Source of the DNA: a virus
Lineage: Duplodnaviria > Caudoviricetes
DNA length: 60,335 bases
Direction: 5' to 3' (one strand)
IMG/VR virus record: IMGVR_UViG_3300034418_003568
Location: 1 to 60,335 of that record
Below are positions 1 to 60,335 of the stretch, one piece after another (within the stretch, counting starts at the first letter, position 1; every line of letters begins with the position of its first letter). A model generated the notes under the pieces. It had not been told where the DNA came from. It did not search any database and saw only the letters and a program-made list of their open reading frames with translations. Both the position numbers and the translations under genes were made by a program.

Positions 1-127
1 CAAGCAGGGACCGGAATCAGCATTGCCAATGCGCCGGGTTCTATCACGATCACTAATTCCGCGCCAGACCAAACGGTTACTCTTTCGGCGGGAACCAACA
101 TAACGGTTGGCGGTACCTATCCCAGCT
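1..127. repeat. Terminal direct repeat (assembly overlap), left copy
   Basis: Identical to 60209-60335; the reading frame runs through it. Confidence 0.95.
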
Positions 128-381
128 TCTTGATCTCTTCGTCTGGTGCGGGTGCTTCGGGTCCAATCTTAGAATCTGAAATCACAATCAGTGAAAACTA
201 CAGCTTAACTGCAGGGACTAATGGACTTAGCGTAGGCCCAGTGACTATCGCGGCTGGGTACAATGTGACCGTTCCGTCAGGGCAAACTTGGATGGTTTTA
301 AATCAGGCAGCGGGTAGTGGTGCCGGTACGATAGCAACAGTAGGTAAGGCAATCGCTATGTCGATTGTGTTCGGAGGTTGA
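1..381 (+). CDS. C-terminal part of the tail fibre-like protein that starts at 59192 and crosses the junction (~465 aa total)
   Basis: Frame from ATG 59192 stays open through the overlap and joins ORF 130..381; Thr/Gly-rich repeats such as AGTGISI and AGTNITV. Confidence 0.8.
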   Translation, partial: QAGTGISIANAPGSITITNSAPDQTVTLSAGTNITVGGTYPSFLISSSGAGASGPILESEITISENYSLTAGTNGLSVGPVTIAAGYNVTVPSGQTWMVLNQAAGSGAGTIATVGKAIAMSIVFGG

Positions 382-385
382 TGAG

Positions 386-760
386 ATGGCGAATCCTAAT
401 ATTGTCAATGTCAGCGCCATTTACGGCAATAATTCATTAACTGATTTAAATACCACGAACGCAACGGCTATCGTGAACAATCCTGCATCTAGTGGCAAAG
501 TATTTAAAATCAATAGCATTATTGTTGCGAATGTGGATGGAGCGGTCGCAGCCGATATCACGATCAATGTTTATAGCGAAGATGATTTGGGCGGTACGGC
601 TTATGCGCTGGCCTCCACAGTATCGGTCCCCGCAGATGCGACGTTGGTAGTGATTGATAAGAACACTTCGATTTATTTGAAGGAAGACCAATCTATTGGA
701 GCTACGGCTGCTGTCGCAAGTGACCTTGTTGTAGTGGCTTCTTGGGAAGAACTGAACTAA
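386..760 (+). CDS. Putative virion structural protein
   Basis: MANPNIVNV... beta-rich protein in the tail module; GGAGG upstream; stop overlaps the next ATG. Confidence 0.65.
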   Translation: MANPNIVNVSAIYGNNSLTDLNTTNATAIVNNPASSGKVFKINSIIVANVDGAVAADITINVYSEDDLGGTAYALASTVSVPADATLVVIDKNTSIYLKEDQSIGATAAVASDLVVVASWEELN

Positions 761-2451
761 TGACGCTTCGCTATACAGGCGGGGTCATTCAAGCGGCTGC
801 GCCTACAGTTAATATAAGTTCTGCTACAGGAGTTTGGCTATTAAGTCAGGCTTTGCCGTATCGTGCTGCGGGAACGTGGCCAATTCAGACTGTCACTATC
901 ATCCAAACTTTTCTTGCTTCTGGTACTTGGACGGCTCCTGCGGATGTGACCGAGGTGGAGTACCTCGTTGTCGCTGGGGGTGGGGGAGGGGGCGGCGTTT
1001 CTGGCGCAGGCGGCGGTGCAGGAGGATTTCGCACCGGCACAGGATTTTCAGTAGCAGCAGGAACCGATTACACAATTACCGTGGGTAGTGGTGGCGCAGG
1101 ATCATCTGTAAATACTCGCGGTGTAAACGGCAACGATTCTGTGTTCAGCACCATAACTAGCACGGGCGGTGGTGGCGGGGGTTCTGCAAATACATCCCCC
1201 AATACAACCGGGGCCAATGGCGGTTCTGGCGGTGGCGGCGCATATACTTATTCCGCGCCATCCTTTACTCCTGCCCCCGGTGGTAGCGGCAATACACCAG
1301 TTGTTTCTCCATCTCAAGGAAGTAATGGAGGGACAGGGAACGCAAGTCCGCCCAATTATGGAGCCGGTGGTGGCGGCGGGGCTAGTGGAACGGGGTCAAA
1401 TGGAACCTCTACGGCAGGAGGAAATGGAGGAGCCGGGTCAGCGTCATCAATTAGCGGATCATCTGTAACTTATTCAGGCGGTGGTGGCGGAGCAGGTCAA
1501 GGCGGTGGCACGGGTGGCGCAGGTGGCGCAGGTGGCGGCGGAACAGGGCAGCCGATTGCGGATGGCGATGCCGGGTCAGCCAATACAGGTGGCGGTGGCG
1601 GCGGGGGTGGACAAACTGCTGCTCCGGGTTTTGTCAATAAAACAGGCGGCTCCGGCGGCTCGGGCATCGTCATCCTGAAATACGAAGTCCCAACAACCAC
1701 CACGATCTTCACGTTTAAATCCACTCAAAAATGGGTAGCCCCATCAGCTGCTGTTAGCGTTGACTATCTTATCGTTGCCGGTGGTGGCGGGGGCGGTGGA
1801 GATGGTGGTGGTGGCGGCGGTGCCGGTGGTTTCCGCACAGGAACCGGTCTAAGTATTACCGGTGGAACCGAGTACACCATTACCGTAGGCGCAGGCGGAA
1901 CGGGAACAACGACCACTAATCCTACGGGCGGTTCTAATTCCGTATTCAGCACCATTACCTCCGCTGGTGGTGGGCAAGGTGGAAATTCTACTGGCCCCGG
2001 CTATGTACTAAACGGTGCAAACGGAGGCTCTGGTGGCGGTGGTCAGGTAGATTTGGGAGGTTTAGGCGGTACAGGTAATACTCCAGTTGTAAGTCCTTCT
2101 CAAGGCAATAACGGAGGAAATGGCTCTGGCCCATCGTACAGTGGTGGAGGCGGCGGTGGCGCGTCTGCTGCCGGAGCAACTGCTAATCCCGGCCCCGGCG
2201 CAGGAAATGGTGGCGATGGAACTGCATCATCTATTTCCGGTTCGTCTGTTACCTATGCTGGTGGTGGCGGTGGTGGATTTGCAACTGCTGGCACAGGTGG
2301 TGCTGGTGGTGGGGGTGCTGGTGGCCCGTCTAATACTGCTGGAACTGCTGGAACTGCAAACACCGGAGGCGGTGGAGGCGGCGGTGGCGGTGCGGGTGGA
2401 GATGGTGGTAATGGCGGTTCAGGTATCGTGATTCTGAAGGTAAACTATTAA
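760..2451 (+). CDS. Glycine-rich tail fibre/adhesin-like protein, 2 Gly-rich domains
   Basis: Two units of W-x-AP...YL(V/I)VAGGGGGG...GSGIVILK. Confidence 0.75.
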   Translation: MTLRYTGGVIQAAAPTVNISSATGVWLLSQALPYRAAGTWPIQTVTIIQTFLASGTWTAPADVTEVEYLVVAGGGGGGGVSGAGGGAGGFRTGTGFSVAAGTDYTITVGSGGAGSSVNTRGVNGNDSVFSTITSTGGGGGGSANTSPNTTGANGGSGGGGAYTYSAPSFTPAPGGSGNTPVVSPSQGSNGGTGNASPPNYGAGGGGGASGTGSNGTSTAGGNGGAGSASSISGSSVTYSGGGGGAGQGGGTGGAGGAGGGGTGQPIADGDAGSANTGGGGGGGGQTAAPGFVNKTGGSGGSGIVILKYEVPTTTTIFTFKSTQKWVAPSAAVSVDYLIVAGGGGGGGDGGGGGGAGGFRTGTGLSITGGTEYTITVGAGGTGTTTTNPTGGSNSVFSTITSAGGGQGGNSTGPGYVLNGANGGSGGGGQVDLGGLGGTGNTPVVSPSQGNNGGNGSGPSYSGGGGGGASAAGATANPGPGAGNGGDGTASSISGSSVTYAGGGGGGFATAGTGGAGGGGAGGPSNTAGTAGTANTGGGGGGGGGAGGDGGNGGSGIVILKVNY

Positions 2452-2469
2452 AAGTTTTGAGGGCTTGAA

Positions 2470-2943
2470 ATGGCTAACGTAATTGATGCAACAACCGGCG
2501 GCATAGTATCGACTGGCGATAGCACAGCAGCCCTTGATATCAAGACAGGCGGCACGACCGCTATTTCAATTGGTACGGGCCAATCGGTCACGATCAGCAA
2601 TGGACCTCTTTCGGATGCAGATGGCAACATTCGTGCGGTTCCGTCAGTCGGTGCAGCCAAGACCGCTGAATACACCTTGACCATTAGCGATGTCGGGAAC
2701 TATGTGACGGTGGGTTCCGGTGGCGGTATTACCCTTTTAGATGACGTATTCACAGCAGGCGATGTGGTTTCTGTCTTTAACGACACAACCGGCGATATCA
2801 CCATCACTTGCACCATCACGACCGCTTACTTAGCGGGAACCGATACGGATCAAGCGACTTTAACTCTAGCGACCCGTGGCATTGCGACGGTGTTATTCAC
2901 TTCTCCTTCGGCTTGCGTTGTAGCAGGGAATGTATCTGCATGA
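2470..2943 (+). CDS. Tail-associated structural protein
   Basis: 157-aa beta-rich ORF between two fibre genes. Confidence 0.6.
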   Translation: MANVIDATTGGIVSTGDSTAALDIKTGGTTAISIGTGQSVTISNGPLSDADGNIRAVPSVGAAKTAEYTLTISDVGNYVTVGSGGGITLLDDVFTAGDVVSVFNDTTGDITITCTITTAYLAGTDTDQATLTLATRGIATVLFTSPSACVVAGNVSA

Positions 2944-5900
2944 GTGGGATAATGATGCTCCTGCTCGCGGGGGCAATTGCTAAACAGCAATACATCGAAC
3001 GCAAAATCTTCACCTCCACGGGAAGCTGGGTTGCGCCTGCGGGTGTGACTCAAGTTGATTATCTTGTTGTCGCTGGGGGTGCAGGGGGTGGCCGAACTGG
3101 TGGCGGAGGTGGCGCAGGTGGGTTCCGTACAGGGACAGGTTTATCAGTTACTGCGGGTACCGATTACACCGTTACTGTTGGGGGTGGCGGAGCAGGAAGC
3201 AACACCGATTCTGTCGCAGGCTCATCTGGCGGTAATTCAGTATTTAGCACCATTACTTCAAATGGCGGTGGTGGAGGCGGGTCAAACCCAAATCCTTCTG
3301 CTGGCGCAAACGGTGGCTCTGGTGGCGGAGCAGGATGCACAAGTAGTGCAAACTCCGGTGGAACTGGCAACACGCCATCTACTAATCCGTCGCAAGGATC
3401 AAATGGTGGAGATAATGCTACTGGCGCACCCAATTATGGCGCGGGTGGAGGTGGCGGTGCATCGGCTGTAGGTGCAAACGGAACTAACACAACTGGCGGC
3501 AATGGCGGTGCGGGTACAGCCTCATCTATTTCTGGCGCATCTGCAACCTATGCAGGCGGCGGCGGCGGTGGAACTATTAGCGGAGGAACCGCAGGGTCGG
3601 GCGGTTCTGGTGGCGGGGGCGATGGTGGGACCGCTGGTGGAAATAATCCCGGCACGGCTGGAACTACAAATACGGGCGGTGGTGGTGGCGGCTCAAGTTA
3701 CAGCAGTTCGCCTGTCATCGGCGGCTCCGGCGGCTCCGGCGTTGTCATTCTGAAATACGCAGTTCCGGTTCAGACGGTCGTACAGACCTTCACTTCCTCT
3801 GGCACTTGGACTTGCCCCTCGAACGTGAGTGCGGTGGAGTACCTCGTTGTTGCGGGGGGTGGCGGTGGGGGATCATCTGGCATAAGTTTTAGTGTTGGCA
3901 TTTGTGGCGGCGGTGGCGGCGCAGGTGGCTTCCGTACCGGCACAGGGTTTAGCGTAACTGGCGGAACTGATTACACGATTACGGTTGGTGCTGGCGGTAG
4001 TTCTCAAACTGCTGGCAGTGATTCTGTATTCAGCACAATCACATCAACTGGAGGCGGAGGCGGTGGCGTACCGGGTGGCGCTCCGCAAACAGCAATTCCG
4101 CCTACTACTGGCGGCTCTGGCGGCGGCGGCGCTGGATCAAACCTCGCCAATACGCAAAACGGCGCAGCGGGAAACACGCCAAGCACTGCGCCAAGCCAAG
4201 GGAATGACGGCGGTAACGGGTTCGGAAGTGATGCCGACGCAGATGTGCAATGTTCTGGCGGTGGTGGTGGCGCTTCTGCTGTAGGCGCAAATGCCGCCTC
4301 TGCTGCTGGTGGGAACGGGGGCGGTGGTACTGCGTCAAGCATCAGTGGCTCTTCTGTAACCTACGCTGGCGGCGGTGGTGGTGGAAAAAGAACAACTAGC
4401 GGCTCACCGGGGACTGCTGGAACGGGTGGTTCTGGTGGCGGCGGAAATGGCGCTAAAGGTGCTGCGGCTGGGAGCGCCGGAACAGTAAACACGGGCGGCG
4501 GCGGCGGCGGCGCAGGCCAACAAGTGTCAACTACAAATGGAGGCACAGGCGGCTCCGGCATTGTCATTTTGAAATACACCCTTGGCACGGCTTCCATCCT
4601 GACATTCAAGTCCAGCCAAAACTTTGTGATGCCTGCTGGTGTGAGCAGTGTGGACTACCTCGTGGTGGGAGGTGGTGGTTCTGGCGGAGTTGGGGGAGGC
4701 GCTTCAAATGGTGGCGCAGGTGGCGGTGGAGCCGGGGGTATGCGTACCGGCACAGGTCTAACTGTTACTCCGGGTTCTAATTATACCGTTACTGTTGGTG
4801 GCGGGGGATCAAGCGGATCAAACGGTAGTGACTCCGTATTTAGCGCCATCACATCAACAGGCGGTGGCAAAGGCGGCAATTACAACAGTGGTAATGGTAG
4901 TAATGGTGGTTCTGGTGGCGGCGGTTCTGGTGGGTTTCCAAGTACTTTTGGAACTGGTGGAACTGGAAATACACCAAGTACATATCCATCCCAAGGCTCA
5001 AGCGGCGGAAATGGGGCTGCTGATAGCAATCCCCCCGGTGGCGGTGGTGGTGGTGCTTCTGCTGTTGGGTCGGCGGCAAGCGGGTCTACAGCCGGAAACG
5101 GCGGCGCTGGCACTGCATCATCTATTTCTGGCTCGTCCGTAACTTATGCTGGCGGTGGTGGGGGTGGTCGTTGGGTTGCCCCATATACCAATGGAACCGG
5201 AGGTGTGGGCGGCGGCGGGGATGGCGTAAGCGCAACTCCTGTAAATGCTGGAGCCGCTAACACAGGGGGAGGCGGTGGCGGTGGCACTTCTGCTGGCGGC
5301 GGCTCCGGCGGCTCCGGTATTGTCATCCTAAAGCTAAACTTTGGCGACTCCGAGCTTTACACCTTCACCTCCACGCAATCTTGGACAGCCCCAGCGGGTG
5401 CGGTGAGTGTGGACTACCTTGTCGTGGCTGGTGGTGGTGGCGGTGGAGGAACTAATCCTTCACAAGGTAGTGCTGGAGGCGGCGGCGCTGGTGGTTTCAG
5501 AACCGGAACCGGTCTTGCTATCACGGCTGGAACTTCCTATACCATCACGGTTGGTGCTGGCGGGACAAGTGGAACTGGTAGTGGTTCTCCTGGCAGTAGT
5601 TCTGTTTTTGATACGATTACCTCTGCTGGCGGTGGAGGTGGAGGTACTAACACCGCAGGCGGCGCAGGTGGATCGGGAGGTGGCGGTTCGGGAGTTGCAC
5701 CAGCTTCTGGTGGTGCAGGTAATACACCTTCAACTGTTCCTTCACAAGGAAATAACGGTGGAGATGGATCTCCTAGCGTACCTAATTATGGACAAGGTGG
5801 TGGTGGCGGAGCATCTGCCGTTGGAGCAAATGGAACATCCACGGCTGGTGGAAACGGTGGAGATGGAACTACATCAAATATTTCTGGAGGTTCTGTCACC

Positions 5901-6104
5901 TATGCTGGTGGTGGAGGTGGAGCTTCCTTTAATGGAGGAACAAATGGCTCTGGTGGTGCTGGTGGCGGCGGTGCCGCAGCAAGACCGGGCGTTGCAGGAA
6001 CTGCCAACACAGGCGGTGGTGGCGGTGCTGGGCAGTATCTATCTAGCGGAGCCTCCGGCGGCGCAGGCGGTTCAGGTATCGTAATTTTGAGGGTTAATTT
6101 TTAA
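2940..6104 (+). CDS. Glycine-rich tail fibre/adhesin-like protein, 4 Gly-rich domains
   Basis: ATG 2940 overlaps the previous stop (ATGA); four YLVV(A/G)GG...GSG(I/V)VIL(K/R) units. Confidence 0.75.
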   Translation: MSGIMMLLLAGAIAKQQYIERKIFTSTGSWVAPAGVTQVDYLVVAGGAGGGRTGGGGGAGGFRTGTGLSVTAGTDYTVTVGGGGAGSNTDSVAGSSGGNSVFSTITSNGGGGGGSNPNPSAGANGGSGGGAGCTSSANSGGTGNTPSTNPSQGSNGGDNATGAPNYGAGGGGGASAVGANGTNTTGGNGGAGTASSISGASATYAGGGGGGTISGGTAGSGGSGGGGDGGTAGGNNPGTAGTTNTGGGGGGSSYSSSPVIGGSGGSGVVILKYAVPVQTVVQTFTSSGTWTCPSNVSAVEYLVVAGGGGGGSSGISFSVGICGGGGGAGGFRTGTGFSVTGGTDYTITVGAGGSSQTAGSDSVFSTITSTGGGGGGVPGGAPQTAIPPTTGGSGGGGAGSNLANTQNGAAGNTPSTAPSQGNDGGNGFGSDADADVQCSGGGGGASAVGANAASAAGGNGGGGTASSISGSSVTYAGGGGGGKRTTSGSPGTAGTGGSGGGGNGAKGAAAGSAGTVNTGGGGGGAGQQVSTTNGGTGGSGIVILKYTLGTASILTFKSSQNFVMPAGVSSVDYLVVGGGGSGGVGGGASNGGAGGGGAGGMRTGTGLTVTPGSNYTVTVGGGGSSGSNGSDSVFSAITSTGGGKGGNYNSGNGSNGGSGGGGSGGFPSTFGTGGTGNTPSTYPSQGSSGGNGAADSNPPGGGGGGASAVGSAASGSTAGNGGAGTASSISGSSVTYAGGGGGGRWVAPYTNGTGGVGGGGDGVSATPVNAGAANTGGGGGGGTSAGGGSGGSGIVILKLNFGDSELYTFTSTQSWTAPAGAVSVDYLVVAGGGGGGGTNPSQGSAGGGGAGGFRTGTGLAITAGTSYTITVGAGGTSGTGSGSPGSSSVFDTITSAGGGGGGTNTAGGAGGSGGGGSGVAPASGGAGNTPSTVPSQGNNGGDGSPSVPNYGQGGGGGASAVGANGTSTAGGNGGDGTTSNISGGSVTYAGGGGGASFNGGTNGSGGAGGGGAAARPGVAGTANTGGGGGAGQYLSSGASGGAGGSGIVILRVNF

Positions 6105-6358
6105 TGAAGACATATCAACTCATGGGCATTGACACAGCGGTGCATCTGTTACGACCGGGTGCGAAGTGGGAGTGGACAGGCGGTTTAGGGTTTACCCGTT
6201 GGGACGATCCAAGGCCAAAACCCTCTGTGGAAGAAGTGATGGAAACCATTGAAAAGATCAAAGCCTTTGAAGATTCCATCAACACCATCCTGTTGCCTGA
6301 ACAGCAAGCGGCCTTTGATGAGCATGTCAAACAAATTGAAGCGGGGATGAACGCTTGA
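6104..6358 (+). CDS. XkdW-like tail fibre assembly protein
   Basis: LRPGAKW...W..PRPKPS.EE pattern directly after a fibre gene. Confidence 0.5.
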   Translation: MKTYQLMGIDTAVHLLRPGAKWEWTGGLGFTRWDDPRPKPSVEEVMETIEKIKAFEDSINTILLPEQQAAFDEHVKQIEAGMNA

Positions 6359-6957
6359 ACCTTTACAGCATATTCCCAACCCCCGTTGCCAAATTTGACC
6401 TTGGGCGAGAACTCAGCGCCGAGGAGTTGGACTTTGTGGGTTCACAAGAGACTCACAAGAATATGGGTAACACCACCAGCAATAACCGCTATGTGTTGCG
6501 CGATGACACAATGGCAAAGCTGCGGGAGTTTACCGAAAGCTCTGTGGCGGAATACCTCAAGTCCATCTATGCCCCGAAAAACGATGTCAGCTTGCGGATC
6601 ACGCAGTCATGGCTCAACTACACGAAGCCCGGTGAGTTCCACCACAAGCACGCCCATCCCAATTCTTTTGTGAGCGGGGTCTTGTATCTCAAGGCAGCAC
6701 GAGAGCGAGACAAGATTTATTTCTACCGTGATGGTTATCAACAAATCAAACTGCCGACCGACAACTGGAACTTACACAACAGCGAATCGTGGTGGTTTGA
6801 AGTGGGTACCGGCGACTTGATGATTTTTCCTTCACACCTTACTCACATGGTTGAGACGGTGAAAGAGGAAGATCGCATTTCGTTATCTTTTAACACCTTC
6901 CCTGTCGGGTATGTCGGGGAAGAGGAATCTTTGACAGCCCTTCATTTGGAGCAGTGA
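6355..6957 (+). CDS. 2OG-Fe(II) oxygenase (TIGR02466-like)
   Basis: IFPTP, SWLN, HxH.NS..SGVLYL, FPS.L.H.V and RISLSFN motifs. Confidence 0.85.
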   Translation: MNLYSIFPTPVAKFDLGRELSAEELDFVGSQETHKNMGNTTSNNRYVLRDDTMAKLREFTESSVAEYLKSIYAPKNDVSLRITQSWLNYTKPGEFHHKHAHPNSFVSGVLYLKAARERDKIYFYRDGYQQIKLPTDNWNLHNSESWWFEVGTGDLMIFPSHLTHMVETVKEEDRISLSFNTFPVGYVGEEESLTALHLEQ

Positions 6958-6958
6958 C

Positions 6959-7336
6959 ATGGCACATTTTGCAGAATTAGATGCGAATAACGTGGTGCAG
7001 CGAGTGATCGTTGTAGCCAACAAAGACACGGCTGATGCCAACGGCAACGAAGTCGAAAGCATTGGTGTAGCGTTTTGCCAGAAGTTGTTTGGCGGCACTT
7101 GGGTGCAAACCTCGTACAACGGCAACAAGCGTAAGAACTACGCAGGCTTGGGCTACACCTACAATGCTGACATCGATGCCTTTGTTCCACCGAAGCCCTA
7201 TACCTCGTGGGTATTGAACGAAGATGCTCAGTGGGAAGCGCCAGTTGCAATGCCTGACGATGGGCAGATGTACTCTTGGGATGAAGATTCGCAGTCTTGG
7301 GTAGCTATGGCTGATTCAGGTTCCTTAACGATCTAA
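6959..7336 (+). CDS. Conserved tail-associated phage protein
   Basis: MAHFAELD.NN.V.RVIVV...WVQTSYN...RKNYAG.GY.Y motif. Confidence 0.65.
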   Translation: MAHFAELDANNVVQRVIVVANKDTADANGNEVESIGVAFCQKLFGGTWVQTSYNGNKRKNYAGLGYTYNADIDAFVPPKPYTSWVLNEDAQWEAPVAMPDDGQMYSWDEDSQSWVAMADSGSLTI

Positions 7337-7340
7337 AGTC

Positions 7341-8030
7341 ATGCTTGGTTTTGTCCCACTTTCAGCGGCACCATTTTCTGCTCTTGGGGAAGGTGCTGTC
7401 GTTGTTAGTGGGGTACAGGGGAACACTGCACTAGGATCTGTCACCGTCGCGGCGGAAGCGGTTGCCTTTGTATCAGGCGTTAGTGCAACAGGCGAAGTCG
7501 GTACGGTCACGGTTATCGGCCTTGCCAATGTTCCCGTTACAGGTGTGGAAGCGACCGGTCAGGTCGGCACGGTTGCCATCACAGGCATTGCCAATATCCC
7601 TGTCACGGGAGTCGAAGCCACCGGCAATGTCGGGTCGGTATTGGTTGCTGCCAATGCAGATGTCTTTGTTACAGGCGAAGAAGCGACCGGCGCGGTGGGC
7701 GATGTCACGGTCGAAGGCCAAGCAGTTGCAGCCGTTACAGGGGTCGAGGCGACAGGCAATGTTGGCACTGTCACGATCTTTATTGAGGTTATTGTTCCTG
7801 TTACCGGAGTGGTCGGAACAGGTGCGGTTGGCACTGCCACAGTTGCAGCAGGGGCTACAGCCTTTGTTACAGGGGTTTCAGCAACCGGTGCTGTCGGGCA
7901 AGTCACTGTTTGGGGTAAGATTGTGCCAATACCGACCGGTCCGTGGACTCCGATTAGTACAGCAGATTCACAGACTTGGACACCGATTACGACATCAGAC
8001 ACACAAACTTGGACGAAGATAGCGGCCTAG
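7341..8030 (+). CDS. Virion protein with VTGV.ATG.VG repeats
   Basis: About 8 imperfect ~20-aa repeats and a Trp-containing C-terminal repeat. Confidence 0.65.
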   Translation: MLGFVPLSAAPFSALGEGAVVVSGVQGNTALGSVTVAAEAVAFVSGVSATGEVGTVTVIGLANVPVTGVEATGQVGTVAITGIANIPVTGVEATGNVGSVLVAANADVFVTGEEATGAVGDVTVEGQAVAAVTGVEATGNVGTVTIFIEVIVPVTGVVGTGAVGTATVAAGATAFVTGVSATGAVGQVTVWGKIVPIPTGPWTPISTADSQTWTPITTSDTQTWTKIAA

Positions 8031-8040
8031 AGGTTTAAAC

Positions 8041-9525
8041 ATGGCAAGTACATACAGCACTAACCTTGCTTTGGAACTGATCGGAACAGGCGATCAAGCA
8101 GGTACTTGGGGTAACACCACCAACACCAACTTGGGAACCCTGATTGAGCAGGCGATCTCTGGTTATGTGACCCAAGCTATCACAGACGGTGCCGATACCA
8201 CCATCACCATCCCGAATGGTTCTACGGGTGTAGCCCGTAACATGTATATCGAATGCACGGGAACATTGACTGCTAATCGTAACCTCGTAGTTCCTGCCAA
8301 CAAGAAACTGTATTTCATCTATAACAATACTAGCGGTGGCTTCGCTGTCACAGTCAAAGTATCAGGTCAGACTGGTGTGTCGGTTCCTAATGGCGAGAAA
8401 AAACTTCTTGTCTCAAACGGTACTGATATTGTTGAAGCTATCACTCCCGAGGTTACATCACCTGCAAGTACAACAGATAACGCAATTGTTCGCTGGGATG
8501 GAACCGATGGCTCTGCCATTCAAAACTCTTCCGTTACGATTAGTGATTCAGGAGTGTTGACCACTCCAACTAACGCTATTATTGATACACTCTATATCGG
8601 TAAAACACGCCCCGGTGGGGGTCCTAGTTCTCTTAATAATATTTATATAGGAGAAACTTTACCTACATTTAGCACTAATGCTAATGCTAACGTCATTATT
8701 GGACAAGATGCCTGTGCTTCAAGAGAAGGTGGTTCTTTTGCAACTTATGTAGGGTGGGGCGCAGGTGGGTCTTTATCCACCGCAATTAGTGGCACGATAA
8801 GTTTTAATACCGCTATAGGCGCTTCGGCAATGGCGGGATATAGAGGAGGCTCAAGTGTTGCAGTAGGCTATGGAGCGTTAGGATCGTCTAGTACTGTTTC
8901 GGCTAGTGCTAATGTCGCCGTAGGTTTTGATGCACTTGAAGCTATTAATAACGGACAGAGTAATACTGCTGTTGGAACGAATGCTTATAAAACAGGAGAT
9001 TATACCAATAGTGCTTGTTTTGGGGCTAATACGGCGGTTACGGGTAACGATCAAGTTCAGCTAGGCGATTCTTCTACCACTACTTACGCTTATGGTGCAG
9101 TCCAAGATCGTTCGGATGCGCGAGATAAAACGGATATTCAAGATACTCAGCTAGGCTTGAACTTTATTATGGCGTTGCGTCCCCGCGATTATCGTTGGGA
9201 CTATCGTGAAGATTACAGACCGCCTGCTCCGCCTATAGGGGCTTCAAAAGAAGAAAAGAAAGCGTGGCAAGAGGCCGCAAGAATATCTAATCTTTCCCAC
9301 GACGGAACCCACAAGCGCACCCGCTTACATCACGGCCTTGTCGCACAAGAAGTCAAAGCGACGATGGATTCATTAGGTATCGACTTCGGTGGATATCAGG
9401 ATCACAGTATCAAAGGCGGCGAAGATGTGTTGTCTATAGGATACAACGAATTGATTGGCCCTCTTATCAAAGCGATTCAAGAACTCAAAGCAGAGTTCGA
9501 TGAATACAAAGCGAATCATCCGTGA
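8041..9525 (+). CDS. Tail fibre/spike with C-terminal intramolecular chaperone (peptidase S74-like)
   Basis: SDARDKTDI...LRP..Y.W...GLVAQEV...Y.ELIGPLIKAIQEL; N-x-A-V-G beta-roll repeats. Confidence 0.85.
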   Translation: MASTYSTNLALELIGTGDQAGTWGNTTNTNLGTLIEQAISGYVTQAITDGADTTITIPNGSTGVARNMYIECTGTLTANRNLVVPANKKLYFIYNNTSGGFAVTVKVSGQTGVSVPNGEKKLLVSNGTDIVEAITPEVTSPASTTDNAIVRWDGTDGSAIQNSSVTISDSGVLTTPTNAIIDTLYIGKTRPGGGPSSLNNIYIGETLPTFSTNANANVIIGQDACASREGGSFATYVGWGAGGSLSTAISGTISFNTAIGASAMAGYRGGSSVAVGYGALGSSSTVSASANVAVGFDALEAINNGQSNTAVGTNAYKTGDYTNSACFGANTAVTGNDQVQLGDSSTTTYAYGAVQDRSDARDKTDIQDTQLGLNFIMALRPRDYRWDYREDYRPPAPPIGASKEEKKAWQEAARISNLSHDGTHKRTRLHHGLVAQEVKATMDSLGIDFGGYQDHSIKGGEDVLSIGYNELIGPLIKAIQELKAEFDEYKANHP

Positions 9526-9537
9526 CGGTTATGAGAG

Positions 9538-10125
9538 TTGAACAACCCAATCGACAAATTGACGGAGATTGCAGGGGCTGCGACTAATCCTCTTTCAGCG
9601 GCGGAGTCCACGCTGAAGGCTGCTCGTGGTGTTGTTAAAGAAGGCCACGGTTTAGTTGAAGATGTTCGGAAAATTGCGGAGGCGGAAACAAAACGAGCAG
9701 AAAAAAAGGCAGATCAAAAAGCGATTCAGTCAGCAATTGATAAGCACCGTGCAGCCAAGAGAGTGGGCAAACAGGAATCGGAACGCGCTGCGGAAACTTA
9801 CAATGCCGACACACAAACCTCTCATTCTGCTGCTGAAAAGATACTGATTGAGAAAAAGGCGCAGGAAGAAGAACACGCGCTGATTTGGTCGATGTCTGCC
9901 GATGAACGTGAGGCTTATTTAGCAGAGAAACGCAAACAGATTGAGCTACGCAGGAAAGAAGAACGAAGGATTGAGCTTGAACGGATACGTCGAAAGGAAT
10001 TACGAGATAGCATTATTGGCGGGATAATGGCGATATTTGGTCTGTGCGTAGGGGTCTACTTCATCTTTGATTGGCTTTCTGTTGAAGCAACTGGGCAAAG
10101 TATTAAGGAACGGATGGGCAAATAG
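9538..10125 (+). CDS. Hypothetical coiled-coil protein with C-terminal TM helix
   Basis: Charged helical body plus IIGGIMAIFGLCVGVYFIF; TTG start. Confidence 0.55.
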   Translation: MNNPIDKLTEIAGAATNPLSAAESTLKAARGVVKEGHGLVEDVRKIAEAETKRAEKKADQKAIQSAIDKHRAAKRVGKQESERAAETYNADTQTSHSAAEKILIEKKAQEEEHALIWSMSADEREAYLAEKRKQIELRRKEERRIELERIRRKELRDSIIGGIMAIFGLCVGVYFIFDWLSVEATGQSIKERMGK

Positions 10126-10527
10126 ATGTGGCAACAACTTCTACCTTTCGCTGCCAAGATTGTTGACAAACTGATTCCCGATCCCGAAGCCAAAGCCAAG
10201 GCGCAAATGGATTTAGCGAAGTTAGCCCAAGAGGGCGAGCTTCTAAAGATGGCGAATGAGACGGAACTTTACAAAGCCGAGCAAGATAACGTCACCCATC
10301 GATGGCAGGCAGATGCTGCTACAAACTCTTGGCTTGCTCAAAACATTCGACCCTTAACCCTAGCCTACATATTGACAGCCTATTTGGGGTTGGCCTTGCT
10401 AGATGGATATGGAATCAAGGTGGCTGAAGCGTATGTCACCTTGCTTGGACAATGGGGCATGTTGGTGATGTCGGCTTACTTTGGGGGGCGCACTTTAGAA
10501 AAGATTATGGACGCGAGGAAGAAGTAA
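10126..10527 (+). CDS. Holin (GTA-type 3TM holin-like)
   Basis: DKLIPDP.AK...W.AD...SWL..NIRP...AYFGGR; directly upstream of the endolysin. Confidence 0.8.
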   Translation: MWQQLLPFAAKIVDKLIPDPEAKAKAQMDLAKLAQEGELLKMANETELYKAEQDNVTHRWQADAATNSWLAQNIRPLTLAYILTAYLGLALLDGYGIKVAEAYVTLLGQWGMLVMSAYFGGRTLEKIMDARKK

Positions 10528-10901
10528 TGGATTGGGGACTTTATCCAAACTTTAAAGCTGAAGAGTTCGATTGTTCCCACTGCGGCAAGAACGAGATGAA
10601 GCCTGAGTTTATGGCAAAGCTCCAAGTTCTGCGTATGCGGTATGGCAAGCCAATGCGTATCACATCAGGATACAGATGCCCTAAACATTCAATTGAAGCC
10701 AAGAAACCAAAACCCGGCGCACATGCGAGTGGCTGTGCTTGCGATATTGGAGTGGATGGACAGCAGGCTTATGAACTGATGAAGCATGCTTTTGCTTTGG
10801 GCTTCAAAGGTATCGGGGTTAGCCAGAAATCAGGTGGCCCTCGCTTTATCCATTTGGATACATTAGAGGAATCTCCCAGACCCAATGTGTGGTCTTATTG
10901 A
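10527..10901 (+). CDS. Endolysin, peptidase M15 family
   Basis: F...EF.C.HCG, ITSGYRC, H..G.A.DI and FIHLD motifs. Confidence 0.9.
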   Translation: MDWGLYPNFKAEEFDCSHCGKNEMKPEFMAKLQVLRMRYGKPMRITSGYRCPKHSIEAKKPKPGAHASGCACDIGVDGQQAYELMKHAFALGFKGIGVSQKSGGPRFIHLDTLEESPRPNVWSY

Positions 10902-10921
10902 TTTATGCGTCGGGGGTTGTC

Positions 10922-11218
10922 ATGCGATCAGATGGAATACCAGAGCGGTTTCAGCTAGCCGGTCATACCATTCAAGTTAAAACTGTCACCCCGTCGAAGT
11001 GGAAGCATCCTAAAAAATGCGTGGGAATGTGGATTCCTGATAAATACGAAATCCACATTTTAAGTACTTGCAAGGGAACTAATCGCCAGCAGGTGTGGGC
11101 GCATGAAGCCATCCACGCCATGCTTGAGATTGCTGGTCATGATGACCTCTCCCGCGATGAGCAGTTGGTGGATCGATTAGGTCACTTGTTGCAACAGATG
11201 TTAACGACGATGGAATGA
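10922..11218 (+). CDS. Small HExxH metallopeptidase-like protein
   Basis: HEAIHA motif and a downstream E..VD. Confidence 0.6.
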   Translation: MRSDGIPERFQLAGHTIQVKTVTPSKWKHPKKCVGMWIPDKYEIHILSTCKGTNRQQVWAHEAIHAMLEIAGHDDLSRDEQLVDRLGHLLQQMLTTME

Positions 11219-11219
11219 T

Positions 11220-12227
11220 ATGCCTAAGTACTGTTCTGACGAAGAATTTATTGCGGCTTGGCACCGACTAGGTTCAGCCAAAAAAGTAGCAACAGCTTTA
11301 AAGATCGCCCATCGATCCGTGTTTATAAGACGGCGCGACATCGAAACACGATACGGTATTGTGCTGAAATACACAGGAACCAACGGTGTCAGCAAAACAA
11401 AAGTATCTAAACAGGCTGCGATAGGGCGAAAGGCGGAGCAGTTAGCTGCGACACGGGCGCGTGTATACGAGCGGGATATACAACTAGACTGCACTAATGG
11501 TGTAGTGATGATCGCTTCGGACTGCCATTACTGGCCCGGAATTGTCTCTGAAGCCCACAAAGCGTTCTGCAAGTTAGCTAAACAACTTAGTCCACATACC
11601 GTCATCTTGAACGGGGACATCTTGGACGGAGCAAGAATCAGTCGGCATGACCGGTCTTTGTGGCAAAAGCTGCCCACTGTTAAGGAAGAAATCCACTCCG
11701 TTCAAGATCGTTGTGCAGAGATCGAACGGGCTTCTGGCAAGGCGGCTTTGGTACGCACCATAGGTAACCACGACTCTCGTTTCGAGAACTATCTCTGTCG
11801 GTCGGCTCCTGAAATGGAGGAGATGATGGGAACCACCCTGCTTGATTATCTCCCTCGTTGGAGAGCGGGTTGGGCGGTGCATTTAAACCCCGGCACGGAT
11901 GGATGGGTGGCGGTTCGCCATAGACCTGTGGGGGGTGGCGTTCACTCAGCCTATAACAGTACATTGAAATCTGGTGTACATTATGTACACGGGCATCTCC
12001 ATAAACTGGAGGTTAAACCTTGGTCTGATTACCGAGGTCGCCGGTACGGTATCGACTGTGGAACCTTAGCGGAACCACAGGGACCGCAATTTGACTACAC
12101 CGAAGCTGCGCCTTTGAACTGGGCCTCCGGCTTTGTGGTACTGACGTTTAAGGACGGATACCTGCTCCCTCCTGATATCTGCGTGGTAGAGCGCGGTCAG
12201 GCTTGGTTCAGGGGTCAAACTGTTTAG
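11220..12227 (+). CDS. Calcineurin-like metallophosphoesterase with N-terminal HTH
   Basis: SDCH, NGDILD, GNHD and HGHLH motifs. Confidence 0.85.
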   Translation: MPKYCSDEEFIAAWHRLGSAKKVATALKIAHRSVFIRRRDIETRYGIVLKYTGTNGVSKTKVSKQAAIGRKAEQLAATRARVYERDIQLDCTNGVVMIASDCHYWPGIVSEAHKAFCKLAKQLSPHTVILNGDILDGARISRHDRSLWQKLPTVKEEIHSVQDRCAEIERASGKAALVRTIGNHDSRFENYLCRSAPEMEEMMGTTLLDYLPRWRAGWAVHLNPGTDGWVAVRHRPVGGGVHSAYNSTLKSGVHYVHGHLHKLEVKPWSDYRGRRYGIDCGTLAEPQGPQFDYTEAAPLNWASGFVVLTFKDGYLLPPDICVVERGQAWFRGQTV

Positions 12228-12236
12228 GTTTAAACG

Positions 12237-14534
12237 ATGCCTTTATCCAAAATCCAATTCAAACCCGGCGTTAACAGAGAGACCACCAACTATGCAAACG
12301 AAGGTGGATTCTATGTGTCGGAGAAGGTCAGGTTCCGAGGGGGATTTGCCCAGAAGATTGGGGGTTGGGTCAATATCGGGGATGGTACCTTTCAAGGTGT
12401 TCCTCGTTCCTTATGGAACTGGGTCACGATCAACAGCCAAAACCTGTTGGGTGTGGGAACCAACCAGAAGTTCTATGTTGAACTAGGTGGTACCTACAAT
12501 GACATTACTCCGATTGCTAACACAGTCAGTTTAACGATTAATCCTTTTACGACTACCGTAGGTAGCCGAAGTATTAGTGTTGCTGCCACCGCTCACGGAA
12601 CCACGATTGGTTCCTTTGTGACCTTTACAGGCGCAACGTCCATGACGGTAGGCGGATCAAGCCTAACTGTTGCTGGCGAATATGAAGTCATTTCGGTTCC
12701 CAGCGCCAACACATTTACGATCTTTGGGCCTTCTATTACTGCTTCCAGTGTGACGGGCGGTGGTTCCCATGTGGTCGGGGAATACCAGATTGATGCAGGC
12801 CCAGCCGTTTATACGACCCAAGTAGGATGGGGTGGACCGCCTTTTGGTTTTGGAGGTTGGGGTTCCAGTGATCCGCAAGGTGTGTCACTTCGTTTGTGGT
12901 CACAGTTTAACTACGGTGATGACCTGATTTTTGCAGAAAGACGGGGCGATATTTTCTACTGGGAAAACGACACTTCGACTTGGGCAAGAGCGGTCACTCT
13001 CCAAGAAACCGCAGATGGGATCATCAAGTTTTCGACCACCGGAACATGGGCATCAAGTGCTACGACCCTAACGGTTGCGGATGCGACGGGCATTAACACG
13101 GGCGCGGTAGTGACAGGATCAGGCATTCCCTCTGGCGCGTATGTGTTAGAAACATGGAATGGCGGATTAACCGTTCCTATTTCTGCAACCACCACCGCCT
13201 CTGGAACCGTTGCTGATTTAGATTTCAGCTATGCAGGAAGACATGTTCCCAACCAAACTAACTTGGTTATCGGATCTCCGGTTAACGACTTCACGATTTG
13301 TTTGGGATCTAATCCTTATAGTCCAGTAGATTTTGCCACTGACTTTGATCCTTTATTAGTTCGCTGGTCAGATCAGGACGCACCATGGGAATGGGTTCCT
13401 GAAACCACCAACCAGTCTGGTGAACGGCGTATCTCTAACGGATCTGAGATCGTAACGGGTATCAATACTCGTCAAGAGATCTTGGTCTTAACAGATACCG
13501 CTTTGTATTCCATGCAGTATTTGGGTCCACCTTTTGTGTGGGGATTCAATCTACTAGACCAAGACATTTCGATTGCTTCGCAGAATGCAATTATTTCTGT
13601 CAACAACAATGTCTATTGGATGGGAACGGATAAGTTCTTTATCTACAATGGTCGCGTTCAAACATTACCCTGCACGATCCGTCAGCATATTTTCAGCACC
13701 TTAAATGGTGATCAGATTGATCAGGTAGTGTGCGGCAACAACGAAGCGTTCAGCGAGGTGTGGTGGTTTTACCCCGGCACCGGTAGCAATGTGAATGACC
13801 GCTTTGCAATCTATAACTATCAAGAGAATGTGTGGTCATATGGATCATTGAGTCGAACCGCTTTTGCTCCGCAAACGATTCGGCAATATGCAATGATGGC
13901 TTTTGGTATTCAGACTTCTTATTTGGACAGCGCCATTGACAGTTCCGTCACCACCATATCGGTCATTAATGCATCGTCTTATCCGCCTTCCGGAACAGTT
14001 CAGATTGATGCTGAAGAGATTACATATGCCGGTATTAGTGGTAGTTCTCTTACCGATTGTGTTCGTGGTGTTAATGGTACTACTGCTGCTTCGCATACTA
14101 TTGACACCGTTGTTTCATTGGTGGCCCCAAACCAAGTAATGTTCCATGAGGTTGGTTGGGATGATGTCTCAACGGGAACCGCACAGCCGATTGAAGCCTA
14201 CATTGAATCCTCTGACTTCGACATTGGCGACGGCGAGTCTTTCCAATTTGTCTCTCGAATCATTCCTGATGTGAAGTTCTTGGGATCAAGCACCAATACT
14301 CCAGCGGTTACCTTATCTCTTTATCCCAGAAACTACCCCGGCTCACCTTACGGAACCCCTGATTCAGATGCGGTGACTGCGACGGTGGTGTTGCCGATAG
14401 AGCAGTACACAGAGCAGGTGTACACCCGTGTTAGAGCTAGACAGATTGCATTCCGAATTGCATCAACTGCATTGGGGGTGTCATGGCAGTTAGGTGCCAT
14501 GCGTTTAGACATTAGACCGGATGGCAAGCGATGA
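12237..14534 (+). CDS. Tail tubular/DNA stabilization protein (P22 gp10-like)
   Basis: VRWSDQ, ILVLTD.ALYSMQY, EVWWFYP, C-terminal RLDIRPDGKR. Confidence 0.75.
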   Translation: MPLSKIQFKPGVNRETTNYANEGGFYVSEKVRFRGGFAQKIGGWVNIGDGTFQGVPRSLWNWVTINSQNLLGVGTNQKFYVELGGTYNDITPIANTVSLTINPFTTTVGSRSISVAATAHGTTIGSFVTFTGATSMTVGGSSLTVAGEYEVISVPSANTFTIFGPSITASSVTGGGSHVVGEYQIDAGPAVYTTQVGWGGPPFGFGGWGSSDPQGVSLRLWSQFNYGDDLIFAERRGDIFYWENDTSTWARAVTLQETADGIIKFSTTGTWASSATTLTVADATGINTGAVVTGSGIPSGAYVLETWNGGLTVPISATTTASGTVADLDFSYAGRHVPNQTNLVIGSPVNDFTICLGSNPYSPVDFATDFDPLLVRWSDQDAPWEWVPETTNQSGERRISNGSEIVTGINTRQEILVLTDTALYSMQYLGPPFVWGFNLLDQDISIASQNAIISVNNNVYWMGTDKFFIYNGRVQTLPCTIRQHIFSTLNGDQIDQVVCGNNEAFSEVWWFYPGTGSNVNDRFAIYNYQENVWSYGSLSRTAFAPQTIRQYAMMAFGIQTSYLDSAIDSSVTTISVINASSYPPSGTVQIDAEEITYAGISGSSLTDCVRGVNGTTAASHTIDTVVSLVAPNQVMFHEVGWDDVSTGTAQPIEAYIESSDFDIGDGESFQFVSRIIPDVKFLGSSTNTPAVTLSLYPRNYPGSPYGTPDSDAVTATVVLPIEQYTEQVYTRVRARQIAFRIASTALGVSWQLGAMRLDIRPDGKR

Positions 14535-15130
14535 CAGTTCCTCGCGGTGTGGTTCCCCCTAACTTACCGGTCGCCACTGACCAGTATGAAAGGCGCTATC
14601 AAGATCAATTGTCGAATGTTCTGCGTTTGTTCTTTAGTTCTTTAACGAACCGCATTAACTCTCCTACCCCTCACGCATCCTATTTTGATACGACTACCCA
14701 AACCAATCCTGTCGCAGATGCGGTGAATTTATTCACCTATAATTCAGTCGAAACAGAATTTCAAATTACAAGAGGAACCCCGACCTCCAAGATTATTGTC
14801 GCAAATACGGGCATATATAACTTTCAATTTTCAGCCCAGCTAGATAAGACTGGTGGATCGGCTACGGATGTATACATATGGTGCCGTATCAATGGGGTAA
14901 ATGTACCTAACTCTTGCATTAAAGTCGTGATTGACGGACCTAACAACGAAATAGTTCCAGCATGGAACTATGTGTTAGTTCTTAAAGCAGGCGACTATTT
15001 TGAGTTGGCATGGCAGTCTGCGGATACGGATGTGATTATCCTAGAGCAAGCGGCTGTTAGTAACTATCCTGAAATTCCATCCATCATCATGACTGTCACT
15101 TGGGTCTCTAACTATGCGTCTAACGAGTGA
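14531..15130 (+). CDS. Putative tail structural protein
   Basis: P.LP....QY N-terminus; GIYNFQFSAQ beta-sandwich. Confidence 0.6.
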   Translation: MTVPRGVVPPNLPVATDQYERRYQDQLSNVLRLFFSSLTNRINSPTPHASYFDTTTQTNPVADAVNLFTYNSVETEFQITRGTPTSKIIVANTGIYNFQFSAQLDKTGGSATDVYIWCRINGVNVPNSCIKVVIDGPNNEIVPAWNYVLVLKAGDYFELAWQSADTDVIILEQAAVSNYPEIPSIIMTVTWVSNYASNE

Positions 15131-15203
15131 TGTCGTTGAAATTTAAACGCTTTTACACCAGAATCACGGGAACCGTGGCTCCCATTTGACAAGAGGAATC
15201 GCC

Positions 15204-17867
15204 ATGTATAACGCACCATATCAGGGAGTCGCTAACAATCTGGCCCAGTACGGCAGATACGGTGATTCGATGTTAGTCCACATGAACCCGATTGAGGTTC
15301 AGGGTTTGGCGGCTCTATCGCCCACAGGAAATCTCACTTTCAATCCTGTAACAGGGCAACCTGAAGCGTTCTTGCCGTTCCTTGCTCCGTTGTTGGGATC
15401 GTTCCTTGGGGGTTCTCTCCTCACAGGTTCCACCCTTGGCGGGTTACTGGGAACCGGATTGAGTAAAGCAGCAGCCGCTGCGATTGGATCGGGTCTTGCT
15501 CAGACCGCCGCAACCGGTGATTTGAAAGAAGGCATCATGGCGGGTATCACCGGCTATGGTTTGGGCAGAGTCCTTCAAGCAGGTGATATATCAAAGGCTT
15601 TACCTGACGCAGGGTCTGCTACTACAGCTCCTTCAGTGACCGAAGCAGCCACGACTCTTCCTGATGCGGCAACTGAGTTTGCTAACTTAGGATTTCCTGA
15701 TTCAACAGTGGGAGCTTTACCGCCTACTCCAGTTACGCCAAATGTTCCTACACCTACTGCATCCGGCTTTAATTATTCAGCGGCTGCTCAAGAGCTAATG
15801 AAGCCCGGTACATTCCTCCCTATCTACACGGGAGTGAGTTCTTCTGAAGCGATGCGTCAGCAAGAAGAGTTAGATCGCATTGCAAAAGAACAAGGCTTGA
15901 GTGAAGAAGAAGCCAAGCGTAAGTACGAAGCGGATGCTCAACGAGCGATCTCAACCGCTATGCGAGATTATCCACAGCTACGTCCTCGCGGGATGGCAGC
16001 AGGTGGAAAAGTTGAGGGATATCAAGAAGGTGGAGACATTTTCAACATGTATGGTTTAGATAATATGTCGGGTGGTTTCTATAGCACCCCATATGGTCAA
16101 TCAAATCCTTCTGATATCCAGAGTTCCTTGCGTGGACCGATTAGTGTGGCGGCACCTTACGCCAGCTACAATGCTTTGGATGTGGGCGGTCGAGGATATA
16201 TGCCGGGTATTGCACCCGAGTTCCAATACTTCCGTCGCCCAGATGAACTCTACCCTACCACCTACGGCGGCGGTATGCCCGGTGGTAAAGGCGGCGGTAT
16301 GCGCGGCGGATTCGGGGGCGGATTCGGCGGCATGCCCGGTGGTAAAGGCGGTGGCATGGGGGGTGGCTATGGCGGTCAATTTGGTGGCGGCTATGGCAGT
16401 CCTTATGGCGGCGGAATGCCGGGTGGTAAGGGTGGAGTCCCAAGTAGTCCCTATGTCTCTGGGTTTGGCAACCAATATGGAATGAACCAGCGTGCTGGGT
16501 TCCAAGACATGTATGGCGGATTTGGTAGCCAATATGGAGATATCGGGAACCAGTTCGGTGGAGGATCTTCTCAGCAACTAGGGTTGCCGGGTGGTCAGAT
16601 GTTCACCCCGTCCCGTTATGAAAATAGCTACAACCGTTTCCTTCAGAGCGGTCAACCGTTTAACCAGCCTGTGATGGGCTATGACACCTACGGTCAGATC
16701 TTCTCGCAACCCGAAAGACCACAGGCTTCTAGCTTTGGCGGAAAGGGTGGTCCGCAGCTTAGACGGGAACCGGTCCGTAGCTTTGGCGGAAAGGGTGGTC
16801 CGCAGCTTAAAGAAGACTACGGGCAAAATCTTAGACCTGTTCGTGATACCCAACCTCGACCTGAGCCTGCACAACCTGAGCCTTATGTAGATCCCTATCA
16901 GAATGCAAAACGTGACATCATAAGCGGATCTTTCTTGGACCTCCCATCTCGCGGTGGTTCACAGCCCACCGCTCAGACTGGCGGAACTGCTTCAGGTAAC
17001 GCCGCCAACCCAGCCTTTCAAGGCCAACAGGATATTTACAACATGAGTCCTTACCAAAGACTCATGATGCAAGATCAAATGCGTGGTCAACTTGGTTCAG
17101 GCGGTCTTGGCCTTGGCGGAATGCCAACTCCCAAAGCTAGTGATTTAGAGATCGCTAGATCGCTAGGCTACACCGGAGGGCCGGGGCTTATCCGTGATAT
17201 GCGAGCCAGAACGCCTGAAGAGTACAGACAAGAAGAAGAAAGTAATAATCGTCTTGCAAGAGACTATTTAAACAGTATTGGATATGGTCAGTCTGGGTTT
17301 GATTCTTCTAAATATGAAGTCAGGCCCACTCGCAATGAACCGGTAAATTTACAAAAAAGTATCTTTAGTGGATTAGCTTTCCAAGAAGGCGGCGAAATTC
17401 CTAACGCAGCTCAAAACATGGAAATGATGATGGCAGATACCATGCCTCAAGGAGAGATGGCTGGCGAATATGACCGGCTTATCCAGATGACCATGCAGGC
17501 AGTGTTGGGTCAGGTCGAGAATCCGGATGAAATCATCCAGATGTTCATCGACGAGTTTGGTGTGGATGCGTTCCGTCAATTGCGGGAAGCTGTACTGAAC
17601 CAACAGGTCCCCGGCGCACAGACCGAAGGAATGGTCGATGGCAATGGGGGCGGCATGGATGATCAAGTGATGGGGATGATTGGGAACCAACGCCCTGTTG
17701 CGGTATCGCCCGGTGAGTACATTATCCCAGCGGATGTGGTCTCAGGATTAGGAGATGGCAGTTCCCAAGGGGGAGCAGACATCCTTGATGAACTCAGCCA
17801 AGCGGTTCGTATGACTCGCACGGGAACCCCTGAGCAACCCCGTCCGTTAATGGAGACTGTTCGGTAA
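15204..17867 (+). CDS. Internal virion/ejection protein with a low-complexity centre
   Basis: GR.GDSMLVHM.P.EV...NP.TG.PEAF N-terminus; G.G.GMDD...S.GEYIIPADVVS.LGDGSS C-terminus; GAGGA RBS. Confidence 0.7.
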   Translation: MYNAPYQGVANNLAQYGRYGDSMLVHMNPIEVQGLAALSPTGNLTFNPVTGQPEAFLPFLAPLLGSFLGGSLLTGSTLGGLLGTGLSKAAAAAIGSGLAQTAATGDLKEGIMAGITGYGLGRVLQAGDISKALPDAGSATTAPSVTEAATTLPDAATEFANLGFPDSTVGALPPTPVTPNVPTPTASGFNYSAAAQELMKPGTFLPIYTGVSSSEAMRQQEELDRIAKEQGLSEEEAKRKYEADAQRAISTAMRDYPQLRPRGMAAGGKVEGYQEGGDIFNMYGLDNMSGGFYSTPYGQSNPSDIQSSLRGPISVAAPYASYNALDVGGRGYMPGIAPEFQYFRRPDELYPTTYGGGMPGGKGGGMRGGFGGGFGGMPGGKGGGMGGGYGGQFGGGYGSPYGGGMPGGKGGVPSSPYVSGFGNQYGMNQRAGFQDMYGGFGSQYGDIGNQFGGGSSQQLGLPGGQMFTPSRYENSYNRFLQSGQPFNQPVMGYDTYGQIFSQPERPQASSFGGKGGPQLRREPVRSFGGKGGPQLKEDYGQNLRPVRDTQPRPEPAQPEPYVDPYQNAKRDIISGSFLDLPSRGGSQPTAQTGGTASGNAANPAFQGQQDIYNMSPYQRLMMQDQMRGQLGSGGLGLGGMPTPKASDLEIARSLGYTGGPGLIRDMRARTPEEYRQEEESNNRLARDYLNSIGYGQSGFDSSKYEVRPTRNEPVNLQKSIFSGLAFQEGGEIPNAAQNMEMMMADTMPQGEMAGEYDRLIQMTMQAVLGQVENPDEIIQMFIDEFGVDAFRQLREAVLNQQVPGAQTEGMVDGNGGGMDDQVMGMIGNQRPVAVSPGEYIIPADVVSGLGDGSSQGGADILDELSQAVRMTRTGTPEQPRPLMETVR

Positions 17868-18322
17868 TGAATGCTGTCGTAGAAGAAACGCCGGTTTATG
17901 TGTCCCTAATTCCACTGGAACATATTGAATCGGCGTGGTCTACGGTAGCCCCTTACATTGAGCCTGCTGTCGAAAGATCCAATGGTCGATGGACCATGGA
18001 CGCTTTAAAGCAGTGGTCGTTGATGGGTGACAAACAAATATGGATTGTCTTTGATGATGACAAGACCGTTCATTGTGTGGCAGTCACCCAGAATGTGGTG
18101 TATCCAGCTTGCAAGATGCTCTCCATCGAATTTTTAGGTGGTGCAGGCTTAGATAAATGGGCGTTTAAACTTCTTGATGTCCTGAACAGTTGGGCTAAGG
18201 ACAGCGGATGCAACGGTATTGAAGCTACCGCAAGGATTGGTTTCTGGAAATGGCTTGAAAAAGATGGATTTGGAAAAGCCTACACGGTATTTGAAAAGCA
18301 TTTTGATGGCAAAGTTGGATAG
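17867..18322 (+). CDS. GNAT acetyltransferase-like protein
   Basis: YP..K.L.I.FLGG..L..W...WAK..GC..IE...R.G pattern. Confidence 0.55.
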   Translation: MNAVVEETPVYVSLIPLEHIESAWSTVAPYIEPAVERSNGRWTMDALKQWSLMGDKQIWIVFDDDKTVHCVAVTQNVVYPACKMLSIEFLGGAGLDKWAFKLLDVLNSWAKDSGCNGIEATARIGFWKWLEKDGFGKAYTVFEKHFDGKVG

Positions 18323-18327
18323 CAATA

Positions 18328-18783
18328 ATGATTGAAAGTGCTGGAAAACTTGAATGGTTTGGTGGCAACGAAGATGCTTTAAACATGTATCGTATGCTGA
18401 TAGATCTAACCCATATATGGGATGATCTTGTTGATAAAGACAGCGATGTTAGTTCTGAAGATGTAAACAGAGCTTTTGCTATTGCCTTAATTTATCTTCC
18501 TTCAAATCCGTTTTATCGAAGCATAGAGTCTGCCGTGATTCCTATGCTTCTAATGTCTCTTTCTGCCTATCAAACAGCAAACCATTTTGAAAAAAACAAA
18601 GACGAGCATGGAATAGAAATAGCGCACATTTTAAGGTACTCAGCAGGACACATAGTTTCTTATGCCGTGAATGTGTGTGTTGGTCCGGTAAAGGCAAAAG
18701 AGTTCATGCCGGAAGTATGGAAAGATATAGTTTTCGAGAGATTCGATGACTATAAAAATGAGGTCATGACCAATGAAAAGTAA
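18328..18783 (+). CDS. Helical protein with a DDxxD motif (isoprenoid synthase-like?)
   Basis: HIWDDLVDKD and LP.NPFY motifs. Confidence 0.45.
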   Translation: MIESAGKLEWFGGNEDALNMYRMLIDLTHIWDDLVDKDSDVSSEDVNRAFAIALIYLPSNPFYRSIESAVIPMLLMSLSAYQTANHFEKNKDEHGIEIAHILRYSAGHIVSYAVNVCVGPVKAKEFMPEVWKDIVFERFDDYKNEVMTNEK

Positions 18784-20743
18784 ATTGGTTTTGTTTGGCA
18801 ATGAAGAGTTTTTCGATAACTTTGATAATAAGCCATCTCAACTTAAAAAGCTGCAATTTACTACTATTAGTAGCGGCGGTAATCGCGCTCCTTCTGGAAC
18901 GCAAAAAGTTGAACAAACAACAACCACACTTCCTCCGTATGCAGAACCCTATTACCGTGCTGCATTAGAGCGGGGTCTCTATGAGAGTGCGCGTCCTTAC
19001 GAGCCTTTCTTAGGTCAACGTCTTGCTCAGTTTGCACCCGAAGAAACCTTTGCCCAACGGGGCATTATGTCTTTGGGGCGACCCACCCAGATTGGTGAAG
19101 CCACCAATGTGTTCCGTCAAGCGACAGGGATGCAAGGTCCAACAGGAATGGACATCGCAGCAGGTTTTAGACCGAGCGATATTTATCCCACCTACCAAGG
19201 GATGCAATTCCAAACAGGCTATGCACCCGGTCAATTTGGATCAGGCTATACCGCTGGTGGGCTAGGCGATCTCTATCGGGCGGGAACCTATGGTCCGAGC
19301 TACACCCCCGGTCAAATCACATCCGGTTATCAAGCCGGTCAGTTCCAACCGGGCTTTCAAGCGCAACAGTACATGCCGGGGTATCAGGCAGGACGCTTTG
19401 CGAGCGGCTATCAAGCCGGTCAGTTTCAACCCGGCTATCAAGCAGGGCGTTTAGGCGCAACCTTCGAGGCGGGATCATTAGCTGCTCCGGGTGCGATTGA
19501 ACAGTACATGTCTCCGTACCAAAGAATGGTGACGGACGTAGAAAAACAAGCGGCTGTTCGGGCTTCTCAGATGCAGGCAGGACAGGAAGGTGCTGCCGCA
19601 GCCAGAGCAGGCGCGAGAGGTGGCACCCGTTCTGCATTGATTGAAGCGGAACGTCAAAAGGGATTGGGCCAACAGTTAGCTTCCATTGAAGCGCGTGGCG
19701 CTCAGTCTGCCTTTGAGCAAGCACAAAGAGCCTTTGAAGCGGATCGTGCTGCGAGATTGCAGGCCGGTCAGTTTGGTGTTCAAGCGTTCCAGACTCAAGA
19801 AGCCGCTCGCCAACAACAAGCTCAATTTGGATTGCAAGCCCAGCAAGCAGGCGAACAAGCGCGTCAAGAAGCAGCGCGTATGGGCATGTCTGCACAGCAG
19901 CAAGAGGAAGCAGCCCGTCAAGCTCAAGAGCAGTTCCGTCAAAGTGCCTTTGGGCTGGGTGCAGAGGAACGTCAGTTCCAAGCGAACATTGGGATGCAAG
20001 CTCAACAAGCCGGTGAGCAAGCAAGACAACGTGCGGCTGAGATGGGTATGTCAGCCCAACAACAGAACGAAGCGGCTAGACAAGCGGCTGAAGAGTTTCA
20101 GTTGCGCGGATTCCAAGCAAGAGAATCGGCTCGTCAACAACAAGCTCAGTTGGGGTTGGGTGCTTTCCAAGCGCAAGAAGCGGCCCGTCAACAGCAGCAA
20201 CAGTTTCAGTTCCAAGCTCAACAGGCTGGCGAGCAAGCTCGTCAACGAGCCGCCGAGTTGGGACTCTCCGCACAGCAACAGACGGACGCTGCCAACCGAG
20301 CCGCACAAGAATTTCTTATGCAGTCTCAGCAGTTCAACATCGAACAGCAAAGACAACGTGCATTGTTGGGATTCCAAGGACTGGAAGCAGATCGTGCTGC
20401 ACAAGCGCAACGCCTACAGGCGGCAGAGTTGCTTCGTGGAACCGGTCTTATGCAACAAGAATCCGATCTCCAACGGTTGCAAGCTCAGTTGGGAATTGGT
20501 GGAATGCGAAGAGATCTCATGCAACGAGGTCTCGACATTGGATACGAGGACTTCCTGCGTCAACAAGCGTACCCGAGAGAACAGTTGTCGTTCCTCAGTA
20601 GTTTGTTGCAGGGTGTTCCGGTCCAACCGGGTGCGACGATTGCATCGTTTGGTCGGGTTCCCACACCGACCCAACAGTTACTGGGCGCAGGCTTAGGCGC
20701 GGCGGGTCTCTATCAGACCCTTGGCGGCGGACGGCAGGGTTAA
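18773..20743 (+). CDS. Internal virion (DNA pilot/ejection) protein with Q/A/G repeats
   Basis: LPPYAEPY, YMSPYQ, GYQAGQF and QAQQAGEQARQ repeats; C-terminal LLGAGLGAAGLY. Confidence 0.7.
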   Translation: MKSKLVLFGNEEFFDNFDNKPSQLKKLQFTTISSGGNRAPSGTQKVEQTTTTLPPYAEPYYRAALERGLYESARPYEPFLGQRLAQFAPEETFAQRGIMSLGRPTQIGEATNVFRQATGMQGPTGMDIAAGFRPSDIYPTYQGMQFQTGYAPGQFGSGYTAGGLGDLYRAGTYGPSYTPGQITSGYQAGQFQPGFQAQQYMPGYQAGRFASGYQAGQFQPGYQAGRLGATFEAGSLAAPGAIEQYMSPYQRMVTDVEKQAAVRASQMQAGQEGAAAARAGARGGTRSALIEAERQKGLGQQLASIEARGAQSAFEQAQRAFEADRAARLQAGQFGVQAFQTQEAARQQQAQFGLQAQQAGEQARQEAARMGMSAQQQEEAARQAQEQFRQSAFGLGAEERQFQANIGMQAQQAGEQARQRAAEMGMSAQQQNEAARQAAEEFQLRGFQARESARQQQAQLGLGAFQAQEAARQQQQQFQFQAQQAGEQARQRAAELGLSAQQQTDAANRAAQEFLMQSQQFNIEQQRQRALLGFQGLEADRAAQAQRLQAAELLRGTGLMQQESDLQRLQAQLGIGGMRRDLMQRGLDIGYEDFLRQQAYPREQLSFLSSLLQGVPVQPGATIASFGRVPTPTQQLLGAGLGAAGLYQTLGGGRQG

Positions 20744-20746
20744 GAC

Positions 20747-22381
20747 ATGAACATTCTCCAAATGGAAGATATGGTGAAAGGGCTTCCGGATCAGATTCTG
20801 ATGCAGGAAGCTCAGATGCCATCCGGTCAAATCCCCCAGTTCTTGGCGTTGTCGGAAGTGCAACGCAGACAGGAGATGCGCCAGAAACTTCAAGCCCCAC
20901 CAGAAGCCACTGTAGCCGATCAGATCCTACAGGGCGGTATCGCATCAGCCATGCCACAGCAGGGGCCACAGCAGCCTCCTGCTCCGCCACAGGGTATGCC
21001 GCAAGGTATGCCTCCCCAAGGTCAACCGCCTGCCATGATGTACGGTGGAGGTATGGTACCGAGTGGCATAGTTAAGATGCAGAATCTAGGGCAGGTTCCT
21101 AGTCTGTCTCCAGCAAATGCTGACCCCGCTGCTGAACTAAGGCGGCTTATGGAAGAGGCTTATGCAGCAGGAGACATGAATGCCGTAATGCAAGCTCAAC
21201 AACAGTTAGAGCAATTAGCGGCTTCTGCTTCTGGATTAGGTCCAGCTTCTGCTTCTATTTTGTCTCCGGAAGAACTTTTAAAAATTCCTGAAGCAAGTCG
21301 TTCTCCTGAACAACAAGCTCAGATTAGTCAATCTTATCCGGGCTACACCAGTATGGTTCCGTCCCTGTTGCCATCTGTTCAGGGAATGTTTAAGCCGCCT
21401 GCAGAGTTTGATGAAGAGGCATACATAGCAGCTTTTAAACCTACCATGTCAATGTTTGCTTCCCCATATTTTGCTGAAAGGCGACAGTCCTTGCGGGAAC
21501 AAATTCTTGAAGAAGGCAAAAGAAGGCGAGAAGAAGATATCGCTAGGGCAGAGCGTTATCGAACTGAAGCTGAAGATCCCATTCGTAAATCCATGGAAGA
21601 GGCTAAAAGGGCTGCACTAGGGGCAACCATGACTCGATTAGGCGCTTACTTAATGGCAGGCGAAGCAGAGGAGGGCCTTCTTGCTGCGACAGAAGGCGCA
21701 GAAAAAATTCTTGGTAAAGCTGAAGAAGCAGAGCAGGCAGAAAGACGGGCTGTTCGTCAAGAGTTCCGTGCGGCAGAACGGGATGCTATTCGCTCTGAAC
21801 GTATGTCTGCTGATCAAGTCTTTAATCTTCAAAGTCAAGACCTTGTTTCTGATGAAAACGCACAGAGACAATTTGCTTTGGCGAACAGTCAGTTTGCACA
21901 GAATTTGTTTAATGCAAAACGCTCTGCTGGTGAGAGTCGAGACAAGGCTTATAACGATTCTGTCAAGCTTACTTTTGAGCTTGCTAAATCTATTGATGAT
22001 AATGTTAAGAAAGCTATCAGAGAAGCTGGTCTCACTGAGCGCCAATATGTTGAAGCTTATAGGCAGATTCTTTTGTCAGCGACAGCTCAACTTCGAGATG
22101 TTGCCTTTACAGATGAAGAAGGAAAACCAAGACCTCCGACCCCAGAAGAAGCTAGGGCTGCAGTTGACAATGCAGTAGAAGCTATGTTTACAGATTTGCA
22201 AAGAAAAGGGGCCGCTGTTCGAGAGAGCTATCTACAGCAACAAGGGATTAGCGAGGGACAAGGCGGAATGAAAGAAGGCGGGAAGGTCGAAGGTTTTGTT
22301 GTAGATTACCAAGGTCAGAAGTTTAAGTTTAATTCTCAGGAAAACGCTGATAAGTTTAGAGATGCACTAGAGTCTATCTAA
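20747..22381 (+). CDS. Internal virion protein
   Basis: Lies between ejection genes; coiled coil; TVADQ and xxGG motifs. Confidence 0.6.
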   Translation: MNILQMEDMVKGLPDQILMQEAQMPSGQIPQFLALSEVQRRQEMRQKLQAPPEATVADQILQGGIASAMPQQGPQQPPAPPQGMPQGMPPQGQPPAMMYGGGMVPSGIVKMQNLGQVPSLSPANADPAAELRRLMEEAYAAGDMNAVMQAQQQLEQLAASASGLGPASASILSPEELLKIPEASRSPEQQAQISQSYPGYTSMVPSLLPSVQGMFKPPAEFDEEAYIAAFKPTMSMFASPYFAERRQSLREQILEEGKRRREEDIARAERYRTEAEDPIRKSMEEAKRAALGATMTRLGAYLMAGEAEEGLLAATEGAEKILGKAEEAEQAERRAVRQEFRAAERDAIRSERMSADQVFNLQSQDLVSDENAQRQFALANSQFAQNLFNAKRSAGESRDKAYNDSVKLTFELAKSIDDNVKKAIREAGLTERQYVEAYRQILLSATAQLRDVAFTDEEGKPRPPTPEEARAAVDNAVEAMFTDLQRKGAAVRESYLQQQGISEGQGGMKEGGKVEGFVVDYQGQKFKFNSQENADKFRDALESI

Positions 22382-25300
22382 ATGGCTATCAATCCGATTC
22401 TGTTTGAATTAGCGAAACAATTCGGTGGTAGCTTAGTTGATGAAGAAGACACCGCCGAAAAGGATCGCATTAAGGGCTTAGCAAGTCGCTTTGGCGGAGA
22501 GCCAGTCGCGACTGAAGATGCTGTGCCAGAAGAAGAGCCGGTTAGACCATCACCCTCCATTGGGGGAACCGGCGCATTAGGATTATTATCGGCTCCTTTT
22601 GGAAGACAAGCTGTTAAAGAAACAGCCATTGCTGCGTTCCAACCCACCACTTATGAATCAATTTTTCCAGTAATAGGGGAAAGCTTTGACATAAGTAAAG
22701 CTAAGTTTGGTTTAGCTGCAGTAGATGCTTTACCTAACTCAATTGATACCCCGCCTGCTGGGGTTCCCATGGAGGACATTGATCGTGCAGGTGGTGTTCG
22801 TCAGTATTACGAAACCTTTTACGGTGTTAAAAGCGACGAAGAGCTTAAAGAGTTAAAGCAGAAAACGATTGAAGCGATTGCTCGTCGCATTAAGGAAAGC
22901 GAAGAAACAATCTCTGAGATAACCCCAGAAGGATTGACTCCCGCTCAAGTAGGTATTCGTAGCGGCATACAAAGCGTTACGGAAATGGTTCCGGGCATAG
23001 CGGCATCTGTCATAACTAGAAGCCCCACCCCTGCATTAGCATCTGCTGCAGGCTTAACAGGTCTGGAGTCTTATGGCGAAGCCCGTCTTGCAGGGAAAGA
23101 TCCAACCACAGCGTTAGCTTATGGCGGCATTGATGCTGCTATCGAAACCGCTACAGAGCGGTTTGGGTTGGCACCTGTTTTAAAGATTTTAAAGAAAGCT
23201 AACATTGCAGATGTTGCAACAAAAGAAGAAGTTAAAGACGCATTAACAGAGTTTGCTAAAAGAGAAATCGGCTCAGAGCAAGCGGCAACAGCTCTCCAAA
23301 CTCTAAATGCTTTGGCATTTGGATTGGATGAAGAGCTTGCTAATGCGAAGTCGCCTGAAGAAGCTATCCGCATTCAAGGTGAACGTCAGTTCATAACGGC
23401 TGTTGCAACAGTCGTAGGCGGTGGCGCACAAGGTGGTGCCATAGCTGCTGCTAATAAGATCCAAGAAAATAATATTCGTAAGGAGATTGAGAAAAGAACT
23501 CGTGATCTTGAGGGAGTGGGTTCCATTCAAGAAAGGAAAGCAATTCAAGAGCTTAGAGATCAAGCATTAAACGATGCTCAAACAATCTCTGCCCCAGATC
23601 TTTCTGAAGTTTCTTTAGAAGAGGGGCAAACAGAACCAACCCCTTTACAGTTTGCAGATGCTTACGCTGACAGAATTTTTAATTCTGTAGGTCAGTACAT
23701 TCCTGCTGATGTCGAGTTTAGTGTTACTGAAAAAGAAGTCGATGGCGAAACCCAGTACACGGTAACGGACAAGGAAGGTCGCCAGTATGGGCAGAACTTA
23801 ACCGACAAAGATCAAGCGGATGCTTTGTCTTTAAGCTTAAACAACATAGGCCAATCTAGGGCGCAAGTCCTAGAAAGTCTCAATCCTCTTTATATTTCCC
23901 TGAAAGATACCTTAAAGGGGTATGGTTTAAATGATATTGGGTTGACACTGAATGATCGCATCTTCACAAGGCGTGGAGAAGCGTTAACTTCTGAGGGGTT
24001 GTTCGACCCTGTTGTTAGAGAAGTTTTTCTTGCAGTTGATGCTATTGATCCTGACGGAACCTTAGATCAAGGTCAGCGCCGTCAAGCACTGCGTGGTGTG
24101 TTGCGCCACGAGGTTGTTCATGCCCTGCGCTATCTTGATTTGTGGAAAAAATCCGAATGGAAGAATTTAGAAAATGCAGTATCTCGCATAAAGAAAACAG
24201 GAACCGATAAGACTTACCTTGATATTGCTAAGGAAAGATACGGCGATCAAACCCCTGTCATTCAGGTAGAGGAAGCTGTTGCAGATCTGATTCGCGATGT
24301 TGCAGATCAAAGAGCATCTGTAGCAGGCAAGCCACGTTCTCTTTCTGAAAGAGCGGTTCAGTTTTTTGATCGCGCTAAGAACGCATTAACCGGTGCTGGA
24401 TTTCAGACTTACGAAGACATTGTAAACCGCTTTGAAAGCGGTGAGATCGGTGCAAGACAGCGCGGTAAAATAAGGACATTCAGAGCGAGTGAAGAATTTG
24501 CTGCTGAAAAAGGATACGTTCCTGAGCGTCTTCAGAGGATCTTGAAATCACCTGAAGGGCGAAATCAATTTAGAGAAGACACGCTACAGAATTTAATTAG
24601 CAGTTTACCAAGTCAAGCCTTGGCTGCGCCTGCAATGAACAGTTTGCGGAACGCTGGCATTCGCGAGTCGCGTTCTACCATTGAGCAGGTTCCCCCGAAA
24701 ATTAAAATAGATGATCAAGAACTTCCGACAAGGGATAGTGAAGGTCGTTTAATTTACTCCGGCTATGAAGGACCGGAAGTATTTAACATTCAAACCGCTC
24801 CCACTGAGCAGGGACTCAAGAACTTCTGGCGCTGGTTTGGTGATAGCAAAGCGGTCAGTCGAGATGGTCGCCCGTCTGTGTACTACCATGGAACCGCTGC
24901 TGATATCACTGCGTTCCGTCCCAAGCAAGCAGGTTCTGTGTTCATTACCAAAAGCCCTAGCTTTGCCAATGAATTTGCAGGGATGTCTGAGGACTACATG
25001 GTCGGGAACTTCACCGACTTCATGTCTGACCAGCAGGTACTGGATGTCCTGAATGAAACTTTAAAAACTCCAAGTTCATTCCCTGTTAGATCTAAAGAAT
25101 TACCACCTACTAAAGCTAAACCAGATGAAAAGGGTGTTAAAGAACCTAGCAAGGTCAACTTAGGAACTTATGAAAATGTTTTGAAGTTACGAGATTCAGT
25201 AGAAAAGAGTGTGCTATCTGGTAAGCCAATTAGCAACAAAGTTATTTCAGATTTAAAATATATAGCCAAAGAAGGCAGAAATATTCGCCTTGGAAAGAAC

Positions 25301-28300
25301 ATTCAAGACCGTATGCCTTCTGCTGCGAACCTTGTTCCGGTGTATGTTAAGGCAGATAATCCTTTTGATTATCAAGATAAAGATCAGGTTTATAAGGTTT
25401 TAGAAAAAGCAGATGAGTTCTCCCCTACCCCTATTGGCCCTATTGAAGAGGAAGCTCTTTTAATTGGAGACTGGGAGACCATTGAATCATCGGCTATCTT
25501 AGAGGCTATTAAATCTCTTGGATTTGACTCCATGTATGTGGAGGAAGCAGGCCAAAAGAATCTGGCAGTGTTTGATCCGGGTCAGGTGAAGTCTGCCATT
25601 GGGAACAACGGTGAGTTTAGTCCGCTGACCCCCAGCATTCGTGAGTCGCGTCAGCCTACCTACAACATAGTTAACACCCGTACCGGGAAAGTGGTCGGTC
25701 AGGCTAATACCATCAATGGCGCTCGTCGTTCTGTAGATCGTCGTGATAATCAGTACGGTGCATATGTACACACGATTCAGGTTGTTGATGAAGAAGGGGA
25801 TAGAGAACAAAGGGCCAAGGCTAGAGAAATGCTTGGCTTGCCTGCATTGATGGGTGAGCCTGTCGGAGAAGGAATTGGACAGCCAAGTGTCGAGGCTGGT
25901 CGCGCTGTACCTGAAGCAGAAGCAGTAGTACCTAAAGCCAGAGAGTCTCGTAAAAAACCTGAAGACACTCCTCCGGCATCAAAGCCGATAGGCAATCCAG
26001 TTCCGGGTCCATCGACCAATGTAGAGAACACTGCTGATGCAGAGGCTTTGAATAACGGTCGCCCAGTTAATTCAATGGGTATTGCGACTGGACCTCAAGT
26101 CACAACGACAGATCCTGAAACCTTAGAGGTTGATACTTCTGAGGTAAGACTCCGTAAAGAAGGGGTGGGCAGGCTTGTAAGAACTCTTGAGTTTGTTGAG
26201 TCAGCACCTGATCGTCTTCGCCGTGGTATTGGCCTTGAGGATCTGGCAAAGAATGTTGAAGATTACTATGACACTCTTGCTGCACGGCTTGGCTTTGTTA
26301 ACAACATCATTCGCAATGCGGTAGCTCAGATACCGTTGAAGGATAGGTATTCCTTTGACTCTAACATTCCGGGCTTTGGTCCTGTTTTAATTCAAGGTAA
26401 AGCCCTAAGAGAGTTTGAAAGCTTTATAAGAGCAAGAGAAAACGGCAGAACTGATGAAGCCCAGTTCATCAGAAGCCAGGTGTCTGATAGCGGGAGAGCC
26501 TTAATCGAGGCTTGGGAACAGCTTGCTACTGAGACAGGTCGTATAAACCTAGAAATTCGCACACCATACGGCAAACCTTTAAGGGTTTACGATCCAAATT
26601 ACGTCACGGGAACTTATGGAGAAAAGGCAGGGGGATGGAGACCAATTAAAGTTGCCCCTAACTTTTTCCCAAGAACACTTCGCAAGGAAGTGCTTGCTGT
26701 CATGAACAATCCGGACTCTGATCCGGCATTGTTTAATCAGTTAATGAGATCATTGGTAGAGGCTGGCAAAGCAGATGACATTGATGCTGCTCGTAAGTGG
26801 TTGCTTCGTAGTTACTTTTCAGAAGAAATTAGAAGCGACTACTTTGCTGGCGTTGAAAGAGCAAGATCTGAAAAGCTCCCAGAGATTTTCTACGACTACT
26901 CTTGGGATGCGGTAACTCGCTACTTAAATAAGTGGGCAAAGAGAACTTCGCAAGTTCAGTACTTCGGTCAAGAGCTTGGGCAGATGCCAAACCAAAGAGA
27001 TTACTTTGGTAGAATCTTGGCGAGGTCTGATATCAATGAAGATACTAAAGCTTACATTTTAAGCATTAGAGATAGGATTTATGAAGTAGACAACACGGGT
27101 GACTATGGGTTTATCCTTAATTGGTTAAACTCAATCGTCACCGGAGGTATGCTTGGCAATCCAATTAGTTCTTCTTTGAACTTGATTGGTGGAACCGTTC
27201 TTAACATTGCTGAATTTGGAGTGGGCAGAGTTGGTAAAGCGTTTGTTGAGTATGCAAAAACTCCTATCAAGCCAGTCAGAAGCTTTGTAACAGAACTCAA
27301 TGCGAATGAGTTTGGCATAGATGCTATTGCCAAAGCATGGAAAGAATTAAAAATTGAATGGGCTAAAGTTCAAGAGGAAGGGACTACTCTTGGAATTTTA
27401 AATAACGATGTTATTAACTTGTTGAATGACATACCGTCTGAAGCAAACAAGTACTTTGAAGATGAAAGAACTCTTTCTGTTGGCCCTATTTCTTTAAGAA
27501 CAGCCCCTATTTCTAGGGGTCTGGCTAAGTCTGCGAATATTCTTTTGACTGTTGGCGGCTATCAGAAAGCAGAAAACATTGTTAGGTACACGGCATTACT
27601 GGCAGCTAAGGGATGGCTTAATGATTCTCTTAAAGCCATGAACACTAACCCATCATCAAAGCAAGCAGTAAGGTTTAAGGACTGGATTCAAAGAGAAAAC
27701 TTAAATCTTGAAAAGCTTTTGCTAGAAAATGGTATCGGAGAGGAAACTGCTCGTTTCTTTAGAAGAGCAGTTAACGTACCACAAGGGTCTTATAAGATCG
27801 ACATGACTCCTGTGTTTGTGGATACCCCAGTTGGAAGGTTTTTGTTTAAGTATCAGAAATTTGCCACGCAAGTTAATAGATATTTTTATAGGCATTACAT
27901 AAAACCATTTAAGGATAAACCAGACGCAACAAATGCTCTCAGGATTCTGTCATTTTTAGGATGGTCATTGGTTGGTGGAGAGCTTGTGCTTCTGATCAGG
28001 GAGGCTTTTGGGTATGGCAATCCAAGCGCGGATTTTGAAGAAATAACAAAAGCTTTAAGGGAAAACGAAGATCTTGCTAGAGCTTTGGCGTTGTCTTGGA
28101 GCCGAGCTTTGCAAGACCTTTTGGCTGTCGGGGTCTTCGGTTTCTTCGGAAACTATGCCCAGCTTTTTAATGACTGGCAGGATCAAATGCGAGTTAAGAA
28201 TCCCATGTCCCCTCCGGGCGCGGCATCAATTGGGAATCTTGCCGATCTTATTAATAAGTTTTTGGGACAAAAAACATTAACCTTATCTGATCTTGATGAC

Positions 28301-28825
28301 TACGCTCAGGCTCAGGTTTCTTTATATAGAGCTGGTAAAAGAATAACTTTAGCTACCTTGGATAGCCTTGGCTCTGATGCTGAAGCAGTCAAAAAGTTTG
28401 TAACTCAAAAGAACCTGAGAGAGGTGAGAGAGTTTACAGATCGCTATAGCGAAGAGATGGACATTGAATACAAAAGAAGGATTGCACCCGGTGCAGTCAT
28501 TCCAACCCCGCAAACCCCATTCAACAGACGTATTGTCGATGCGCTATATCGTGGCAACTCTGCGGAAGCCAAGGCAATATTATTTGAGGCTCAAGCGGGT
28601 AAAACCCGCGAGGAAAGAGATCGTATAAGACGTAGCGCAATGTCTGCTGTAAGGAACGGGCAACCTATCAGGATTGCTGGAACCGGTGCTTCAGATGAAG
28701 ACAGAAGAGATTTCATGCGATGGGCGCAGAGGAACTTATCTGCGGATGGGTATGCAATGACTTACCAGATGGACTTTACTTACAGAAGCGCAGCGAGAAG
28801 AGCGGACTTAGGTTTTAAAGATTGA
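22382..28825 (+). CDS. Large polyvalent/ejection protein with HExxH zincin-like and ADP-ribosyltransferase-like (ART-PolyVal) domains
   Basis: LRHEVVHALR...EEAVAD; F..WFGDSK.V..DG.P..YYHGT...VF.P.QVKSAIGNNGEF. Confidence 0.75.
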   Translation: MAINPILFELAKQFGGSLVDEEDTAEKDRIKGLASRFGGEPVATEDAVPEEEPVRPSPSIGGTGALGLLSAPFGRQAVKETAIAAFQPTTYESIFPVIGESFDISKAKFGLAAVDALPNSIDTPPAGVPMEDIDRAGGVRQYYETFYGVKSDEELKELKQKTIEAIARRIKESEETISEITPEGLTPAQVGIRSGIQSVTEMVPGIAASVITRSPTPALASAAGLTGLESYGEARLAGKDPTTALAYGGIDAAIETATERFGLAPVLKILKKANIADVATKEEVKDALTEFAKREIGSEQAATALQTLNALAFGLDEELANAKSPEEAIRIQGERQFITAVATVVGGGAQGGAIAAANKIQENNIRKEIEKRTRDLEGVGSIQERKAIQELRDQALNDAQTISAPDLSEVSLEEGQTEPTPLQFADAYADRIFNSVGQYIPADVEFSVTEKEVDGETQYTVTDKEGRQYGQNLTDKDQADALSLSLNNIGQSRAQVLESLNPLYISLKDTLKGYGLNDIGLTLNDRIFTRRGEALTSEGLFDPVVREVFLAVDAIDPDGTLDQGQRRQALRGVLRHEVVHALRYLDLWKKSEWKNLENAVSRIKKTGTDKTYLDIAKERYGDQTPVIQVEEAVADLIRDVADQRASVAGKPRSLSERAVQFFDRAKNALTGAGFQTYEDIVNRFESGEIGARQRGKIRTFRASEEFAAEKGYVPERLQRILKSPEGRNQFREDTLQNLISSLPSQALAAPAMNSLRNAGIRESRSTIEQVPPKIKIDDQELPTRDSEGRLIYSGYEGPEVFNIQTAPTEQGLKNFWRWFGDSKAVSRDGRPSVYYHGTAADITAFRPKQAGSVFITKSPSFANEFAGMSEDYMVGNFTDFMSDQQVLDVLNETLKTPSSFPVRSKELPPTKAKPDEKGVKEPSKVNLGTYENVLKLRDSVEKSVLSGKPISNKVISDLKYIAKEGRNIRLGKNIQDRMPSAANLVPVYVKADNPFDYQDKDQVYKVLEKADEFSPTPIGPIEEEALLIGDWETIESSAILEAIKSLGFDSMYVEEAGQKNLAVFDPGQVKSAIGNNGEFSPLTPSIRESRQPTYNIVNTRTGKVVGQANTINGARRSVDRRDNQYGAYVHTIQVVDEEGDREQRAKAREMLGLPALMGEPVGEGIGQPSVEAGRAVPEAEAVVPKARESRKKPEDTPPASKPIGNPVPGPSTNVENTADAEALNNGRPVNSMGIATGPQVTTTDPETLEVDTSEVRLRKEGVGRLVRTLEFVESAPDRLRRGIGLEDLAKNVEDYYDTLAARLGFVNNIIRNAVAQIPLKDRYSFDSNIPGFGPVLIQGKALREFESFIRARENGRTDEAQFIRSQVSDSGRALIEAWEQLATETGRINLEIRTPYGKPLRVYDPNYVTGTYGEKAGGWRPIKVAPNFFPRTLRKEVLAVMNNPDSDPALFNQLMRSLVEAGKADDIDAARKWLLRSYFSEEIRSDYFAGVERARSEKLPEIFYDYSWDAVTRYLNKWAKRTSQVQYFGQELGQMPNQRDYFGRILARSDINEDTKAYILSIRDRIYEVDNTGDYGFILNWLNSIVTGGMLGNPISSSLNLIGGTVLNIAEFGVGRVGKAFVEYAKTPIKPVRSFVTELNANEFGIDAIAKAWKELKIEWAKVQEEGTTLGILNNDVINLLNDIPSEANKYFEDERTLSVGPISLRTAPISRGLAKSANILLTVGGYQKAENIVRYTALLAAKGWLNDSLKAMNTNPSSKQAVRFKDWIQRENLNLEKLLLENGIGEETARFFRRAVNVPQGSYKIDMTPVFVDTPVGRFLFKYQKFATQVNRYFYRHYIKPFKDKPDATNALRILSFLGWSLVGGELVLLIREAFGYGNPSADFEEITKALRENEDLARALALSWSRALQDLLAVGVFGFFGNYAQLFNDWQDQMRVKNPMSPPGAASIGNLADLINKFLGQKTLTLSDLDDYAQAQVSLYRAGKRITLATLDSLGSDAEAVKKFVTQKNLREVREFTDRYSEEMDIEYKRRIAPGAVIPTPQTPFNRRIVDALYRGNSAEAKAILFEAQAGKTREERDRIRRSAMSAVRNGQPIRIAGTGASDEDRRDFMRWAQRNLSADGYAMTYQMDFTYRSAARRADLGFKD

Positions 28826-29118
28826 GCAGAGACAAGCAGGCCGGTAACTATCTAGGCAAGGTCAAGGCGTTGCCCTGCGTATTGTGCATACGATTAGATC
28901 AGCACCAACAGAACGTCACTGAAGCTCACCATATCCGGACAGGACATGGGATGTCAGATCGCGCAAGCGACTATCTTGCTGTGGCCCTATGTGTAGATTG
29001 TCACCGTGGGTACGATGGCTTCCACGGAACCAAGGCTTTGCTACGGATTGCTAAGGTGTCAGAGATGGATCTACTGGCTGACACAATCCAGCTACTGGAT
29101 AAAAAAAGGGGGGGCTGA
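28822..29118 (+). CDS. HNH-like nuclease (DUF968/Ref-like)
   Basis: PCVLC...AHHIR.G.GM...LCVDCH; TTG start overlaps the upstream stop. Confidence 0.7.
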   Translation: MSRDKQAGNYLGKVKALPCVLCIRLDQHQQNVTEAHHIRTGHGMSDRASDYLAVALCVDCHRGYDGFHGTKALLRIAKVSEMDLLADTIQLLDKKRGG

Positions 29119-29132
29119 AAATCAACCCCCCC
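29101..29132 (-). terminator. Intrinsic terminator at a convergent junction
   Basis: Minus strand: G-run/C-run stem (GGGGGGGTTG...CAGCCCCCCC) followed by T7. Confidence 0.8.
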
Positions 29133-29182
29133 AAGGCTAGCTTGATCAACATCGATAAATGTTACAGGAGAATAACATTCGC
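29101..29182 (-). ncRNA. Candidate anti-SD sRNA 2
   Basis: Promoter TTGCAT-N17-TAGTAT, hairpin AATGTTA-TTCTCCTG-TAACATT, then the terminator. Confidence 0.5.
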
Positions 29183-29187
29183 GCCTG

Positions 29188-29216
29188 ATACTAATCAGAT
29201 TCGTCTGACCATGCAA
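29188..29216 (-). promoter_or_regulatory. Sigma70-type promoter for candidate sRNA 2
   Basis: TTGCAT (29216-29211), 17-nt spacer, TAGTAT (29193-29188). Confidence 0.5.
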
Positions 29217-29514
29217 CATCATGATCCGCACCAAATGACAGGATCAGATCAATCAGATCGGTCATCTCTTTCTTGGACATTCCAGAGGTCGGCTCACCCA
29301 GATACACCACGCCCCCATCGATAGCGGGAACCATTCTCTGTTTACGGATCGCGGCAGTGAAGATCCACTTCCAATCCTTCTTGGATAGTTTCTGACCATG
29401 CCATTCGACCTGACGGGAAATGTCACCCAATAACGCCCACATCAAAGCGTTCTGACCAATCGACCGTCGATCCTTGGCAATGATCTTGCCAATTAAAGTC
29501 TCTAGTTCTTCCAT
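29191..29514 (-). CDS. ninB: NinB-like recombination protein
   Basis: RS..QNALMWALL.DISRQVEWHG.KL...DWK.IFTAA...TS.M...EM..LI. Confidence 0.85.
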   Translation of the reverse strand: MEELETLIGKIIAKDRRSIGQNALMWALLGDISRQVEWHGQKLSKKDWKWIFTAAIRKQRMVPAIDGGVVYLGEPTSGMSKKEMTDLIDLILSFGADHDVAWSDESD

Positions 29515-29517
29515 GGA

Positions 29518-30066
29518 TCAAGCCTCAGAGCTAAACCATTTATCCTGTCTTTTCAGGAACTTAGGCCATTCTGTTTCAGTAAAGGATTTATCTTGGATCA
29601 GAATGTGGTTGGTAGGCTGTGCGGTGTACCGCCCAAGGTGAGGGAGGGAGAAGAAATAAAACTCCTTGGATTGTGTGGGTTCGGCACTAAACCCATCGCC
29701 AATCGGAGCAGCGGTAAATAGATATTGTCCTTCATGCTCAGACCGATTCTGGAGGCGTACACGGGCCTGCATTCCTGAAAGGAAGGGGTACTCAAGGGTT
29801 GTGAACTGCCAGCCATAAGCGTCCCACGTTGCCGCATCAGAGGGTTCCCAAGGAACCGCTCCCTTATATAGACAAAGCTGATGGAGTCCTAGATTCCGAT
29901 AGATAGCGCCACATTCTAGCAGGACATGACAACCCCAAGCACGACCGGGCCATGCGGATAAACCAAACCAGATCGCTTTCATCCAGTCATGTTCCCCACA
30001 AGCATTGGGTTCCAGCCAGACATACTGATGCTTCGGGAGAGATCCTGATCCGGTGAAGAGGGTCAA
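29518..30066 (-). CDS. Conserved hypothetical phage protein
   Basis: 182-aa ORF translationally coupled within the operon. Confidence 0.6.
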   Translation of the reverse strand: MTLFTGSGSLPKHQYVWLEPNACGEHDWMKAIWFGLSAWPGRAWGCHVLLECGAIYRNLGLHQLCLYKGAVPWEPSDAATWDAYGWQFTTLEYPFLSGMQARVRLQNRSEHEGQYLFTAAPIGDGFSAEPTQSKEFYFFSLPHLGRYTAQPTNHILIQDKSFTETEWPKFLKRQDKWFSSEA

Positions 30067-30302
30067 CCTTTCCCCCTCCCTCTGATCGCATTAGCCACAC
30101 CACTCGGGCAGGACTCACAGGTTGGCTCATAAGATTCAGCCACCAAAGCACACGCCTCACGCTCGGCTGCGGCAACGAGGGCGGCGAACCTAGCCATCAT
30201 TTCCATTGGAACACCATCGCGATCTATCTCACAGAATTCATAGTCATCGCGATAGTAGATGCCAGCTTCTTTCGCTAATCGAATGATGGTTTCCTCATCC
30301 AT
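30063..30302 (-). CDS. Hypothetical protein
   Basis: IIRLAKEAG...FAALVAAAEREACA motif typical of proteobacterial phages. Confidence 0.65.
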   Translation of the reverse strand: MDEETIIRLAKEAGIYYRDDYEFCEIDRDGVPMEMMARFAALVAAAEREACALVAESYEPTCESCPSGVANAIRGRGKG

Positions 30303-30597
30303 TGTTCTTCTCCTTCAGCTTGGCTTCGACTTCTTTCATCACAGCCCATGCTTCGGGTTCGGCTAGGTTCTCACACGGATCACCTCCAACGAGACAATCG
30401 TTAAACTCTTCGTCGGTCAGTCCAACCCATTCACGCTTTGTAGTCCCCACTGGGTCAACATCTTTTCGCATCACGACATAAGCCAACACTTCGCCATCAA
30501 ACAAGTCAGCTCTGATTGTGACGATAACGTAGTCATCTCCCGCTTGTTGCTGCATCTTTTCTGCGCTGTCGTAATCACGAAAGCCAATCCAAATCAT
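30295..30597 (-). CDS. Hypothetical protein
   Basis: REWVGLTDEE...EAKLKEKN motif. Confidence 0.65.
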   Translation of the reverse strand: MIWIGFRDYDSAEKMQQQAGDDYVIVTIRADLFDGEVLAYVVMRKDVDPVGTTKREWVGLTDEEFNDCLVGGDPCENLAEPEAWAVMKEVEAKLKEKNNG

Positions 30598-30809
30598 AGC
30601 TTCCCCTCTTTCGCCAAAACATAGTCGTACCGTTTAATCCCACGCCTCGCTGCATTGACCACCGCACTAGGACGCAGCCCCAATTCTTTCGCAAGAACAG
30701 CGTAGGTCATTTCAGCAATACGATCTTTTGATTTCTTGAGCTTTATGATTTCCCGATACTGGTCTAGCGAAATCCTTGGAAGGTTGCCCGGTAACTTAGG
30801 CTCCTTCAT
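30594..30809 (-). CDS. Small HTH-like protein
   Basis: TYAVLAKELGLRPSAV; start could instead be 30818. Confidence 0.5.
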   Translation of the reverse strand: MKEPKLPGNLPRISLDQYREIIKLKKSKDRIAEMTYAVLAKELGLRPSAVVNAARRGIKRYDYVLAKEGKL

Positions 30810-30996
30810 CGTAACCATCTTCCACTATATCCATGTGCATCGTAATGAGACAGGACTCAATTAACCTTAGAACCCCTACCGTTTCCGCTAACGAGATCTC
30901 TCCATCGTATTCATCTAACACCTCGAAGATCTTGTCAGCTAGTTCCTGATTCTTAGAAAACTTCTTTTTGAAGTTACGCTTGATTACATCGCCCAT
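30796..30996 (-). CDS. Hypothetical protein
   Basis: GGGGA RBS and ATG; overlaps the next gene. Confidence 0.55.
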   Translation of the reverse strand: MGDVIKRNFKKKFSKNQELADKIFEVLDEYDGEISLAETVGVLRLIESCLITMHMDIVEDGYDEGA

Positions 30997-31005
30997 GTGT
31001 TTCCC

Positions 31006-31185
31006 CTATGCCAGATAAAATCCAATGGCTGTCCCAATAATTAGCCCGACCATAAAGATCGCAGCTTCCCCTCTACCCCTGTCTTTATCTATTTCCTTAT
31101 AGCTTTCGATGACCCTCTTTTGATAGGTCACTTCCGCTTCAAGCTCTTCAATCCTGTGATTGAGTCTGTCCTGCGAGTATTCCAT
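31006..31185 (-). CDS. Small membrane protein (59 aa, not in ORF track)
   Basis: MEYSQDRLNHRIEELE...AAIFMVGLIIGTAIGFYLA; GGAG RBS. Confidence 0.55.
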   Translation of the reverse strand: MEYSQDRLNHRIEELEAEVTYQKRVIESYKEIDKDRGRGEAAIFMVGLIIGTAIGFYLA

Positions 31186-31426
31186 CGCCCTTCTCCAGTT
31201 TGTCTATCAGCCTGTTTAAATACCATGCTGCTTTCTTCGCATCTTCCAGTGGCTTTCCCTTATGCCACATCCGAAACAGATACTTGAGTGCTTGCCATTG
31301 CAAGGTTCCCGTGATCGGAGATGGTGCAAACCTTACGACATCCTCTATTGCATCGATGGCTTCTTGGTTCCCCGTGGTGTAGTGGCTGGGGTGGTTGACG
31401 GGATCTCCTTTTTGCTGTGCATCCAT
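31148..31426 (-). CDS. DUF3310 (SaV-like) protein
   Basis: VNHPSHYT...EAID...KYL.R...K...ED.KKA.WYL. Confidence 0.85.
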   Translation of the reverse strand: MDAQQKGDPVNHPSHYTTGNQEAIDAIEDVVRFAPSPITGTLQWQALKYLFRMWHKGKPLEDAKKAAWYLNRLIDKLEKGDGILAGQTQSQD

Positions 31427-31575
31427 CCTTTCTTTGTCTCCTTAAATCCCACTGCCAGTAACGCTTCTTCAATGCGGCAATTGCCTAACACGTTCTTATG
31501 TCTACGGAACGAATCAGGATTTGCGAACAGTCTTTGACACTCTCCGCACCGCCTTTGCTTTGATACCTTCACCAT
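31345..31575 (-). CDS. Zinc finger protein
   Basis: CGECQRLF....SF.RH.....C. Confidence 0.55.
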   Translation of the reverse strand: MVKVSKQRRCGECQRLFANPDSFRRHKNVLGNCRIEEALLAVGFKETKKGWMHSKKEIPSTTPATTPRGTKKPSMQ

Positions 31576-31738
31576 TCTTTAGCCTTTCGTTCTCAGTCCT
31601 GAGCCGTTTAATCTCATCGTAACAAGCCCACAACACCCCACCGACTGTCAAGAACTTCATCTCTGTAGTCGTTCCTACATCGTTGATCTCTTCAGGTAAA
31701 TCCCGAATGAGATCCAAAATATCGTCTTCGGTTTCCAT
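31514..31738 (-). CDS. Hypothetical protein
   Basis: In-operon ORF with a DEIKRLR motif. Confidence 0.5.
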   Translation of the reverse strand: METEDDILDLIRDLPEEINDVGTTTEMKFLTVGGVLWACYDEIKRLRTENERLKNGEGIKAKAVRRVSKTVRKS

Positions 31739-31968
31739 TAAGGTATACCGTGATGGTACAAATCCTCTAGCTCTTTTCTCACATAAGTCAGCTCTGCTTG
31801 AAGTGTCTTGATCTCTTGCTCAATCACAGTGGCTTCCTTGTACATCCCACGCCCACGCAAATTTGCAAAGGCTGTTTCCAACTTCATGCCCTGCGTCTGG
31901 TTATAACGCCACGGCATCTTTTCCATTTCACGCTGCCAAGAACCCGGCTCACTTTGATTGTCAATCAT
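31738..31968 (-). CDS. Hypothetical protein
   Basis: GAGGTG RBS; stop overlaps the next start. Confidence 0.55.
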   Translation of the reverse strand: MIDNQSEPGSWQREMEKMPWRYNQTQGMKLETAFANLRGRGMYKEATVIEQEIKTLQAELTYVRKELEDLYHHGIP

Positions 31969-31972
31969 GATG

Positions 31973-32248
31973 TCACCTCATTTGTGAACGAACCTTTGCC
32001 TCAGTTTCAACCGCTACAATATCTCGCACCAAAGTCAATAGCTTGCAGATCACATGGCTATCGGACTTCTTCTCATTAGCTTTATGAAGCTCATCGAACT
32101 GTGCAGCAAGTGCATTAATCATCGCCCAGTCGATAAACTCTAGCTCACAATCATCATTGATTTGCGCCCACACCTTTTCCTGTGGGGGCATGGGAACCAT
32201 ATCCTCTTTCTTTACGTCAAGGAAAGAGATGTCATCGTCCTCTTGCAT
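31973..32248 (-). CDS. Hypothetical protein
   Basis: AAGGAG RBS and ATG. Confidence 0.55.
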   Translation of the reverse strand: MQEDDDISFLDVKKEDMVPMPPQEKVWAQINDDCELEFIDWAMINALAAQFDELHKANEKKSDSHVICKLLTLVRDIVAVETEAKVRSQMR

Positions 32249-33417
32249 TCTGCAATCTCCTTTAGTGTGTGTATCACTTGATCCATTTGCTTATCCCACG
32301 GAGCGACCATGCTCTCGCGGTTAAAGATCTCGACACTTGGATACCATAAAGATCGATTCCCGTCCTTGCTGTTCCAGTACCAGAGTTTATTGGCATCCAA
32401 TAGCAGCACAGGTTTACCCATTGCCCCTGCGATATGGACATTGGCATTACTACAGGACACCACCACATCACAGAAACGAATCATGGAAGCGACCCCTTCC
32501 AGATCGAAGAACGTGTTGACTGTAGTCTGTAGGATACAGTGTCCGGTCTCCTGCTCGAACCCTGCAATGGCTTCCTTTGATTTACCGTACTGAAGATTCA
32601 CCACCTTCACATTGGGGATATCAAAGATCGGAGCGAACTGATGGAGCGGAACGCTCTTGTGTTCCCCGACTCTGGGTGCAGTGCTTGCCCAACTAATGCC
32701 AACCACAAAGTCTTCCTCTTTCAAACTCAGTTGTTTAAACAGAAGTTTGCTTTGCTCTTTGTCGGCAATCAGATAACGCTCAGATCGGTGGACAGGGATA
32801 TCATCGAACGAATGGATGAACGCTTTCCCTAAGCTGCCAATCGGAATCTGTGAATCGAATGACATGTTCTTAACACGGGAATCATGGCGAATGAATTCGA
32901 TATGGGGCATCGCTCTTTGCATCATCCCCATCAATCGAATATCCACCATCGCGGTAACCTTCTGAGTAATTTTACTCAGAGCGTTGAGTAAACTCGCGTA
33001 CAGGGTTTGATCTCCAATGCCCTGCTCACACCACACCAGTACTGACTGATAACCTTTGTCGATCTCCCATCGCGGGAGCTTGGTCTTGAGCTTGGGAGAT
33101 TTAAACGCATCGCTTTCCCAACGGGACTCGTACCAATCCCAACCTTTCTCAAAGTCTCCCAACTGCAAGGACATCAGACCCATTGTCCACTTGGTATCGG
33201 GACTATCCGGATCCATTCGCAATGCCAATTGAAAATCTCTAAGTGCTTTCTCCCAACGTCTCATCTCCCAGTGAGCGCGACCGCGTTGCACCAGACCATT
33301 CACCAAAAGCGGATACAGCTTGACGATATCATCAAGGTTGGTAATCGCCCGATCAAACTGATCGTTGTTAACCAGTTCAACTGCTTCGTTAAAAAGATCC
33401 TGAATAGATTTGCTCAC
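32212..33417 (-). CDS. TPR-containing glycosyltransferase (GT9/heptosyltransferase-like)
   Basis: N-terminal TPRs; GW..YE.RW, EQGIGD, VGISW, NLQYG, D.VVS..N..VH.AGAMGKP; GTG start coupled to the upstream ORF. Confidence 0.8.
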   Translation of the reverse strand: MSKSIQDLFNEAVELVNNDQFDRAITNLDDIVKLYPLLVNGLVQRGRAHWEMRRWEKALRDFQLALRMDPDSPDTKWTMGLMSLQLGDFEKGWDWYESRWESDAFKSPKLKTKLPRWEIDKGYQSVLVWCEQGIGDQTLYASLLNALSKITQKVTAMVDIRLMGMMQRAMPHIEFIRHDSRVKNMSFDSQIPIGSLGKAFIHSFDDIPVHRSERYLIADKEQSKLLFKQLSLKEEDFVVGISWASTAPRVGEHKSVPLHQFAPIFDIPNVKVVNLQYGKSKEAIAGFEQETGHCILQTTVNTFFDLEGVASMIRFCDVVVSCSNANVHIAGAMGKPVLLLDANKLWYWNSKDGNRSLWYPSVEIFNRESMVAPWDKQMDQVIHTLKEIAECKRTMTSLSLT

Positions 33418-33530
33418 CAGTAATCCACTCCGCTTCTGGAACATCTGACATTGGGAGGCGGGACATGCCGCCACTGGTAATCACGGCAGGCTTTGAGATC
33501 AGTCCAGAGTTTTTTAATCAGATTAAACAT
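33414..33530 (-). CDS. Small hypothetical protein (38 aa, not in ORF track)
   Basis: MFNLIKKLW...HVPPPNVRCSRSGVDYW; GGAGG RBS; GTGA overlap with the next gene. Confidence 0.5.
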   Translation of the reverse strand: MFNLIKKLWTDLKACRDYQWRHVPPPNVRCSRSGVDYW

Positions 33531-33580
33531 GCACCCTCCAAGAACCCAGCGACACCCCCATGATGCCGCTGGGTATTAAA

Positions 33581-33850
33581 TTAGAACGGCACTTCTTCCA
33601 AGGACTTTTCCTTATCCACCCACTTATTCGCTGACAAGGAAATGTATTGAACACCAGACTTGCTTGTGTTGTTCCATGCAGAAACGGATAGCTTGATCGG
33701 TCGATTGGCTTTCGCTTCTTCGATCAGTTCCTTCAGCAACGCTTTGGTGAGTGTCAGTTCACCACGCATTGCAGGATGTTTATCTGACTTGCGATCACGC
33801 ACCTTGAACAACGCACCTTGCGTTCGATCTCCTGAGTTGTAATCAACCAT
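33581..33850 (-). CDS. Single-stranded DNA-binding protein (DUF736-like)
   Basis: GALFK...K.DKHP..RG...SAW...SKSG..YISLS; acidic EEVPF tail. Confidence 0.75.
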   Translation of the reverse strand: MVDYNSGDRTQGALFKVRDRKSDKHPAMRGELTLTKALLKELIEEAKANRPIKLSVSAWNNTSKSGVQYISLSANKWVDKEKSLEEVPF

Positions 33851-34520
33851 TGGTTTCTCCTTCCAGTTTTGATTTCAGTTCCGTAAAGCCGGTCTTCAAC
33901 ATCTCGTACTGCTTCGGATAGTTGCTGTCCAAGATATCAATGACCTGCTTGTTATCACTCCAGAATTTCCGGAGAGAATCTGTGTTGCTGCAGAACTTGT
34001 TTGCAAATTCCATCAGCTTGCCTACCACTTCCGCTGCTCCCTCTTCACTGGGAATATCATTGAACCCCTGCTTGGTGGGAACCTTTTTCTTGACCGACTT
34101 GATCGGGGTCTCATCGATCAACGGATCATCAGGGGTCGTAGCTGCGGTGACATCCTCACCCGCATAGATCGCATGACCCAACCCGAACATACTGACGCAC
34201 TTCACTAGGCATCGCATACGGGTATCCGAAATTTTTCTGGCATCGGGGTTCTTGATCGCGTTGTTTTTGTAGTCCATGACCGGAAGCCACATGGATCTGT
34301 GGCACTTGCCGATCACGATATCGCAGTGAACGGTGACACTCCCATCAGGGTGTAGTTCATGCCCCGCAAAACTGTATTCAGCTTGCGGATAATGCTCCAT
34401 CAGAACACCCCAAGCCCATGCCCAACTGAGGTACGATAAGCCATTCTTTTTCTCGACATGCTTGGACACATCGACCTTCGACAACGTGTTCCAGATGTCT
34501 GCATATGTCGGCTCCGACAT
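33843..34520 (-). CDS. Sak/Rad52-like single-strand annealing protein (DUF1071)
   Basis: VEKKNGLSYLSWAWAW...LPVMDYKN...MRCLVK....FGLG..IYAGED. Confidence 0.9.
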   Translation of the reverse strand: MSEPTYADIWNTLSKVDVSKHVEKKNGLSYLSWAWAWGVLMEHYPQAEYSFAGHELHPDGSVTVHCDIVIGKCHRSMWLPVMDYKNNAIKNPDARKISDTRMRCLVKCVSMFGLGHAIYAGEDVTAATTPDDPLIDETPIKSVKKKVPTKQGFNDIPSEEGAAEVVGKLMEFANKFCSNTDSLRKFWSDNKQVIDILDSNYPKQYEMLKTGFTELKSKLEGETNG

Positions 34521-34549
34521 AGTATTCTCCTGTTGTGGTTGATTGATTT

Positions 34550-34577
34550 ATTCTAACACACCAACTAACCAAGTCAA
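34550..34577 (-). promoter_or_regulatory. Sigma70-type promoter upstream of the Sak gene
   Basis: TTGACT-N16-TAGAAT with a TGn extension. Confidence 0.6.
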
Positions 34578-35452
34578 TAACCCGATAACTCTGACATAAC
34601 CTCTTGTTTATATTGGGAACACCACGCATTGACTCGACACCAGTTCGCTTTGCAACGAGTCGATTCGCCCCTTCGGAACTCTAGTTCCATGCCATCAGTC
34701 AGTGCAGCTTTGGCATCCTCTTCGTTATCAAAAAGTTTTTGCGCCCGTCTCTGACCTTTCTTTTTGATTGCCCACTTGGATTCTTTGATCCATCGCTCTT
34801 CATCAGAACACCATGGTAGTTCCATACCAGTCAGTCGGTCGAACTCTGCTTTCTGGTGCAGTGCAACACGCTCATTGAGATATCGATCTTGCTCTTCCTC
34901 AGACCACATATTGATATCGATCTCGACAATCGGTGCTTTGGGATAGTCGATCTTGTCCTGCGCGTCACGCGAACGCCAGTCTCTCAAGATCGCGATCACC
35001 TTCAACCCTTTGACCTTGGAACCTTTGGACTTGCGAACGAGCGCGGCATAACAGTTTAGCTGCCGCTCCCACTCGACCTTGCCCATGATCACCGACCACA
35101 CCGAGGTAGTCTTGTAGTCCATGATCGTGATGCCGTCCTCTTCGATTCGCTGAACATCAATCGCACCGGACACCACCCAACCATCGATCTCTGTGAAGAG
35201 TCGCTCTTCGCTGATGTGATTGTCATCACCTGTCTCTTCAAACATTTTGTGTGCTGCACTACCGAGTACTGCCCACATTTTCTCCGAGACATCCTCTTCG
35301 AGTTCTTCCCAATGCTCCTGCTTTAGTATACGAACCCTTGGAGAATCAATGAGTTGCGTAATCGAACGATTACTATCTCCTTTGGAGTACTCATTACGGG
35401 TTAACGCTTTCACAACAGGGTTTGGTAACCCAAATTTATTCGTTAGTTTCAT
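34574..35452 (-). CDS. PD-(D/E)XK exonuclease
   Basis: G.A.H...E, SGAID, DYKTT and QLN.YA motifs; C-terminal Cys cluster. Confidence 0.85.
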   Translation of the reverse strand: MKLTNKFGLPNPVVKALTRNEYSKGDSNRSITQLIDSPRVRILKQEHWEELEEDVSEKMWAVLGSAAHKMFEETGDDNHISEERLFTEIDGWVVSGAIDVQRIEEDGITIMDYKTTSVWSVIMGKVEWERQLNCYAALVRKSKGSKVKGLKVIAILRDWRSRDAQDKIDYPKAPIVEIDINMWSEEEQDRYLNERVALHQKAEFDRLTGMELPWCSDEERWIKESKWAIKKKGQRRAQKLFDNEEDAKAALTDGMELEFRRGESTRCKANWCRVNAWCSQYKQEVMSELSGY

Positions 35453-35691
35453 ACTCTCCAGATCCTCACGCCGCCTTTTGAGATTGAACTACTGAAGTTG
35501 TAGTCAGGGTGTTGTTTCTTGAACCGACTCAACCTCACTCGAATGTTATGTAATACTTGATCTGCCTCCTCGTCAGTCTTGCAGTCAATGAGTATGGAAT
35601 CACCGACCTGTAAATCTTTGAGTGGTAGTGGCCCGATCTTCACTCGCTTGGCGATACGGGGCGGGAGTGGGACTCCCTTATCAATCTTCAT
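35449..35691 (-). CDS. Small putative DNA-binding protein
   Basis: IDKGVPLP...L.VGDS...GVRIWR; divergent from rusA. Confidence 0.6.
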   Translation of the reverse strand: MKIDKGVPLPPRIAKRVKIGPLPLKDLQVGDSILIDCKTDEEADQVLHNIRVRLSRFKKQHPDYNFSSSISKGGVRIWRV

Positions 35692-35735
35692 TGGAACCTC
35701 CTTAGCTAGAAAGATAACACATTAACATTGATAAC

Positions 35736-36116
35736 ATGAAAAGGGAAGTATCTTTTACGGTGTTAGGTGAGCCAGCATCTAAGGCTAACAGCAGGAAACT
35801 TGTGCGCTTTGGTAACAGACCGGGGTTTATCAAGTCACAGAAAGCGCGTGACTATGTGAACACGTTCAAGTTGCAATGCCCTAAGTTAGATCCTTTGATG
35901 GACGGTGATCTGTCTGTGTCCATCACGATCTATTACGCATCACGCAGACCTGATCTGGATGAGTCAGTGATCTTAGATGCGATGCAAGATTTGATTTATC
36001 TCAATGACAGACAGGTCAAAGAGAAACATATCTACTGGGGATTAGATAAGGACAATCCACGATCAGAGATCACGGTCAAAAAGAAAGCCCCCGACAGAGA
36101 CCCATCGGGGGCTTGA
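35736..36116 (+). CDS. rusA: RusA-like Holliday junction resolvase
   Basis: GEP.SKAN, RRPDLD, D.MQ..IY.NDRQV and NPR motifs. Confidence 0.85.
   Translation: MKREVSFTVLGEPASKANSRKLVRFGNRPGFIKSQKARDYVNTFKLQCPKLDPLMDGDLSVSITIYYASRRPDLDESVILDAMQDLIYLNDRQVKEKHIYWGLDKDNPRSEITVKKKAPDRDPSGA
36078..36114 (-). terminator. Intrinsic terminator for a minus-strand transcript
   Basis: AAGCCCCCGA/TCGGGGGCTT stem; the T-tract (TTTCTTTTT) is on the minus strand only, where no gene ends. Confidence 0.7.
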
Positions 36117-36163
36117 CCCGCTTGGGGATTAGCAGGTAGTCTCAGAGGTGCAAGTCGAGACGG
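36078..36163 (-). ncRNA. Candidate anti-SD sRNA 1
   Basis: Promoter TTGCTA-N17-TAGTAT; hairpin GTCTC-GACTTGCACCTCT-GAGAC; hairpin ACCTGCT-AATCCCCA-AGCGGGT; terminator. Confidence 0.65.
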
Positions 36164-36168
36164 GTTGG

Positions 36169-36197
36169 ATACTAGACGTATTCACAATACATAGCAA
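36169..36197 (-). promoter_or_regulatory. Sigma70-type promoter for candidate sRNA 1
   Basis: TTGCTA (36197-36192), 17-nt spacer, TAGTAT (36174-36169). Confidence 0.6.
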
Positions 36198-36220
36198 CCC
36201 CCCGTCCTACTGCCGTCTCA

Positions 36221-36392
36221 AGCTGGGTGCAAGTTCCAGTTGGCTGAATGCCGTATCGCGATTCAGTCAGGGGTGAATGTTCTGAGGACGTAAAAAAATC
36301 AGACAGGCGTAAGCGATAGCTGGCTCCGTCCAGTATGGCGTTCCCGATCCCATTACAATGGGGTTTAGGGGGCGCTTTGCTCCTGCTTCACC
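36221..36392 (+). ncRNA. Candidate structured leader upstream of the primase-helicase
   Basis: Stems AGCTGG/CCAGTT, TGGCTGAAT/ATTCAGTCA, GGTGAA/TTCACC and GCGTTCCC..CCCAT/ATGGG..GGGGGCGC. Confidence 0.45.
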
Positions 36393-36455
36393 ATCCAGTA
36401 TGGGTTACTCAATAGATATTTATATAGATTTATTCACGGTGCATAGGGGAATTAC

Positions 36456-38150
36456 ATGAATCTACAACAAGCGGTGCTATCCCAAACTCGTAACAGTCGG
36501 ATACGCTGTCCGGTCTGTTCAGGTGACCGAAAGAAAAGTCATCTACGGACAATGGGAATTACGGTTGAAGATAATCGGGTGGTGTATCAGTGTTTCCACT
36601 GCAATACATCGGGTGCAATCAGAAAGGATCGTTTCATGTATCAAGTCAAAGAACTCAGCAATCAAAACATCAAACCCATTGATCCACCGACTAGTGTCAA
36701 GCCGGAGATTGTCGAGAAGTTTTTATTGTCACGGGGCATTGATCCTCAATCTGTACAGGACTACCCGATAGTCGGGGGAACCAAATGGTTTGGAGATATC
36801 CAGTCGGAAGTCGAAGCGATTGGATTCTTGTACGGAGATAGCCGCCATCCTCAAGCGATCAAGTGGCGCAGCATCGAAGGGAAATCTTTCACGCAACAGG
36901 GGTCAGCCCGATCCTTTTTTGGTTTGAACCAGCTACCCCAAGACAGCACCGAGCTAGTCATCTGCGAAGGGGAGATGGATGTACTTGCGCTTGCGAGCAT
37001 TGGGTTCCCTGTTCTGGGTTGTCCCAATGGCGCACCCCAAAAGATCAGTGATCGGAAGGTAGATCCCGAGGACGATGGCAAGTACTCGTTTGTGTGGGAC
37101 GCACGGGAACTGATTGAAAAAGCCGAGAAGATTATCTTCTGTGGAGATCAAGACACCGCAGGCGAGGCTCTCATCGAAGAGCTAGCGCGTCGAATCGGAC
37201 GGGCGAAATGTTGGAAGGTCACGTTACCTGAAAAGGATGCGAACGAAACCCTCCAGAAACATGGGGCTGATGCTTTACGAGAGGCTGTATTAGCCGCTCA
37301 ACCCCTGCCACTGGAAGGTGTGTACTCCCCGTCAGAATTCGAGGCTCAGATCCTCTCTCTGTACGATGACGGGGTAGTCAAGGGAGCCAGCACAGGTCTC
37401 TCGACCCTTGATCCCCTTTATACCGTACTGCCGGGGCAGCTATCAGTCTTTACAGGACTGCCGGGGTCAGGTAAATCCGAATTGATCGACCAGATATGCG
37501 TCAATATTGCCCTGCAAAAAGGATGGCGATTTGCGATAGCGTCTTTCGAGAATCCTCCTGCCATGCATATCGCCAAGCTCGCTGAGAAGGTGATTGGCAA
37601 ACCGTTTTTCGGTCAGGATCGAATGAACGAGGAAGAGCGGGACTATGCGTTGCAATTCCTGAACGATCATTTCGTTTTCTTGCAGTCCCATGATGGTGCG
37701 CCAAGCACGGTGCAGTCGATCATCGATAGAACCAAAGCGGCGGTCATGCGGATGGGGGTCAGAGGTTTGATCATCGACCCCTACAACTATTTGGATATGG
37801 GAACGGACAGCGAACACCAAGCGATCAGTAAGATGCTCACCGACATTGTGTTGTTCTGCAAAAGCCACGACCTCCATGCATGGTTTGTCGCGCATCCTGC
37901 TAAAGCGTTACCGGATAGTGGTGTACCGAAGGGTCAGCATATCTCTGGCAGCGCGGCGTGGTTTGCCAAAGCAGATATGGGTGTCACCGTCCATCGAAAC
38001 AAGAACCAGACCGAGGTTCATGTCTGGAAGTCACGATTCAAATGGGTGGGATCGGTTGGCATGGTGGACTTGAACTACCACATCCCTACGGGAACCTACT
38101 CAGACAAACAACACTGGAACAATTCCAGTGATTGGGATGTAGACCTGTGA
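36456..38150 (+). CDS. Bifunctional DNA primase-helicase (T7 gp4/Twinkle-like)
   Basis: Zn finger CPVC...CFHC; TOPRIM EGEMD, DQD.AG, KDANE; Walker A GLPGSGKS; IIDPYN; VAHP. Confidence 0.92.
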   Translation: MNLQQAVLSQTRNSRIRCPVCSGDRKKSHLRTMGITVEDNRVVYQCFHCNTSGAIRKDRFMYQVKELSNQNIKPIDPPTSVKPEIVEKFLLSRGIDPQSVQDYPIVGGTKWFGDIQSEVEAIGFLYGDSRHPQAIKWRSIEGKSFTQQGSARSFFGLNQLPQDSTELVICEGEMDVLALASIGFPVLGCPNGAPQKISDRKVDPEDDGKYSFVWDARELIEKAEKIIFCGDQDTAGEALIEELARRIGRAKCWKVTLPEKDANETLQKHGADALREAVLAAQPLPLEGVYSPSEFEAQILSLYDDGVVKGASTGLSTLDPLYTVLPGQLSVFTGLPGSGKSELIDQICVNIALQKGWRFAIASFENPPAMHIAKLAEKVIGKPFFGQDRMNEEERDYALQFLNDHFVFLQSHDGAPSTVQSIIDRTKAAVMRMGVRGLIIDPYNYLDMGTDSEHQAISKMLTDIVLFCKSHDLHAWFVAHPAKALPDSGVPKGQHISGSAAWFAKADMGVTVHRNKNQTEVHVWKSRFKWVGSVGMVDLNYHIPTGTYSDKQHWNNSSDWDVDL

Positions 38151-38626
38151 GCTACATCATCCTGAGTGAAGCCGAGCAAAGGCTTGCCAAGTTCCTCGCG
38201 CAAAGACGATACGAGAACGCACGAAACAAGGGACTGACGAACGCGAAGATGGGGGATCAGTCAAACGAACTGACCGATCTCGAAGGGATCGCATCCGAGA
38301 TTGCGTTCTGCAAACTTGCGAACATCTATCCGGATCTGGATCTGGATCACACGAACGCTGCTGATTGTTACTTGAGAGATGGCAGGGCAGTGGATGTAAA
38401 GTCCACGACCTACAAGACAGGACGATTGCTGTCGGTGCGGTGGAAGGATGTCACCAAGGTGGATGTATTTGTACTGATGGTCGGAGAGTTCCCCAAGTAT
38501 CGGTGCGCGGGGTTCATGCAAGCCAAGGATTTGATACAACCTCAGAGGCTCACCGATCTAGGTCATGGAACAGGGTATGCTGCAACCCAGAACGAATTGC
38601 AGCCCGTGGAATTCTTGTTCAAATAA
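38147..38626 (+). CDS. Hypothetical protein, possibly PD-(D/E)XK fold
   Basis: G...E.AF...D......VDVKST; GTGA overlap with the primase stop. Confidence 0.55.
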   Translation: MSYIILSEAEQRLAKFLAQRRYENARNKGLTNAKMGDQSNELTDLEGIASEIAFCKLANIYPDLDLDHTNAADCYLRDGRAVDVKSTTYKTGRLLSVRWKDVTKVDVFVLMVGEFPKYRCAGFMQAKDLIQPQRLTDLGHGTGYAATQNELQPVEFLFK

Positions 38627-38667
38627 AAACCCCCGACACCCCGAAGGATGCCGAGGGTGTCAGGGTT
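38621..38667 (-). terminator. Intrinsic terminator ending the early operon
   Basis: CCCTGACACCCTCG...CGGGGTGTCGGGGG followed by TTTTTATTT on the minus strand. Confidence 0.7.
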
Positions 38668-38851
38668 ATCGAACCCGAATGGAAGTCGGGCAAACCTCAT
38701 GCGAGCGAATGGTTTTAACGTACTCGCTCCCGAGGTAGTCGTAATAACAGATCTTATTCATGCCACTCAGCTTCTCGCCTTTGTAGAAGGCTGTCCCTGC
38801 AAAGGCACTTGCACTTGCGATCATGGCTAAAAGAACAATCCACTTTTTCAT
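38666..38851 (-). CDS. Small secreted protein with signal peptide and two Cys
   Basis: MKKWIVLLAMIASASAFA signal; CYYDYLGS...CPTSI; CAGGAG RBS. Confidence 0.65.
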   Translation of the reverse strand: MKKWIVLLAMIASASAFAGTAFYKGEKLSGMNKICYYDYLGSEYVKTIRSHEVCPTSIRVR

Positions 38852-39093
38852 ACACTCTCTCCTGCTTCGCGATAAGCCCAAGCCAGACATTGACTTTGGG
38901 AACCTTTGAAATATCTAAACTCATCACTGTTAGTGAATGCAACCCATCGATCTTTCCAGATCCTGCCCTCCGAAGGGAACACCCAAACCTTTGGGTTCCC
39001 GTTGGGATCATGGAAGGTCAGTGCCTCTGGAACTTTTTGTCTGTGAGTTTTTCCATCATCACCTTTGATACATAAGCCGCTGTCGATGCCCAT
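38848..39093 (-). CDS. Hypothetical protein (start uncertain)
   Basis: Stop overlaps the ATG of the next gene (ATGA). Confidence 0.4.
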   Translation of the reverse strand: MGIDSGLCIKGDDGKTHRQKVPEALTFHDPNGNPKVWVFPSEGRIWKDRWVAFTNSDEFRYFKGSQSQCLAWAYREAGESV

Positions 39094-39344
39094 TCCTCTG
39101 CCTCCTCTGGATCGTCAGTTTCAAACGCTCTTACCGCTAGGGTTCGTGCGAATTCAGACAACAGTTTTAAAACTCTGTGATCCTTGAACCGCATCTTCTC
39201 CAGATTCTCAGGCACGATATCAAAGATCAATCCGTTATCAGAATCGAACACCTCGAACATGGTGTCGAAGTCGATGTTGTTTTGAATCAACTCAGATTCA
39301 GTGAGCATATCGCCTGAGTAAGGATCAACAAACATTCTTTCCAT
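39018..39344 (-). CDS. Hypothetical protein
   Basis: GAGGTG RBS and ATG. Confidence 0.6.
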   Translation of the reverse strand: MERMFVDPYSGDMLTESELIQNNIDFDTMFEVFDSDNGLIFDIVPENLEKMRFKDHRVLKLLSEFARTLAVRAFETDDPEEAEEWASTAAYVSKVMMEKLTDKKFQRH

Positions 39345-39353
39345 AGCGTCACC

Positions 39354-39551
39354 TCAAAATGGCATTTCGTTTTCGTACTCTTCGTAGCAATCACCCATCC
39401 CTCGTGTCCATGGGTCAGTGGCTAATGCGTTTTCAATTCCTTTGATCCGCTCTTCGATCTTAGCTTGACCCATCAGGATTCGCTGTAACAAGAACGTGAT
39501 TTGATCTTGCTTTGTGTGTAGCGTGGATAGAATCAGTTCATCTTGGATCAT
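39354..39551 (-). CDS. Hypothetical protein
   Basis: CAGGAG RBS; ATGA coupling. Confidence 0.6.
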   Translation of the reverse strand: MIQDELILSTLHTKQDQITFLLQRILMGQAKIEERIKGIENALATDPWTRGMGDCYEEYENEMPF

Positions 39552-39733
39552 TGGTTAATCTCCTGTCTGTGATGTTGTAGCTCGACCCACTTGCGTGTCA
39601 GTGCGTTAGCAATCTCTGTGGATTCTTTTTGATACTGGGTTTGCAGTGCCTCGAACTTAGCAGCAGCGCGGTGTAGCTGTGCTTTGAGTTCCCGATACTC
39701 TGCATCCAACATCTTTTCGTAAGGGTCAGTCAT
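39548..39733 (-). CDS. Hypothetical coiled-coil protein
   Basis: GAGGTG RBS. Confidence 0.6.
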   Translation of the reverse strand: MTDPYEKMLDAEYRELKAQLHRAAAKFEALQTQYQKESTEIANALTRKWVELQHHRQEINQ

Positions 39734-39854
39734 GGCTCACCTCTATGTGGCACTGGGGTTCGTTGTCGCAGGGTTCGATGAACGCCGCCAGTAGATAGAT
39801 AGCTGCGATCAGTCCGAGCCGAACGGCTAGCCCGATTTTGTCAGTGCGGGTCAT
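39726..39854 (-). CDS. Small membrane protein (42 aa, not in ORF track)
   Basis: MTRTDKIGLAVRLGLIAAIYLLAAFIEPCD...; ATGA coupling. Confidence 0.5.
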   Translation of the reverse strand: MTRTDKIGLAVRLGLIAAIYLLAAFIEPCDNEPQCHIEVSHD

Positions 39855-40048
39855 GGCATAGCCGCCATGACTCGACTGACGATAGCCTCGACCTCACCCG
39901 CTTCGCGGCTCATGCCAATGGCATCTAAGTGCGATGCCAGTTCAAGACCCATCGCGATGGCGATGTCCGCAGACTCAGCCTTACGCTTTGCGCGTAAGCC
40001 CTCAAGCAGTCCGTCCCTCTCGCTAGCTGTTAGTGTTTCAGGAATCAT
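39851..40048 (-). CDS. Hypothetical early protein
   Basis: GAGGTGCAGC-ATG. Confidence 0.65.
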   Translation of the reverse strand: MIPETLTASERDGLLEGLRAKRKAESADIAIAMGLELASHLDAIGMSREAGEVEAIVSRVMAAMP

Positions 40049-40254
40049 GCTGCACCTCGCTCGTAATTAAGTTCGACTTCACGTTCATTGTCTGCGTCTT
40101 GTTTCGCAACGAAGAACGCTTGAAAAAGATCGACGTAAAATTGTTGCGACACTGGACGATTAGCATCAATTGCTTTGAGTTCCATGCTAGTGGCATGGCT
40201 CATGATGTAATCGATCTGCTGCTTGGTTAAGAGAACGGGGATCTTGCCACTCAT
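40045..40254 (-). CDS. Hypothetical early protein
   Basis: GGGGTGCAGC-ATG. Confidence 0.65.
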   Translation of the reverse strand: MSGKIPVLLTKQQIDYIMSHATSMELKAIDANRPVSQQFYVDLFQAFFVAKQDADNEREVELNYERGAA

Positions 40255-40514
40255 GCTGCACCCCGTTGATCGATCTGCAATTGCTCATCGATATATTCTT
40301 TCGCGGCATCCAAAGCCTCATGCCCTTCAAAGTTGATGAACTTGAAAGGTGCCGTGATTATTTCTGCCTTAGTCAAAAACAGCAGCGTTTTACGTTGCTG
40401 CATTCTGCCCACCAAAGTCAGCGAATCATAAGTTAGTTCGATTGAATGACCGCGATGCGTGACGGTGTCTGAGTCCTCTTTGAGGATGTATCCAGTAACG
40501 CCTGAGACATTCAT
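40251..40514 (-). CDS. Hypothetical early protein
   Basis: GGAGGTGCAGTC-ATG; 3' half of track ORF 40251..40790. Confidence 0.65.
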   Translation of the reverse strand: MNVSGVTGYILKEDSDTVTHRGHSIELTYDSLTLVGRMQQRKTLLFLTKAEIITAPFKFINFEGHEALDAAKEYIDEQLQIDQRGAA

Positions 40515-40681
40515 GACTGCACCTCCAATTGATATTCGTAAGCCCAATGACCGTTGTCTAAATCGTAGACGGGCTGATCGTTCTGCTCTCCACGGTCTAC
40601 GATCTGCGCGGGGATGGGGGCGCGAGACCCCCAACCTCCACGCCAAATGACTTGCTGTCCGACCTCGTACTGGTAGTTCAT
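40511..40681 (-). CDS. Small SH3-like early protein (56 aa, not in ORF track)
   Basis: MNYQYEVGQQVIWRGGWG...VYDLDNGHWAYEYQL; GAGGTGCAACA-ATG; coupled at both ends. Confidence 0.65.
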   Translation of the reverse strand: MNYQYEVGQQVIWRGGWGSRAPIPAQIVDRGEQNDQPVYDLDNGHWAYEYQLEVQS

Positions 40682-40932
40682 TGTTGCACCTCTGTAGCTT
40701 TGTTGATGGCGGTAAGCGTAGCTTTGGCGCTAGCTTTGATGGATGCCGAGCAAAGATCTGGCGCGAACTTGTGAGCGTAATACTCAGCATCAGTTCGTAA
40801 CGAATTCAGATGGGGATCGTCGGCGCTGACATAGACATGACGGTCAGTTGACTTAACGTCATCCGGTGTCGGCAACCCCCGCTCAGAGTGGTCGATGTAA
40901 AACTTCCAAGGAAGTCGAATAAGCTTTGACAT
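40678..40932 (-). CDS. Hypothetical early protein
   Basis: AAGGTGCAATC-ATG. Confidence 0.65.
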   Translation of the reverse strand: MSKLIRLPWKFYIDHSERGLPTPDDVKSTDRHVYVSADDPHLNSLRTDAEYYAHKFAPDLCSASIKASAKATLTAINKATEVQQ

Positions 40933-40948
40933 GATTGCACCTTTGCTG

Positions 40949-41140
40949 TTAACGCCAACCTGCGCTACGTTCTGTGTGGTAGTAGTGGTTTCCGATTTCA
41001 CGCGCAGCGGATTTAGCATCCGCATACGATTGATAGACGCGATCAAGAACTAATCCGGTGACGTTGTTGTAGACGCGCCATTCATTTCCGCATCCCTCAA
41101 CGCTAGTGTATCGGGTGACTGGGTATTCTTTGGTCTGCAT
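40949..41140 (-). CDS. Hypothetical early protein
   Basis: GAGGTGCAACGTC-ATG downstream of a promoter. Confidence 0.65.
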   Translation of the reverse strand: MQTKEYPVTRYTSVEGCGNEWRVYNNVTGLVLDRVYQSYADAKSAAREIGNHYYHTERSAGWR

Positions 41141-41167
41141 GACGTTGCACCTCATGTTTGTTTGCTA

Positions 41168-41197
41168 AGTATACATGATAACCTGTGTACCTGTCAA
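41168..41197 (-). promoter_or_regulatory. Internal early sigma70 promoter, copy B
   Basis: TTGACA-ggtacacaggttatcatg(18)-TATACT. Confidence 0.75.
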
Positions 41198-41382
41198 GCG
41201 CAGTCCCGCTCATGGTAGGGGCATACATCCAGAACTTCGATAACATCTGAGCCTAGTTCGCACAGCCTGTCTTCCACTTTGTCAGGGTCTGCGTTGCCCA
41301 ATTCCTCGGGCGTAAAACAGGTCACCGCATAGCCTTGTGCGCGAATCTTGTTTAGCACTTCAAAGATTTCATTCTCGCTCAT
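41194..41382 (-). CDS. Hypothetical early protein
   Basis: GAGGTGCAATC-ATG. Confidence 0.65.
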   Translation of the reverse strand: MSENEIFEVLNKIRAQGYAVTCFTPEELGNADPDKVEDRLCELGSDVIEVLDVCPYHERDCA

Positions 41383-41391
41383 GATTGCACC

Positions 41392-41571
41392 TCAAAATTT
41401 AATGGATTGGACTTGCACTTCAATGTCGATCCCCATGCGTTTGATATCGCGTAGGTTCACCGCATCGAATGTTTTTTGTTTCATTAGTTGAGCGAACTGC
41501 TCCGCGAGTTCGTTGACAGGGTAAAACTTGATCGACCCATACACGTTCCGCTGTTCGACTTGCACAGTCAT
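41392..41571 (-). CDS. Small early protein (59 aa, not in ORF track)
   Basis: MTVQVEQRNVYGSIKFYPVNELAEQFAQLMKQKTF...; GGAGG RBS. Confidence 0.65.
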   Translation of the reverse strand: MTVQVEQRNVYGSIKFYPVNELAEQFAQLMKQKTFDAVNLRDIKRMGIDIEVQVQSIKF

Positions 41572-41573
41572 GG

Positions 41574-41780
41574 TTAACCCTCCAAGGTGACGGTGTTGGC
41601 GAGTCGGTCAGATATCAGACCGTCGCGGTTTAGGTTGTCTACAAATACCGAGAACAAAAACCACACCAAGCTACGGTCACGGCTGTGACGTAGATGCGAG
41701 TAAGCTGCCCAGAATTCTTTGCGGACAGCACGGGCTGATGTAATTCGATTGATCATGATTGCTTGTGTATGGTTGTTCAT
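41574..41780 (-). CDS. Hypothetical early protein
   Basis: AAGGTG RBS; FVD.L.RDG.ISD motif. Confidence 0.6.
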   Translation of the reverse strand: MNNHTQAIMINRITSARAVRKEFWAAYSHLRHSRDRSLVWFLFSVFVDNLNRDGLISDRLANTVTLEG

Positions 41781-41956
41781 TGGTTCACCTTGTGTTTGAG
41801 TATTTCGCGGTATCGCTCCGCAGTCGTTGAATTGGGATAGGCGGCAATGTACTGACGCATACGCCACTCATAAACTTCTTGCTCTTTTTTAAACTCATCA
41901 AATCGCGGATCTTGCAGACGTTCTAACCCTGCTATTTGGCTTCTATCAATAATCAT
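41777..41956 (-). CDS. Small early protein (59 aa, not in ORF track)
   Basis: MIIDRSQIAGLERLQDPRF...; GGAGGTGCAATC-ATG; coupled at both ends. Confidence 0.6.
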   Translation of the reverse strand: MIIDRSQIAGLERLQDPRFDEFKKEQEVYEWRMRQYIAAYPNSTTAERYREILKHKVNQ

Positions 41957-42201
41957 GATTGCACCTCCAAGTTTTTTGTTGAGCTAGCTTTGATGGCTGC
42001 CTCTTCCGCATAGTACGCACGCCAGAGCGCACTGCGTGCGGTTAATAAATGTGGCGGGTAAGCATCTAGCGTGATGCCACATTCGCGTAGATGACCGAGC
42101 GCGTTGATAGCGTTTTCTATGCAGTCAAGCCGCAATTTGCGGATGTATTGAGCGTGGGATTGCACCTCACATTCAGTCTTAAACAACTCAGGCATACCCA
42201 T
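41953..42201 (-). CDS. Hypothetical early protein
   Basis: GGAGGTGCAATC-ATG downstream of a promoter. Confidence 0.6.
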   Translation of the reverse strand: MGMPELFKTECEVQSHAQYIRKLRLDCIENAINALGHLRECGITLDAYPPHLLTARSALWRAYYAEEAAIKASSTKNLEVQS

Positions 42202-42224
42202 GATTGCACCTCCAAGTTTTTTGC

Positions 42225-42254
42225 AGTATAGATGATAACTTGTGTACTTGTCAA
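42225..42254 (-). promoter_or_regulatory. Internal early sigma70 promoter, copy A
   Basis: TTGACA-agtacacaagttatcatc(18)-TATACT. Confidence 0.75.
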
Positions 42255-42529
42255 GCGAACGCTTCCTCTTCACCGAGTCTCTCGACAACCTCGTAGACGA
42301 TGCGCTCGCACTCATGGCGAGTGGGACGCTTGCTCCAACGTTGCTCATCACCGAAGCCGAGTGACCAGACCCAACCTCCGTAGACTTGCACCGCGCAACC
42401 CCTGTAGTTCAGCACCCTGTCACTGATTTGTTGTTGATAATCCATTTCGGTTTCTTTGGATTCGTGTCCAAGATGTCCCCATCGACGGTCATCATTGATG
42501 ATGTCTTGTTTTAAATTTTCATCGTTCAT
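42251..42529 (-). CDS. Hypothetical early protein
   Basis: GAGGTGCAAACA-ATG just downstream of hammerhead 1. Confidence 0.6.
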   Translation of the reverse strand: MNDENLKQDIINDDRRWGHLGHESKETEMDYQQQISDRVLNYRGCAVQVYGGWVWSLGFGDEQRWSKRPTRHECERIVYEVVERLGEEEAFA

Positions 42530-42561
42530 TGTTTGCACCTCTGGTTGATAATTTAGTTGTC

Positions 42562-42617
42562 TGATGGTCTCATCAGGCGTAGCACCACTACGCGACCCGC
42601 CGAAGCGGGTTTCGACC
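42562..42617 (-). ncRNA. Hammerhead ribozyme, type II (copy 1)
   Basis: GGTC GAAA CCCGC TTCG GCGGG TC^GCGTAG TGGTG CTACGC CTGATGA GACC ATCA: complete core, three stems, GUC site (cut 42594/42593). Confidence 0.93.
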
Positions 42618-42619
42618 TG

Positions 42620-42892
42620 TTAGATCACCCCAAGGCGGCGAAGACGTTCGTTGAATTTTTCAGCAATCGAATTGGTGATCACGCAATCAGGATCGAATGC
42701 GTCACCCGTGCGATATCTAACATCGTCAAGCATGGCAAGCCATGCAGCACGATCACCCGCGAAATACCAACGTCTGGCATTCGGTCTCGCGGTCTTCAGC
42801 CCGTAGACTTCCAGTACGTCGCCAGAATCCAGTGATAACTGGCGAACGATTACTGATGGAACGGATATTTCAAATTGCTGTTCCTGTAGCAC
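42620..42892 (-). CDS. Hypothetical early protein
   Basis: AGGAG RBS, GTG start; stop abuts hammerhead 1. Confidence 0.6.
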   Translation of the reverse strand: MLQEQQFEISVPSVIVRQLSLDSGDVLEVYGLKTARPNARRWYFAGDRAAWLAMLDDVRYRTGDAFDPDCVITNSIAEKFNERLRRLGVI

Positions 42893-42918
42893 AGTGATTC
42901 TCCTATCGGGTTTTGATC

Positions 42919-43083
42919 TTAGTCAACGTAATAATCGTCATCCCATAAGCTGACGCGTTGTTCTGCGCGTTTACGTACGAGACTGGGATCAAGCCATTCA
43001 TCGAATGGCGGAAATTCAAAGCCACAGGCTCGCGCTTCCGCACGTTCCTCGCAGTACTGCTGATATTTCAATTCGTCGGTCAT
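42919..43083 (-). CDS. Small early protein (54 aa, not in ORF track)
   Basis: MTDELKYQQYCEERAEARACGFEFPPFDEWL...; GAGGA RBS; ATGA coupling. Confidence 0.6.
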   Translation of the reverse strand: MTDELKYQQYCEERAEARACGFEFPPFDEWLDPSLVRKRAEQRVSLWDDDYYVD

Positions 43084-43304
43084 GCTGCGTCCTCTTCAGC
43101 ACCGAACACTAGCTCCCACTCGTCTTTCAGTTCCTCGTCAGAGCGGGTTGCAAATCCAATAAATCCATCACGCAAGTAGGCTTTCAGGACTGCATGATCG
43201 TTGTCTACAAAGTCAAGATCCCTGTCCTCATTCCACAAATAGCTGATCGATTCTTTGATCAACGCTTCGATAACTTGTTCTCTCGTTAAATCTTTGTATT
43301 GCAT
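43080..43304 (-). CDS. Hypothetical acidic early protein
   Basis: TAGGTGCAACT-ATG downstream of hammerhead 2. Confidence 0.65.
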   Translation of the reverse strand: MQYKDLTREQVIEALIKESISYLWNEDRDLDFVDNDHAVLKAYLRDGFIGFATRSDEELKDEWELVFGAEEDAA

Positions 43305-43330
43305 AGTTGCACCTATGTGGGTTGGTTGTC

Positions 43331-43386
43331 TGATGGTCTCATCAGTACGGGCATCACCCGTAGACCCGCCGGAGCGGGTTTCGACC
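43331..43386 (-). ncRNA. Hammerhead ribozyme, type II (copy 2)
   Basis: GGTC GAAA CCCGC TCCG GCGGG TC^TACGGG TGATG CCCGTA CTGATGA GACC ATCA (cut 43363/43362). Confidence 0.93.
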
Positions 43387-43388
43387 TG

Positions 43389-44264
43389 TTAGGCGGCTTC
43401 CTTAAGTTCCTCAGACTCACGACCGAGCAACAGTTCGGATGCCTTGCGAGCAAGCGATGCAGCTTTAAAGATCGCCCGTTTGTCATTCTTGAGAACGCTC
43501 AGCCAGTTGTTTAAATACTGGGCGTGATCGACTCGCGGGGAGTTGGTGATACCGAGTTCCGCGCACAAAAACGCCGCACCTAGCTCCGCGACCAGTTCCT
43601 CGAACGCATAGTCTGAGTTACCGAAACTTGCTAGCTTGTGACGATTCAAGCGGGTAGCATGACCCGTCCAATGCACCAACTCATGCGAGAGGGTGCTGTA
43701 GTAGCACTCAGTCGCTGTCGAATGCTCAGTGCCGCGAAACAGTGACTTGATCGGCATATGCACAAAGTCACCCGCAGGTGAGTAAAAAGCGCGGGATTCA
43801 GGCGATTCGCGGATATCCGCACCTGTCCCTTTTGCCCATGCTTCGACGGATTCCATATCCATGACTTCGACCGGATCGTCTGATGGGTTGTCGAAGCTGC
43901 GAGCGTAGTCACCCTCGACCTGTTCCGAGTTGAACACGGTCGAATATCTGATCATTGGGAACACCGAGACGTTACCCTCTGAATCCTCTTTTTTCAGCAT
44001 CTTGAAATAGGTCACCATGTGACCTTTCGCACCCTTTTTGACGGTGCAATTCTTTGATGCCCATTGCTGATAACCCGCCCATGCGTTGGACTGAAAGGGC
44101 GTGAAATTCAACATGAGGATATTGACTCCGCGATAGTTCCGCTGAGTCACTGCGTTGAATGGGCGTAGGCTTGTCTTGCCTTTATTGAACGGGTTCACCC
44201 AGTCCGCACCGGATTCGGTCATTTGCTTGATCACTTGATCTGTCACGGTTTGATAAATATCCAT
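43389..44264 (-). CDS. ardC: Antirestriction protein ArdC (ssDNA-binding plus zincin-like domain)
   Basis: DIYQ.VTD..I, YRGVN, VFN.EQV, AFYSP..D...MP, HELVHWTGH..RL.R, YA.EELVAELGAAFL, YL..WL.VLK.DKRAIF.AA. Confidence 0.92.
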   Translation of the reverse strand: MDIYQTVTDQVIKQMTESGADWVNPFNKGKTSLRPFNAVTQRNYRGVNILMLNFTPFQSNAWAGYQQWASKNCTVKKGAKGHMVTYFKMLKKEDSEGNVSVFPMIRYSTVFNSEQVEGDYARSFDNPSDDPVEVMDMESVEAWAKGTGADIRESPESRAFYSPAGDFVHMPIKSLFRGTEHSTATECYYSTLSHELVHWTGHATRLNRHKLASFGNSDYAFEELVAELGAAFLCAELGITNSPRVDHAQYLNNWLSVLKNDKRAIFKAASLARKASELLLGRESEELKEAA

Positions 44265-44289
44265 AGTTGCACCTATGTGGGTTGATGGC

Positions 44290-44344
44290 TGACGGTCTCG
44301 TCAGGCAGCGCGTCACGCTGCGACGGGCAAAGCCCGTTTCGACC
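44290..44344 (-). ncRNA. Hammerhead ribozyme, type II (copy 3)
   Basis: GGTC GAAA CGGGC TTT GCCCG TC^GCAGCG TGACG CGCTGC CTGACGA GACC GTCA (cut 44322/44321). Confidence 0.92.
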
Positions 44345-44616
44345 TAGTGGGATGCGAGCCACCGAGTACAGGCGGCTGCTACAAATGGGCGTCTTACCCA
44401 TAAGCGCGGGTGTTTTCGCACCACAAATTGCTCGCCAATCAGGTATCTACCCGAGTACCTGAGCGGCTCGCAACAGTCCCATTTGCCTGTTAGCTCGCGC
44501 ATGGCTGATGTTGCTGCAATCCGCGCAGCGACGGCGTTATCGTCGTACAGCGGCGATAGCTTGCAGGCGATCCGATACAGTCGGCGAATTGCCGAGAATT
44601 GCTGACGCTTGCTCAT
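44344..44616 (-). CDS. Hypothetical basic early protein
   Basis: TGATG coupling to the upstream ORF; its TAG stop overlaps stem II of hammerhead 3. Confidence 0.55.
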   Translation of the reverse strand: MSKRQQFSAIRRLYRIACKLSPLYDDNAVAARIAATSAMRELTGKWDCCEPLRYSGRYLIGEQFVVRKHPRLWVRRPFVAAACTRWLASH

Positions 44617-44726
44617 CACTTGCCCCCCTTTTTGACTGGAACCCACACTGGAACCGCATCGACCGGATGCAGCATCCAGTAACCCTTCTTGCTTGATTTG
44701 ATCAATTGCTTGAATGACTTGCTCAT
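44616..44726 (-). CDS. First early gene, 36-aa basic peptide (not in ORF track)
   Basis: MSKSFKQLIKSSKKGYWMLHPVDAVPVWVPVKKGGK; GAGGTGCAAGTC-ATG. Confidence 0.55.
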   Translation of the reverse strand: MSKSFKQLIKSSKKGYWMLHPVDAVPVWVPVKKGGK

Positions 44727-44792
44727 GACTTGCACCTCATGACTGTAGTGGACTCTATGCAACGCACTCAGCGAATGCGCTCTACAGAGTCG

Positions 44793-44949
44793 AAGGTATT
44801 TCCGGTACGTTGGGCATCGTCAGACTTTCGGGCGGCTGCTGTACTTGCAGGTCATCGCCTTCAACCCTACGGCTTCACCGATGCTTTAGGCCGGATTCCC
44901 CCTTCAGGGAACCGTCGGGCTGCTTGCGCTCATCCGACACCAGAACCTT
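44793..44949 (-). ncRNA. Candidate multibranch structured RNA in the early leader
   Basis: Closing stem AAGGT-TCTGGT/ACCGGA-ACCTT encloses GTCGG/CCGAC, GGTTCCC/GGGAATC and GCATCG/CGATGC. Confidence 0.5.
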
Positions 44950-44996
44950 TGTTTTTTCCCTAGCGGGGCGGCCTGTCTGGGTGGCCGATGGGTGCC

Positions 44997-45024
44997 ATCA
45001 TACGGATATCTGCTAAGCTGTCAA
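44997..45024 (-). promoter_or_regulatory. Main early sigma70 promoter
   Basis: TTGACA-N16-TATGAT with AT-rich upstream sequence. Confidence 0.75.
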
Positions 45025-45057
45025 CAGTCCAACATGAAATATTTTTCAGGTGATAAC

Positions 45058-45070
45058 TAAGTCATTGATA
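45058..45070. promoter_or_regulatory. IHF consensus site
   Basis: Minus strand TATCAATGACTTA matches WATCAANNNNTTR. Confidence 0.55.
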
Positions 45071-45186
45071 TTTGGGCGAATTTAGTTTGATTTTTTTTTG
45101 CACTCAGCCTAGATTCGGTGAGCAGCGACACAAGTGTCAGTGTCAAAGATTAGCGAAAACACTACGAAACAAGGGATATTGTTAGC

Positions 45187-45711
45187 ATGGAAGGTCAGTA
45201 CGATGAATATGGTTTGACCGTAAAACAGCGGAAATTCTGCGAAAATGTAGTCTCTGGGATGAATCTCAGTGATGCATACCGGAACAGCTACGACGCTGAG
45301 AACATGAAGCCTGCGAGCATTCATCGACGGGCGTGCGAGTTAATGACGAACGGCAAGGTGAAGGCATGCGTGGAAGCGATAGGTGAGGCTAGGCGTAGGA
45401 TAGTCGAGGTCTCGACCGTCTCCGACCGCGACATGCTCATCCGCCTTTTGCGCTCATGGAGTACTGGCGAAGAATCTGCCACTAGTTCGCAGCTACGCGC
45501 CGCTGAACTGTTAGGCAAAGCCTGCGGACTCTACAGAGACGTCATCGAGGACAACCGCGAGCGTCCCGCTCAGGCGATTGCAGCAGAGCTAGAGTCAAAG
45601 TTGTCTTCACTGCTGCAGGCTTCGCGGACTCAGCCTGAGCAGGGTTCCACGGCTGAACCCGTGCTGACTCCGATTCCACAGGATCAGACCGAGTCTGTCG
45701 TAAGTCATTGA
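45187..45711 (+). CDS. terS: Terminase small subunit
   Basis: LT.KQ.KFC.......SDAY...Y; A.EL..N.KV; A.ELLGK..GLY; upstream of terL. Confidence 0.85.
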   Translation: MEGQYDEYGLTVKQRKFCENVVSGMNLSDAYRNSYDAENMKPASIHRRACELMTNGKVKACVEAIGEARRRIVEVSTVSDRDMLIRLLRSWSTGEESATSSQLRAAELLGKACGLYRDVIEDNRERPAQAIAAELESKLSSLLQASRTQPEQGSTAEPVLTPIPQDQTESVVSH

Positions 45712-45713
45712 TT
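45701..45713. promoter_or_regulatory. IHF consensus site
   Basis: Minus strand AATCAATGACTTA matches WATCAANNNNTTR. Confidence 0.55.
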
Positions 45714-45959
45714 TCAAAGGGGTCAGGGGGTTAAGGTCAGGCCGATTGGGGCCAGAAAGTCGAGGCCAGACCCCCTTTTTTGCGCCGACCGTGGGCTGCT
45801 CCATATACATGCGATTCCACTCAAACGATTCCCCACATTTCCCATACCTGTTGTTTGTACGCAACATGTACTTTCACTTAAGTTCACGGGGATTTTGAAT
45901 AAATATACGGTTCCAGTGATTTTGGAAAAAATTTTTTGCAAAATTTTTGGAATTTTATA

Positions 45960-45988
45960 TTGACATTTACGATATAATATGCTAAAAT
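45960..45988 (+). promoter_or_regulatory. Sigma70 promoter upstream of terL
   Basis: TTGACA-N17-TAAAAT with a TGn extension and upstream A/T tracts. Confidence 0.75.
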
Positions 45989-46163
45989 CGAACCAGATCT
46001 TAGGCAAGATCTAAAAGATCTAGCAAACTTTACATAATTTAAGGGTATTTAGGTAGCTTTTCCGCCCAGATATAATTTTTTTTTGGGTTCCCTCAAGATT
46101 AAGAAGGAAAAGCGCAGACATCGATGTTAAATATGCTGAATCGGGGGCTATTGTCCCTGCATT

Positions 46164-47678
46164 TTGAGGATCATCAGCTTGAACATCACCCCCGAAATCC
46201 TGAATAAAGTCAAACAGTTACCGTTAGATCAGCAAACCGAGATACTTCGTCTCTTGGATGAGTACGAAGAAGCCAAATCCAAAGAGAATTGTCGGGAAAG
46301 TTTCATTGCTTTTGTAGAGAGGGTGTGGCCGAGCTTCATTTCTGGGCGGCATCACAAGATTATGGGGGAAAAGTTCGAGCAGATTGCTTCAGGTAAGCTG
46401 AAGAGATTGATTATCTGCATGCCTCCCCGTCACACCAAGAGCGAATTCGGCTCTTATCTATTTCCTTCTTGGTTTTTGGGGAAGTATCCGCACAAGAAGG
46501 TGATTCAGACCTCCCACACTGCGGAATTGGCGGTGGGATTTGGTCGGAAGGTCAGAAACTTGGTGGATTCGGATGATTATCATTCGATCTTCCCGAATGT
46601 TGGACTCCGAGCGGACTCCAAAGCCGCCGGTCGCTGGAGTACTTCCAAGGGTGGGGAGTATTTCGCGATTGGTATCGGCGGTGCGGTGACCGGTAAGGGT
46701 GCCGATTTACTGATTATCGATGATCCCCACGATGAACAAGAGGGTCAGTCTGCCGATCCGACCGTCTTCGACCATGCGTATGAATGGTATACCTCCGGTC
46801 CTCGCCAGCGTCTCCAACCGGGCGGGGCCATCGTGATCATTTGTACCCGTTGGTCGAAAAGGGATCTCGTTGGTCAGGTCTTAAAGGCTTCCGCTTTGCG
46901 TGATGGGGTCGATGAATGGGAAGTTATTGAGTTCCCAGCGATCATGCCTTCGGGAACCCCGCTTTGGCCTGAGTTCTGGCCCCTAAAAGAACTCGAAGCG
47001 ATCCGAAACGAAATCCCGATCCACAAATGGCAAGCCCAGTACCAGCAAGATCCCACCTCCGAAGAGGGAGCGTTAATCAAACGGGAATGGTGGAAGGTGT
47101 GGGAAGAACGAAATCCCCCTCAATGTGAGTATCTCATTCAGTCATGGGATACCGCTTTCTTGAAAAAGGAACGGGCCGACTACTCCGCCTGTACCACTTG
47201 GGGGGTGTTCTACCATCCAGATGAAAATGGATCATTGCAACCGAATCTGATTCTGATGGACGCATTGAAAGAGAAGATGGAGTTCCCCACCCTCAAGAAA
47301 CGGGCCTATGAGCTATACCAGTACTGGAACCCTGAGACTTTGATTGTGGAAGCCAAAGCAGCAGGAACTCCCTTGATATTTGAATTAAGGGCGATGGGAA
47401 TTCCGGTCGCGGAATATACTCCGTCGAGAGGAAACGATAAGATTGCCCGTGTGAATGCGGTGGCAGATCTCTTTGCCAGTGGAAAAATCTGGAGACCTCA
47501 AACTAGATTTGCGGAAGAAGTGGTAGAAGAATTTGCATCCTTTCCCGCTGGAGAGCATGATGACTATGTTGACTCAGGCACTCAAGCGTTGTTGAGATAT
47601 CGACGGGGCGGCTTTGTGTCTTTGCCGTCCGATGCTCAAGATGAACCGATGTACAGACGTAAAGTGGAGTATTACTGA
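46164..47678 (+). CDS. terL: Terminase large subunit (start may be TTG 46179)
   Basis: MPPRHTKSE, LIIDDP, TRW, QYQQ.P, SWDTA, DYSA, IVEAKA.G and HDDYVD motifs. Confidence 0.95.
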   Translation: MRIISLNITPEILNKVKQLPLDQQTEILRLLDEYEEAKSKENCRESFIAFVERVWPSFISGRHHKIMGEKFEQIASGKLKRLIICMPPRHTKSEFGSYLFPSWFLGKYPHKKVIQTSHTAELAVGFGRKVRNLVDSDDYHSIFPNVGLRADSKAAGRWSTSKGGEYFAIGIGGAVTGKGADLLIIDDPHDEQEGQSADPTVFDHAYEWYTSGPRQRLQPGGAIVIICTRWSKRDLVGQVLKASALRDGVDEWEVIEFPAIMPSGTPLWPEFWPLKELEAIRNEIPIHKWQAQYQQDPTSEEGALIKREWWKVWEERNPPQCEYLIQSWDTAFLKKERADYSACTTWGVFYHPDENGSLQPNLILMDALKEKMEFPTLKKRAYELYQYWNPETLIVEAKAAGTPLIFELRAMGIPVAEYTPSRGNDKIARVNAVADLFASGKIWRPQTRFAEEVVEEFASFPAGEHDDYVDSGTQALLRYRRGGFVSLPSDAQDEPMYRRKVEYY

Positions 47679-47851
47679 TGAAAGGTCGTACGAACGCATC
47701 TGAAAAGAAAGAAGCACCGAAAAATAAAGCGGTGATGGTTGCTGGCGCAAAGCGAGACATTGGAATGTATGGCGGTGGCATGACCATGGGAACCAAAGGG
47801 GTGGCCCGTGGGATGGGTGCTGCCGTGAAGGGCGGTAATTTTACCGGCTAA
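47678..47851 (+). CDS. Small basic protein (57 aa, not in ORF track)
   Basis: MKGRTNASEKK...MYGGG...RGMGAAVKGGNFTG; coupled to the terL stop. Confidence 0.6.
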   Translation: MKGRTNASEKKEAPKNKAVMVAGAKRDIGMYGGGMTMGTKGVARGMGAAVKGGNFTG

Positions 47852-47862
47852 AGGAGAAAACT

Positions 47863-50328
47863 GTGGCGGTTGATCGCGCTTTAATGCCTTTGATGGTTCA
47901 AGGGCAGGGAATGGAAATTGATGTCCTCCCTCCCGAGGATGATTCCGTCACAGTAGAACTCCCTGATGGGGGTGTTGAGATCCAGTTAGGGGCCGAGCAA
48001 ATGCAAGCGGCCCATGATGACAATCTTGCGCTCTACATCGAAGACGATGTGCTTTCTACCATTGCTAGCGAGTTAGTGGGCTTATTTGAAGCTGACAAGG
48101 ATTCTCGCAAGGAATGGGAACAGACCTACATGAAAGGTCTGGATCTTCTAGGATTGAAGATCGAAAACCGGACACAGCCGTGGGATGGAGCCTGCGGTGT
48201 GTTCCACCCAATGCTTTCTGAAGCGGTCGTTCGGTTCCAAGCGCAATCCATTCAAGAGATTTTCCCGCCCCGTGGTCCGGTCATGACCAAGATTTTGGGG
48301 GAACAAACCCCAGATCGATTGGCTCAAGCGACCCGAGTTCAGGATTATCTGAATTATCTTTTGACCGAGAACATGAGCGAGTATCGATCCGAAACGGAGA
48401 AGATGCTGTTCTCATTGGCGATTGCAGGATCGGCTTTCAGGAAGGTGTACTACGATCCCAATCTAGGCCGGTTTGTGTCTTTGTTCGTACCGGCTGAAGA
48501 TTTTGTGGTCTCTTACGGAACCCCAGATCTTTACACCTGTGAGCGTTCCACTCACATGATGAAGAAAACCCCTAACGAAGTTCGCAAGCTTCAGGTGTCG
48601 GGTTTTTATTCAGATGTCGAGTTACCGCCTCCGACCCCAGACATTGGGGAAATTCAGAAGAAATATGATCGATTGACGGGTGATGCGGCGATTGATTTAG
48701 ATGGTCGCCACACGCTCCTTGAGATGTTGGTGGATTACGATCTACCGGGCTTTGAAGACACCCTGAACGGGGAACCCACCGGAGTGGCCCTTCCCTATGT
48801 GATCACTATCGACAAAGGGTCACGCACCATTTTGTCGATTCGACGGAACTGGTATGAAGGCGATCCGCTCAAAAAGCGCCGCCAGCATTTTGTGCATTAT
48901 GTCTATTTACCCGGTCTAGGATTCTACGGGTTCGGACTGGTCCACATGGTAGGAGGATTGGCAAAGTCCGCGACATCCATTCTCCGACAACTGGTGGATG
49001 CGGGAACCTTGTCGAACCTTCCGGGCGGTTTGAAAACTCGCGGACTCCGGATCAAAGGCGACGATACACCCATCATGCCGGGTGAGTTCCGCGACGTAGA
49101 CATTCCGTCCGGAACCTTACGCGAAAACATTACCTTCCTACCCTATAAAGAACCTTCCAGTGTTCTCTACAGTTTGCTGGGGAACATTGTGGAAGAGGGC
49201 CGCCGATTCGCTTCACAAGCGGACATGAAGGTGGCGGACATGAATAACGAAGCGCCTGTAGGCACCACGCTCGCGCTTCTCGAAAGATCGATGAAAGTGC
49301 AAAGTGCTGTGCAAGCGCGTTTACACGCATCGATGAAAAAGGAACTGAAGATTCTGGCAGGACTCGTTAAAGACTATGGTCCGCTGGAATATCCTTATGA
49401 AATCAAAGGGAAAGATCTCACCGCTCAGGACTTTGATGATCGCATTGACATTGTGCCGGTCTCTGATCCGAATGCGGGAACCATGGCTCAACGGATCATG
49501 AAGTACCAAGCGGCTTTGCAGTTAGCGGCCACCGCTCCGACCATGTACGACATGCCGCTCTTGCATCGTCAAATGCTAGAGACCTTGGGTATCCAAGATG
49601 CCCCAGAGATCGTGAAAACACAGGAAGAAATCCTGCCGACCGATCCGGTTACCGAAAACATGAATATGTTGAACAGCCGTCCGGTCAAGGCGTTTATCTA
49701 CCAAGACCACGAAGCACACATTCAAACCCACTTGTCGTTTATTCAAGATCCCAAGATCCAAGAACTTGCGGGTCAATCCCCGAATGCTCAAGCAATGCAA
49801 GGCGCAATTGCCGCGCATATGGCAGAGCATTTGGCGTTTAAATACCGCGACGAAATTGAAAAGCAATTGGGAGTCAAGCTCCCTCCTCCGGGGGAACCCC
49901 TGCCCGAAGACATCGAATACCGTTTGTCTCAGTTGGTGGCTCCGGCTGCTGCCCAGTTGCTACAGAAAGATCAAGCCGAAGCGCAAATGCAAAAGCAAAT
50001 GGAAGAGGCTCAAGATCCCGTGCTACAGATCGAAATGCAGAAGCTCCAGCTTCGCGCACAGGAAATCCAGCAGAAAGCCGAGTCCGATATGGCAAAGGTC
50101 CAAGCGGATATGCAGAAAGCGCAAATGCGGATGCAGTCCGAGCAAGATCGTCTCAAAGCGCAAGAGCGTATCGAAGGCGCTCGTTTGGGCGTACAGATCG
50201 CTTCGACCAATACCCAGTCGGAACTCCAAAGCAAAGAGATTGCTTCACGCGATCAAATCGAAGGAGCCAAGCTGGGCGTTCAAATTGCCAAGGACATGTT
50301 GAATGCAAAGCCACCAAAATCTCAGTGA
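47863..50328 (+). CDS. Portal protein
   Basis: 821 aa after terL; GSAF.KVYYD, GFYGFGL, DAGTL.NLPGG, APVGTT.AL; C-terminal Q/E-rich helix. Confidence 0.9.
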   Translation: MAVDRALMPLMVQGQGMEIDVLPPEDDSVTVELPDGGVEIQLGAEQMQAAHDDNLALYIEDDVLSTIASELVGLFEADKDSRKEWEQTYMKGLDLLGLKIENRTQPWDGACGVFHPMLSEAVVRFQAQSIQEIFPPRGPVMTKILGEQTPDRLAQATRVQDYLNYLLTENMSEYRSETEKMLFSLAIAGSAFRKVYYDPNLGRFVSLFVPAEDFVVSYGTPDLYTCERSTHMMKKTPNEVRKLQVSGFYSDVELPPPTPDIGEIQKKYDRLTGDAAIDLDGRHTLLEMLVDYDLPGFEDTLNGEPTGVALPYVITIDKGSRTILSIRRNWYEGDPLKKRRQHFVHYVYLPGLGFYGFGLVHMVGGLAKSATSILRQLVDAGTLSNLPGGLKTRGLRIKGDDTPIMPGEFRDVDIPSGTLRENITFLPYKEPSSVLYSLLGNIVEEGRRFASQADMKVADMNNEAPVGTTLALLERSMKVQSAVQARLHASMKKELKILAGLVKDYGPLEYPYEIKGKDLTAQDFDDRIDIVPVSDPNAGTMAQRIMKYQAALQLAATAPTMYDMPLLHRQMLETLGIQDAPEIVKTQEEILPTDPVTENMNMLNSRPVKAFIYQDHEAHIQTHLSFIQDPKIQELAGQSPNAQAMQGAIAAHMAEHLAFKYRDEIEKQLGVKLPPPGEPLPEDIEYRLSQLVAPAAAQLLQKDQAEAQMQKQMEEAQDPVLQIEMQKLQLRAQEIQQKAESDMAKVQADMQKAQMRMQSEQDRLKAQERIEGARLGVQIASTNTQSELQSKEIASRDQIEGAKLGVQIAKDMLNAKPPKSQ

Positions 50329-50497
50329 TTTCCTAAAGAAGTCTCTTCGAGATCAGATGAATGAAATGGCAGATCATATTGCCGGAGGCGGTTGTACGGA
50401 TTTTGCCGACTACAAAAGATGCTGCGGAGTCATACATGGTTTAGCGTTAGCAGAGCGCGAACTACTTGACTTAACAAAGCAAATTGAAGACGATTAA
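50303..50497 (+). CDS. Small head-module protein
   Basis: G...DF.DY...CG.I.GL motif between portal and GroES. Confidence 0.7.
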   Translation: MQSHQNLSDFLKKSLRDQMNEMADHIAGGGCTDFADYKRCCGVIHGLALAERELLDLTKQIEDD

Positions 50498-50559
50498 ACA
50501 TCTCCGCATATTGCGGTGCGCGTGACTCCGGACACGTTTAAATTCCGGTGCGAGGAAAT

Positions 50560-50907
50560 ATGTCTGAAAAAACAGCGAGTCAGTTACCTAAACCCACGGG
50601 TTATAAACTGCTTATTGCCCTACCAGACCCTGAAGAGAAGACAGAGGGTGGCATCATCAAGGCTTCTCAAACTCTTCAAGCCGAAGAGATTGGAAGCATC
50701 GTCGGATTCGTCTTAGAGATGGGACCCGATGCATATCAGTCATCCGACCGATTCCCAACAGGACCGTACTGTAAGAAAGGAGATTGGATCATGATGAGAT
50801 CCTACTCCGGTACGCGCTTTAAGGTTCATGGCAAAGAGTTTCGTTTAATCAACGATGACAGCGTAGAGGCTGTGGTCGAAGATCCGAGAGCGGTGGTAAA
50901 AGCATGA
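50560..50907 (+). CDS. groES: GroES-like co-chaperonin
   Basis: P.GY.LL...E.T.GGII...V..MGP...GD......YSGT......E.RLINDD.V.AVV. Confidence 0.85.
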   Translation: MSEKTASQLPKPTGYKLLIALPDPEEKTEGGIIKASQTLQAEEIGSIVGFVLEMGPDAYQSSDRFPTGPYCKKGDWIMMRSYSGTRFKVHGKEFRLINDDSVEAVVEDPRAVVKA

Positions 50908-51878
50908 GCGAAGTACAGACAAGTCGAGAAGATAAATTTTTCGGAGTCTCTTATCAGGTGGAAACACCCGATGAGGAACCGGAAACCAAAGAAGCCTCAA
51001 ACGAGGTGGAACTGGAAATTATCGACGATACTCCGAAGAAGCCCCAAAAGGCGGAATCGGTGCAAGATGACGATGAAGAGCTTTCTAGCTATGGCAAAAA
51101 AGTTCGAGATCGTATTAACAAGCTGAAGTATGAGCAACATGAAGAACGCCGTCAGCGTGAAGCTGCCGAGCGGATGCGCGAAGAAGCGGTTCAGTTTGCT
51201 CAACAGCTTGCCCAAAAAAACCAACAGTACGAAAGTCTGATCCAGCGTGGAGAAGGCGCACTCGTACAGCAAATCAAATCCAAGGCGCAGATTGCCCTTG
51301 AGCAAGCCAAATATCGCTACAAAGAAGCGTATGAACAGGGTGATTCTGAAAAGATCATCGCTGCACAAGAGAGTCTGTTGAATGCACAGACGGAGTTTCG
51401 GGAGGCCGAGCGTTACGAGCGTAACCTTCAGTCTCGACCCAAACCCCAGCCGCAAGAACAAGTTGTTCAGCAGCCGCAACAATCTTATCAGCCGGTGCCT
51501 TTGCCGCAGCCGTCTGCAAAAACGATGGCATGGACCCAAGAGAATCCATGGTTCGGTGCGAACCGAGAAATGACCGCTCTAGCCTATGCCACGCATGAAA
51601 GTCTGATCCGTGATCAAGGTATTAAGCCTGACACAGATGAGTACTATGAAAAGATTAACGCAACCATGCGGTTGCGCTTTCCGGACTACTTTGAAGAGGA
51701 AGCTCCGGCAACCCAAACAAAGCGTCCTTCTACGGTGGTCGCTCCCTCCAACCGGAGTAATGGAGCTAAACCCCGCAAAATCCAGCTAACTGCGACACAA
51801 GTCTCCCTCGCTAAGAGACTGGGATTAACCCCGGAGCAGTATGCCAAACAACTCATTAAGGAGAGTTCAAATGGCTAA
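50904..51878 (+). CDS. Capsid scaffolding protein
   Basis: Acidic N-terminus, coiled coil, W...NPWFG, AKRLGLT.EQYAK. Confidence 0.75.
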   Translation: MSEVQTSREDKFFGVSYQVETPDEEPETKEASNEVELEIIDDTPKKPQKAESVQDDDEELSSYGKKVRDRINKLKYEQHEERRQREAAERMREEAVQFAQQLAQKNQQYESLIQRGEGALVQQIKSKAQIALEQAKYRYKEAYEQGDSEKIIAAQESLLNAQTEFREAERYERNLQSRPKPQPQEQVVQQPQQSYQPVPLPQPSAKTMAWTQENPWFGANREMTALAYATHESLIRDQGIKPDTDEYYEKINATMRLRFPDYFEEEAPATQTKRPSTVVAPSNRSNGAKPRKIQLTATQVSLAKRLGLTPEQYAKQLIKESSNG

Positions 51879-52317
51879 TGAGCGCAGTGTTCGTATTGAA
51901 CGGCAAGCCGAGTCGCGACCGAGCGATACTTGGTTGCCGCAATCCTCACTTCCGGTCCCTGAGCCGAAAGATGGTTGGGTGTTTCGCTGGATTCGTACTT
52001 CTTCGTTGGGCCGTTCGGATAACACGAACGTCTCTCGCCAGTTCCGTGAGGGCTGGGAACCTGTCAAGGCAGAAGATCATCCTGAACTGATGGTCATGTC
52101 TGACATTAATTCTCAGTTCAAAGGGAACGTGGAAGTGGGTGGTTTGCTGTTATGCAAAGCCCCGCTTGAGAAGATGAAAGCCAGAGAGAAATACTTTCAA
52201 AACATTTCGGATAAGCAGATCGAAGGTGTGGACCGCAGTTTCTTGCGGGAAAACGATCCGCGAATGCCGCTTCTGAATCCAGAGCGGTCTACGCGCACCA
52301 CTTTCGGAAGAGGTTAA
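51871..52317 (+). CDS. Conserved head-module protein
   Basis: FRWIR...D..N.....REGWEPV...GGLLLCK. Confidence 0.7.
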   Translation: MANERSVRIERQAESRPSDTWLPQSSLPVPEPKDGWVFRWIRTSSLGRSDNTNVSRQFREGWEPVKAEDHPELMVMSDINSQFKGNVEVGGLLLCKAPLEKMKAREKYFQNISDKQIEGVDRSFLRENDPRMPLLNPERSTRTTFGRG

Positions 52318-52352
52318 ACCCTTATCTATCAATTATTTAGAGGTATTTTCAA

Positions 52353-53198
52353 ATGGCTTCAGGAACTGATGTGACGGCCCCTTATGGGCTGAAGCCGATC
52401 AACCTGATCGGCGGTCAGGTATATGCGGGTTCTACCCGTATGTACCCGATTCAGTACGGCTATGCGACGAACATCTTCAATGGTGATTTCGTCAAGGTCG
52501 TGCGTGGTTCCGTGACTCGCGCAGCAATCGGTGCTACCACCGCTTCAAACGCAGTCACGGGTGTGTTTGTAGGTTGCTCCTATACGGACCCTGTCAGCAA
52601 GAACAAGCGTTTCAGCCAGTACTGGCCTGCTTCGACCTTGGCTGGCGATGCGGTGGCGTATGTTGTTGACGATCCGGATGCTGTGTTTAAAGCGGCTGTC
52701 TGCTCGGCTACGACCGTCATGGCTTCGGGTGCGTATGCATTGGTGGGAACTAACCTGTCGATGATCGACAACTCAGGTGATGTAAACACCGGCAACTCTA
52801 AGAACGCGATCCTTGCTCCGGACGATACGCCTGTCACCACGATCCTTCCGGTTCGTTGTGTGGGTGTGGTTCCGGAAACTTCAATCAGCTACACCGCCAG
52901 CGGTTCATCGTCCAGCACCACCTTGACCCTTACGGGTTCGGGCGCTCCGGCGGCACTTCCGGTGGGAACCAGCGTGGCGTACTACGCCAGCAATGGTCAG
53001 TTGATTGAGACGGGTTCGTTCGTGGACACGGCGGCAGCAGCTGGCGATACGTCAATCACCCTCAACGCTGCAGTGGCAGTGCCGGGTGGTGTAACGGCGA
53101 TTCCGGCTTCTTCAACCGTAGTCTTTACGATCTACCGTGAGCTGTTGGTCAAACTCAATGTTCTGACCCATGGCTACTACAGTAGCGTTACGGCATAA
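52353..53198 (+). CDS. Capsid decoration/structural protein
   Basis: PYGLKP, IF.GD.V, GVF.GC.YTDP, V.DDPD; directly upstream of the major capsid gene. Confidence 0.65.
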   Translation: MASGTDVTAPYGLKPINLIGGQVYAGSTRMYPIQYGYATNIFNGDFVKVVRGSVTRAAIGATTASNAVTGVFVGCSYTDPVSKNKRFSQYWPASTLAGDAVAYVVDDPDAVFKAAVCSATTVMASGAYALVGTNLSMIDNSGDVNTGNSKNAILAPDDTPVTTILPVRCVGVVPETSISYTASGSSSSTTLTLTGSGAPAALPVGTSVAYYASNGQLIETGSFVDTAAAAGDTSITLNAAVAVPGGVTAIPASSTVVFTIYRELLVKLNVLTHGYYSSVTA

Positions 53199-53212
53199 GG
53201 GAGTTAGCACAA

Positions 53213-54121
53213 ATGGCTATTTCACGCGCACAAATGTTGAAGGAACTCCTGCCGGGGCTTAACGCGCTTTTCGGTTTGGAGTATGCCAAGTATGAGGATG
53301 AGCATACGCTCATCTATGAGACCGAGACTTCAGAGAAAGCCTTTGAAGAGGAAGTCAAGTTGTCAGGTTTTGGTACCGCCCCAGTGAAAGCTGAAGGCTC
53401 TGCCATTGCCTATGACAACGCTCAGGAAGCGTTCACCGCTCGCTACAACCACGAAACCATTGCGATGGGCTTTTCGATCACCGAAGAAGCCATGGAGGAC
53501 AACCTCTATGACCAGCTTTCGGCTCGTTACACCAAAGCATTGGCTCGCGGTATGGCGAACACCAAGCAGGTGAAAGCGGCTGCTTTGTTGAACAACGGTT
53601 TCACCACCTTCCAATCGGGTGATGGTGTGACGCTGTTTAACACCGCCCACCCGCTGGTATCCGGTGGCACGAACGCGAACCGCCCGACTGTGGGTGCTGA
53701 CCTCAATGAGACCTCGCTCGAAGATGCGATCATTGCGATTGCTAACTTCACCGATGAGCGTGGACTCCTCATTGCGGCCCGTCCCCGCCGTCTCATTGTT
53801 CCGTCCAACTTGATGTTCGTGGCAGAGCGCCTCATGGAGACCACTCTCCGTCCGGCAACTGCCGACAACGACATCAACGCGATCCGGAACATGGGCGCGA
53901 TCCCAGAAGGCTATGCGGTCAACCATTATCTGACCGACACCAACGCCTTCTTCATCATCACTGACATTCCCAACGGTATGAAGCACTTCGTGCGTACCCC
54001 GATGGCAACGTCGATGGATGGTGACTTTGACACCGGTAATGTGCGGTACAAGGCCCGTGAGCGTTACAGCTTCGGTGTCTCTGATCCGCTGGGTGTCTGG
54101 GGTTCGCCCGGTTCGACCTGA
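53213..54121 (+). CDS. Major capsid protein
   Basis: MAISRAQ..KEL.PGLNALFG.EY...F.ITEEA.EDNLY...DG..LF...HP...YKARERYSFG..DP. Confidence 0.9.
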   Translation: MAISRAQMLKELLPGLNALFGLEYAKYEDEHTLIYETETSEKAFEEEVKLSGFGTAPVKAEGSAIAYDNAQEAFTARYNHETIAMGFSITEEAMEDNLYDQLSARYTKALARGMANTKQVKAAALLNNGFTTFQSGDGVTLFNTAHPLVSGGTNANRPTVGADLNETSLEDAIIAIANFTDERGLLIAARPRRLIVPSNLMFVAERLMETTLRPATADNDINAIRNMGAIPEGYAVNHYLTDTNAFFIITDIPNGMKHFVRTPMATSMDGDFDTGNVRYKARERYSFGVSDPLGVWGSPGST

Positions 54122-54143
54122 TAAATCAACGCATGTTGATTGG

Positions 54144-54171
54144 AGAGGGGGCTTCGGCCCCCTTTCTTTTT
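54144..54171 (+). terminator. Intrinsic terminator after the major capsid gene
   Basis: AGGGGGC-TTCG-GCCCCCT then TTCTTTTT. Confidence 0.9.
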
Positions 54172-54200
54172 GGATTAATATGCTGTTTAATCAAGATGTT

Positions 54201-54270
54201 CCGGGGTAATTTTTTAGCTCATCAGACAGACCCGGCTGACGGCATGCAGACTGATGGGCGACTTGCATGT
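54201..54270 (+). ncRNA. Candidate double-pseudoknot leader RNA
   Basis: Interleaved stems CCGGG/CCCGG, GCTCATCAG/CTGATGGGC and GCATGCAG/TTGCATGT ending at the RBS. Confidence 0.5.
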
Positions 54271-54282
54271 GAGGATATTTAA

Positions 54283-54474
54283 ATGGGTACGACTACTTTC
54301 TCTGGTCCGGTTGTCTCGGACAATGGTTTTCAGGCCGACACCCTTGTGATCGGCACCACCGTGATTACGACGGGCAATGTATCCGGTACGATTGCTGATC
54401 AAGTGGGCTATATCCCTGTCAGTGTGGATGGAACGACCAAGTACATCGCTCTCTATGGCAGCTTAACTCCGTAA
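54283..54474 (+). CDS. Small virion protein
   Basis: MGTTTFSGPV.S.NGF N-terminus; GAGGA RBS. Confidence 0.7.
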   Translation: MGTTTFSGPVVSDNGFQADTLVIGTTVITTGNVSGTIADQVGYIPVSVDGTTKYIALYGSLTP

Positions 54475-54521
54475 GATTTTCTAGGGGGCGATTAGCCCCC
54501 TTAACCTAATGGAGATCAAGT

Positions 54522-55103
54522 ATGCAATACGATGTGTGGGCGGTCAGTCCTGAATCTGACGATGATTATTTCTTTGAGTCGGGAACTGTTAGCGGAACCC
54601 TGAGTTTGCTGGCAAACGATCTAGGCTATAACGGAACCGGTTATCAGGTATCGATAACTTCTGACGGCGCAGATGCTGACAAAACCTTTACCGTAACCGG
54701 CGTTAAGGTGGGGGCTGTGGGCTATGATGGGGTGGTTACCGAATCGGTCACCGGCCCGAGCGCGAGCGTGGTGTATTCCACCAACTACTATACCCGTGTG
54801 GATTCTGTGGCGATCAGCGCAACCTCCACTGGGAATATTAAGGTGGGATATGGCGGAGACTTGGCATTCCCGCGCACCCGAATCAAGGGTGTCTACTTTG
54901 TCAGTAACGGCGCTTCGGGTTCTGTGGTCTTCACAGCAAAACCGAATGACACCACGATCTTGAAGTTGGCGGTTGCCAGCGGAACTTTGTCGCAGGACAT
55001 GATTATCCCCGGCGAAGGGATTCTGACAACCAAGAGCAAAAATGGCGACTTCGCCATCATGACGCTCACCAACGTCACGAACGCTACGGTTATTTGTGGC
55101 TAG
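54522..55103 (+). CDS. Putative structural protein
   Basis: Beta-rich; R.RIKG...IPGEGIL. Confidence 0.6.
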   Translation: MQYDVWAVSPESDDDYFFESGTVSGTLSLLANDLGYNGTGYQVSITSDGADADKTFTVTGVKVGAVGYDGVVTESVTGPSASVVYSTNYYTRVDSVAISATSTGNIKVGYGGDLAFPRTRIKGVYFVSNGASGSVVFTAKPNDTTILKLAVASGTLSQDMIIPGEGILTTKSKNGDFAIMTLTNVTNATVICG

Positions 55104-55105
55104 TT

Positions 55106-55387
55106 ATGTCGAAGGACAGCATCCTCAAAAGGATTGGGGTTTCGGGGTACAACAAACCTAAACGTACCCCGAACCACCCCACCAAATCCCATGTGGTGGT
55201 AGCAAGGTCCGGTGATCAAATAAAGACCATCCGATTCGGTCAACAGGGCGTTTCCGGTTCTCCAAAAAAGTCAGGAGAATCAGATTCTTACAGGAAGCGC
55301 CGTGAATCTTTTAAAGCCCGTCATGCTAGCAACATTTCCAAAGGAAAGATGTCTGCGGCGTACTGGGCAGACAAGGTGAAGTGGTGA
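55106..55387 (+). CDS. Basic hypothetical protein
   Basis: K.IRFGQQG...RR.SF.ARH...SAAYWA....W. Confidence 0.7.
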   Translation: MSKDSILKRIGVSGYNKPKRTPNHPTKSHVVVARSGDQIKTIRFGQQGVSGSPKKSGESDSYRKRRESFKARHASNISKGKMSAAYWADKVKW

Positions 55388-55390
55388 GCC

Positions 55391-55645
55391 ATGGAAATGA
55401 TGATATGGAATATGGTTCTCACATTGGTGGTCGGCGTGTTGGGTTTTGTGGTGAAAGAAAAGTTTGTTGAGATCAATCGTCTTGGCATTCTTCTCAACCG
55501 AACCCGAGAAGAAGTTGCCAGAGACCATGTGACCAGAGCGGAAGTTCGTGCTGATGCTCAGATGTTGTTAGATCGATTGGATCGTTTAGAGCAAAAGATT
55601 GATCGGTTAATGAGCCGTCAATTAGCGGAGCGTGATGATGGCTAA
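55391..55645 (+). CDS. Small membrane protein with coiled coil
   Basis: N-terminal TM helix; RLDRLEQKIDRL. Confidence 0.65.
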   Translation: MEMMIWNMVLTLVVGVLGFVVKEKFVEINRLGILLNRTREEVARDHVTRAEVRADAQMLLDRLDRLEQKIDRLMSRQLAERDDG

Positions 55646-55823
55646 AGCCAAAAGCAAAGTGAATGAGGCAGGGAACTACACCAAGCCAGAACTTCGCAAA
55701 AGGCTGTTTAACCAGATTAAAGCATCTGCAACCCATGGAACCAAAGCCGGTCAGTGGAGTGCAAGAAAGGCCCAACTCCTTGCTAAGAAGTACAAGGAAG
55801 CGGGTGGTGGATATAAGTCATGA
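55632..55823 (+). CDS. DUF5872-like protein, N-terminal half
   Basis: YTKP.LR...GQWSARKAQLLA..YK.AGGGY. Confidence 0.6.
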   Translation: MMMAKAKSKVNEAGNYTKPELRKRLFNQIKASATHGTKAGQWSARKAQLLAKKYKEAGGGYKS

Positions 55824-56068
55824 GAGAGTCTCAACGGTCTTTAAAGGCGTGGGGCGAGCAGAATTGGAGAACTAAAAGTGGTAAGCCATCTAGTCAAACA
55901 GGTGAAAGATATTTACCAGAAGCTGCGATTAAAGCTCTTTCCCCAGCCGAGTATGCCCGAACCACCGCCGCCAAAAGAAAAGGTAAAGCGAAAGGCAAGC
56001 AGTTCGTACGGCAACCCGAAAGCATTGCTGCTAAAACGCGCCGCTTCCGCCAGAAAGGTAAAGCCTAA
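55820..56068 (+). CDS. DUF5872-like protein, C-terminal half
   Basis: Q.SLK.W..Q.W.TK.GK......RYLP..A...LS..EY..T...KR. Confidence 0.6.
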   Translation: MRESQRSLKAWGEQNWRTKSGKPSSQTGERYLPEAAIKALSPAEYARTTAAKRKGKAKGKQFVRQPESIAAKTRRFRQKGKA

Positions 56069-56079
56069 GAGGAAAAACA

Positions 56080-56316
56080 ATGGCAATCTCACGCGCTAAT
56101 ATGAACCAGCAAATTACTAAGCCAGCTCAGAAAAAGAAGGTGGCAACGGTGATGCGAGAATTTGAAGCCGGTGAATTGCATTCTGGTAAGAATGGTCCTG
56201 TTGTAGAGAACCCGAAGCAAGCGATTGCTATTGCATTGTCAGAAGCAGGGAAAATGAAGAAAGCAACAGGTGGACGTATTGATGGCTGCGCGGTGCGTGG
56301 TCTAACCCGAGGATAA
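56080..56316 (+). CDS. DUF6496-like basic protein
   Basis: KV..VM.EF..G.LHSG..GP.V...KQAIAIALSEAG. Confidence 0.65.
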   Translation: MAISRANMNQQITKPAQKKKVATVMREFEAGELHSGKNGPVVENPKQAIAIALSEAGKMKKATGGRIDGCAVRGLTRG

Positions 56317-56317
56317 G

Positions 56318-56512
56318 TTGATGAAAAAGGACAAAGCCAAGAAGGAACAGTCGGACGATTTGGTTCCCCGTTCAATGTTGCCTGATGATCCGAAAGCCTC
56401 TTTTCCAAAAGGCTATTTAGAAGGCAGGGAAAAGAAGTCCAGCAAGGTGGAAAAGAAAGCCATGGGTGGTCGCATTGATGGCTGCGCGGTTCGTGGTTTG
56501 ACGAGGGCGTAA
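56318..56512 (+). CDS. Small basic protein
   Basis: Ends in GGRIDGCAVRGLTRA. Confidence 0.6.
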   Translation: MMKKDKAKKEQSDDLVPRSMLPDDPKASFPKGYLEGREKKSSKVEKKAMGGRIDGCAVRGLTRA

Positions 56513-56514
56513 CC

Positions 56515-56727
56515 ATGATGCGAGGAATGGGATTGCTTTCCTCATTGATGGGAAAGAAAAGAATGCGTAATGGCATGGACGATGGTGAATCCAGCGTTTC
56601 TATTACCATCGAAAAAGAAATGGAAAGGCCTGATGAGATGATGGGCGGTGGTCGTATGCGTTATGCCAAAGGCGGACGCATTGATGGTTGTGCGATCAAA
56701 GGTAAAACCAAAGGTACTTATCGATAA
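56515..56727 (+). CDS. Small basic protein
   Basis: Ends in GGRIDGCAIKGKTKGTYR. Confidence 0.6.
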   Translation: MMRGMGLLSSLMGKKRMRNGMDDGESSVSITIEKEMERPDEMMGGGRMRYAKGGRIDGCAIKGKTKGTYR

Positions 56728-57431
56728 TGGCAACCAGCGGCACAGCGACGTTTAATCCGGACTTTGCGGAGATCGTAGAGGAAGCCTACGAACGTGCAGG
56801 TTTGGAATTGCGGACAGGGTATGACCTGAGAACCGCCCGTCGCTCCATGAATTTTATGGCTCAGGAATGGCAGAACCGAGGCATTAATTTGTGGACGGTC
56901 GCAACCGGTTCCCAAACTTTGACTGCGGGAACCTATACCTACACGATGCCAGCCGACACCATCGACCTGATGGAACATCAGTTGCGTATTTACGATGGGA
57001 ACACCGCTCTTCAAGCTGACTACAGTTTGGCTCGTATTTCGGTATCTGATTACGCCCAGTTAAACAACAAGCTCACCCAAGGCCGTCCTCTACAAATTTA
57101 TGTGGATCGCCAACGGGATGCGCCGGTTGTGTATTTGTGGCCCGTTCCCGATAACGTGCAAACTTACACCCTTGTTTATTGGTATATCCGAAGGATTCAG
57201 GATGTGGGAGCAGGCGGTGCCAACACGATGGATGTGCCTGCACGATTCTTGCCTTGTCTGGTGGCGGGGCTGGCCTACTACATTGCCATGAAGAAACCCG
57301 AATCAGCGGAACGAATTCCGTTGTTGAAATCAGAATACGAGGCGCAGTTTGAGTTGGCGGCAGGGGAGGATCGCGATAAAGCGGCTTCCCGTTTCTTGCC
57401 GTATATCTCAAGTGTGACTGGCGGGTTATGA
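56727..57431 (+). CDS. Head-tail adaptor protein
   Basis: I.EEAYERAG...ARRS.N....EW.NRG.NLW...GRP.Q...WPVPD...GLAY. Confidence 0.7.
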   Translation: MATSGTATFNPDFAEIVEEAYERAGLELRTGYDLRTARRSMNFMAQEWQNRGINLWTVATGSQTLTAGTYTYTMPADTIDLMEHQLRIYDGNTALQADYSLARISVSDYAQLNNKLTQGRPLQIYVDRQRDAPVVYLWPVPDNVQTYTLVYWYIRRIQDVGAGGANTMDVPARFLPCLVAGLAYYIAMKKPESAERIPLLKSEYEAQFELAAGEDRDKAASRFLPYISSVTGGL

Positions 57432-57432
57432 A

Positions 57433-57786
57433 ATGTCGCAGCCTTTCTCATCTGGCAAACATGCGATTGGTTACTGCGACCGGTGTGGGTTCCAGTACAA
57501 GTTGCATCAGTTAAAGAAGGATATCTTCGATCAGATTTGGACTGGGAACTTGGTTTGTGAGGCATGTTTAGACGTAGACCAACCTCAGTTGCAGTTAGGT
57601 AAAATTCCGATGGATGATCCGCAGGCTTTGAGGAATGCGCGTCCAGATCAGAATTTGCCAGAAAGCAGAGATATTTACTGGGGATGGAATCCGGTGGGTG
57701 GCGCAAGGTCTTATGATGACCCCTTGACACCTAACACTTTGGTCGGCGCGGGAGCGGTTGGAGCAGTGACGGTATCGACATCATGA
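57433..57786 (+). CDS. Zn-ribbon hypothetical protein
   Basis: CDRCGF...VCEAC.D.DQPQ...DPQALR..RPD. Confidence 0.7.
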   Translation: MSQPFSSGKHAIGYCDRCGFQYKLHQLKKDIFDQIWTGNLVCEACLDVDQPQLQLGKIPMDDPQALRNARPDQNLPESRDIYWGWNPVGGARSYDDPLTPNTLVGAGAVGAVTVSTS

Positions 57787-58424
57787 ACTATTCAGAACTG
57801 TCCAGCTTAATTCAAGAATACGTCCAATCGACGGAAACGTCTTTTGTGGCAAACATTCCTCAGTTTGTGCAATTAGCGGAAGAGCGGATCTTTAACACCG
57901 TTCAGATTCCCGCTTTGCGTCAGAACTCGACCGCGACCGTATCGGTGGGCAATCAGTACATGGCATTGCCTTCTGATTGGTTATCGACCTTCTCGCTCGC
58001 GATTATTAATCCGAGTACGAACGTGTATACCTATCTACTGAATAAAGATGTGAACTTTATTCGGGAGTGCTATACGACTTCGGGAACCCAAGGTGCGCCA
58101 CAGTATTATGGGATCTGGGATGACACCACCATGATTCTGGGTCCAACTCCGGATCTCGCCTACACATTGGAACTCCATTACTACTATTATCCGCCGTCGA
58201 TTGTGGATGTTGGAACTTCTTGGTTGGGAACCAACTTCGAGACCGTTCTGTTATACGGATCACTTCGAGAAGCCTATAACTATCTCAAGGGTGAACCGGA
58301 TATGGTTAAGAACTATGAGGACAAATACCAAGAAGCTCTGATGCAGTTAAAGCGATTGGGTGACGGATTGGAGCGTCAAGATGCTTATCGTTCAGGTCAA
58401 GTTAGGATTCCTGTAAGATCATGA
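57783..58424 (+). CDS. Head-tail connector/tail tubular A-like protein
   Basis: Y.EL...I..Y...F..LAE.RI...G.P.YY...PTPD...LLYGSL.EA. Confidence 0.7.
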   Translation: MNYSELSSLIQEYVQSTETSFVANIPQFVQLAEERIFNTVQIPALRQNSTATVSVGNQYMALPSDWLSTFSLAIINPSTNVYTYLLNKDVNFIRECYTTSGTQGAPQYYGIWDDTTMILGPTPDLAYTLELHYYYYPPSIVDVGTSWLGTNFETVLLYGSLREAYNYLKGEPDMVKNYEDKYQEALMQLKRLGDGLERQDAYRSGQVRIPVRS

Positions 58425-58717
58425 ATTTAAACGCAAATGTAGAGGTTGGATCGGTTTCGGTATTCACTACTGACAATCGCGGCTTTGATGCCGAGGAGAT
58501 TGCAGATCGTGCTATTGATAAAATTATTTTCGTAGGAGATACCCTTGTTCCAGAAACTGCAAAGTTGGCTCAAGTCTATCGTCAACAGATTCGTAAAATT
58601 CTGGTGCAGTATCTGGGAGAAGCTCAAGAGTCTGAGCGTAAAACGGTTTACGAAAGACTGACTCAGGGCGGTTACCCAGAAGCGGCACAGTTTGTTAAAC
58701 GGTTGAAAGAGGAGTAA
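58421..58717 (+). CDS. Hypothetical protein
   Basis: V.TT.NRG...EEIA.RA.DKII. Confidence 0.65.
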   Translation: MNLNANVEVGSVSVFTTDNRGFDAEEIADRAIDKIIFVGDTLVPETAKLAQVYRQQIRKILVQYLGEAQESERKTVYERLTQGGYPEAAQFVKRLKEE

Positions 58718-58722
58718 CTACC

Positions 58723-59178
58723 TTGGCTATTTCGCAAGCAATGTGTACATCGTTCAAGGTGGAGATCCTTGACGGGGTACATGCATTTGGTTCGTCAGTC
58801 ATTCGCGCTTCCGAAGCGCCGGACGTATTTAAACTCGCTTTGTATACGTCTTCGGCTACGTTGGATGCAGCAACCACTGCTTATACCACTTCGGATGAAG
58901 TCTCTTCTTCAGGGACCAACTATCCTGCCGGTGGTCTAACGCTCACGGTTTCGCAGGTTCCGACTTCGAGCAGCACGACAGCGTACTTGGATTTTGATGA
59001 CCTGACATTCCCGTCTGCTACTTTGACCGCTCGTGGTGCGTTGATCTACAACTCAACCCAGAGCGACAAAGCGGTGGCAGTACTGGACTTCGGTGGGGAT
59101 AAAACCTCAACCGCAGGTAACTTCACGATCCAATTCCCGACCGCTGACGCATCGAACGCGATTCTGCGTATCGCTTAA
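58723..59178 (+). CDS. Virion structural protein
   Basis: AISQAMCTSFK...FKLALYT...GALIYN...DFG.DK; TTG start. Confidence 0.7.
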   Translation: MAISQAMCTSFKVEILDGVHAFGSSVIRASEAPDVFKLALYTSSATLDAATTAYTTSDEVSSSGTNYPAGGLTLTVSQVPTSSSTTAYLDFDDLTFPSATLTARGALIYNSTQSDKAVAVLDFGGDKTSTAGNFTIQFPTADASNAILRIA

Positions 59179-59191
59179 CGGAGGCCGTTAA

Positions 59192-60335
59192 ATGGCCCTC
59201 GTTCTTGAAGATCGGGTCTTAGAGACCACTACCACCACAGGTAGCGGGACGATTACGCTCGCGGGGGCTAACCCCGGTTATCAGGCGTTTTCAACCGGTG
59301 TCGGTGATGGGAACCAAGCCTATTACACCATTGCGGGTGCGACCGAATGGGAAGTGGGTATCGGTACCTATACGGCTTCGGGGGATACACTGTCCCGCGA
59401 TACAGTACTTGCCTCTAGCGATAGCGGTAACAAGGTTACCTTCTCAGCGGGAACCAAAGAGGTTTTCGTTACCTATCCTGCTGGCAAAGCGATCTATGCT
59501 AATGAGTCGGGCAATGTCAGTGTTGCGTCTGGGAAGATTATTGATCTAGCGACACCGACCGTTGCCAACGATGCGGTTAATAAGCAGTACGTTGATGATC
59601 TCGTAGCAGCCGGTCTGACTTACCACACTCCCGTTAAATACGAAGTTCCAAGTACCACCGGCAATCTCACTGCAACGTACAACCAACCGGGCGGAGCAGG
59701 AGACGGGGTAGGCGCTACGCTGACCAATGCAGACACGTTGGCTGCTTTTACGCCAGACGGAGTTGTTGCGTCTGTTAATGATCGAATCCTGATCTACAAC
59801 CAAACCAATGCGTTTGAGAATGGCGTTTACACGGTCACCACAGTTGGTGATGGTTCGACAGCGTGGGTACTGACCCGTGCGACCGATGCGGATAGCTATG
59901 CCCTAAAAGATCCAAACGGGTTGGGGGAAGGTGATGCGTTCTTCATCACTTCGGGTAACACCGGAGCGGGTGAAACCTACGTCTGTAATACGACCGGCAC
60001 CATCACATTTGGTTCCACAGCCATTAACTTTGTTCAGGTTTCTGCGACACAGATCTACATTGCAGGAACCGGCATTGATATCACTGGCCCGACCATCTCA
60101 TTACAGACTCCGGTTACGGTCGCAAATGGCGGAACGAACTTAACTTCTGCCCCGACAGACGGGCAACTCCTGACGGGTAACGGAACCGGCTACACGCTCA
60201 ATACACTACAAGCAGGGACCGGAATCAGCATTGCCAATGCGCCGGGTTCTATCACGATCACTAATTCCGCGCCAGACCAAACGGTTACTCTTTCGGCGGG
60301 AACCAACATAACGGTTGGCGGTACCTATCCCAGCT
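59192..60335 (+). CDS. Tail fibre-like protein, N-terminal part (continues to position 381)
   Basis: MALVLEDRVLETTTTTGSG...EWEVGIGTY...DAVNKQYVD...ENGVY.V...LTRATD; GGAGG RBS; no stop before the window end, so absent from the track. Confidence 0.85.
   Translation, partial: MALVLEDRVLETTTTTGSGTITLAGANPGYQAFSTGVGDGNQAYYTIAGATEWEVGIGTYTASGDTLSRDTVLASSDSGNKVTFSAGTKEVFVTYPAGKAIYANESGNVSVASGKIIDLATPTVANDAVNKQYVDDLVAAGLTYHTPVKYEVPSTTGNLTATYNQPGGAGDGVGATLTNADTLAAFTPDGVVASVNDRILIYNQTNAFENGVYTVTTVGDGSTAWVLTRATDADSYALKDPNGLGEGDAFFITSGNTGAGETYVCNTTGTITFGSTAINFVQVSATQIYIAGTGIDITGPTISLQTPVTVANGGTNLTSAPTDGQLLTGNGTGYTLNTLQAGTGISIANAPGSITITNSAPDQTVTLSAGTNITVGGTYPS
60209..60335. repeat. Terminal direct repeat (assembly overlap), right copy
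   Basis: Identical to 1-127. Confidence 0.95.

Follow-up and report, generated by a model that had tools for sequence, protein, structure and literature searches.

A small RNA gene between rusA and the primase/helicase gene

The window, by which we mean the whole 60,335-nucleotide stretch of phage DNA analyzed here, contains a rusA-like resolvase gene followed on the same strand by a primase/helicase gene, and the minus strand of the gap between them carries the parts of a small RNA (sRNA) gene. A sequence-only reading of this DNA had described a promoter, two hairpins, and a terminator that no gene needs on that strand, and we found each of these where it had been placed:

35736-36116, plus strand: rusA-like Holliday junction resolvase gene (PHROG 140, E 5.5e-13), convergent with the sRNA
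36078-36114, minus strand: predicted intrinsic terminator of the sRNA, a 13-bp stem (36114-36085) and a U-run to ~36078, overlapping the last rusA codons
36116-36137, minus strand: sRNA hairpin 2, from the predicted fold, with the C-rich loop AAUCCCCA
36139-36161, minus strand: sRNA hairpin 1, at the 5′ end, GUCUC-GACUUGCACCUCU-GAGAC, its 13-nt loop containing the anti-SD-like CACCUC
36169-36197, minus strand: sRNA promoter, read directly, with −35 TTGCTA (36197-36192), a 17-nt spacer, and −10 TAGTAT (36174-36169)
36456-38150, plus strand: T7 gp4-like primase/helicase gene (PHROG 239, E 7.3e-77), the proposed object of control

The promoter agrees with the consensus at 8 of 12 positions, which falls under the threshold of the promoter scan that we used. 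The 84-nt RNA has a predicted folding energy of −39.3 kcal/mol, compared with −23.8 ± 2.9 for 200 shuffled sequences (z −5.33, with no shuffle equaling it), and this minimum-energy fold pairs the UC of CACCUC, so that loop 1 shrinks to 8 nt, CUUGCACC. No minus-strand gene ends at the terminator, rusA and the primase/helicase gene both lying on the plus strand. Because the plus-strand side of the terminator continues with TTGACC and has no T-run, it should not stop rusA transcripts.

Gene order was the same in all 12 contigs that we mapped, running from the primase/helicase gene through its leader, the sRNA, and rusA to an 80-amino-acid gene, an exonuclease gene, and Sak, with the primase/helicase gene, leader, and rusA read in one direction and the sRNA and the last three genes in the other. 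Of 24 loci, 18 had a rusA homologue in this position, and the overlap between the sRNA and the upstream ORF, which ranged from 7 to 46 nt among relatives, is not conserved. The sRNA promoter lies ~260–290 nt upstream of the primase/helicase gene, and in every relative the exonuclease/Sak operon (35691 -> 29191 in the window) lies on the strand of the sRNA, ~380–620 nt downstream. These phages have direct terminal repeats, and among the few proteins that we scanned none was the product of a lysogeny gene.

The small RNA is conserved and its helices covary

We detected the sRNA in 27 contigs of uncultured phages, with covariance-model matches of 47.6–113 bits. In an alignment of 19 distinct sRNA sequences 92.7% of the cells at paired positions were paired, as against 30–53% in slid controls, and compensatory (double) changes occurred at 11 of the 26 pairs. 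Such changes affected 4 of the 8 pairs of hairpin 2 and 6 of the 13 pairs of the terminator stem across relatives, and the covariation score (0.278, versus 0.126 when shuffled) was reached by none of 500 shuffles. G-U combinations outnumbered A-C combinations at these pairs by 37 to 2, which points to the minus strand as the structured strand. The four pairs at the foot of hairpin 1 (GUCU/AGAC) were invariant in all 19 sequences, as were the stem feet and linkers generally, and loop 1 was the most variable segment of the RNA, with ~10 variants. In the promoters of the relatives the hexamers stay TTGnnn and TAnnnT and the spacing stays fixed at 17 nt as the letters of the spacer vary. Comparison of these sequences thus provides good support for a conserved phage small RNA gene of ~84 nt, with its own probable sigma-70-type promoter and a strong predicted terminator.

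It is very improbable that there is no RNA gene here and that the promoter-like and terminator-like letters are due to rusA coding or to signals in the DNA. Part of the 3′ arm of the terminator (GGGGGCTTGAC on the plus strand) does also occur inside the rusA gene of L005, a phage without the sRNA, and the invariant blocks could be signals of the other strand, but neither point sits well with the compensatory changes in two helices, the excess of G-U over A-C, and the conserved geometry of the promoter.

A search of Rfam 15 placed the RNA in no described family: nothing matched at gathering thresholds in the whole window or in five related loci. Permissive Rfam scans of the gap, in the window and in relatives, yielded only chance-level matches; the best, at 17.8 bits where the threshold is 49, was to the terminator half of the His leader. 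A tRNA/tmRNA scan was likewise empty. Megablast against phage records gave no close cultured relative, and the best tblastn match of the primase, to three cyanophage records, had 35.5% identity. A gapped pattern search for a host or prophage link matched 57 places in representative bacterial and archaeal genomes, which by our own estimate is about the number expected by chance, and the covariance model confirmed none of the 57. We regard the sRNA as a new and, given its 27 contigs and its covariation, well-supported family. To our knowledge few sRNAs have been described from phages that show no signs of lysogeny, and hardly any from phages that are uncultured.

The small RNA is tied to structured leaders of the primase/helicase gene

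The sRNA is associated with two unrelated, large, and highly conserved structured RNAs that precede the replicative primase/helicase gene, which we call type A and type B leaders. The window has a leader of type A:

36198-36455, plus strand: structured leader of the primase/helicase gene, type A
36223-36239, plus strand: invariant leader hairpin CUGG-GUGCAAGUU-CCAG, with a loop complementary over 9 nt to sRNA loop 1

An alignment of seven type A sequences had 76% mean column identity and long invariant blocks. When the whole aligned gap was folded with RNAalifold, 77 pairs were predicted, 16 of them with double changes, and the U-G pairs of some helices fit the plus strand only. Leaders of both types are structured on the plus strand, as judged from compensatory changes and invariant G-U pairs, and the leader had no Rfam match. 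All 27 contigs with a leader (8 of type A and 19 of type B) had the sRNA, and neither leader was seen without it. In L005, a complete phage whose primase is 66% identical, the sRNA and the leader are both missing; a 115-nt AT-rich gap lies at this position and the exonuclease/Sak operon is kept. The type A leader also contains two direct repeats that co-vary between phages (36326-36339 and 36391-36404 in the window). An AT-rich stretch lies 5′ of the primase RBS.

We considered whether loop 1 has a conserved kissing partner (GUG-YR-AGU, in both leader types) in the part of the leader that does not overlap the sRNA, and rejected this as a general rule on the basis of duplex energies with shuffled loops. 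In the window the duplex between loop 1 and the invariant leader hairpin was predicted at −17.7 kcal/mol, compared with −13.9 ± 2.3 for shuffled loops, and 6 of 60 shuffles were as good. Pairing likewise beat the shuffles in L031, L032, and L027, where 0–1 of 60 were as good and the loop 1 site adjoins the primase SD, and in L037 and L046 (3–6 of 60); in the other phages 19–59 of 60 shuffles did equally well. A small ORF or type I toxin in the leader was disfavored because otherwise conserved blocks contain indels of 1, 2, and 5 nt, which argue against coding.

The sRNA promoter is flanked by an inverted repeat (GAGACGG at 36157-36163 and CCGTCTC at 36213-36219), both arms of which change in some lineages. 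We examined the repeat as a possible sign that the plus-strand leader RNA extends into the sRNA gene, but cognate arms paired over 7.6 bp, barely more than non-cognate arms (7.1 bp), and G-U counts, which favored the plus strand in 4 sequences and the minus strand in 9, did not single out either strand. A protein operator with two half-sites would give the same pattern.

Complementarity of loop 1 to early-gene ribosome-binding sites

The sequence-only reading had assigned the sRNA a role in trans, in which loop 1 binds an extended SD (GAGGUGCAA...) of ~13 early genes and shuts the whole regulon off. The proposed targets lie in one block:

38666-44738, minus strand: early-gene block, with GGTGCA-type SDs at 13 starts

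Within this phage the observations behind the proposal were borne out. Loop 1 is exactly complementary over 12 nt at 44727-44738 and over 11 nt at both 42533-42543 and 41555-41565; the 13 early starts do share GGTGCA-type SDs, a flavor confined to the early block; and by our gene calls exact complementarity to the loop extends over 7 nt or more at 12 of the 20 early starts. Predicted pairing with the loop reached −12 kcal/mol or better in the start regions of 14 of the 20 early genes, versus 14 of the 61 others, and plain shuffles of the loop reached a mean of 2.2 early starts, with none of 100 attaining 14. When CACCUC was kept and only its flanks were shuffled, however, the mean rose to 9.9, and 15 of 100 shuffles attained 14. 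The shuffled controls thus upheld the enrichment at early starts but not an address that extends beyond the SD hexamer: the enrichment is real and comes from an anti-SD hexamer meeting SDs of the GAGGUG type, and the extended address is not significant. The 12-mer was also not enriched in the window as a whole, where we counted 57 matches with up to three mismatches and expected 50 ± 6. Many of the shared early RBSs are duplicated cassettes, with 20–22 nt identical upstream of two gene pairs.

The regulon proposal implies that the loop and the early SDs should change together in related phages, and this is not what we observed. We counted matches of at least 7 nt between each phage's own loop and its early RBSs in 16 contigs. 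The three contigs whose loop carries UUGCACCUC had the most (12 of 20, 5 of 15, and 2 of 10), in keeping with the proposal, but the 13 contigs with other loops had 0–2 matches among 5–18 early genes and RBSs of plain GGAG types, so that new loops bring no matching SD flavor with them. In L057 the loop is nearly the same, yet AGGTGCA stands at only 1 of 10 early sites, and L051 and L059 still keep 1–2 AGGTGCA sites although their loop reads GUACCUC, so that relatives with the SD motif and without the loop do exist, an outcome that the sequence-only reading had itself named as refuting its proposal. Nor did we find a consistent conserved target in trans: for 11 gene families, each shared by 7 or more of the 14 phages compared, the mean z scores, which are crude and reflect duplex energy only, ranged from −0.36 to +0.80, and on the same crude measure the primase as a predicted target had a mean z of 0.03 (range −3.1 to +1.6). 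A seed-type sRNA would conserve its pairing region; here loop 1 is the least conserved part, and CACCUC is partly paired in the minimum-energy fold.

Taken together, the variability of the loop, the failure of the relatives' RBSs to follow it, and the insignificance of its flanks make early-regulon shut-off by a single sRNA, by way of an address in the SD, quite unlikely. What stands of the original proposal is the sRNA gene itself, with its promoter, covarying structure, terminator, and strand asymmetry. The complementarity to early RBSs is best read as a by-product of a fast-changing loop that happens to spell CACCUC in a phage whose early SDs are of the GAGGUG type. A loop that spells an anti-SD hexamer will always resemble a master regulator of strong-SD genes, and it took the relatives to reveal that the address is not conserved. 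A narrower version, which we also consider improbable, is that in the lineage of the window, L049/G001, and L042/G006 the loop was co-opted as an RNA copy of the ribosomal anti-SD; by binding RBSs of the GAGGUGCAA type at up to 14 early genes, it would tie early shut-off to the start of replication control.

A local countertranscript as the favored explanation

The explanation that we favor, to which we give about an even chance of being right, is that the sRNA is a local countertranscript that controls expression of the primase/helicase or replication, like lambda oop/pO or the countertranscripts of plasmids. The sRNA and the large structured leader of the primase/helicase gene would form a single module, in which the sRNA would be transcribed against the direction that leads from rusA into the primase/helicase gene. 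Because we found no plus-strand terminator-like site between rusA and the primase gene and no canonical plus-strand promoter in the gap, read-through that carries the complement of the sRNA is the default expectation, and such rusA-to-primase transcripts would contain its exact complement. Pairing would probably begin at the loop of hairpin 1, and pairing, collision between opposed RNA polymerases, or both may then lower or re-time production of the primase/helicase and hence replication. A hypervariable loop on invariant stem feet is expected of a cis-antisense RNA, since its target changes automatically with it; across the sequences compared, the variability of loop 1 is the opposite of a conserved trans-acting seed. 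It counts against the countertranscript reading that it does not account for the invariant blocks AGACUACC and GGUCAAGCCCC.

The RNA could instead be an attenuator, that is, the terminated leader of the exonuclease/Sak operon, with a phage antiterminator allowing read-through. Lambda Q antiterminates in this way at PR'-tR', and termination there yields the short 6S RNA; a promoter followed by a short terminated RNA without a gene fits this class. The idea is kept alive by the operon, which in every relative lies downstream on the same strand as the sRNA, for which we found no consistent sigma-70 promoter in the window and relatives, and which in some relatives begins with an ORF (by longest-ORF calls) that overlaps the start of rusA. 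Nevertheless, in several relatives −35 boxes resembling TTGACA or TTGACT, and TAGnTn boxes, do occur a short way ahead of the first gene of the operon, read-through would have to cross the whole of rusA in antisense in every relative, and no antiterminator gene was identified. An attenuator also leaves unexplained why the sRNA goes so strictly with the leader and why both are missing from L005, which keeps the operon, and we think it unlikely to be the answer.

By analogy with lambda, promoter activity or the RNA itself might activate or prime a replication origin in the rusA-primase gap. Such a role had at one time been suggested for lambda oop, and ori-lambda function is influenced by the pO promoter. 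The unit stands directly upstream of the replicative primase/helicase gene, the co-varying direct repeats of the type A leader resemble protein sites, and the AT-rich stretch before the primase RBS has a counterpart in the AT-rich gap that L005 has at the same spot. In lambda, pO activity has been described as lowering pR transcription and as needed for efficient replication (PMC3985674). The compensatory changes of the leader and its one-strand G-U pairs argue for an RNA rather than a DNA element, however, and transcription of the sRNA runs away from the gap, so that an origin role strikes us as rather improbable. We regard it as similarly doubtful that the sRNA acts in trans on host mRNAs, in the way that lambda PreS/LPR1 acts on E. 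coli replication genes. Phage sRNAs with host targets exist (bioRxiv 10.1101/2024.10.31.621285), and the C-rich loop 2 and anti-SD-like loop 1 could bind host RBSs. The loops are variable rather than conserved, though, and the search of representative genomes, with none of its 57 pattern matches confirmed, provided no link to a host or prophage.

Comparison with known systems

T4 RegB and RegA are proteins that shut off many early mRNAs through a feature of the RBS, which is the logic of the early-regulon proposal, and the relatives do not support an RNA version of it here. If the lineage-specific co-option were nonetheless true, it would be an RNA counterpart of RegB/RegA, and the duplicated RBS cassettes would represent a regulon growing toward the loop. 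P22 sar, P1 c4, and P4 CI are RNAs that pair with phage mRNAs at one or two sites in the immunity operons of temperate phages. Like them, the sRNA is a small phage RNA, and P4 CI also controls an operon with a primase/helicase gene; unlike them, it has no immunity context and no conserved repeated complementary sites, and we found no homology.

For the countertranscript reading, lambda OOP/pO and the plasmid countertranscripts provide the relevant models. OOP is described as antisense to cII, and pO activity as lowering pR-driven transcription and affecting replication (PMC3985674). Like OOP, the sRNA is a short RNA that has a promoter and a terminator of its own and lies between a replication gene and an upstream gene that it overlaps at the 3′ end; OOP runs against the main rightward transcript, as the sRNA would against one from rusA into the primase/helicase gene. 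The sRNA differs in that no relationship of sequence or structure was detected, its promoter is ~260–290 nt upstream of the replication gene and not beside the start codon, the extent to which it overlaps the upstream ORF varies (7–46 nt), and it is tied to a large structured leader. Moreover, the phages considered here carry direct terminal repeats, and the few proteins scanned included none from lysogeny genes.

The plasmid countertranscripts include R1 CopA, the RNAs of pT181 and pIP501, and ColE1 RNA I, and their families are in Rfam. The sRNA matches no Rfam ctRNA or RNA I family, it faces a phage primase/helicase rather than a plasmid rep gene, and its overlap with the target transcript is one that we infer. 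In common with these RNAs it is small, highly structured, and putatively antisense, lies in the leader region of a replication gene on whose expression it is proposed to act, and has a 5′ stem-loop with a fast-changing loop on a kept stem and a terminator hairpin. If the module does control replication by antisense RNA, a group of environmental phages would be using plasmid-style countertranscripts or opposition between promoters in the style of lambda oop/pO, and its leaders would provide two new structured RNA classes to study.

A conserved small RNA between rusA and the primase gene

The window comes from an uncultured phage and is a complete record, 60,335 bp long and carrying direct terminal repeats; in it the structural and packaging genes (terminase, portal, head, tail fibre and tail spike) lie on the + strand. 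Megablast returned no close cultured relative, and tblastn with the primase reached at best 35.5% identity, in matches to three cyanophage records. All of the elements that the sequence-only reading had described for a minus-strand RNA in the rusA–primase gap (promoter, two hairpins and terminator) could be located in the sequence.

Features of the window around the sRNA
36197–36169, minus strand: sRNA promoter, TTGCTA-N17-TAGTAT
36161–36139, minus strand: hairpin 1
36137–36116, minus strand: hairpin 2
36114–36085, minus strand: terminator stem of 13 bp, then a U-run
35736–36116, + strand: rusA-like resolvase
36456–38150, + strand: primase/helicase, T7 gp4-like
35691 to 29191, minus strand: exonuclease/Sak recombination operon
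~44.7 to 38.7 kb, minus strand: small early genes in one block

The 84-nt RNA had a predicted folding energy of -39.3 kcal/mol, with z -5.33 relative to 200 shuffles. The end of rusA covers the last ~38 bases of its terminator, which, having no T-run on the + strand, should work on the minus strand only.

We collected relatives by primase protein search (25 loci) and with a gapped sRNA pattern (23 IMG/VR contigs), and built a covariance model on four sequences. Run on 49 sources, the model found the sRNA in the window and in 26 loci, 27 sources in all, at 47.6–113 bits. Three contigs were represented by two loci each, so these sources amount to the window and 23 contigs; three more contigs, reached through the adjoining leader, also matched, bringing the total to 27 contigs. 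Among 19 distinct sRNA sequences, 92.7% of cells were paired and 11 of 26 pairs had two-sided changes, in an alignment somewhat biased towards the structure by having been fitted to the model. Sliding the partners by 1–3 columns lowered pairing to 30–53%, and the covariation score of 0.278 (0.126 for shuffles) was reached by none of 500 shuffles. Pair cells held 37 G-U and only 2 A-C combinations, with 34 other non-pairs, and this excess of G-U indicates that pairing is kept on the sRNA strand rather than on its complement. The promoter hexamers stayed promoter-like across relatives at a fixed spacing of 17 nt, although the spacer sequence varied. The sRNA had no match in Rfam. Judged by its fold, covariation, strand bias and promoter geometry, the proposed gene is borne out, and the predicted RNA is a new and genuine small-RNA family.

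The model also gave weak second matches (13.2–21.5 bits) on the early-operon terminator, in the window (38618–38697, minus strand) and in the corresponding position, ~2.5–2.7 kb upstream of the sRNA, in five related contigs (L042, L049, L046, L028 and L054); these may reflect no more than terminator likeness.

Loop 1 and the early-gene ribosome-binding sites

The sequence-only reading had proposed that loop 1 shuts off an early regulon by pairing with an address built into each Shine-Dalgarno (SD) sequence. The matches behind it are real: those of 12, 11 and 11 nt at early genes are exact, and GGTGCA-type SDs precede 13 early starts. In the window, loop pairing reached -12 kcal/mol or better at 14 of 20 early starts versus 14 of 61 other starts, a level that none of 100 plain loop shuffles attained. 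However, when the anti-SD hexamer CACCUC was retained and only its flanks were shuffled, 15 of 100 shuffles did as well, so the extended address beyond the hexamer is not significant, and nor is it conserved. The early-start signal is the loop's anti-SD hexamer meeting GAGGUG-type SDs. Upstream sequences are identical over 22 nt for the minus-strand ATGs at 42201 and 41956, and over 20 nt for those at 44264 and 43304, so the common early ribosome-binding site (RBS) arose partly by duplication or recombination. The 291-aa early gene at 43389–44264 (minus strand) matches the anti-restriction protein family PHROG 7245 (E 4.8e-75).

Loop 1 is the most variable segment of the sRNA. The window, L042 and L049 have UUGCACCUC here and L048 has UUGCACCUU; further variants were UCGCAACUC, UCGCAAAUC, UCGCACUUC, UUGCACUUC, UUGCAACUC, AGUACCUC, CAGCAAUCGC and UAGCAAGGC. 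We called early genes in 16 contigs, on the sRNA strand 2.45–9 kb upstream of it, as non-overlapping frames of at least 40 aa with an ATG and an SD-like motif. In three contigs with nearly identical loops, AGGTGCA stood at 11 of 20 early starts (the window), 3 of 15 (L050) and 1 of 10 (L057); in the other 13 contigs it stood at 0–1 of 5–18. Early starts matching the phage's own loop exactly over 7 nt or more numbered 12 of 20, 5 of 15 and 2 of 10 in these three contigs, and 0–2 in the others. Relatives with other loops had plain GGAG-type RBSs such as ACAGGAGAAC, and none in the 16-contig comparison had an RBS flavour fitting its own loop. The predicted joint change of loop and SD is absent, and L051 and L059, with GUACCUC in the loop, retain one or two GGTGCA-type sites, an outcome that the sequence-only reading had named as counting against its model. 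A crude search by start-region pairing found no consistent target family among 11 families in 14 phages (mean z -0.36 to +0.80). Early-regulon shut-off is therefore not supported by the relatives' sequences, and we think it improbable that the sRNA has even a lineage-specific side function on early genes.

Two unrelated structured leaders accompany the sRNA

The ~260 nt from the sRNA promoter to the primase ATG are strongly conserved, in two unrelated forms.

Leaders of the primase/helicase gene
36198–36455 of the window, + strand: type A leader (window and 7 other contigs)
8990–9330 of the related locus L030, minus strand: type B leader (19 contigs; same place in L029, L031, L034, L040, L042, L044, L049 and L055)

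Type A has long invariant blocks (7 aligned sequences); type B, unrelated to it in sequence, has invariant stretches of up to ~40 bases. Multi-helix folds were predicted for both on the primase-sense strand, each with 77 pairs (for type A, across the whole aligned gap), of which 16 in type A and 14 in type B showed double changes. Type A helices are rich in U-G, where the opposite strand would give A-C, and several type B G-U pairs are invariant. Indels of 1, 2 and 5 nt disfavour a coding function. Neither leader matched Rfam, and type A may constitute a new class of structured RNA. Type A also carries two direct repeats, CCGTCCAGTATGGC and CCATCCAGTATGGG (window 36326–36339 and 36391–36404, + strand), on either side of its most conserved hairpin. 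Among relatives the two copies vary in step, with TCCGGTATCTC and TCAGGCATAG among the altered forms; since they are unable to pair together, they may serve to bind a protein or a third RNA.

The sRNA was present in 7 of 7 type A and 18 of 18 type B pattern contigs, and every sRNA-bearing contig had one leader or the other. All 12 mapped contigs shared the order primase, leader, sRNA, rusA, 80-aa gene, exonuclease and Sak, with the primase, leader and rusA pointing one way and the rest the other; the convergent neighbour of the sRNA was a rusA homologue in 18 of 24 loci. The distant primase relatives L005–L026 gave no sRNA-model match. One of these, the phage L005, is complete at 60.3 kb and has unchanged gene order and 66% primase identity; in it the model found nothing with E <1, and the rusA–primase gap (2505–3010 region) is only 115 nt, very AT-rich and leaderless. 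L005 lacks sRNA and leader alike, so the two come and go as a single unit. The L005 rusA coding sequence retains an 11-nt stretch identical to the 3′ arm of the window's terminator.

A possible local countertranscript

Because rusA and the primase share an orientation, and our scans of the gap found neither a terminator-like site nor a canonical promoter on the + strand, a rusA–primase transcript is the simplest expectation. Such a transcript would carry the exact complement of the sRNA just upstream of the structured leader, making the sRNA a cis-encoded antisense RNA that might tune primase/helicase expression or replication by pairing, by polymerase opposition or by both. Loop changes in plasmid countertranscripts give rise to new specificities; likewise, loop 1 would be free to change since its target changes with it, and a cis-antisense role would account for the sRNA's fixed position and for its travelling with the leader. 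We infer the steps from conserved neighbour to primase regulator, and, of the readings considered, favour a local countertranscript with this function, at roughly even odds.

Several observations weaken that proposition or admit others. Loop 1 paired with non-overlapping leader better than shuffles in some phages only, among them the window, where it matches 9 nt of an invariant type A hairpin loop (36226–36234), and L031 and L027, where it matches a site adjoining the primase SD. The sRNA's invariant blocks AGACUACC and GGUCAAGCCCC read TTGACC-N18-TAGTCT on the + strand (36113–36118 and 36137–36142), with a spacing that the family keeps (17 nt in L034 and L043). From its sequence this could be a + promoter starting the leader within the sRNA gene, in which case two promoters would stand face to face with starts ~13 bp apart. 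It is also possible that the sRNA acts as an attenuator or in antitermination for the exonuclease operon, for which a promoter search found no clear promoter of its own.

Two inverted repeats surround or overlap the sRNA promoter. GAGACGG ... CCGTCTC (window 36157–36163 and 36213–36219) flanks it, one arm being the complement of the sRNA 5′ end and both arms being altered in some relatives; a test of strand and cognate pairing yielded no decisive strand or covariation signal, and the repeat could be a leader RNA helix or else an operator with two half-sites. Centred on the sRNA -10 is a further short repeat, whose arms vary between relatives. On the far side of rusA, whose start has no recognisable SD in the window, the 80-aa first gene of the exonuclease operon diverges 45 nt away (35692–35736), and in some relatives the operon's first ORF, called as the longest, runs across the rusA start. 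The rusA and operon promoters must consequently sit within coding sequence or far upstream.

Full-text literature searches yielded neither this sRNA element nor an anti-SD phage sRNA regulon. The nearest positional analogue is lambda oop/pO: the short antisense RNA oop lies between cII and the replication gene O, while pO promoter activity reduces pR transcription and is required for efficient replication (PMC3985674). The sRNA is a new family within a known kind, that of phage antisense or countertranscript RNAs adjoining a replication gene, and it is the two alternative large structured leaders that make its setting unusual.

Follow-up and report, generated by a model that had tools for sequence, protein, structure and literature searches.

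Three type II hammerhead motifs flank ardC and a block of small genes in a phage operon

The role of DNA-encoded hammerheads in phages was still called elusive in 2026 (PMC13725137). A phage genome of the class Caudoviricetes (IMG/VR record IMGVR_UViG_3300034418_003568, analysed over its full 60,335 nt and referred to here as the window) raises this question for a single operon, as three hammerhead motifs spanning 1.8 kb lie within the operon's first 2.5 kb. All three copies are located on the same strand, with ardC and a group of three ORFs lying between them. The relevant features are as follows.

45024-44997, minus strand: sigma-70-like promoter site (TTGACA, 16 nt, TATGAT), identified by an 11/12 consensus match only
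44344-44646, minus strand: ORF preceding hammerhead 1, with its start at GTG 44646 (100 aa) or ATG 44616 (90 aa); no match to any family
44344-44288, minus strand: hammerhead 1 (type II); GGUC 44344-44341, GAAA 44340-44337, stem III hairpin up to U44323, C17 at 44322, stem I hairpin 44321-44305, CUGACGA 44304-44298, GACC 44297-44294, tail GUCAGC 44293-44288; alternative core-sequestering hairpin 44304-44289
43389-44264, minus strand: ardC, 291 aa, between hammerheads 1 and 2; predicted processed RNA 44321-43363
43386-43329, minus strand: hammerhead 2 (type II); GGUC 43386-43383, C17 at 43363, stem I 43362-43346, CUGAUGA 43345-43339, GACC 43338-43335, tail AUCAG 43334-43330; alternative hairpin 43345-43330
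42620-43304, minus strand: three small ORFs between hammerheads 2 and 3, at 43304-43080 (74 aa), 43083-42919 (54 aa) and 42892-42620 (90 aa); no family match; predicted processed RNA 43362-42594
42617-42560, minus strand: hammerhead 3 (type II); GGUC 42617-42614, C17 at 42594, stem I 42593-42577, CUGAUGA 42576-42570, GACC 42569-42566, tail AUCAG 42565-42561; alternative hairpin 42576-42561
42251-42529, minus strand: first ORF past hammerhead 3, starting at ATG 42529 (92 aa); no match to any family
38629-38658, minus strand: terminator-like hairpin of 13 pairs with a T run after it

Each copy consists of GGUC, GAAA, a stem III hairpin of 6 bp, GUC with the cleavage site after its C, a stem I hairpin (6 bp plus U.G, 5-nt loop), CUGAYGA, GACC and RUCAG, in this order. 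Loops close stems I and III and stem II is open, which corresponds to the type II topology II(3')-GAAA-III-H17-I-CUGANGA-II(5'). Stems II, III and I comprise 4, 6 and 6-7 pairs, respectively, and the core (C3 U4 G5 A6 N7 G8 A9 / G12 A13 A14 / A15.1-U16.1 / H17) is complete in all three copies. Using the core acceptance criteria given in the Methods of Perreault et al. 2011 (PMC3088659), CUGAYGA, GAAA and U-C17 were found in 3/3 copies, and the core-adjacent pairs (G10.1-C11.1, A15.1-U16.1, and G-C / U-A / G-C at 1.1-2.1) contain no mispair. The stems vary freely while every core position conforms: the sequence of stem I is distinct in each copy, and in stem III the copy at 44344 stands apart from the other two, with full pairing throughout. 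On this sequence evidence, the three elements are genuine type II hammerhead ribozymes, for which Mg2+-dependent self-cleavage after H17 would be expected from tested relatives of the class. The 3' products are predicted by script to start at 44321, 43362 and 42593 for hammerheads 1, 2 and 3, respectively.

The ribozymes are fitted closely between the genes. The TAG stop of the upstream ORF (44346-44344) overlaps the first G of hammerhead 1, and thus GGUC by 1 nt, while the TAA codons at 43391-43389 and 42622-42620 each lie 2 nt ahead of the GGUC of hammerheads 2 and 3. The next ATGs (44264, 43304 and 42529) follow 29, 30 and 36 nt past GACC, or 24, 25 and 31 nt past the tail. A first-pass annotation made from the letters of the window had described three sense-strand copies with intact cores, differing in stem I in all copies and in stem III in one but fully paired, each beginning at or within 2 nt of a stop codon and ending ~25-32 nt before the next ATG. 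A script check of the coordinates, a detector requiring all helices and an independent covariance model (both below) bore out the copies and their cores, copy comparison agreed for the stems, and the spacing held when counted from the tail. The topology, cleavage sites and predicted end products that it gave can likewise be read directly off the sequence.

The bare core pattern does not exceed chance in the window (7 matches versus 5.2 expected). A structure-aware detector requiring all three helices returned 3 matches versus a mean of 0.0 in 20 shuffles; it is the stems, not the bare core, that separate true ribozymes from chance matches. Furthermore, a covariance model (R1) built from 51 other viral instances, with the window sequences left out, recovered exactly these three hammerheads, with 74.8 bits for hammerhead 2, 69.7 for hammerhead 3 and 63.3 for hammerhead 1 (E-values 9e-19 to 1.5e-15, the latter for hammerhead 1), the next-best match scoring 11.5 bits. 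The Rfam search that the first-pass annotation had proposed as a check failed, as RF02276 (Hammerhead_II) gave no match in the window at its gathering score of 37 bits. In E-value mode, hammerheads 2 and 3 scored 31.6 and 25.9 bits, below this cut-off, and hammerhead 1 was absent even at E-values up to 10. The window copies share with RF02276 the core, the circular permutation and the looped stems I and III, but their stem II has 4 bp (GGUC/GACC) compared with 2 bp in the model, and the miss reads as a limit of a model with a 2-bp stem II and a specific tail rather than as counter-evidence to the class. Phage hammerheads are therefore under-counted by automatic annotation, as the curated model misses, at its cut-off, a subfamily that is very common in phages. 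No other ribozyme class was found in the window with Rfam at E-values up to 1.

The three hammerheads fall into a very large phage family, characterised by a GGUC...GACC stem II, which was defined here by pattern hits on viral contigs and comprises at least 120 loci. Stem II was fixed by the search pattern, which set no pairing requirement for stem I. Among the matches listed, stem III reaches 3 bp or more and stem I reaches 5 bp or more in 144 of 147 unique instances, counting the window's three. Of the 138 instances with a 17-nt stem I, 137-138 are paired at each of the pairs 1-6 of this stem. Stem I has 131 different sequences in these 138 listed instances, and each position shows 4-6 pair types, i.e. 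stem I covaries; a separate alignment was pre-filtered for full pairing, and its 100% paired positions hold by construction. Loop I in the wider subfamily is a conserved U-N-A-N-G pentaloop among the matches listed. The register seen in the window recurs across the listed family, with an upstream ORF stop at -1 to +3 nt from GGUC in 104/149 instances (compared with 185/7450 random positions) and a start codon 10-40 nt past GACC in 113/133 instances. Furthermore, 20 of the 118 loci among the matches listed carry 2-7 copies, always on a single strand and spaced by a median of 348 nt.

The genes downstream of family members are diverse. Among the matches listed, the 133 downstream ORFs gave matches to 16 Pfam families in total, of which DUF7249 is the commonest with 5 members, and PHROG matches are also scattered. 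A link of the family to anti-restriction genes was rejected, as these 133 listed ORFs include one ArdA, one DUF932 and no ArdC by Pfam, and PHROGs gave one anti-restriction match among the ORFs downstream of listed members. Nor is the tie to ardC general: of 43 viral loci with an ArdC relative, just 2 have a type II hammerhead within ~2.5 kb, and a 74%-identical relative (L123) has no type II hammerhead near its ArdC locus.

Within the window, ardC matches the Pfam families ArdcN (4.8e-26) and MPTase-PolyVal (6.8e-47) and PHROG 7245, anti-restriction protein (4.8e-75). A leftward operon probably starts at the sigma-70-like site, ~670 nt ahead of hammerhead 1, although such sites are not enriched in number (5 found versus 8.6 in shuffles), and probably ends at the terminator-like hairpin. 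The promoter-like site, the run of small ORFs and ardC together suggest that this is an early operon. A leader sequence shared past hammerheads 1 and 2, AGGTGCAA, was considered as a ribozyme part and rejected, as it also precedes a gene without a ribozyme. It occurs 13 times in the window (2.2 expected), 11 of these on the minus strand at 40684-44737, and this repetition, including the occurrence before the ribozyme-free gene, identifies it as the operon's ribosome-binding site. A structured RNA in the ~270-nt leader at 44992-44727 was supported neither by folding energy (z = -1.18) nor by Rfam. In blastn searches against cultured phage records, a 68-nt hammerhead copy gave no match at E-values up to 1, and the 3-kb region gave only two weak matches, both beneath ardC.

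Arrangements of this kind have been described for other prophages, and the present locus is a new example. Perreault et al. 2011 reported clustered prophage hammerheads, three tandem arrangements of which cleave in vitro, and a triple around ardA of Agrobacterium tumefaciens that cleaves in Escherichia coli (PMC3088659). In both that triple and the window, three type II hammerheads in one transcript flank genes or short blocks that include an anti-restriction gene; the gene is ardA there and ardC here, and the present locus lies in a complete free phage genome from a metagenome (PMC3088659). In Desulfovibrio vulgaris, three type II hammerheads in phage-like contexts cleave in vivo, with both fragments captured by cyPhyRNA-seq (PMC8782182). 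These also lie near phage-like or hypothetical genes, and two of them are close together; unlike the window copies they are chromosomal loci, and the available text of that report mentions no anti-restriction gene (PMC8782182). In the literature searched, which included few subscription journals, Perreault et al. 2011 was the only report found that connects hammerheads with phage anti-restriction, while matches listed for ArdC and ribozymes were, judged by title, only papers on human or LINE-1 ribozymes.

Taken together, the probable explanation for the locus is a protein-free self-cutting of the operon transcript into defined units. The first-pass annotation had likewise proposed protein-free processing of the transcript, the reading also put forward by Perreault et al. 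2011 for polycistronic phage transcripts cut into gene-length mRNAs (PMC3088659). This part of its proposal is supported; it had overlooked the core-sequestering tail discussed below, and cleavage may be partial or timed. By analogy with tested members of the class, each motif would fold while RNA polymerase passes the intergenic site and would cut itself after C17 (44322, 43363 and 42594) in vivo, with no protein needed. The products would be joined solely by the 4-bp stem II, and so would separate. The upstream RNA would retain its stop codon, and 22-23 nt further on the G+C-rich hairpin of stem III would form its end, which carries a 2',3'-cyclic phosphate. The 5'-OH end of the downstream RNA would already be paired within stem I, and a AGGUGCAA-type ribosome-binding site and a start codon would follow ~30 nt past the ribozyme. 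The resulting units would be a pair of small genes, a 959-nt RNA with ardC only, a 769-nt RNA with three small genes, and the remainder, so that the single-gene ardC RNA anticipated by the first-pass annotation is predicted if the ribozymes cut. From the topology we infer that such structured ends should withstand host end-dependent RNases and that translation of each unit should be insulated from its upstream context.

Two well-known systems illustrate these roles. In the early mRNA of phage T7, RNase III cuts between cistrons, the hairpin ends stabilise the mRNAs, and the first products include an anti-restriction protein; there a host protein enzyme cuts, whereas here the RNA would cut itself, giving 5'-OH and cyclic-phosphate ends. 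RiboJ-type insulators place a type III-derived hammerhead and a 3' hairpin before the ribosome-binding site, which standardises the 5' end and removes upstream context. Those are engineered parts, whereas the natural tail hairpin of the window copies overlaps the catalytic core itself.

This tail underlies the main alternative to straightforward self-cutting. In all three copies, pairing of the RUCAG tail with the core yields a three-hairpin fold that buries C3-G8; nearest-neighbour energies, which ignore tertiary contacts, favour it over the active fold by 2.4-3.4 kcal/mol. When the tail is not yet transcribed, the minimum-energy fold is the hammerhead in 3/3 copies. As the alternative fold including the tail is more stable, cleavage could be slow or partial. 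It is possible, if less than probable, that the ribozymes are timed or toggled: the tail would make each copy bistable, with loop I pairing (a pseudoknot of 4-5 bp, of the kind that activates type II hammerheads) holding the active fold and core pairing (CUGAYG-AGAC-CRUCAG) shutting it off, such that cutting occurs only briefly or partially and yields both polycistronic and processed RNAs. After the cut, the same hairpin would block religation of the 3' product and add a second 5' hairpin to the mRNA.

The position and sequence of the tail argue for this reading. NTCAG directly follows GACC in 17 of 147 unique instances among the matches listed, compared with at most 3 at any other offset, and the pair with N7 is Watson-Crick in 16 of these 17 listed instances and G.U in the other. 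In a second scan that left both N free, all 36 tails in hammerhead context matched N7 (28 U-A, 7 C-G, 1 U-G, no mismatches), while 68 matches outside this context were scattered across 14 combinations. For the association of N7 and tail, Fisher p was 3e-5, uncorrected for relatedness, in a stricter subset of 23 instances, the window's three copies among them. Loop I of the window copies (UGACG, UGAUG and UGGUG) matches the tail as well (5, 5, and 5 with one G.U), and 4 bp between loop I and tail are possible, or 5 using the last C of GACC, in the position right past stem II where the RF02276 consensus also has such a pairing. Since loop I copies the core sequence in this phage, one tail would serve both pairings; loop, N7 and tail changed together between the copies at 44344 and 43386. 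However, this three-way match represents one change in one phage, none of 20 other tailed members has a Watson-Crick run of at least 4 between loop I and tail, and a general loop I-tail pseudoknot is unsupported in the subfamily (at least 5 bp in 7 cases versus 3.9 +/- 2.1 in shuffled pairings, among the matches listed). The tail is also labile in the closest relative (L122), where the ortholog of the 44344 copy lacks it and the copy past ardC has only AUCA. As a statement about a phage type II subclass, we only tentatively suggest, and consider somewhat unlikely, that RUCAG acts as a conformational toggle between loop I (the activating pseudoknot) and core C3-G8 (off, then a product trap), limiting cleavage to a co-transcriptional phase and giving the cut mRNA two hairpins at its 5' end. 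In a literature search covering few subscription journals, no report was found of a tail that sequesters the core of type II hammerheads.

Comparison with L122 also bears on whether the elements are selfish or neutral cassette boundaries, i.e. gene-plus-ribozyme modules that travel with small ORFs and are kept via recombination and gene conversion at repeated sequence with little benefit for expression. L122 carries an extra unit of a 76-aa ORF and a hammerhead, of which the window junction at 44748/44741 has none, and its hammerhead past ardC combines flanks and stem III like those of the 43386 copy with a stem I like that of the 42617 copy, a mosaic that looks like a short conversion tract. 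In addition, the flanked genes are unrelated and mostly nameless. We nevertheless regard this reading as improbable: cores are intact in 6/6 copies of the two relatives, an orthologous copy in L122 keeps stem I via a compensatory C-G to U-A change, and the tight family-wide stop/start register argues for a selected function at the RNA level; cassette movement accounts for the spread but not for the conservation of catalytic residues. It is very improbable indeed that the elements are non-catalytic intercistronic hairpins, acting as stabilisers or host RNase targets and matching the hammerhead consensus by accident, for although the chance-level count of the bare core, the Rfam score below cut-off and the lowest-energy predicted fold of three plain hairpins would suit this, the core conforms in 3/3 copies while the stems vary, as it does in ~140 relatives among the matches listed, and class members in like contexts cleave (PMC3088659, PMC8782182).

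For the role of phage hammerheads, the locus provides a compact, clean test case in a complete phage genome, in which an anti-restriction gene would become a single-gene mRNA and a close relative differs by one gene-plus-ribozyme cassette. That the tail covaries with N7, a free position of the core, points to selection for a fold that is inactive or forms after cleavage. The toggle, if true, would represent a naturally occurring ribozyme timer for early phage gene expression.

The 60,335-bp window is a complete virus record bounded by direct terminal repeats; its minus strand carries one motif in three copies between 44344 and 42560. Each copy consists, in order, of GGUC, GAAA, a 6-bp hairpin ending in U, a C, the stem I hairpin (six pairs and a U.G around a 5-nt loop), CUGAYGA, GACC and RUCAG. 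All three show the consensus base at every core position and standard core-adjacent pairs. With loops capping stems I and III and an open stem II, each has the type II circular permutation proposed in the first-pass annotation; its report of three hammerheads was confirmed in every checkable detail, and the 3' product starts it gave (44321, 43362 and 42593) are those derived from the sequence here.

Hammerheads and predicted transcription signals
44344 (start), minus strand: hammerhead 1; predicted cut after C44322, 3' product from 44321
43386 (start), minus strand: hammerhead 2; predicted cut after C43363, 3' product from 43362
42617 (start), minus strand: hammerhead 3; predicted cut after C42594, 3' product from 42593
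45024-44997, minus strand (leftward): sigma-70-like site, consensus match only
42254 and 41197: further sigma-70-like sites, consensus matches only
38658-38629, minus strand: strong terminator-like hairpin, consensus-type match only

The leftward block contains ardC (Pfam ArdcN and MPTase-PolyVal; PHROG 'anti-restriction protein') and small ORFs without family matches, and the small and large terminase subunits and portal are encoded rightward from 45187. A leader of about 270 nt (within 44727-45024, minus strand) separates the promoter-like site from the first small ORF, whose ATG lies near 44724. The leader shares about 75% identity with its counterpart in L122, the closest relative, and a long nested hairpin occupies the part around 44795-44755. 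The leader's folding energy is not unusual (z = -1.18), and it had no Rfam match. Elsewhere in the phage, the neighbouring large ORFs 742-2451 and 2808-6104 (plus strand; 569 and 1098 aa) both match phrog_2295, of unknown function, with weaker matches to a tail fibre assembly family, and look like paralogous tail or fibre genes. The largest gene, a 2147-aa ORF at 22382-28825 (plus strand), has a single short PHROG match (E 2e-10, 40 residues).

Relative to the upstream stop codon, the three ribozymes start at -1 or +2 nt, in agreement with the earlier statement that they begin within 2 nt of it or overlap it, and GACC lies 29-36 nt before the next ATG. This ATG is preceded by AGGUGCAA, which occurs 13 times in the window (2.2 expected), 11 of them on the minus strand at 40684-44737. 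It also stands before a gene without a ribozyme and is the general ribosome-binding site of the operon. The 11 recurrences of AGGTGCAA just upstream of leftward-operon start codons (40684-44737, minus strand) make the ribosome-binding site remarkably uniform for a single operon.

The bare core pattern was not above chance in the window (seven matches versus 5.2 expected in shuffles). A detector requiring all three stems found the three copies, whereas 20 shuffled windows yielded 0.0 hits on average; the signal thus exceeds chance because the helices, not the bare core, discriminate. The Rfam search proposed in the first-pass annotation (Hammerhead_II) failed at the gathering score for every copy. 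In E-value mode, two copies scored 31.6 and 25.9 bits against a cut-off of 37, the copy at 44344 gave nothing, and no other ribozyme class appeared across the window. As Rfam was of little help, a family model was built from 51 instances on other viral contigs, none from the window; it returned exactly three matches in the window (74.8, 69.7 and 63.3 bits), the next scoring 11.5 bits.

A pattern in which the core and the GGUC/GACC stem II alone were fixed, without demanding stem I or III pairing, matched at least 120 loci in the viral collection. Among the matches listed, stems III and I were well formed in 144 of 147 unique instances (including the three in the window), and where stem I measures 17 nt (138 instances) its six pairs formed in 137-138, although each position shows four to six types of pair and the stem sequence takes 131 different forms; the 100% pairing in separate pair counts holds by construction, as that alignment was pre-filtered for full pairing. 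The family conserves a U-N-A-N-G pentaloop as loop I, with a closing G-C (U.G in 118/138 instances among the matches listed). The register seen in the window recurs across the family: among the matches listed, 104 of 149 instances have the stop of an upstream ORF at -1 to +3 nt from the ribozyme start (versus 2.5% of random positions), and a start codon follows 10-40 nt downstream in 113/133. Arrays are common, with two to seven copies in 20 of 118 listed loci; all copies of an array share one strand, and their median spacing is 348 nt. On L121, another viral contig, seven subfamily hammerheads share one strand over about 4 kb (about 8.1-12.9 kb), so that a ribozyme stands between almost all neighbouring genes of that operon. 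Adjoining genes were diverse and mostly nameless among the matches listed, as likewise remarked by Perreault et al. (2011; PMC3088659). The Rfam model misses this abundant phage subfamily, which, as far as our searches reach, goes beyond published accounts in the literature searched. In cellular genomes, 80 of 128 pattern matches were well formed and spread over many phyla; the other 48 are chance or coding matches and illustrate false hits. One recurrent false positive, a conserved, apparently coding stretch without stems I and III in several Brevibacterium genomes (cellular contigs L304, L306, L308, L317, L319 and L320), is worth knowing for pattern-based ribozyme scans.

Of 43 viral loci encoding ArdC relatives, only two have a type II hammerhead close by. 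In L122, whose ArdC is 91% identical, two of three hammerheads bracket ardC; together, these patterns argue that the ribozymes belong to the phage lineage, not to ardC. Opposite window junction 44748/44741, L122 has an additional unit, a 76-aa ORF with a hammerhead after it (L122:1787-2068); the absence of both from the window suggests gain or loss of gene-plus-ribozyme cassettes as whole units. In the L122 ortholog of the copy at 44344, stem I has undergone a compensatory change and the tail is missing, and the L122 ribozyme after ardC combines the flanks and stem III of the copy at 43386 with the stem I of that at 42617. From these three differences, the region thus appears to be shaped by such cassettes and short conversion tracts.

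A feature missed by the first-pass annotation is the tail directly after GACC (GUCAG, AUCAG and AUCAG in copies 1, 2 and 3), which with the last C of GACC forms the exact complement of core positions C3-G8 (CUGACG, CUGAUG and CUGAUG). Because of this complementarity, the predicted minimum-energy fold of each tailed copy buries the core in a set of three plain hairpins and beats the active fold by 2.4-3.4 kcal/mol in energies that ignore tertiary contacts; when the tail is omitted, the minimum is predicted to be the active fold. Among the matches listed, NTCAG directly follows GACC in 17 of 147 instances (at most three at any other offset), with 16 Watson-Crick pairs and one G.U to N7. A second scan with both N free gave U-A 28, C-G 7, U-G 1 and no mismatches in 36 hammerhead-context instances, versus 14 combinations in 68 matches outside that context. 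Since N7 is otherwise unconstrained, its covariation with the tail suggests that the core-tail hairpin is under selection and that the tail is no accident of one phage. A role as toggle or product trap is nevertheless somewhat doubtful, since the tail is evolutionarily labile and the modelled energies omit tertiary contacts. In the window, the loop I sequences (UGACG, UGAUG and UGGUG) are also complementary to the tail, a pairing that would correspond to the activating pseudoknot in the published type II consensus; the complementarity occurs in none of 20 other tailed members, and loop-tail pairing shows no excess in the subfamily as a whole among the matches listed. Tails of most members are A/C-rich in the family alignment. 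Some tertiary contact presumably replaces the published pseudoknot in the subfamily. As far as searches reach, we found no published account of such a covarying, putatively core-sequestering tail.

Cleavage would divide a transcript starting near 44990 into four pieces: about 669 nt with two small genes, 959 nt with ardC alone, 769 nt with three small genes, and the remainder. Once cut, the products would be linked only by the 4-bp stem II and should therefore part, the upstream mRNA retaining its stop codon and bearing a terminal stem III hairpin and a cyclic phosphate, and the downstream mRNA starting with an already paired 5'-OH. Multiple hammerheads in prophages often flank single genes or short blocks, and three such arrangements self-cleave during in vitro transcription (Perreault et al., 2011). 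The same source reports ardA after a hammerhead in three Legionella strains and cleavage in E. coli of an A. tumefaciens triple flanking ardA, whereas the anti-restriction gene in the window is ardC. In D. vulgaris, three type II hammerheads near phage-like genes cleave in vivo (PMC8782182). We infer cleavage of the window ribozymes from these tests of the class in similar contexts; effects on RNA stability or translation may follow. The self-processing proposed in the first-pass annotation is the accepted interpretation of such arrays and is supported by the sequence evidence. The array is another instance of an arrangement already published for prophages, in which a polycistronic phage transcript is most likely self-processed into units with structured ends.
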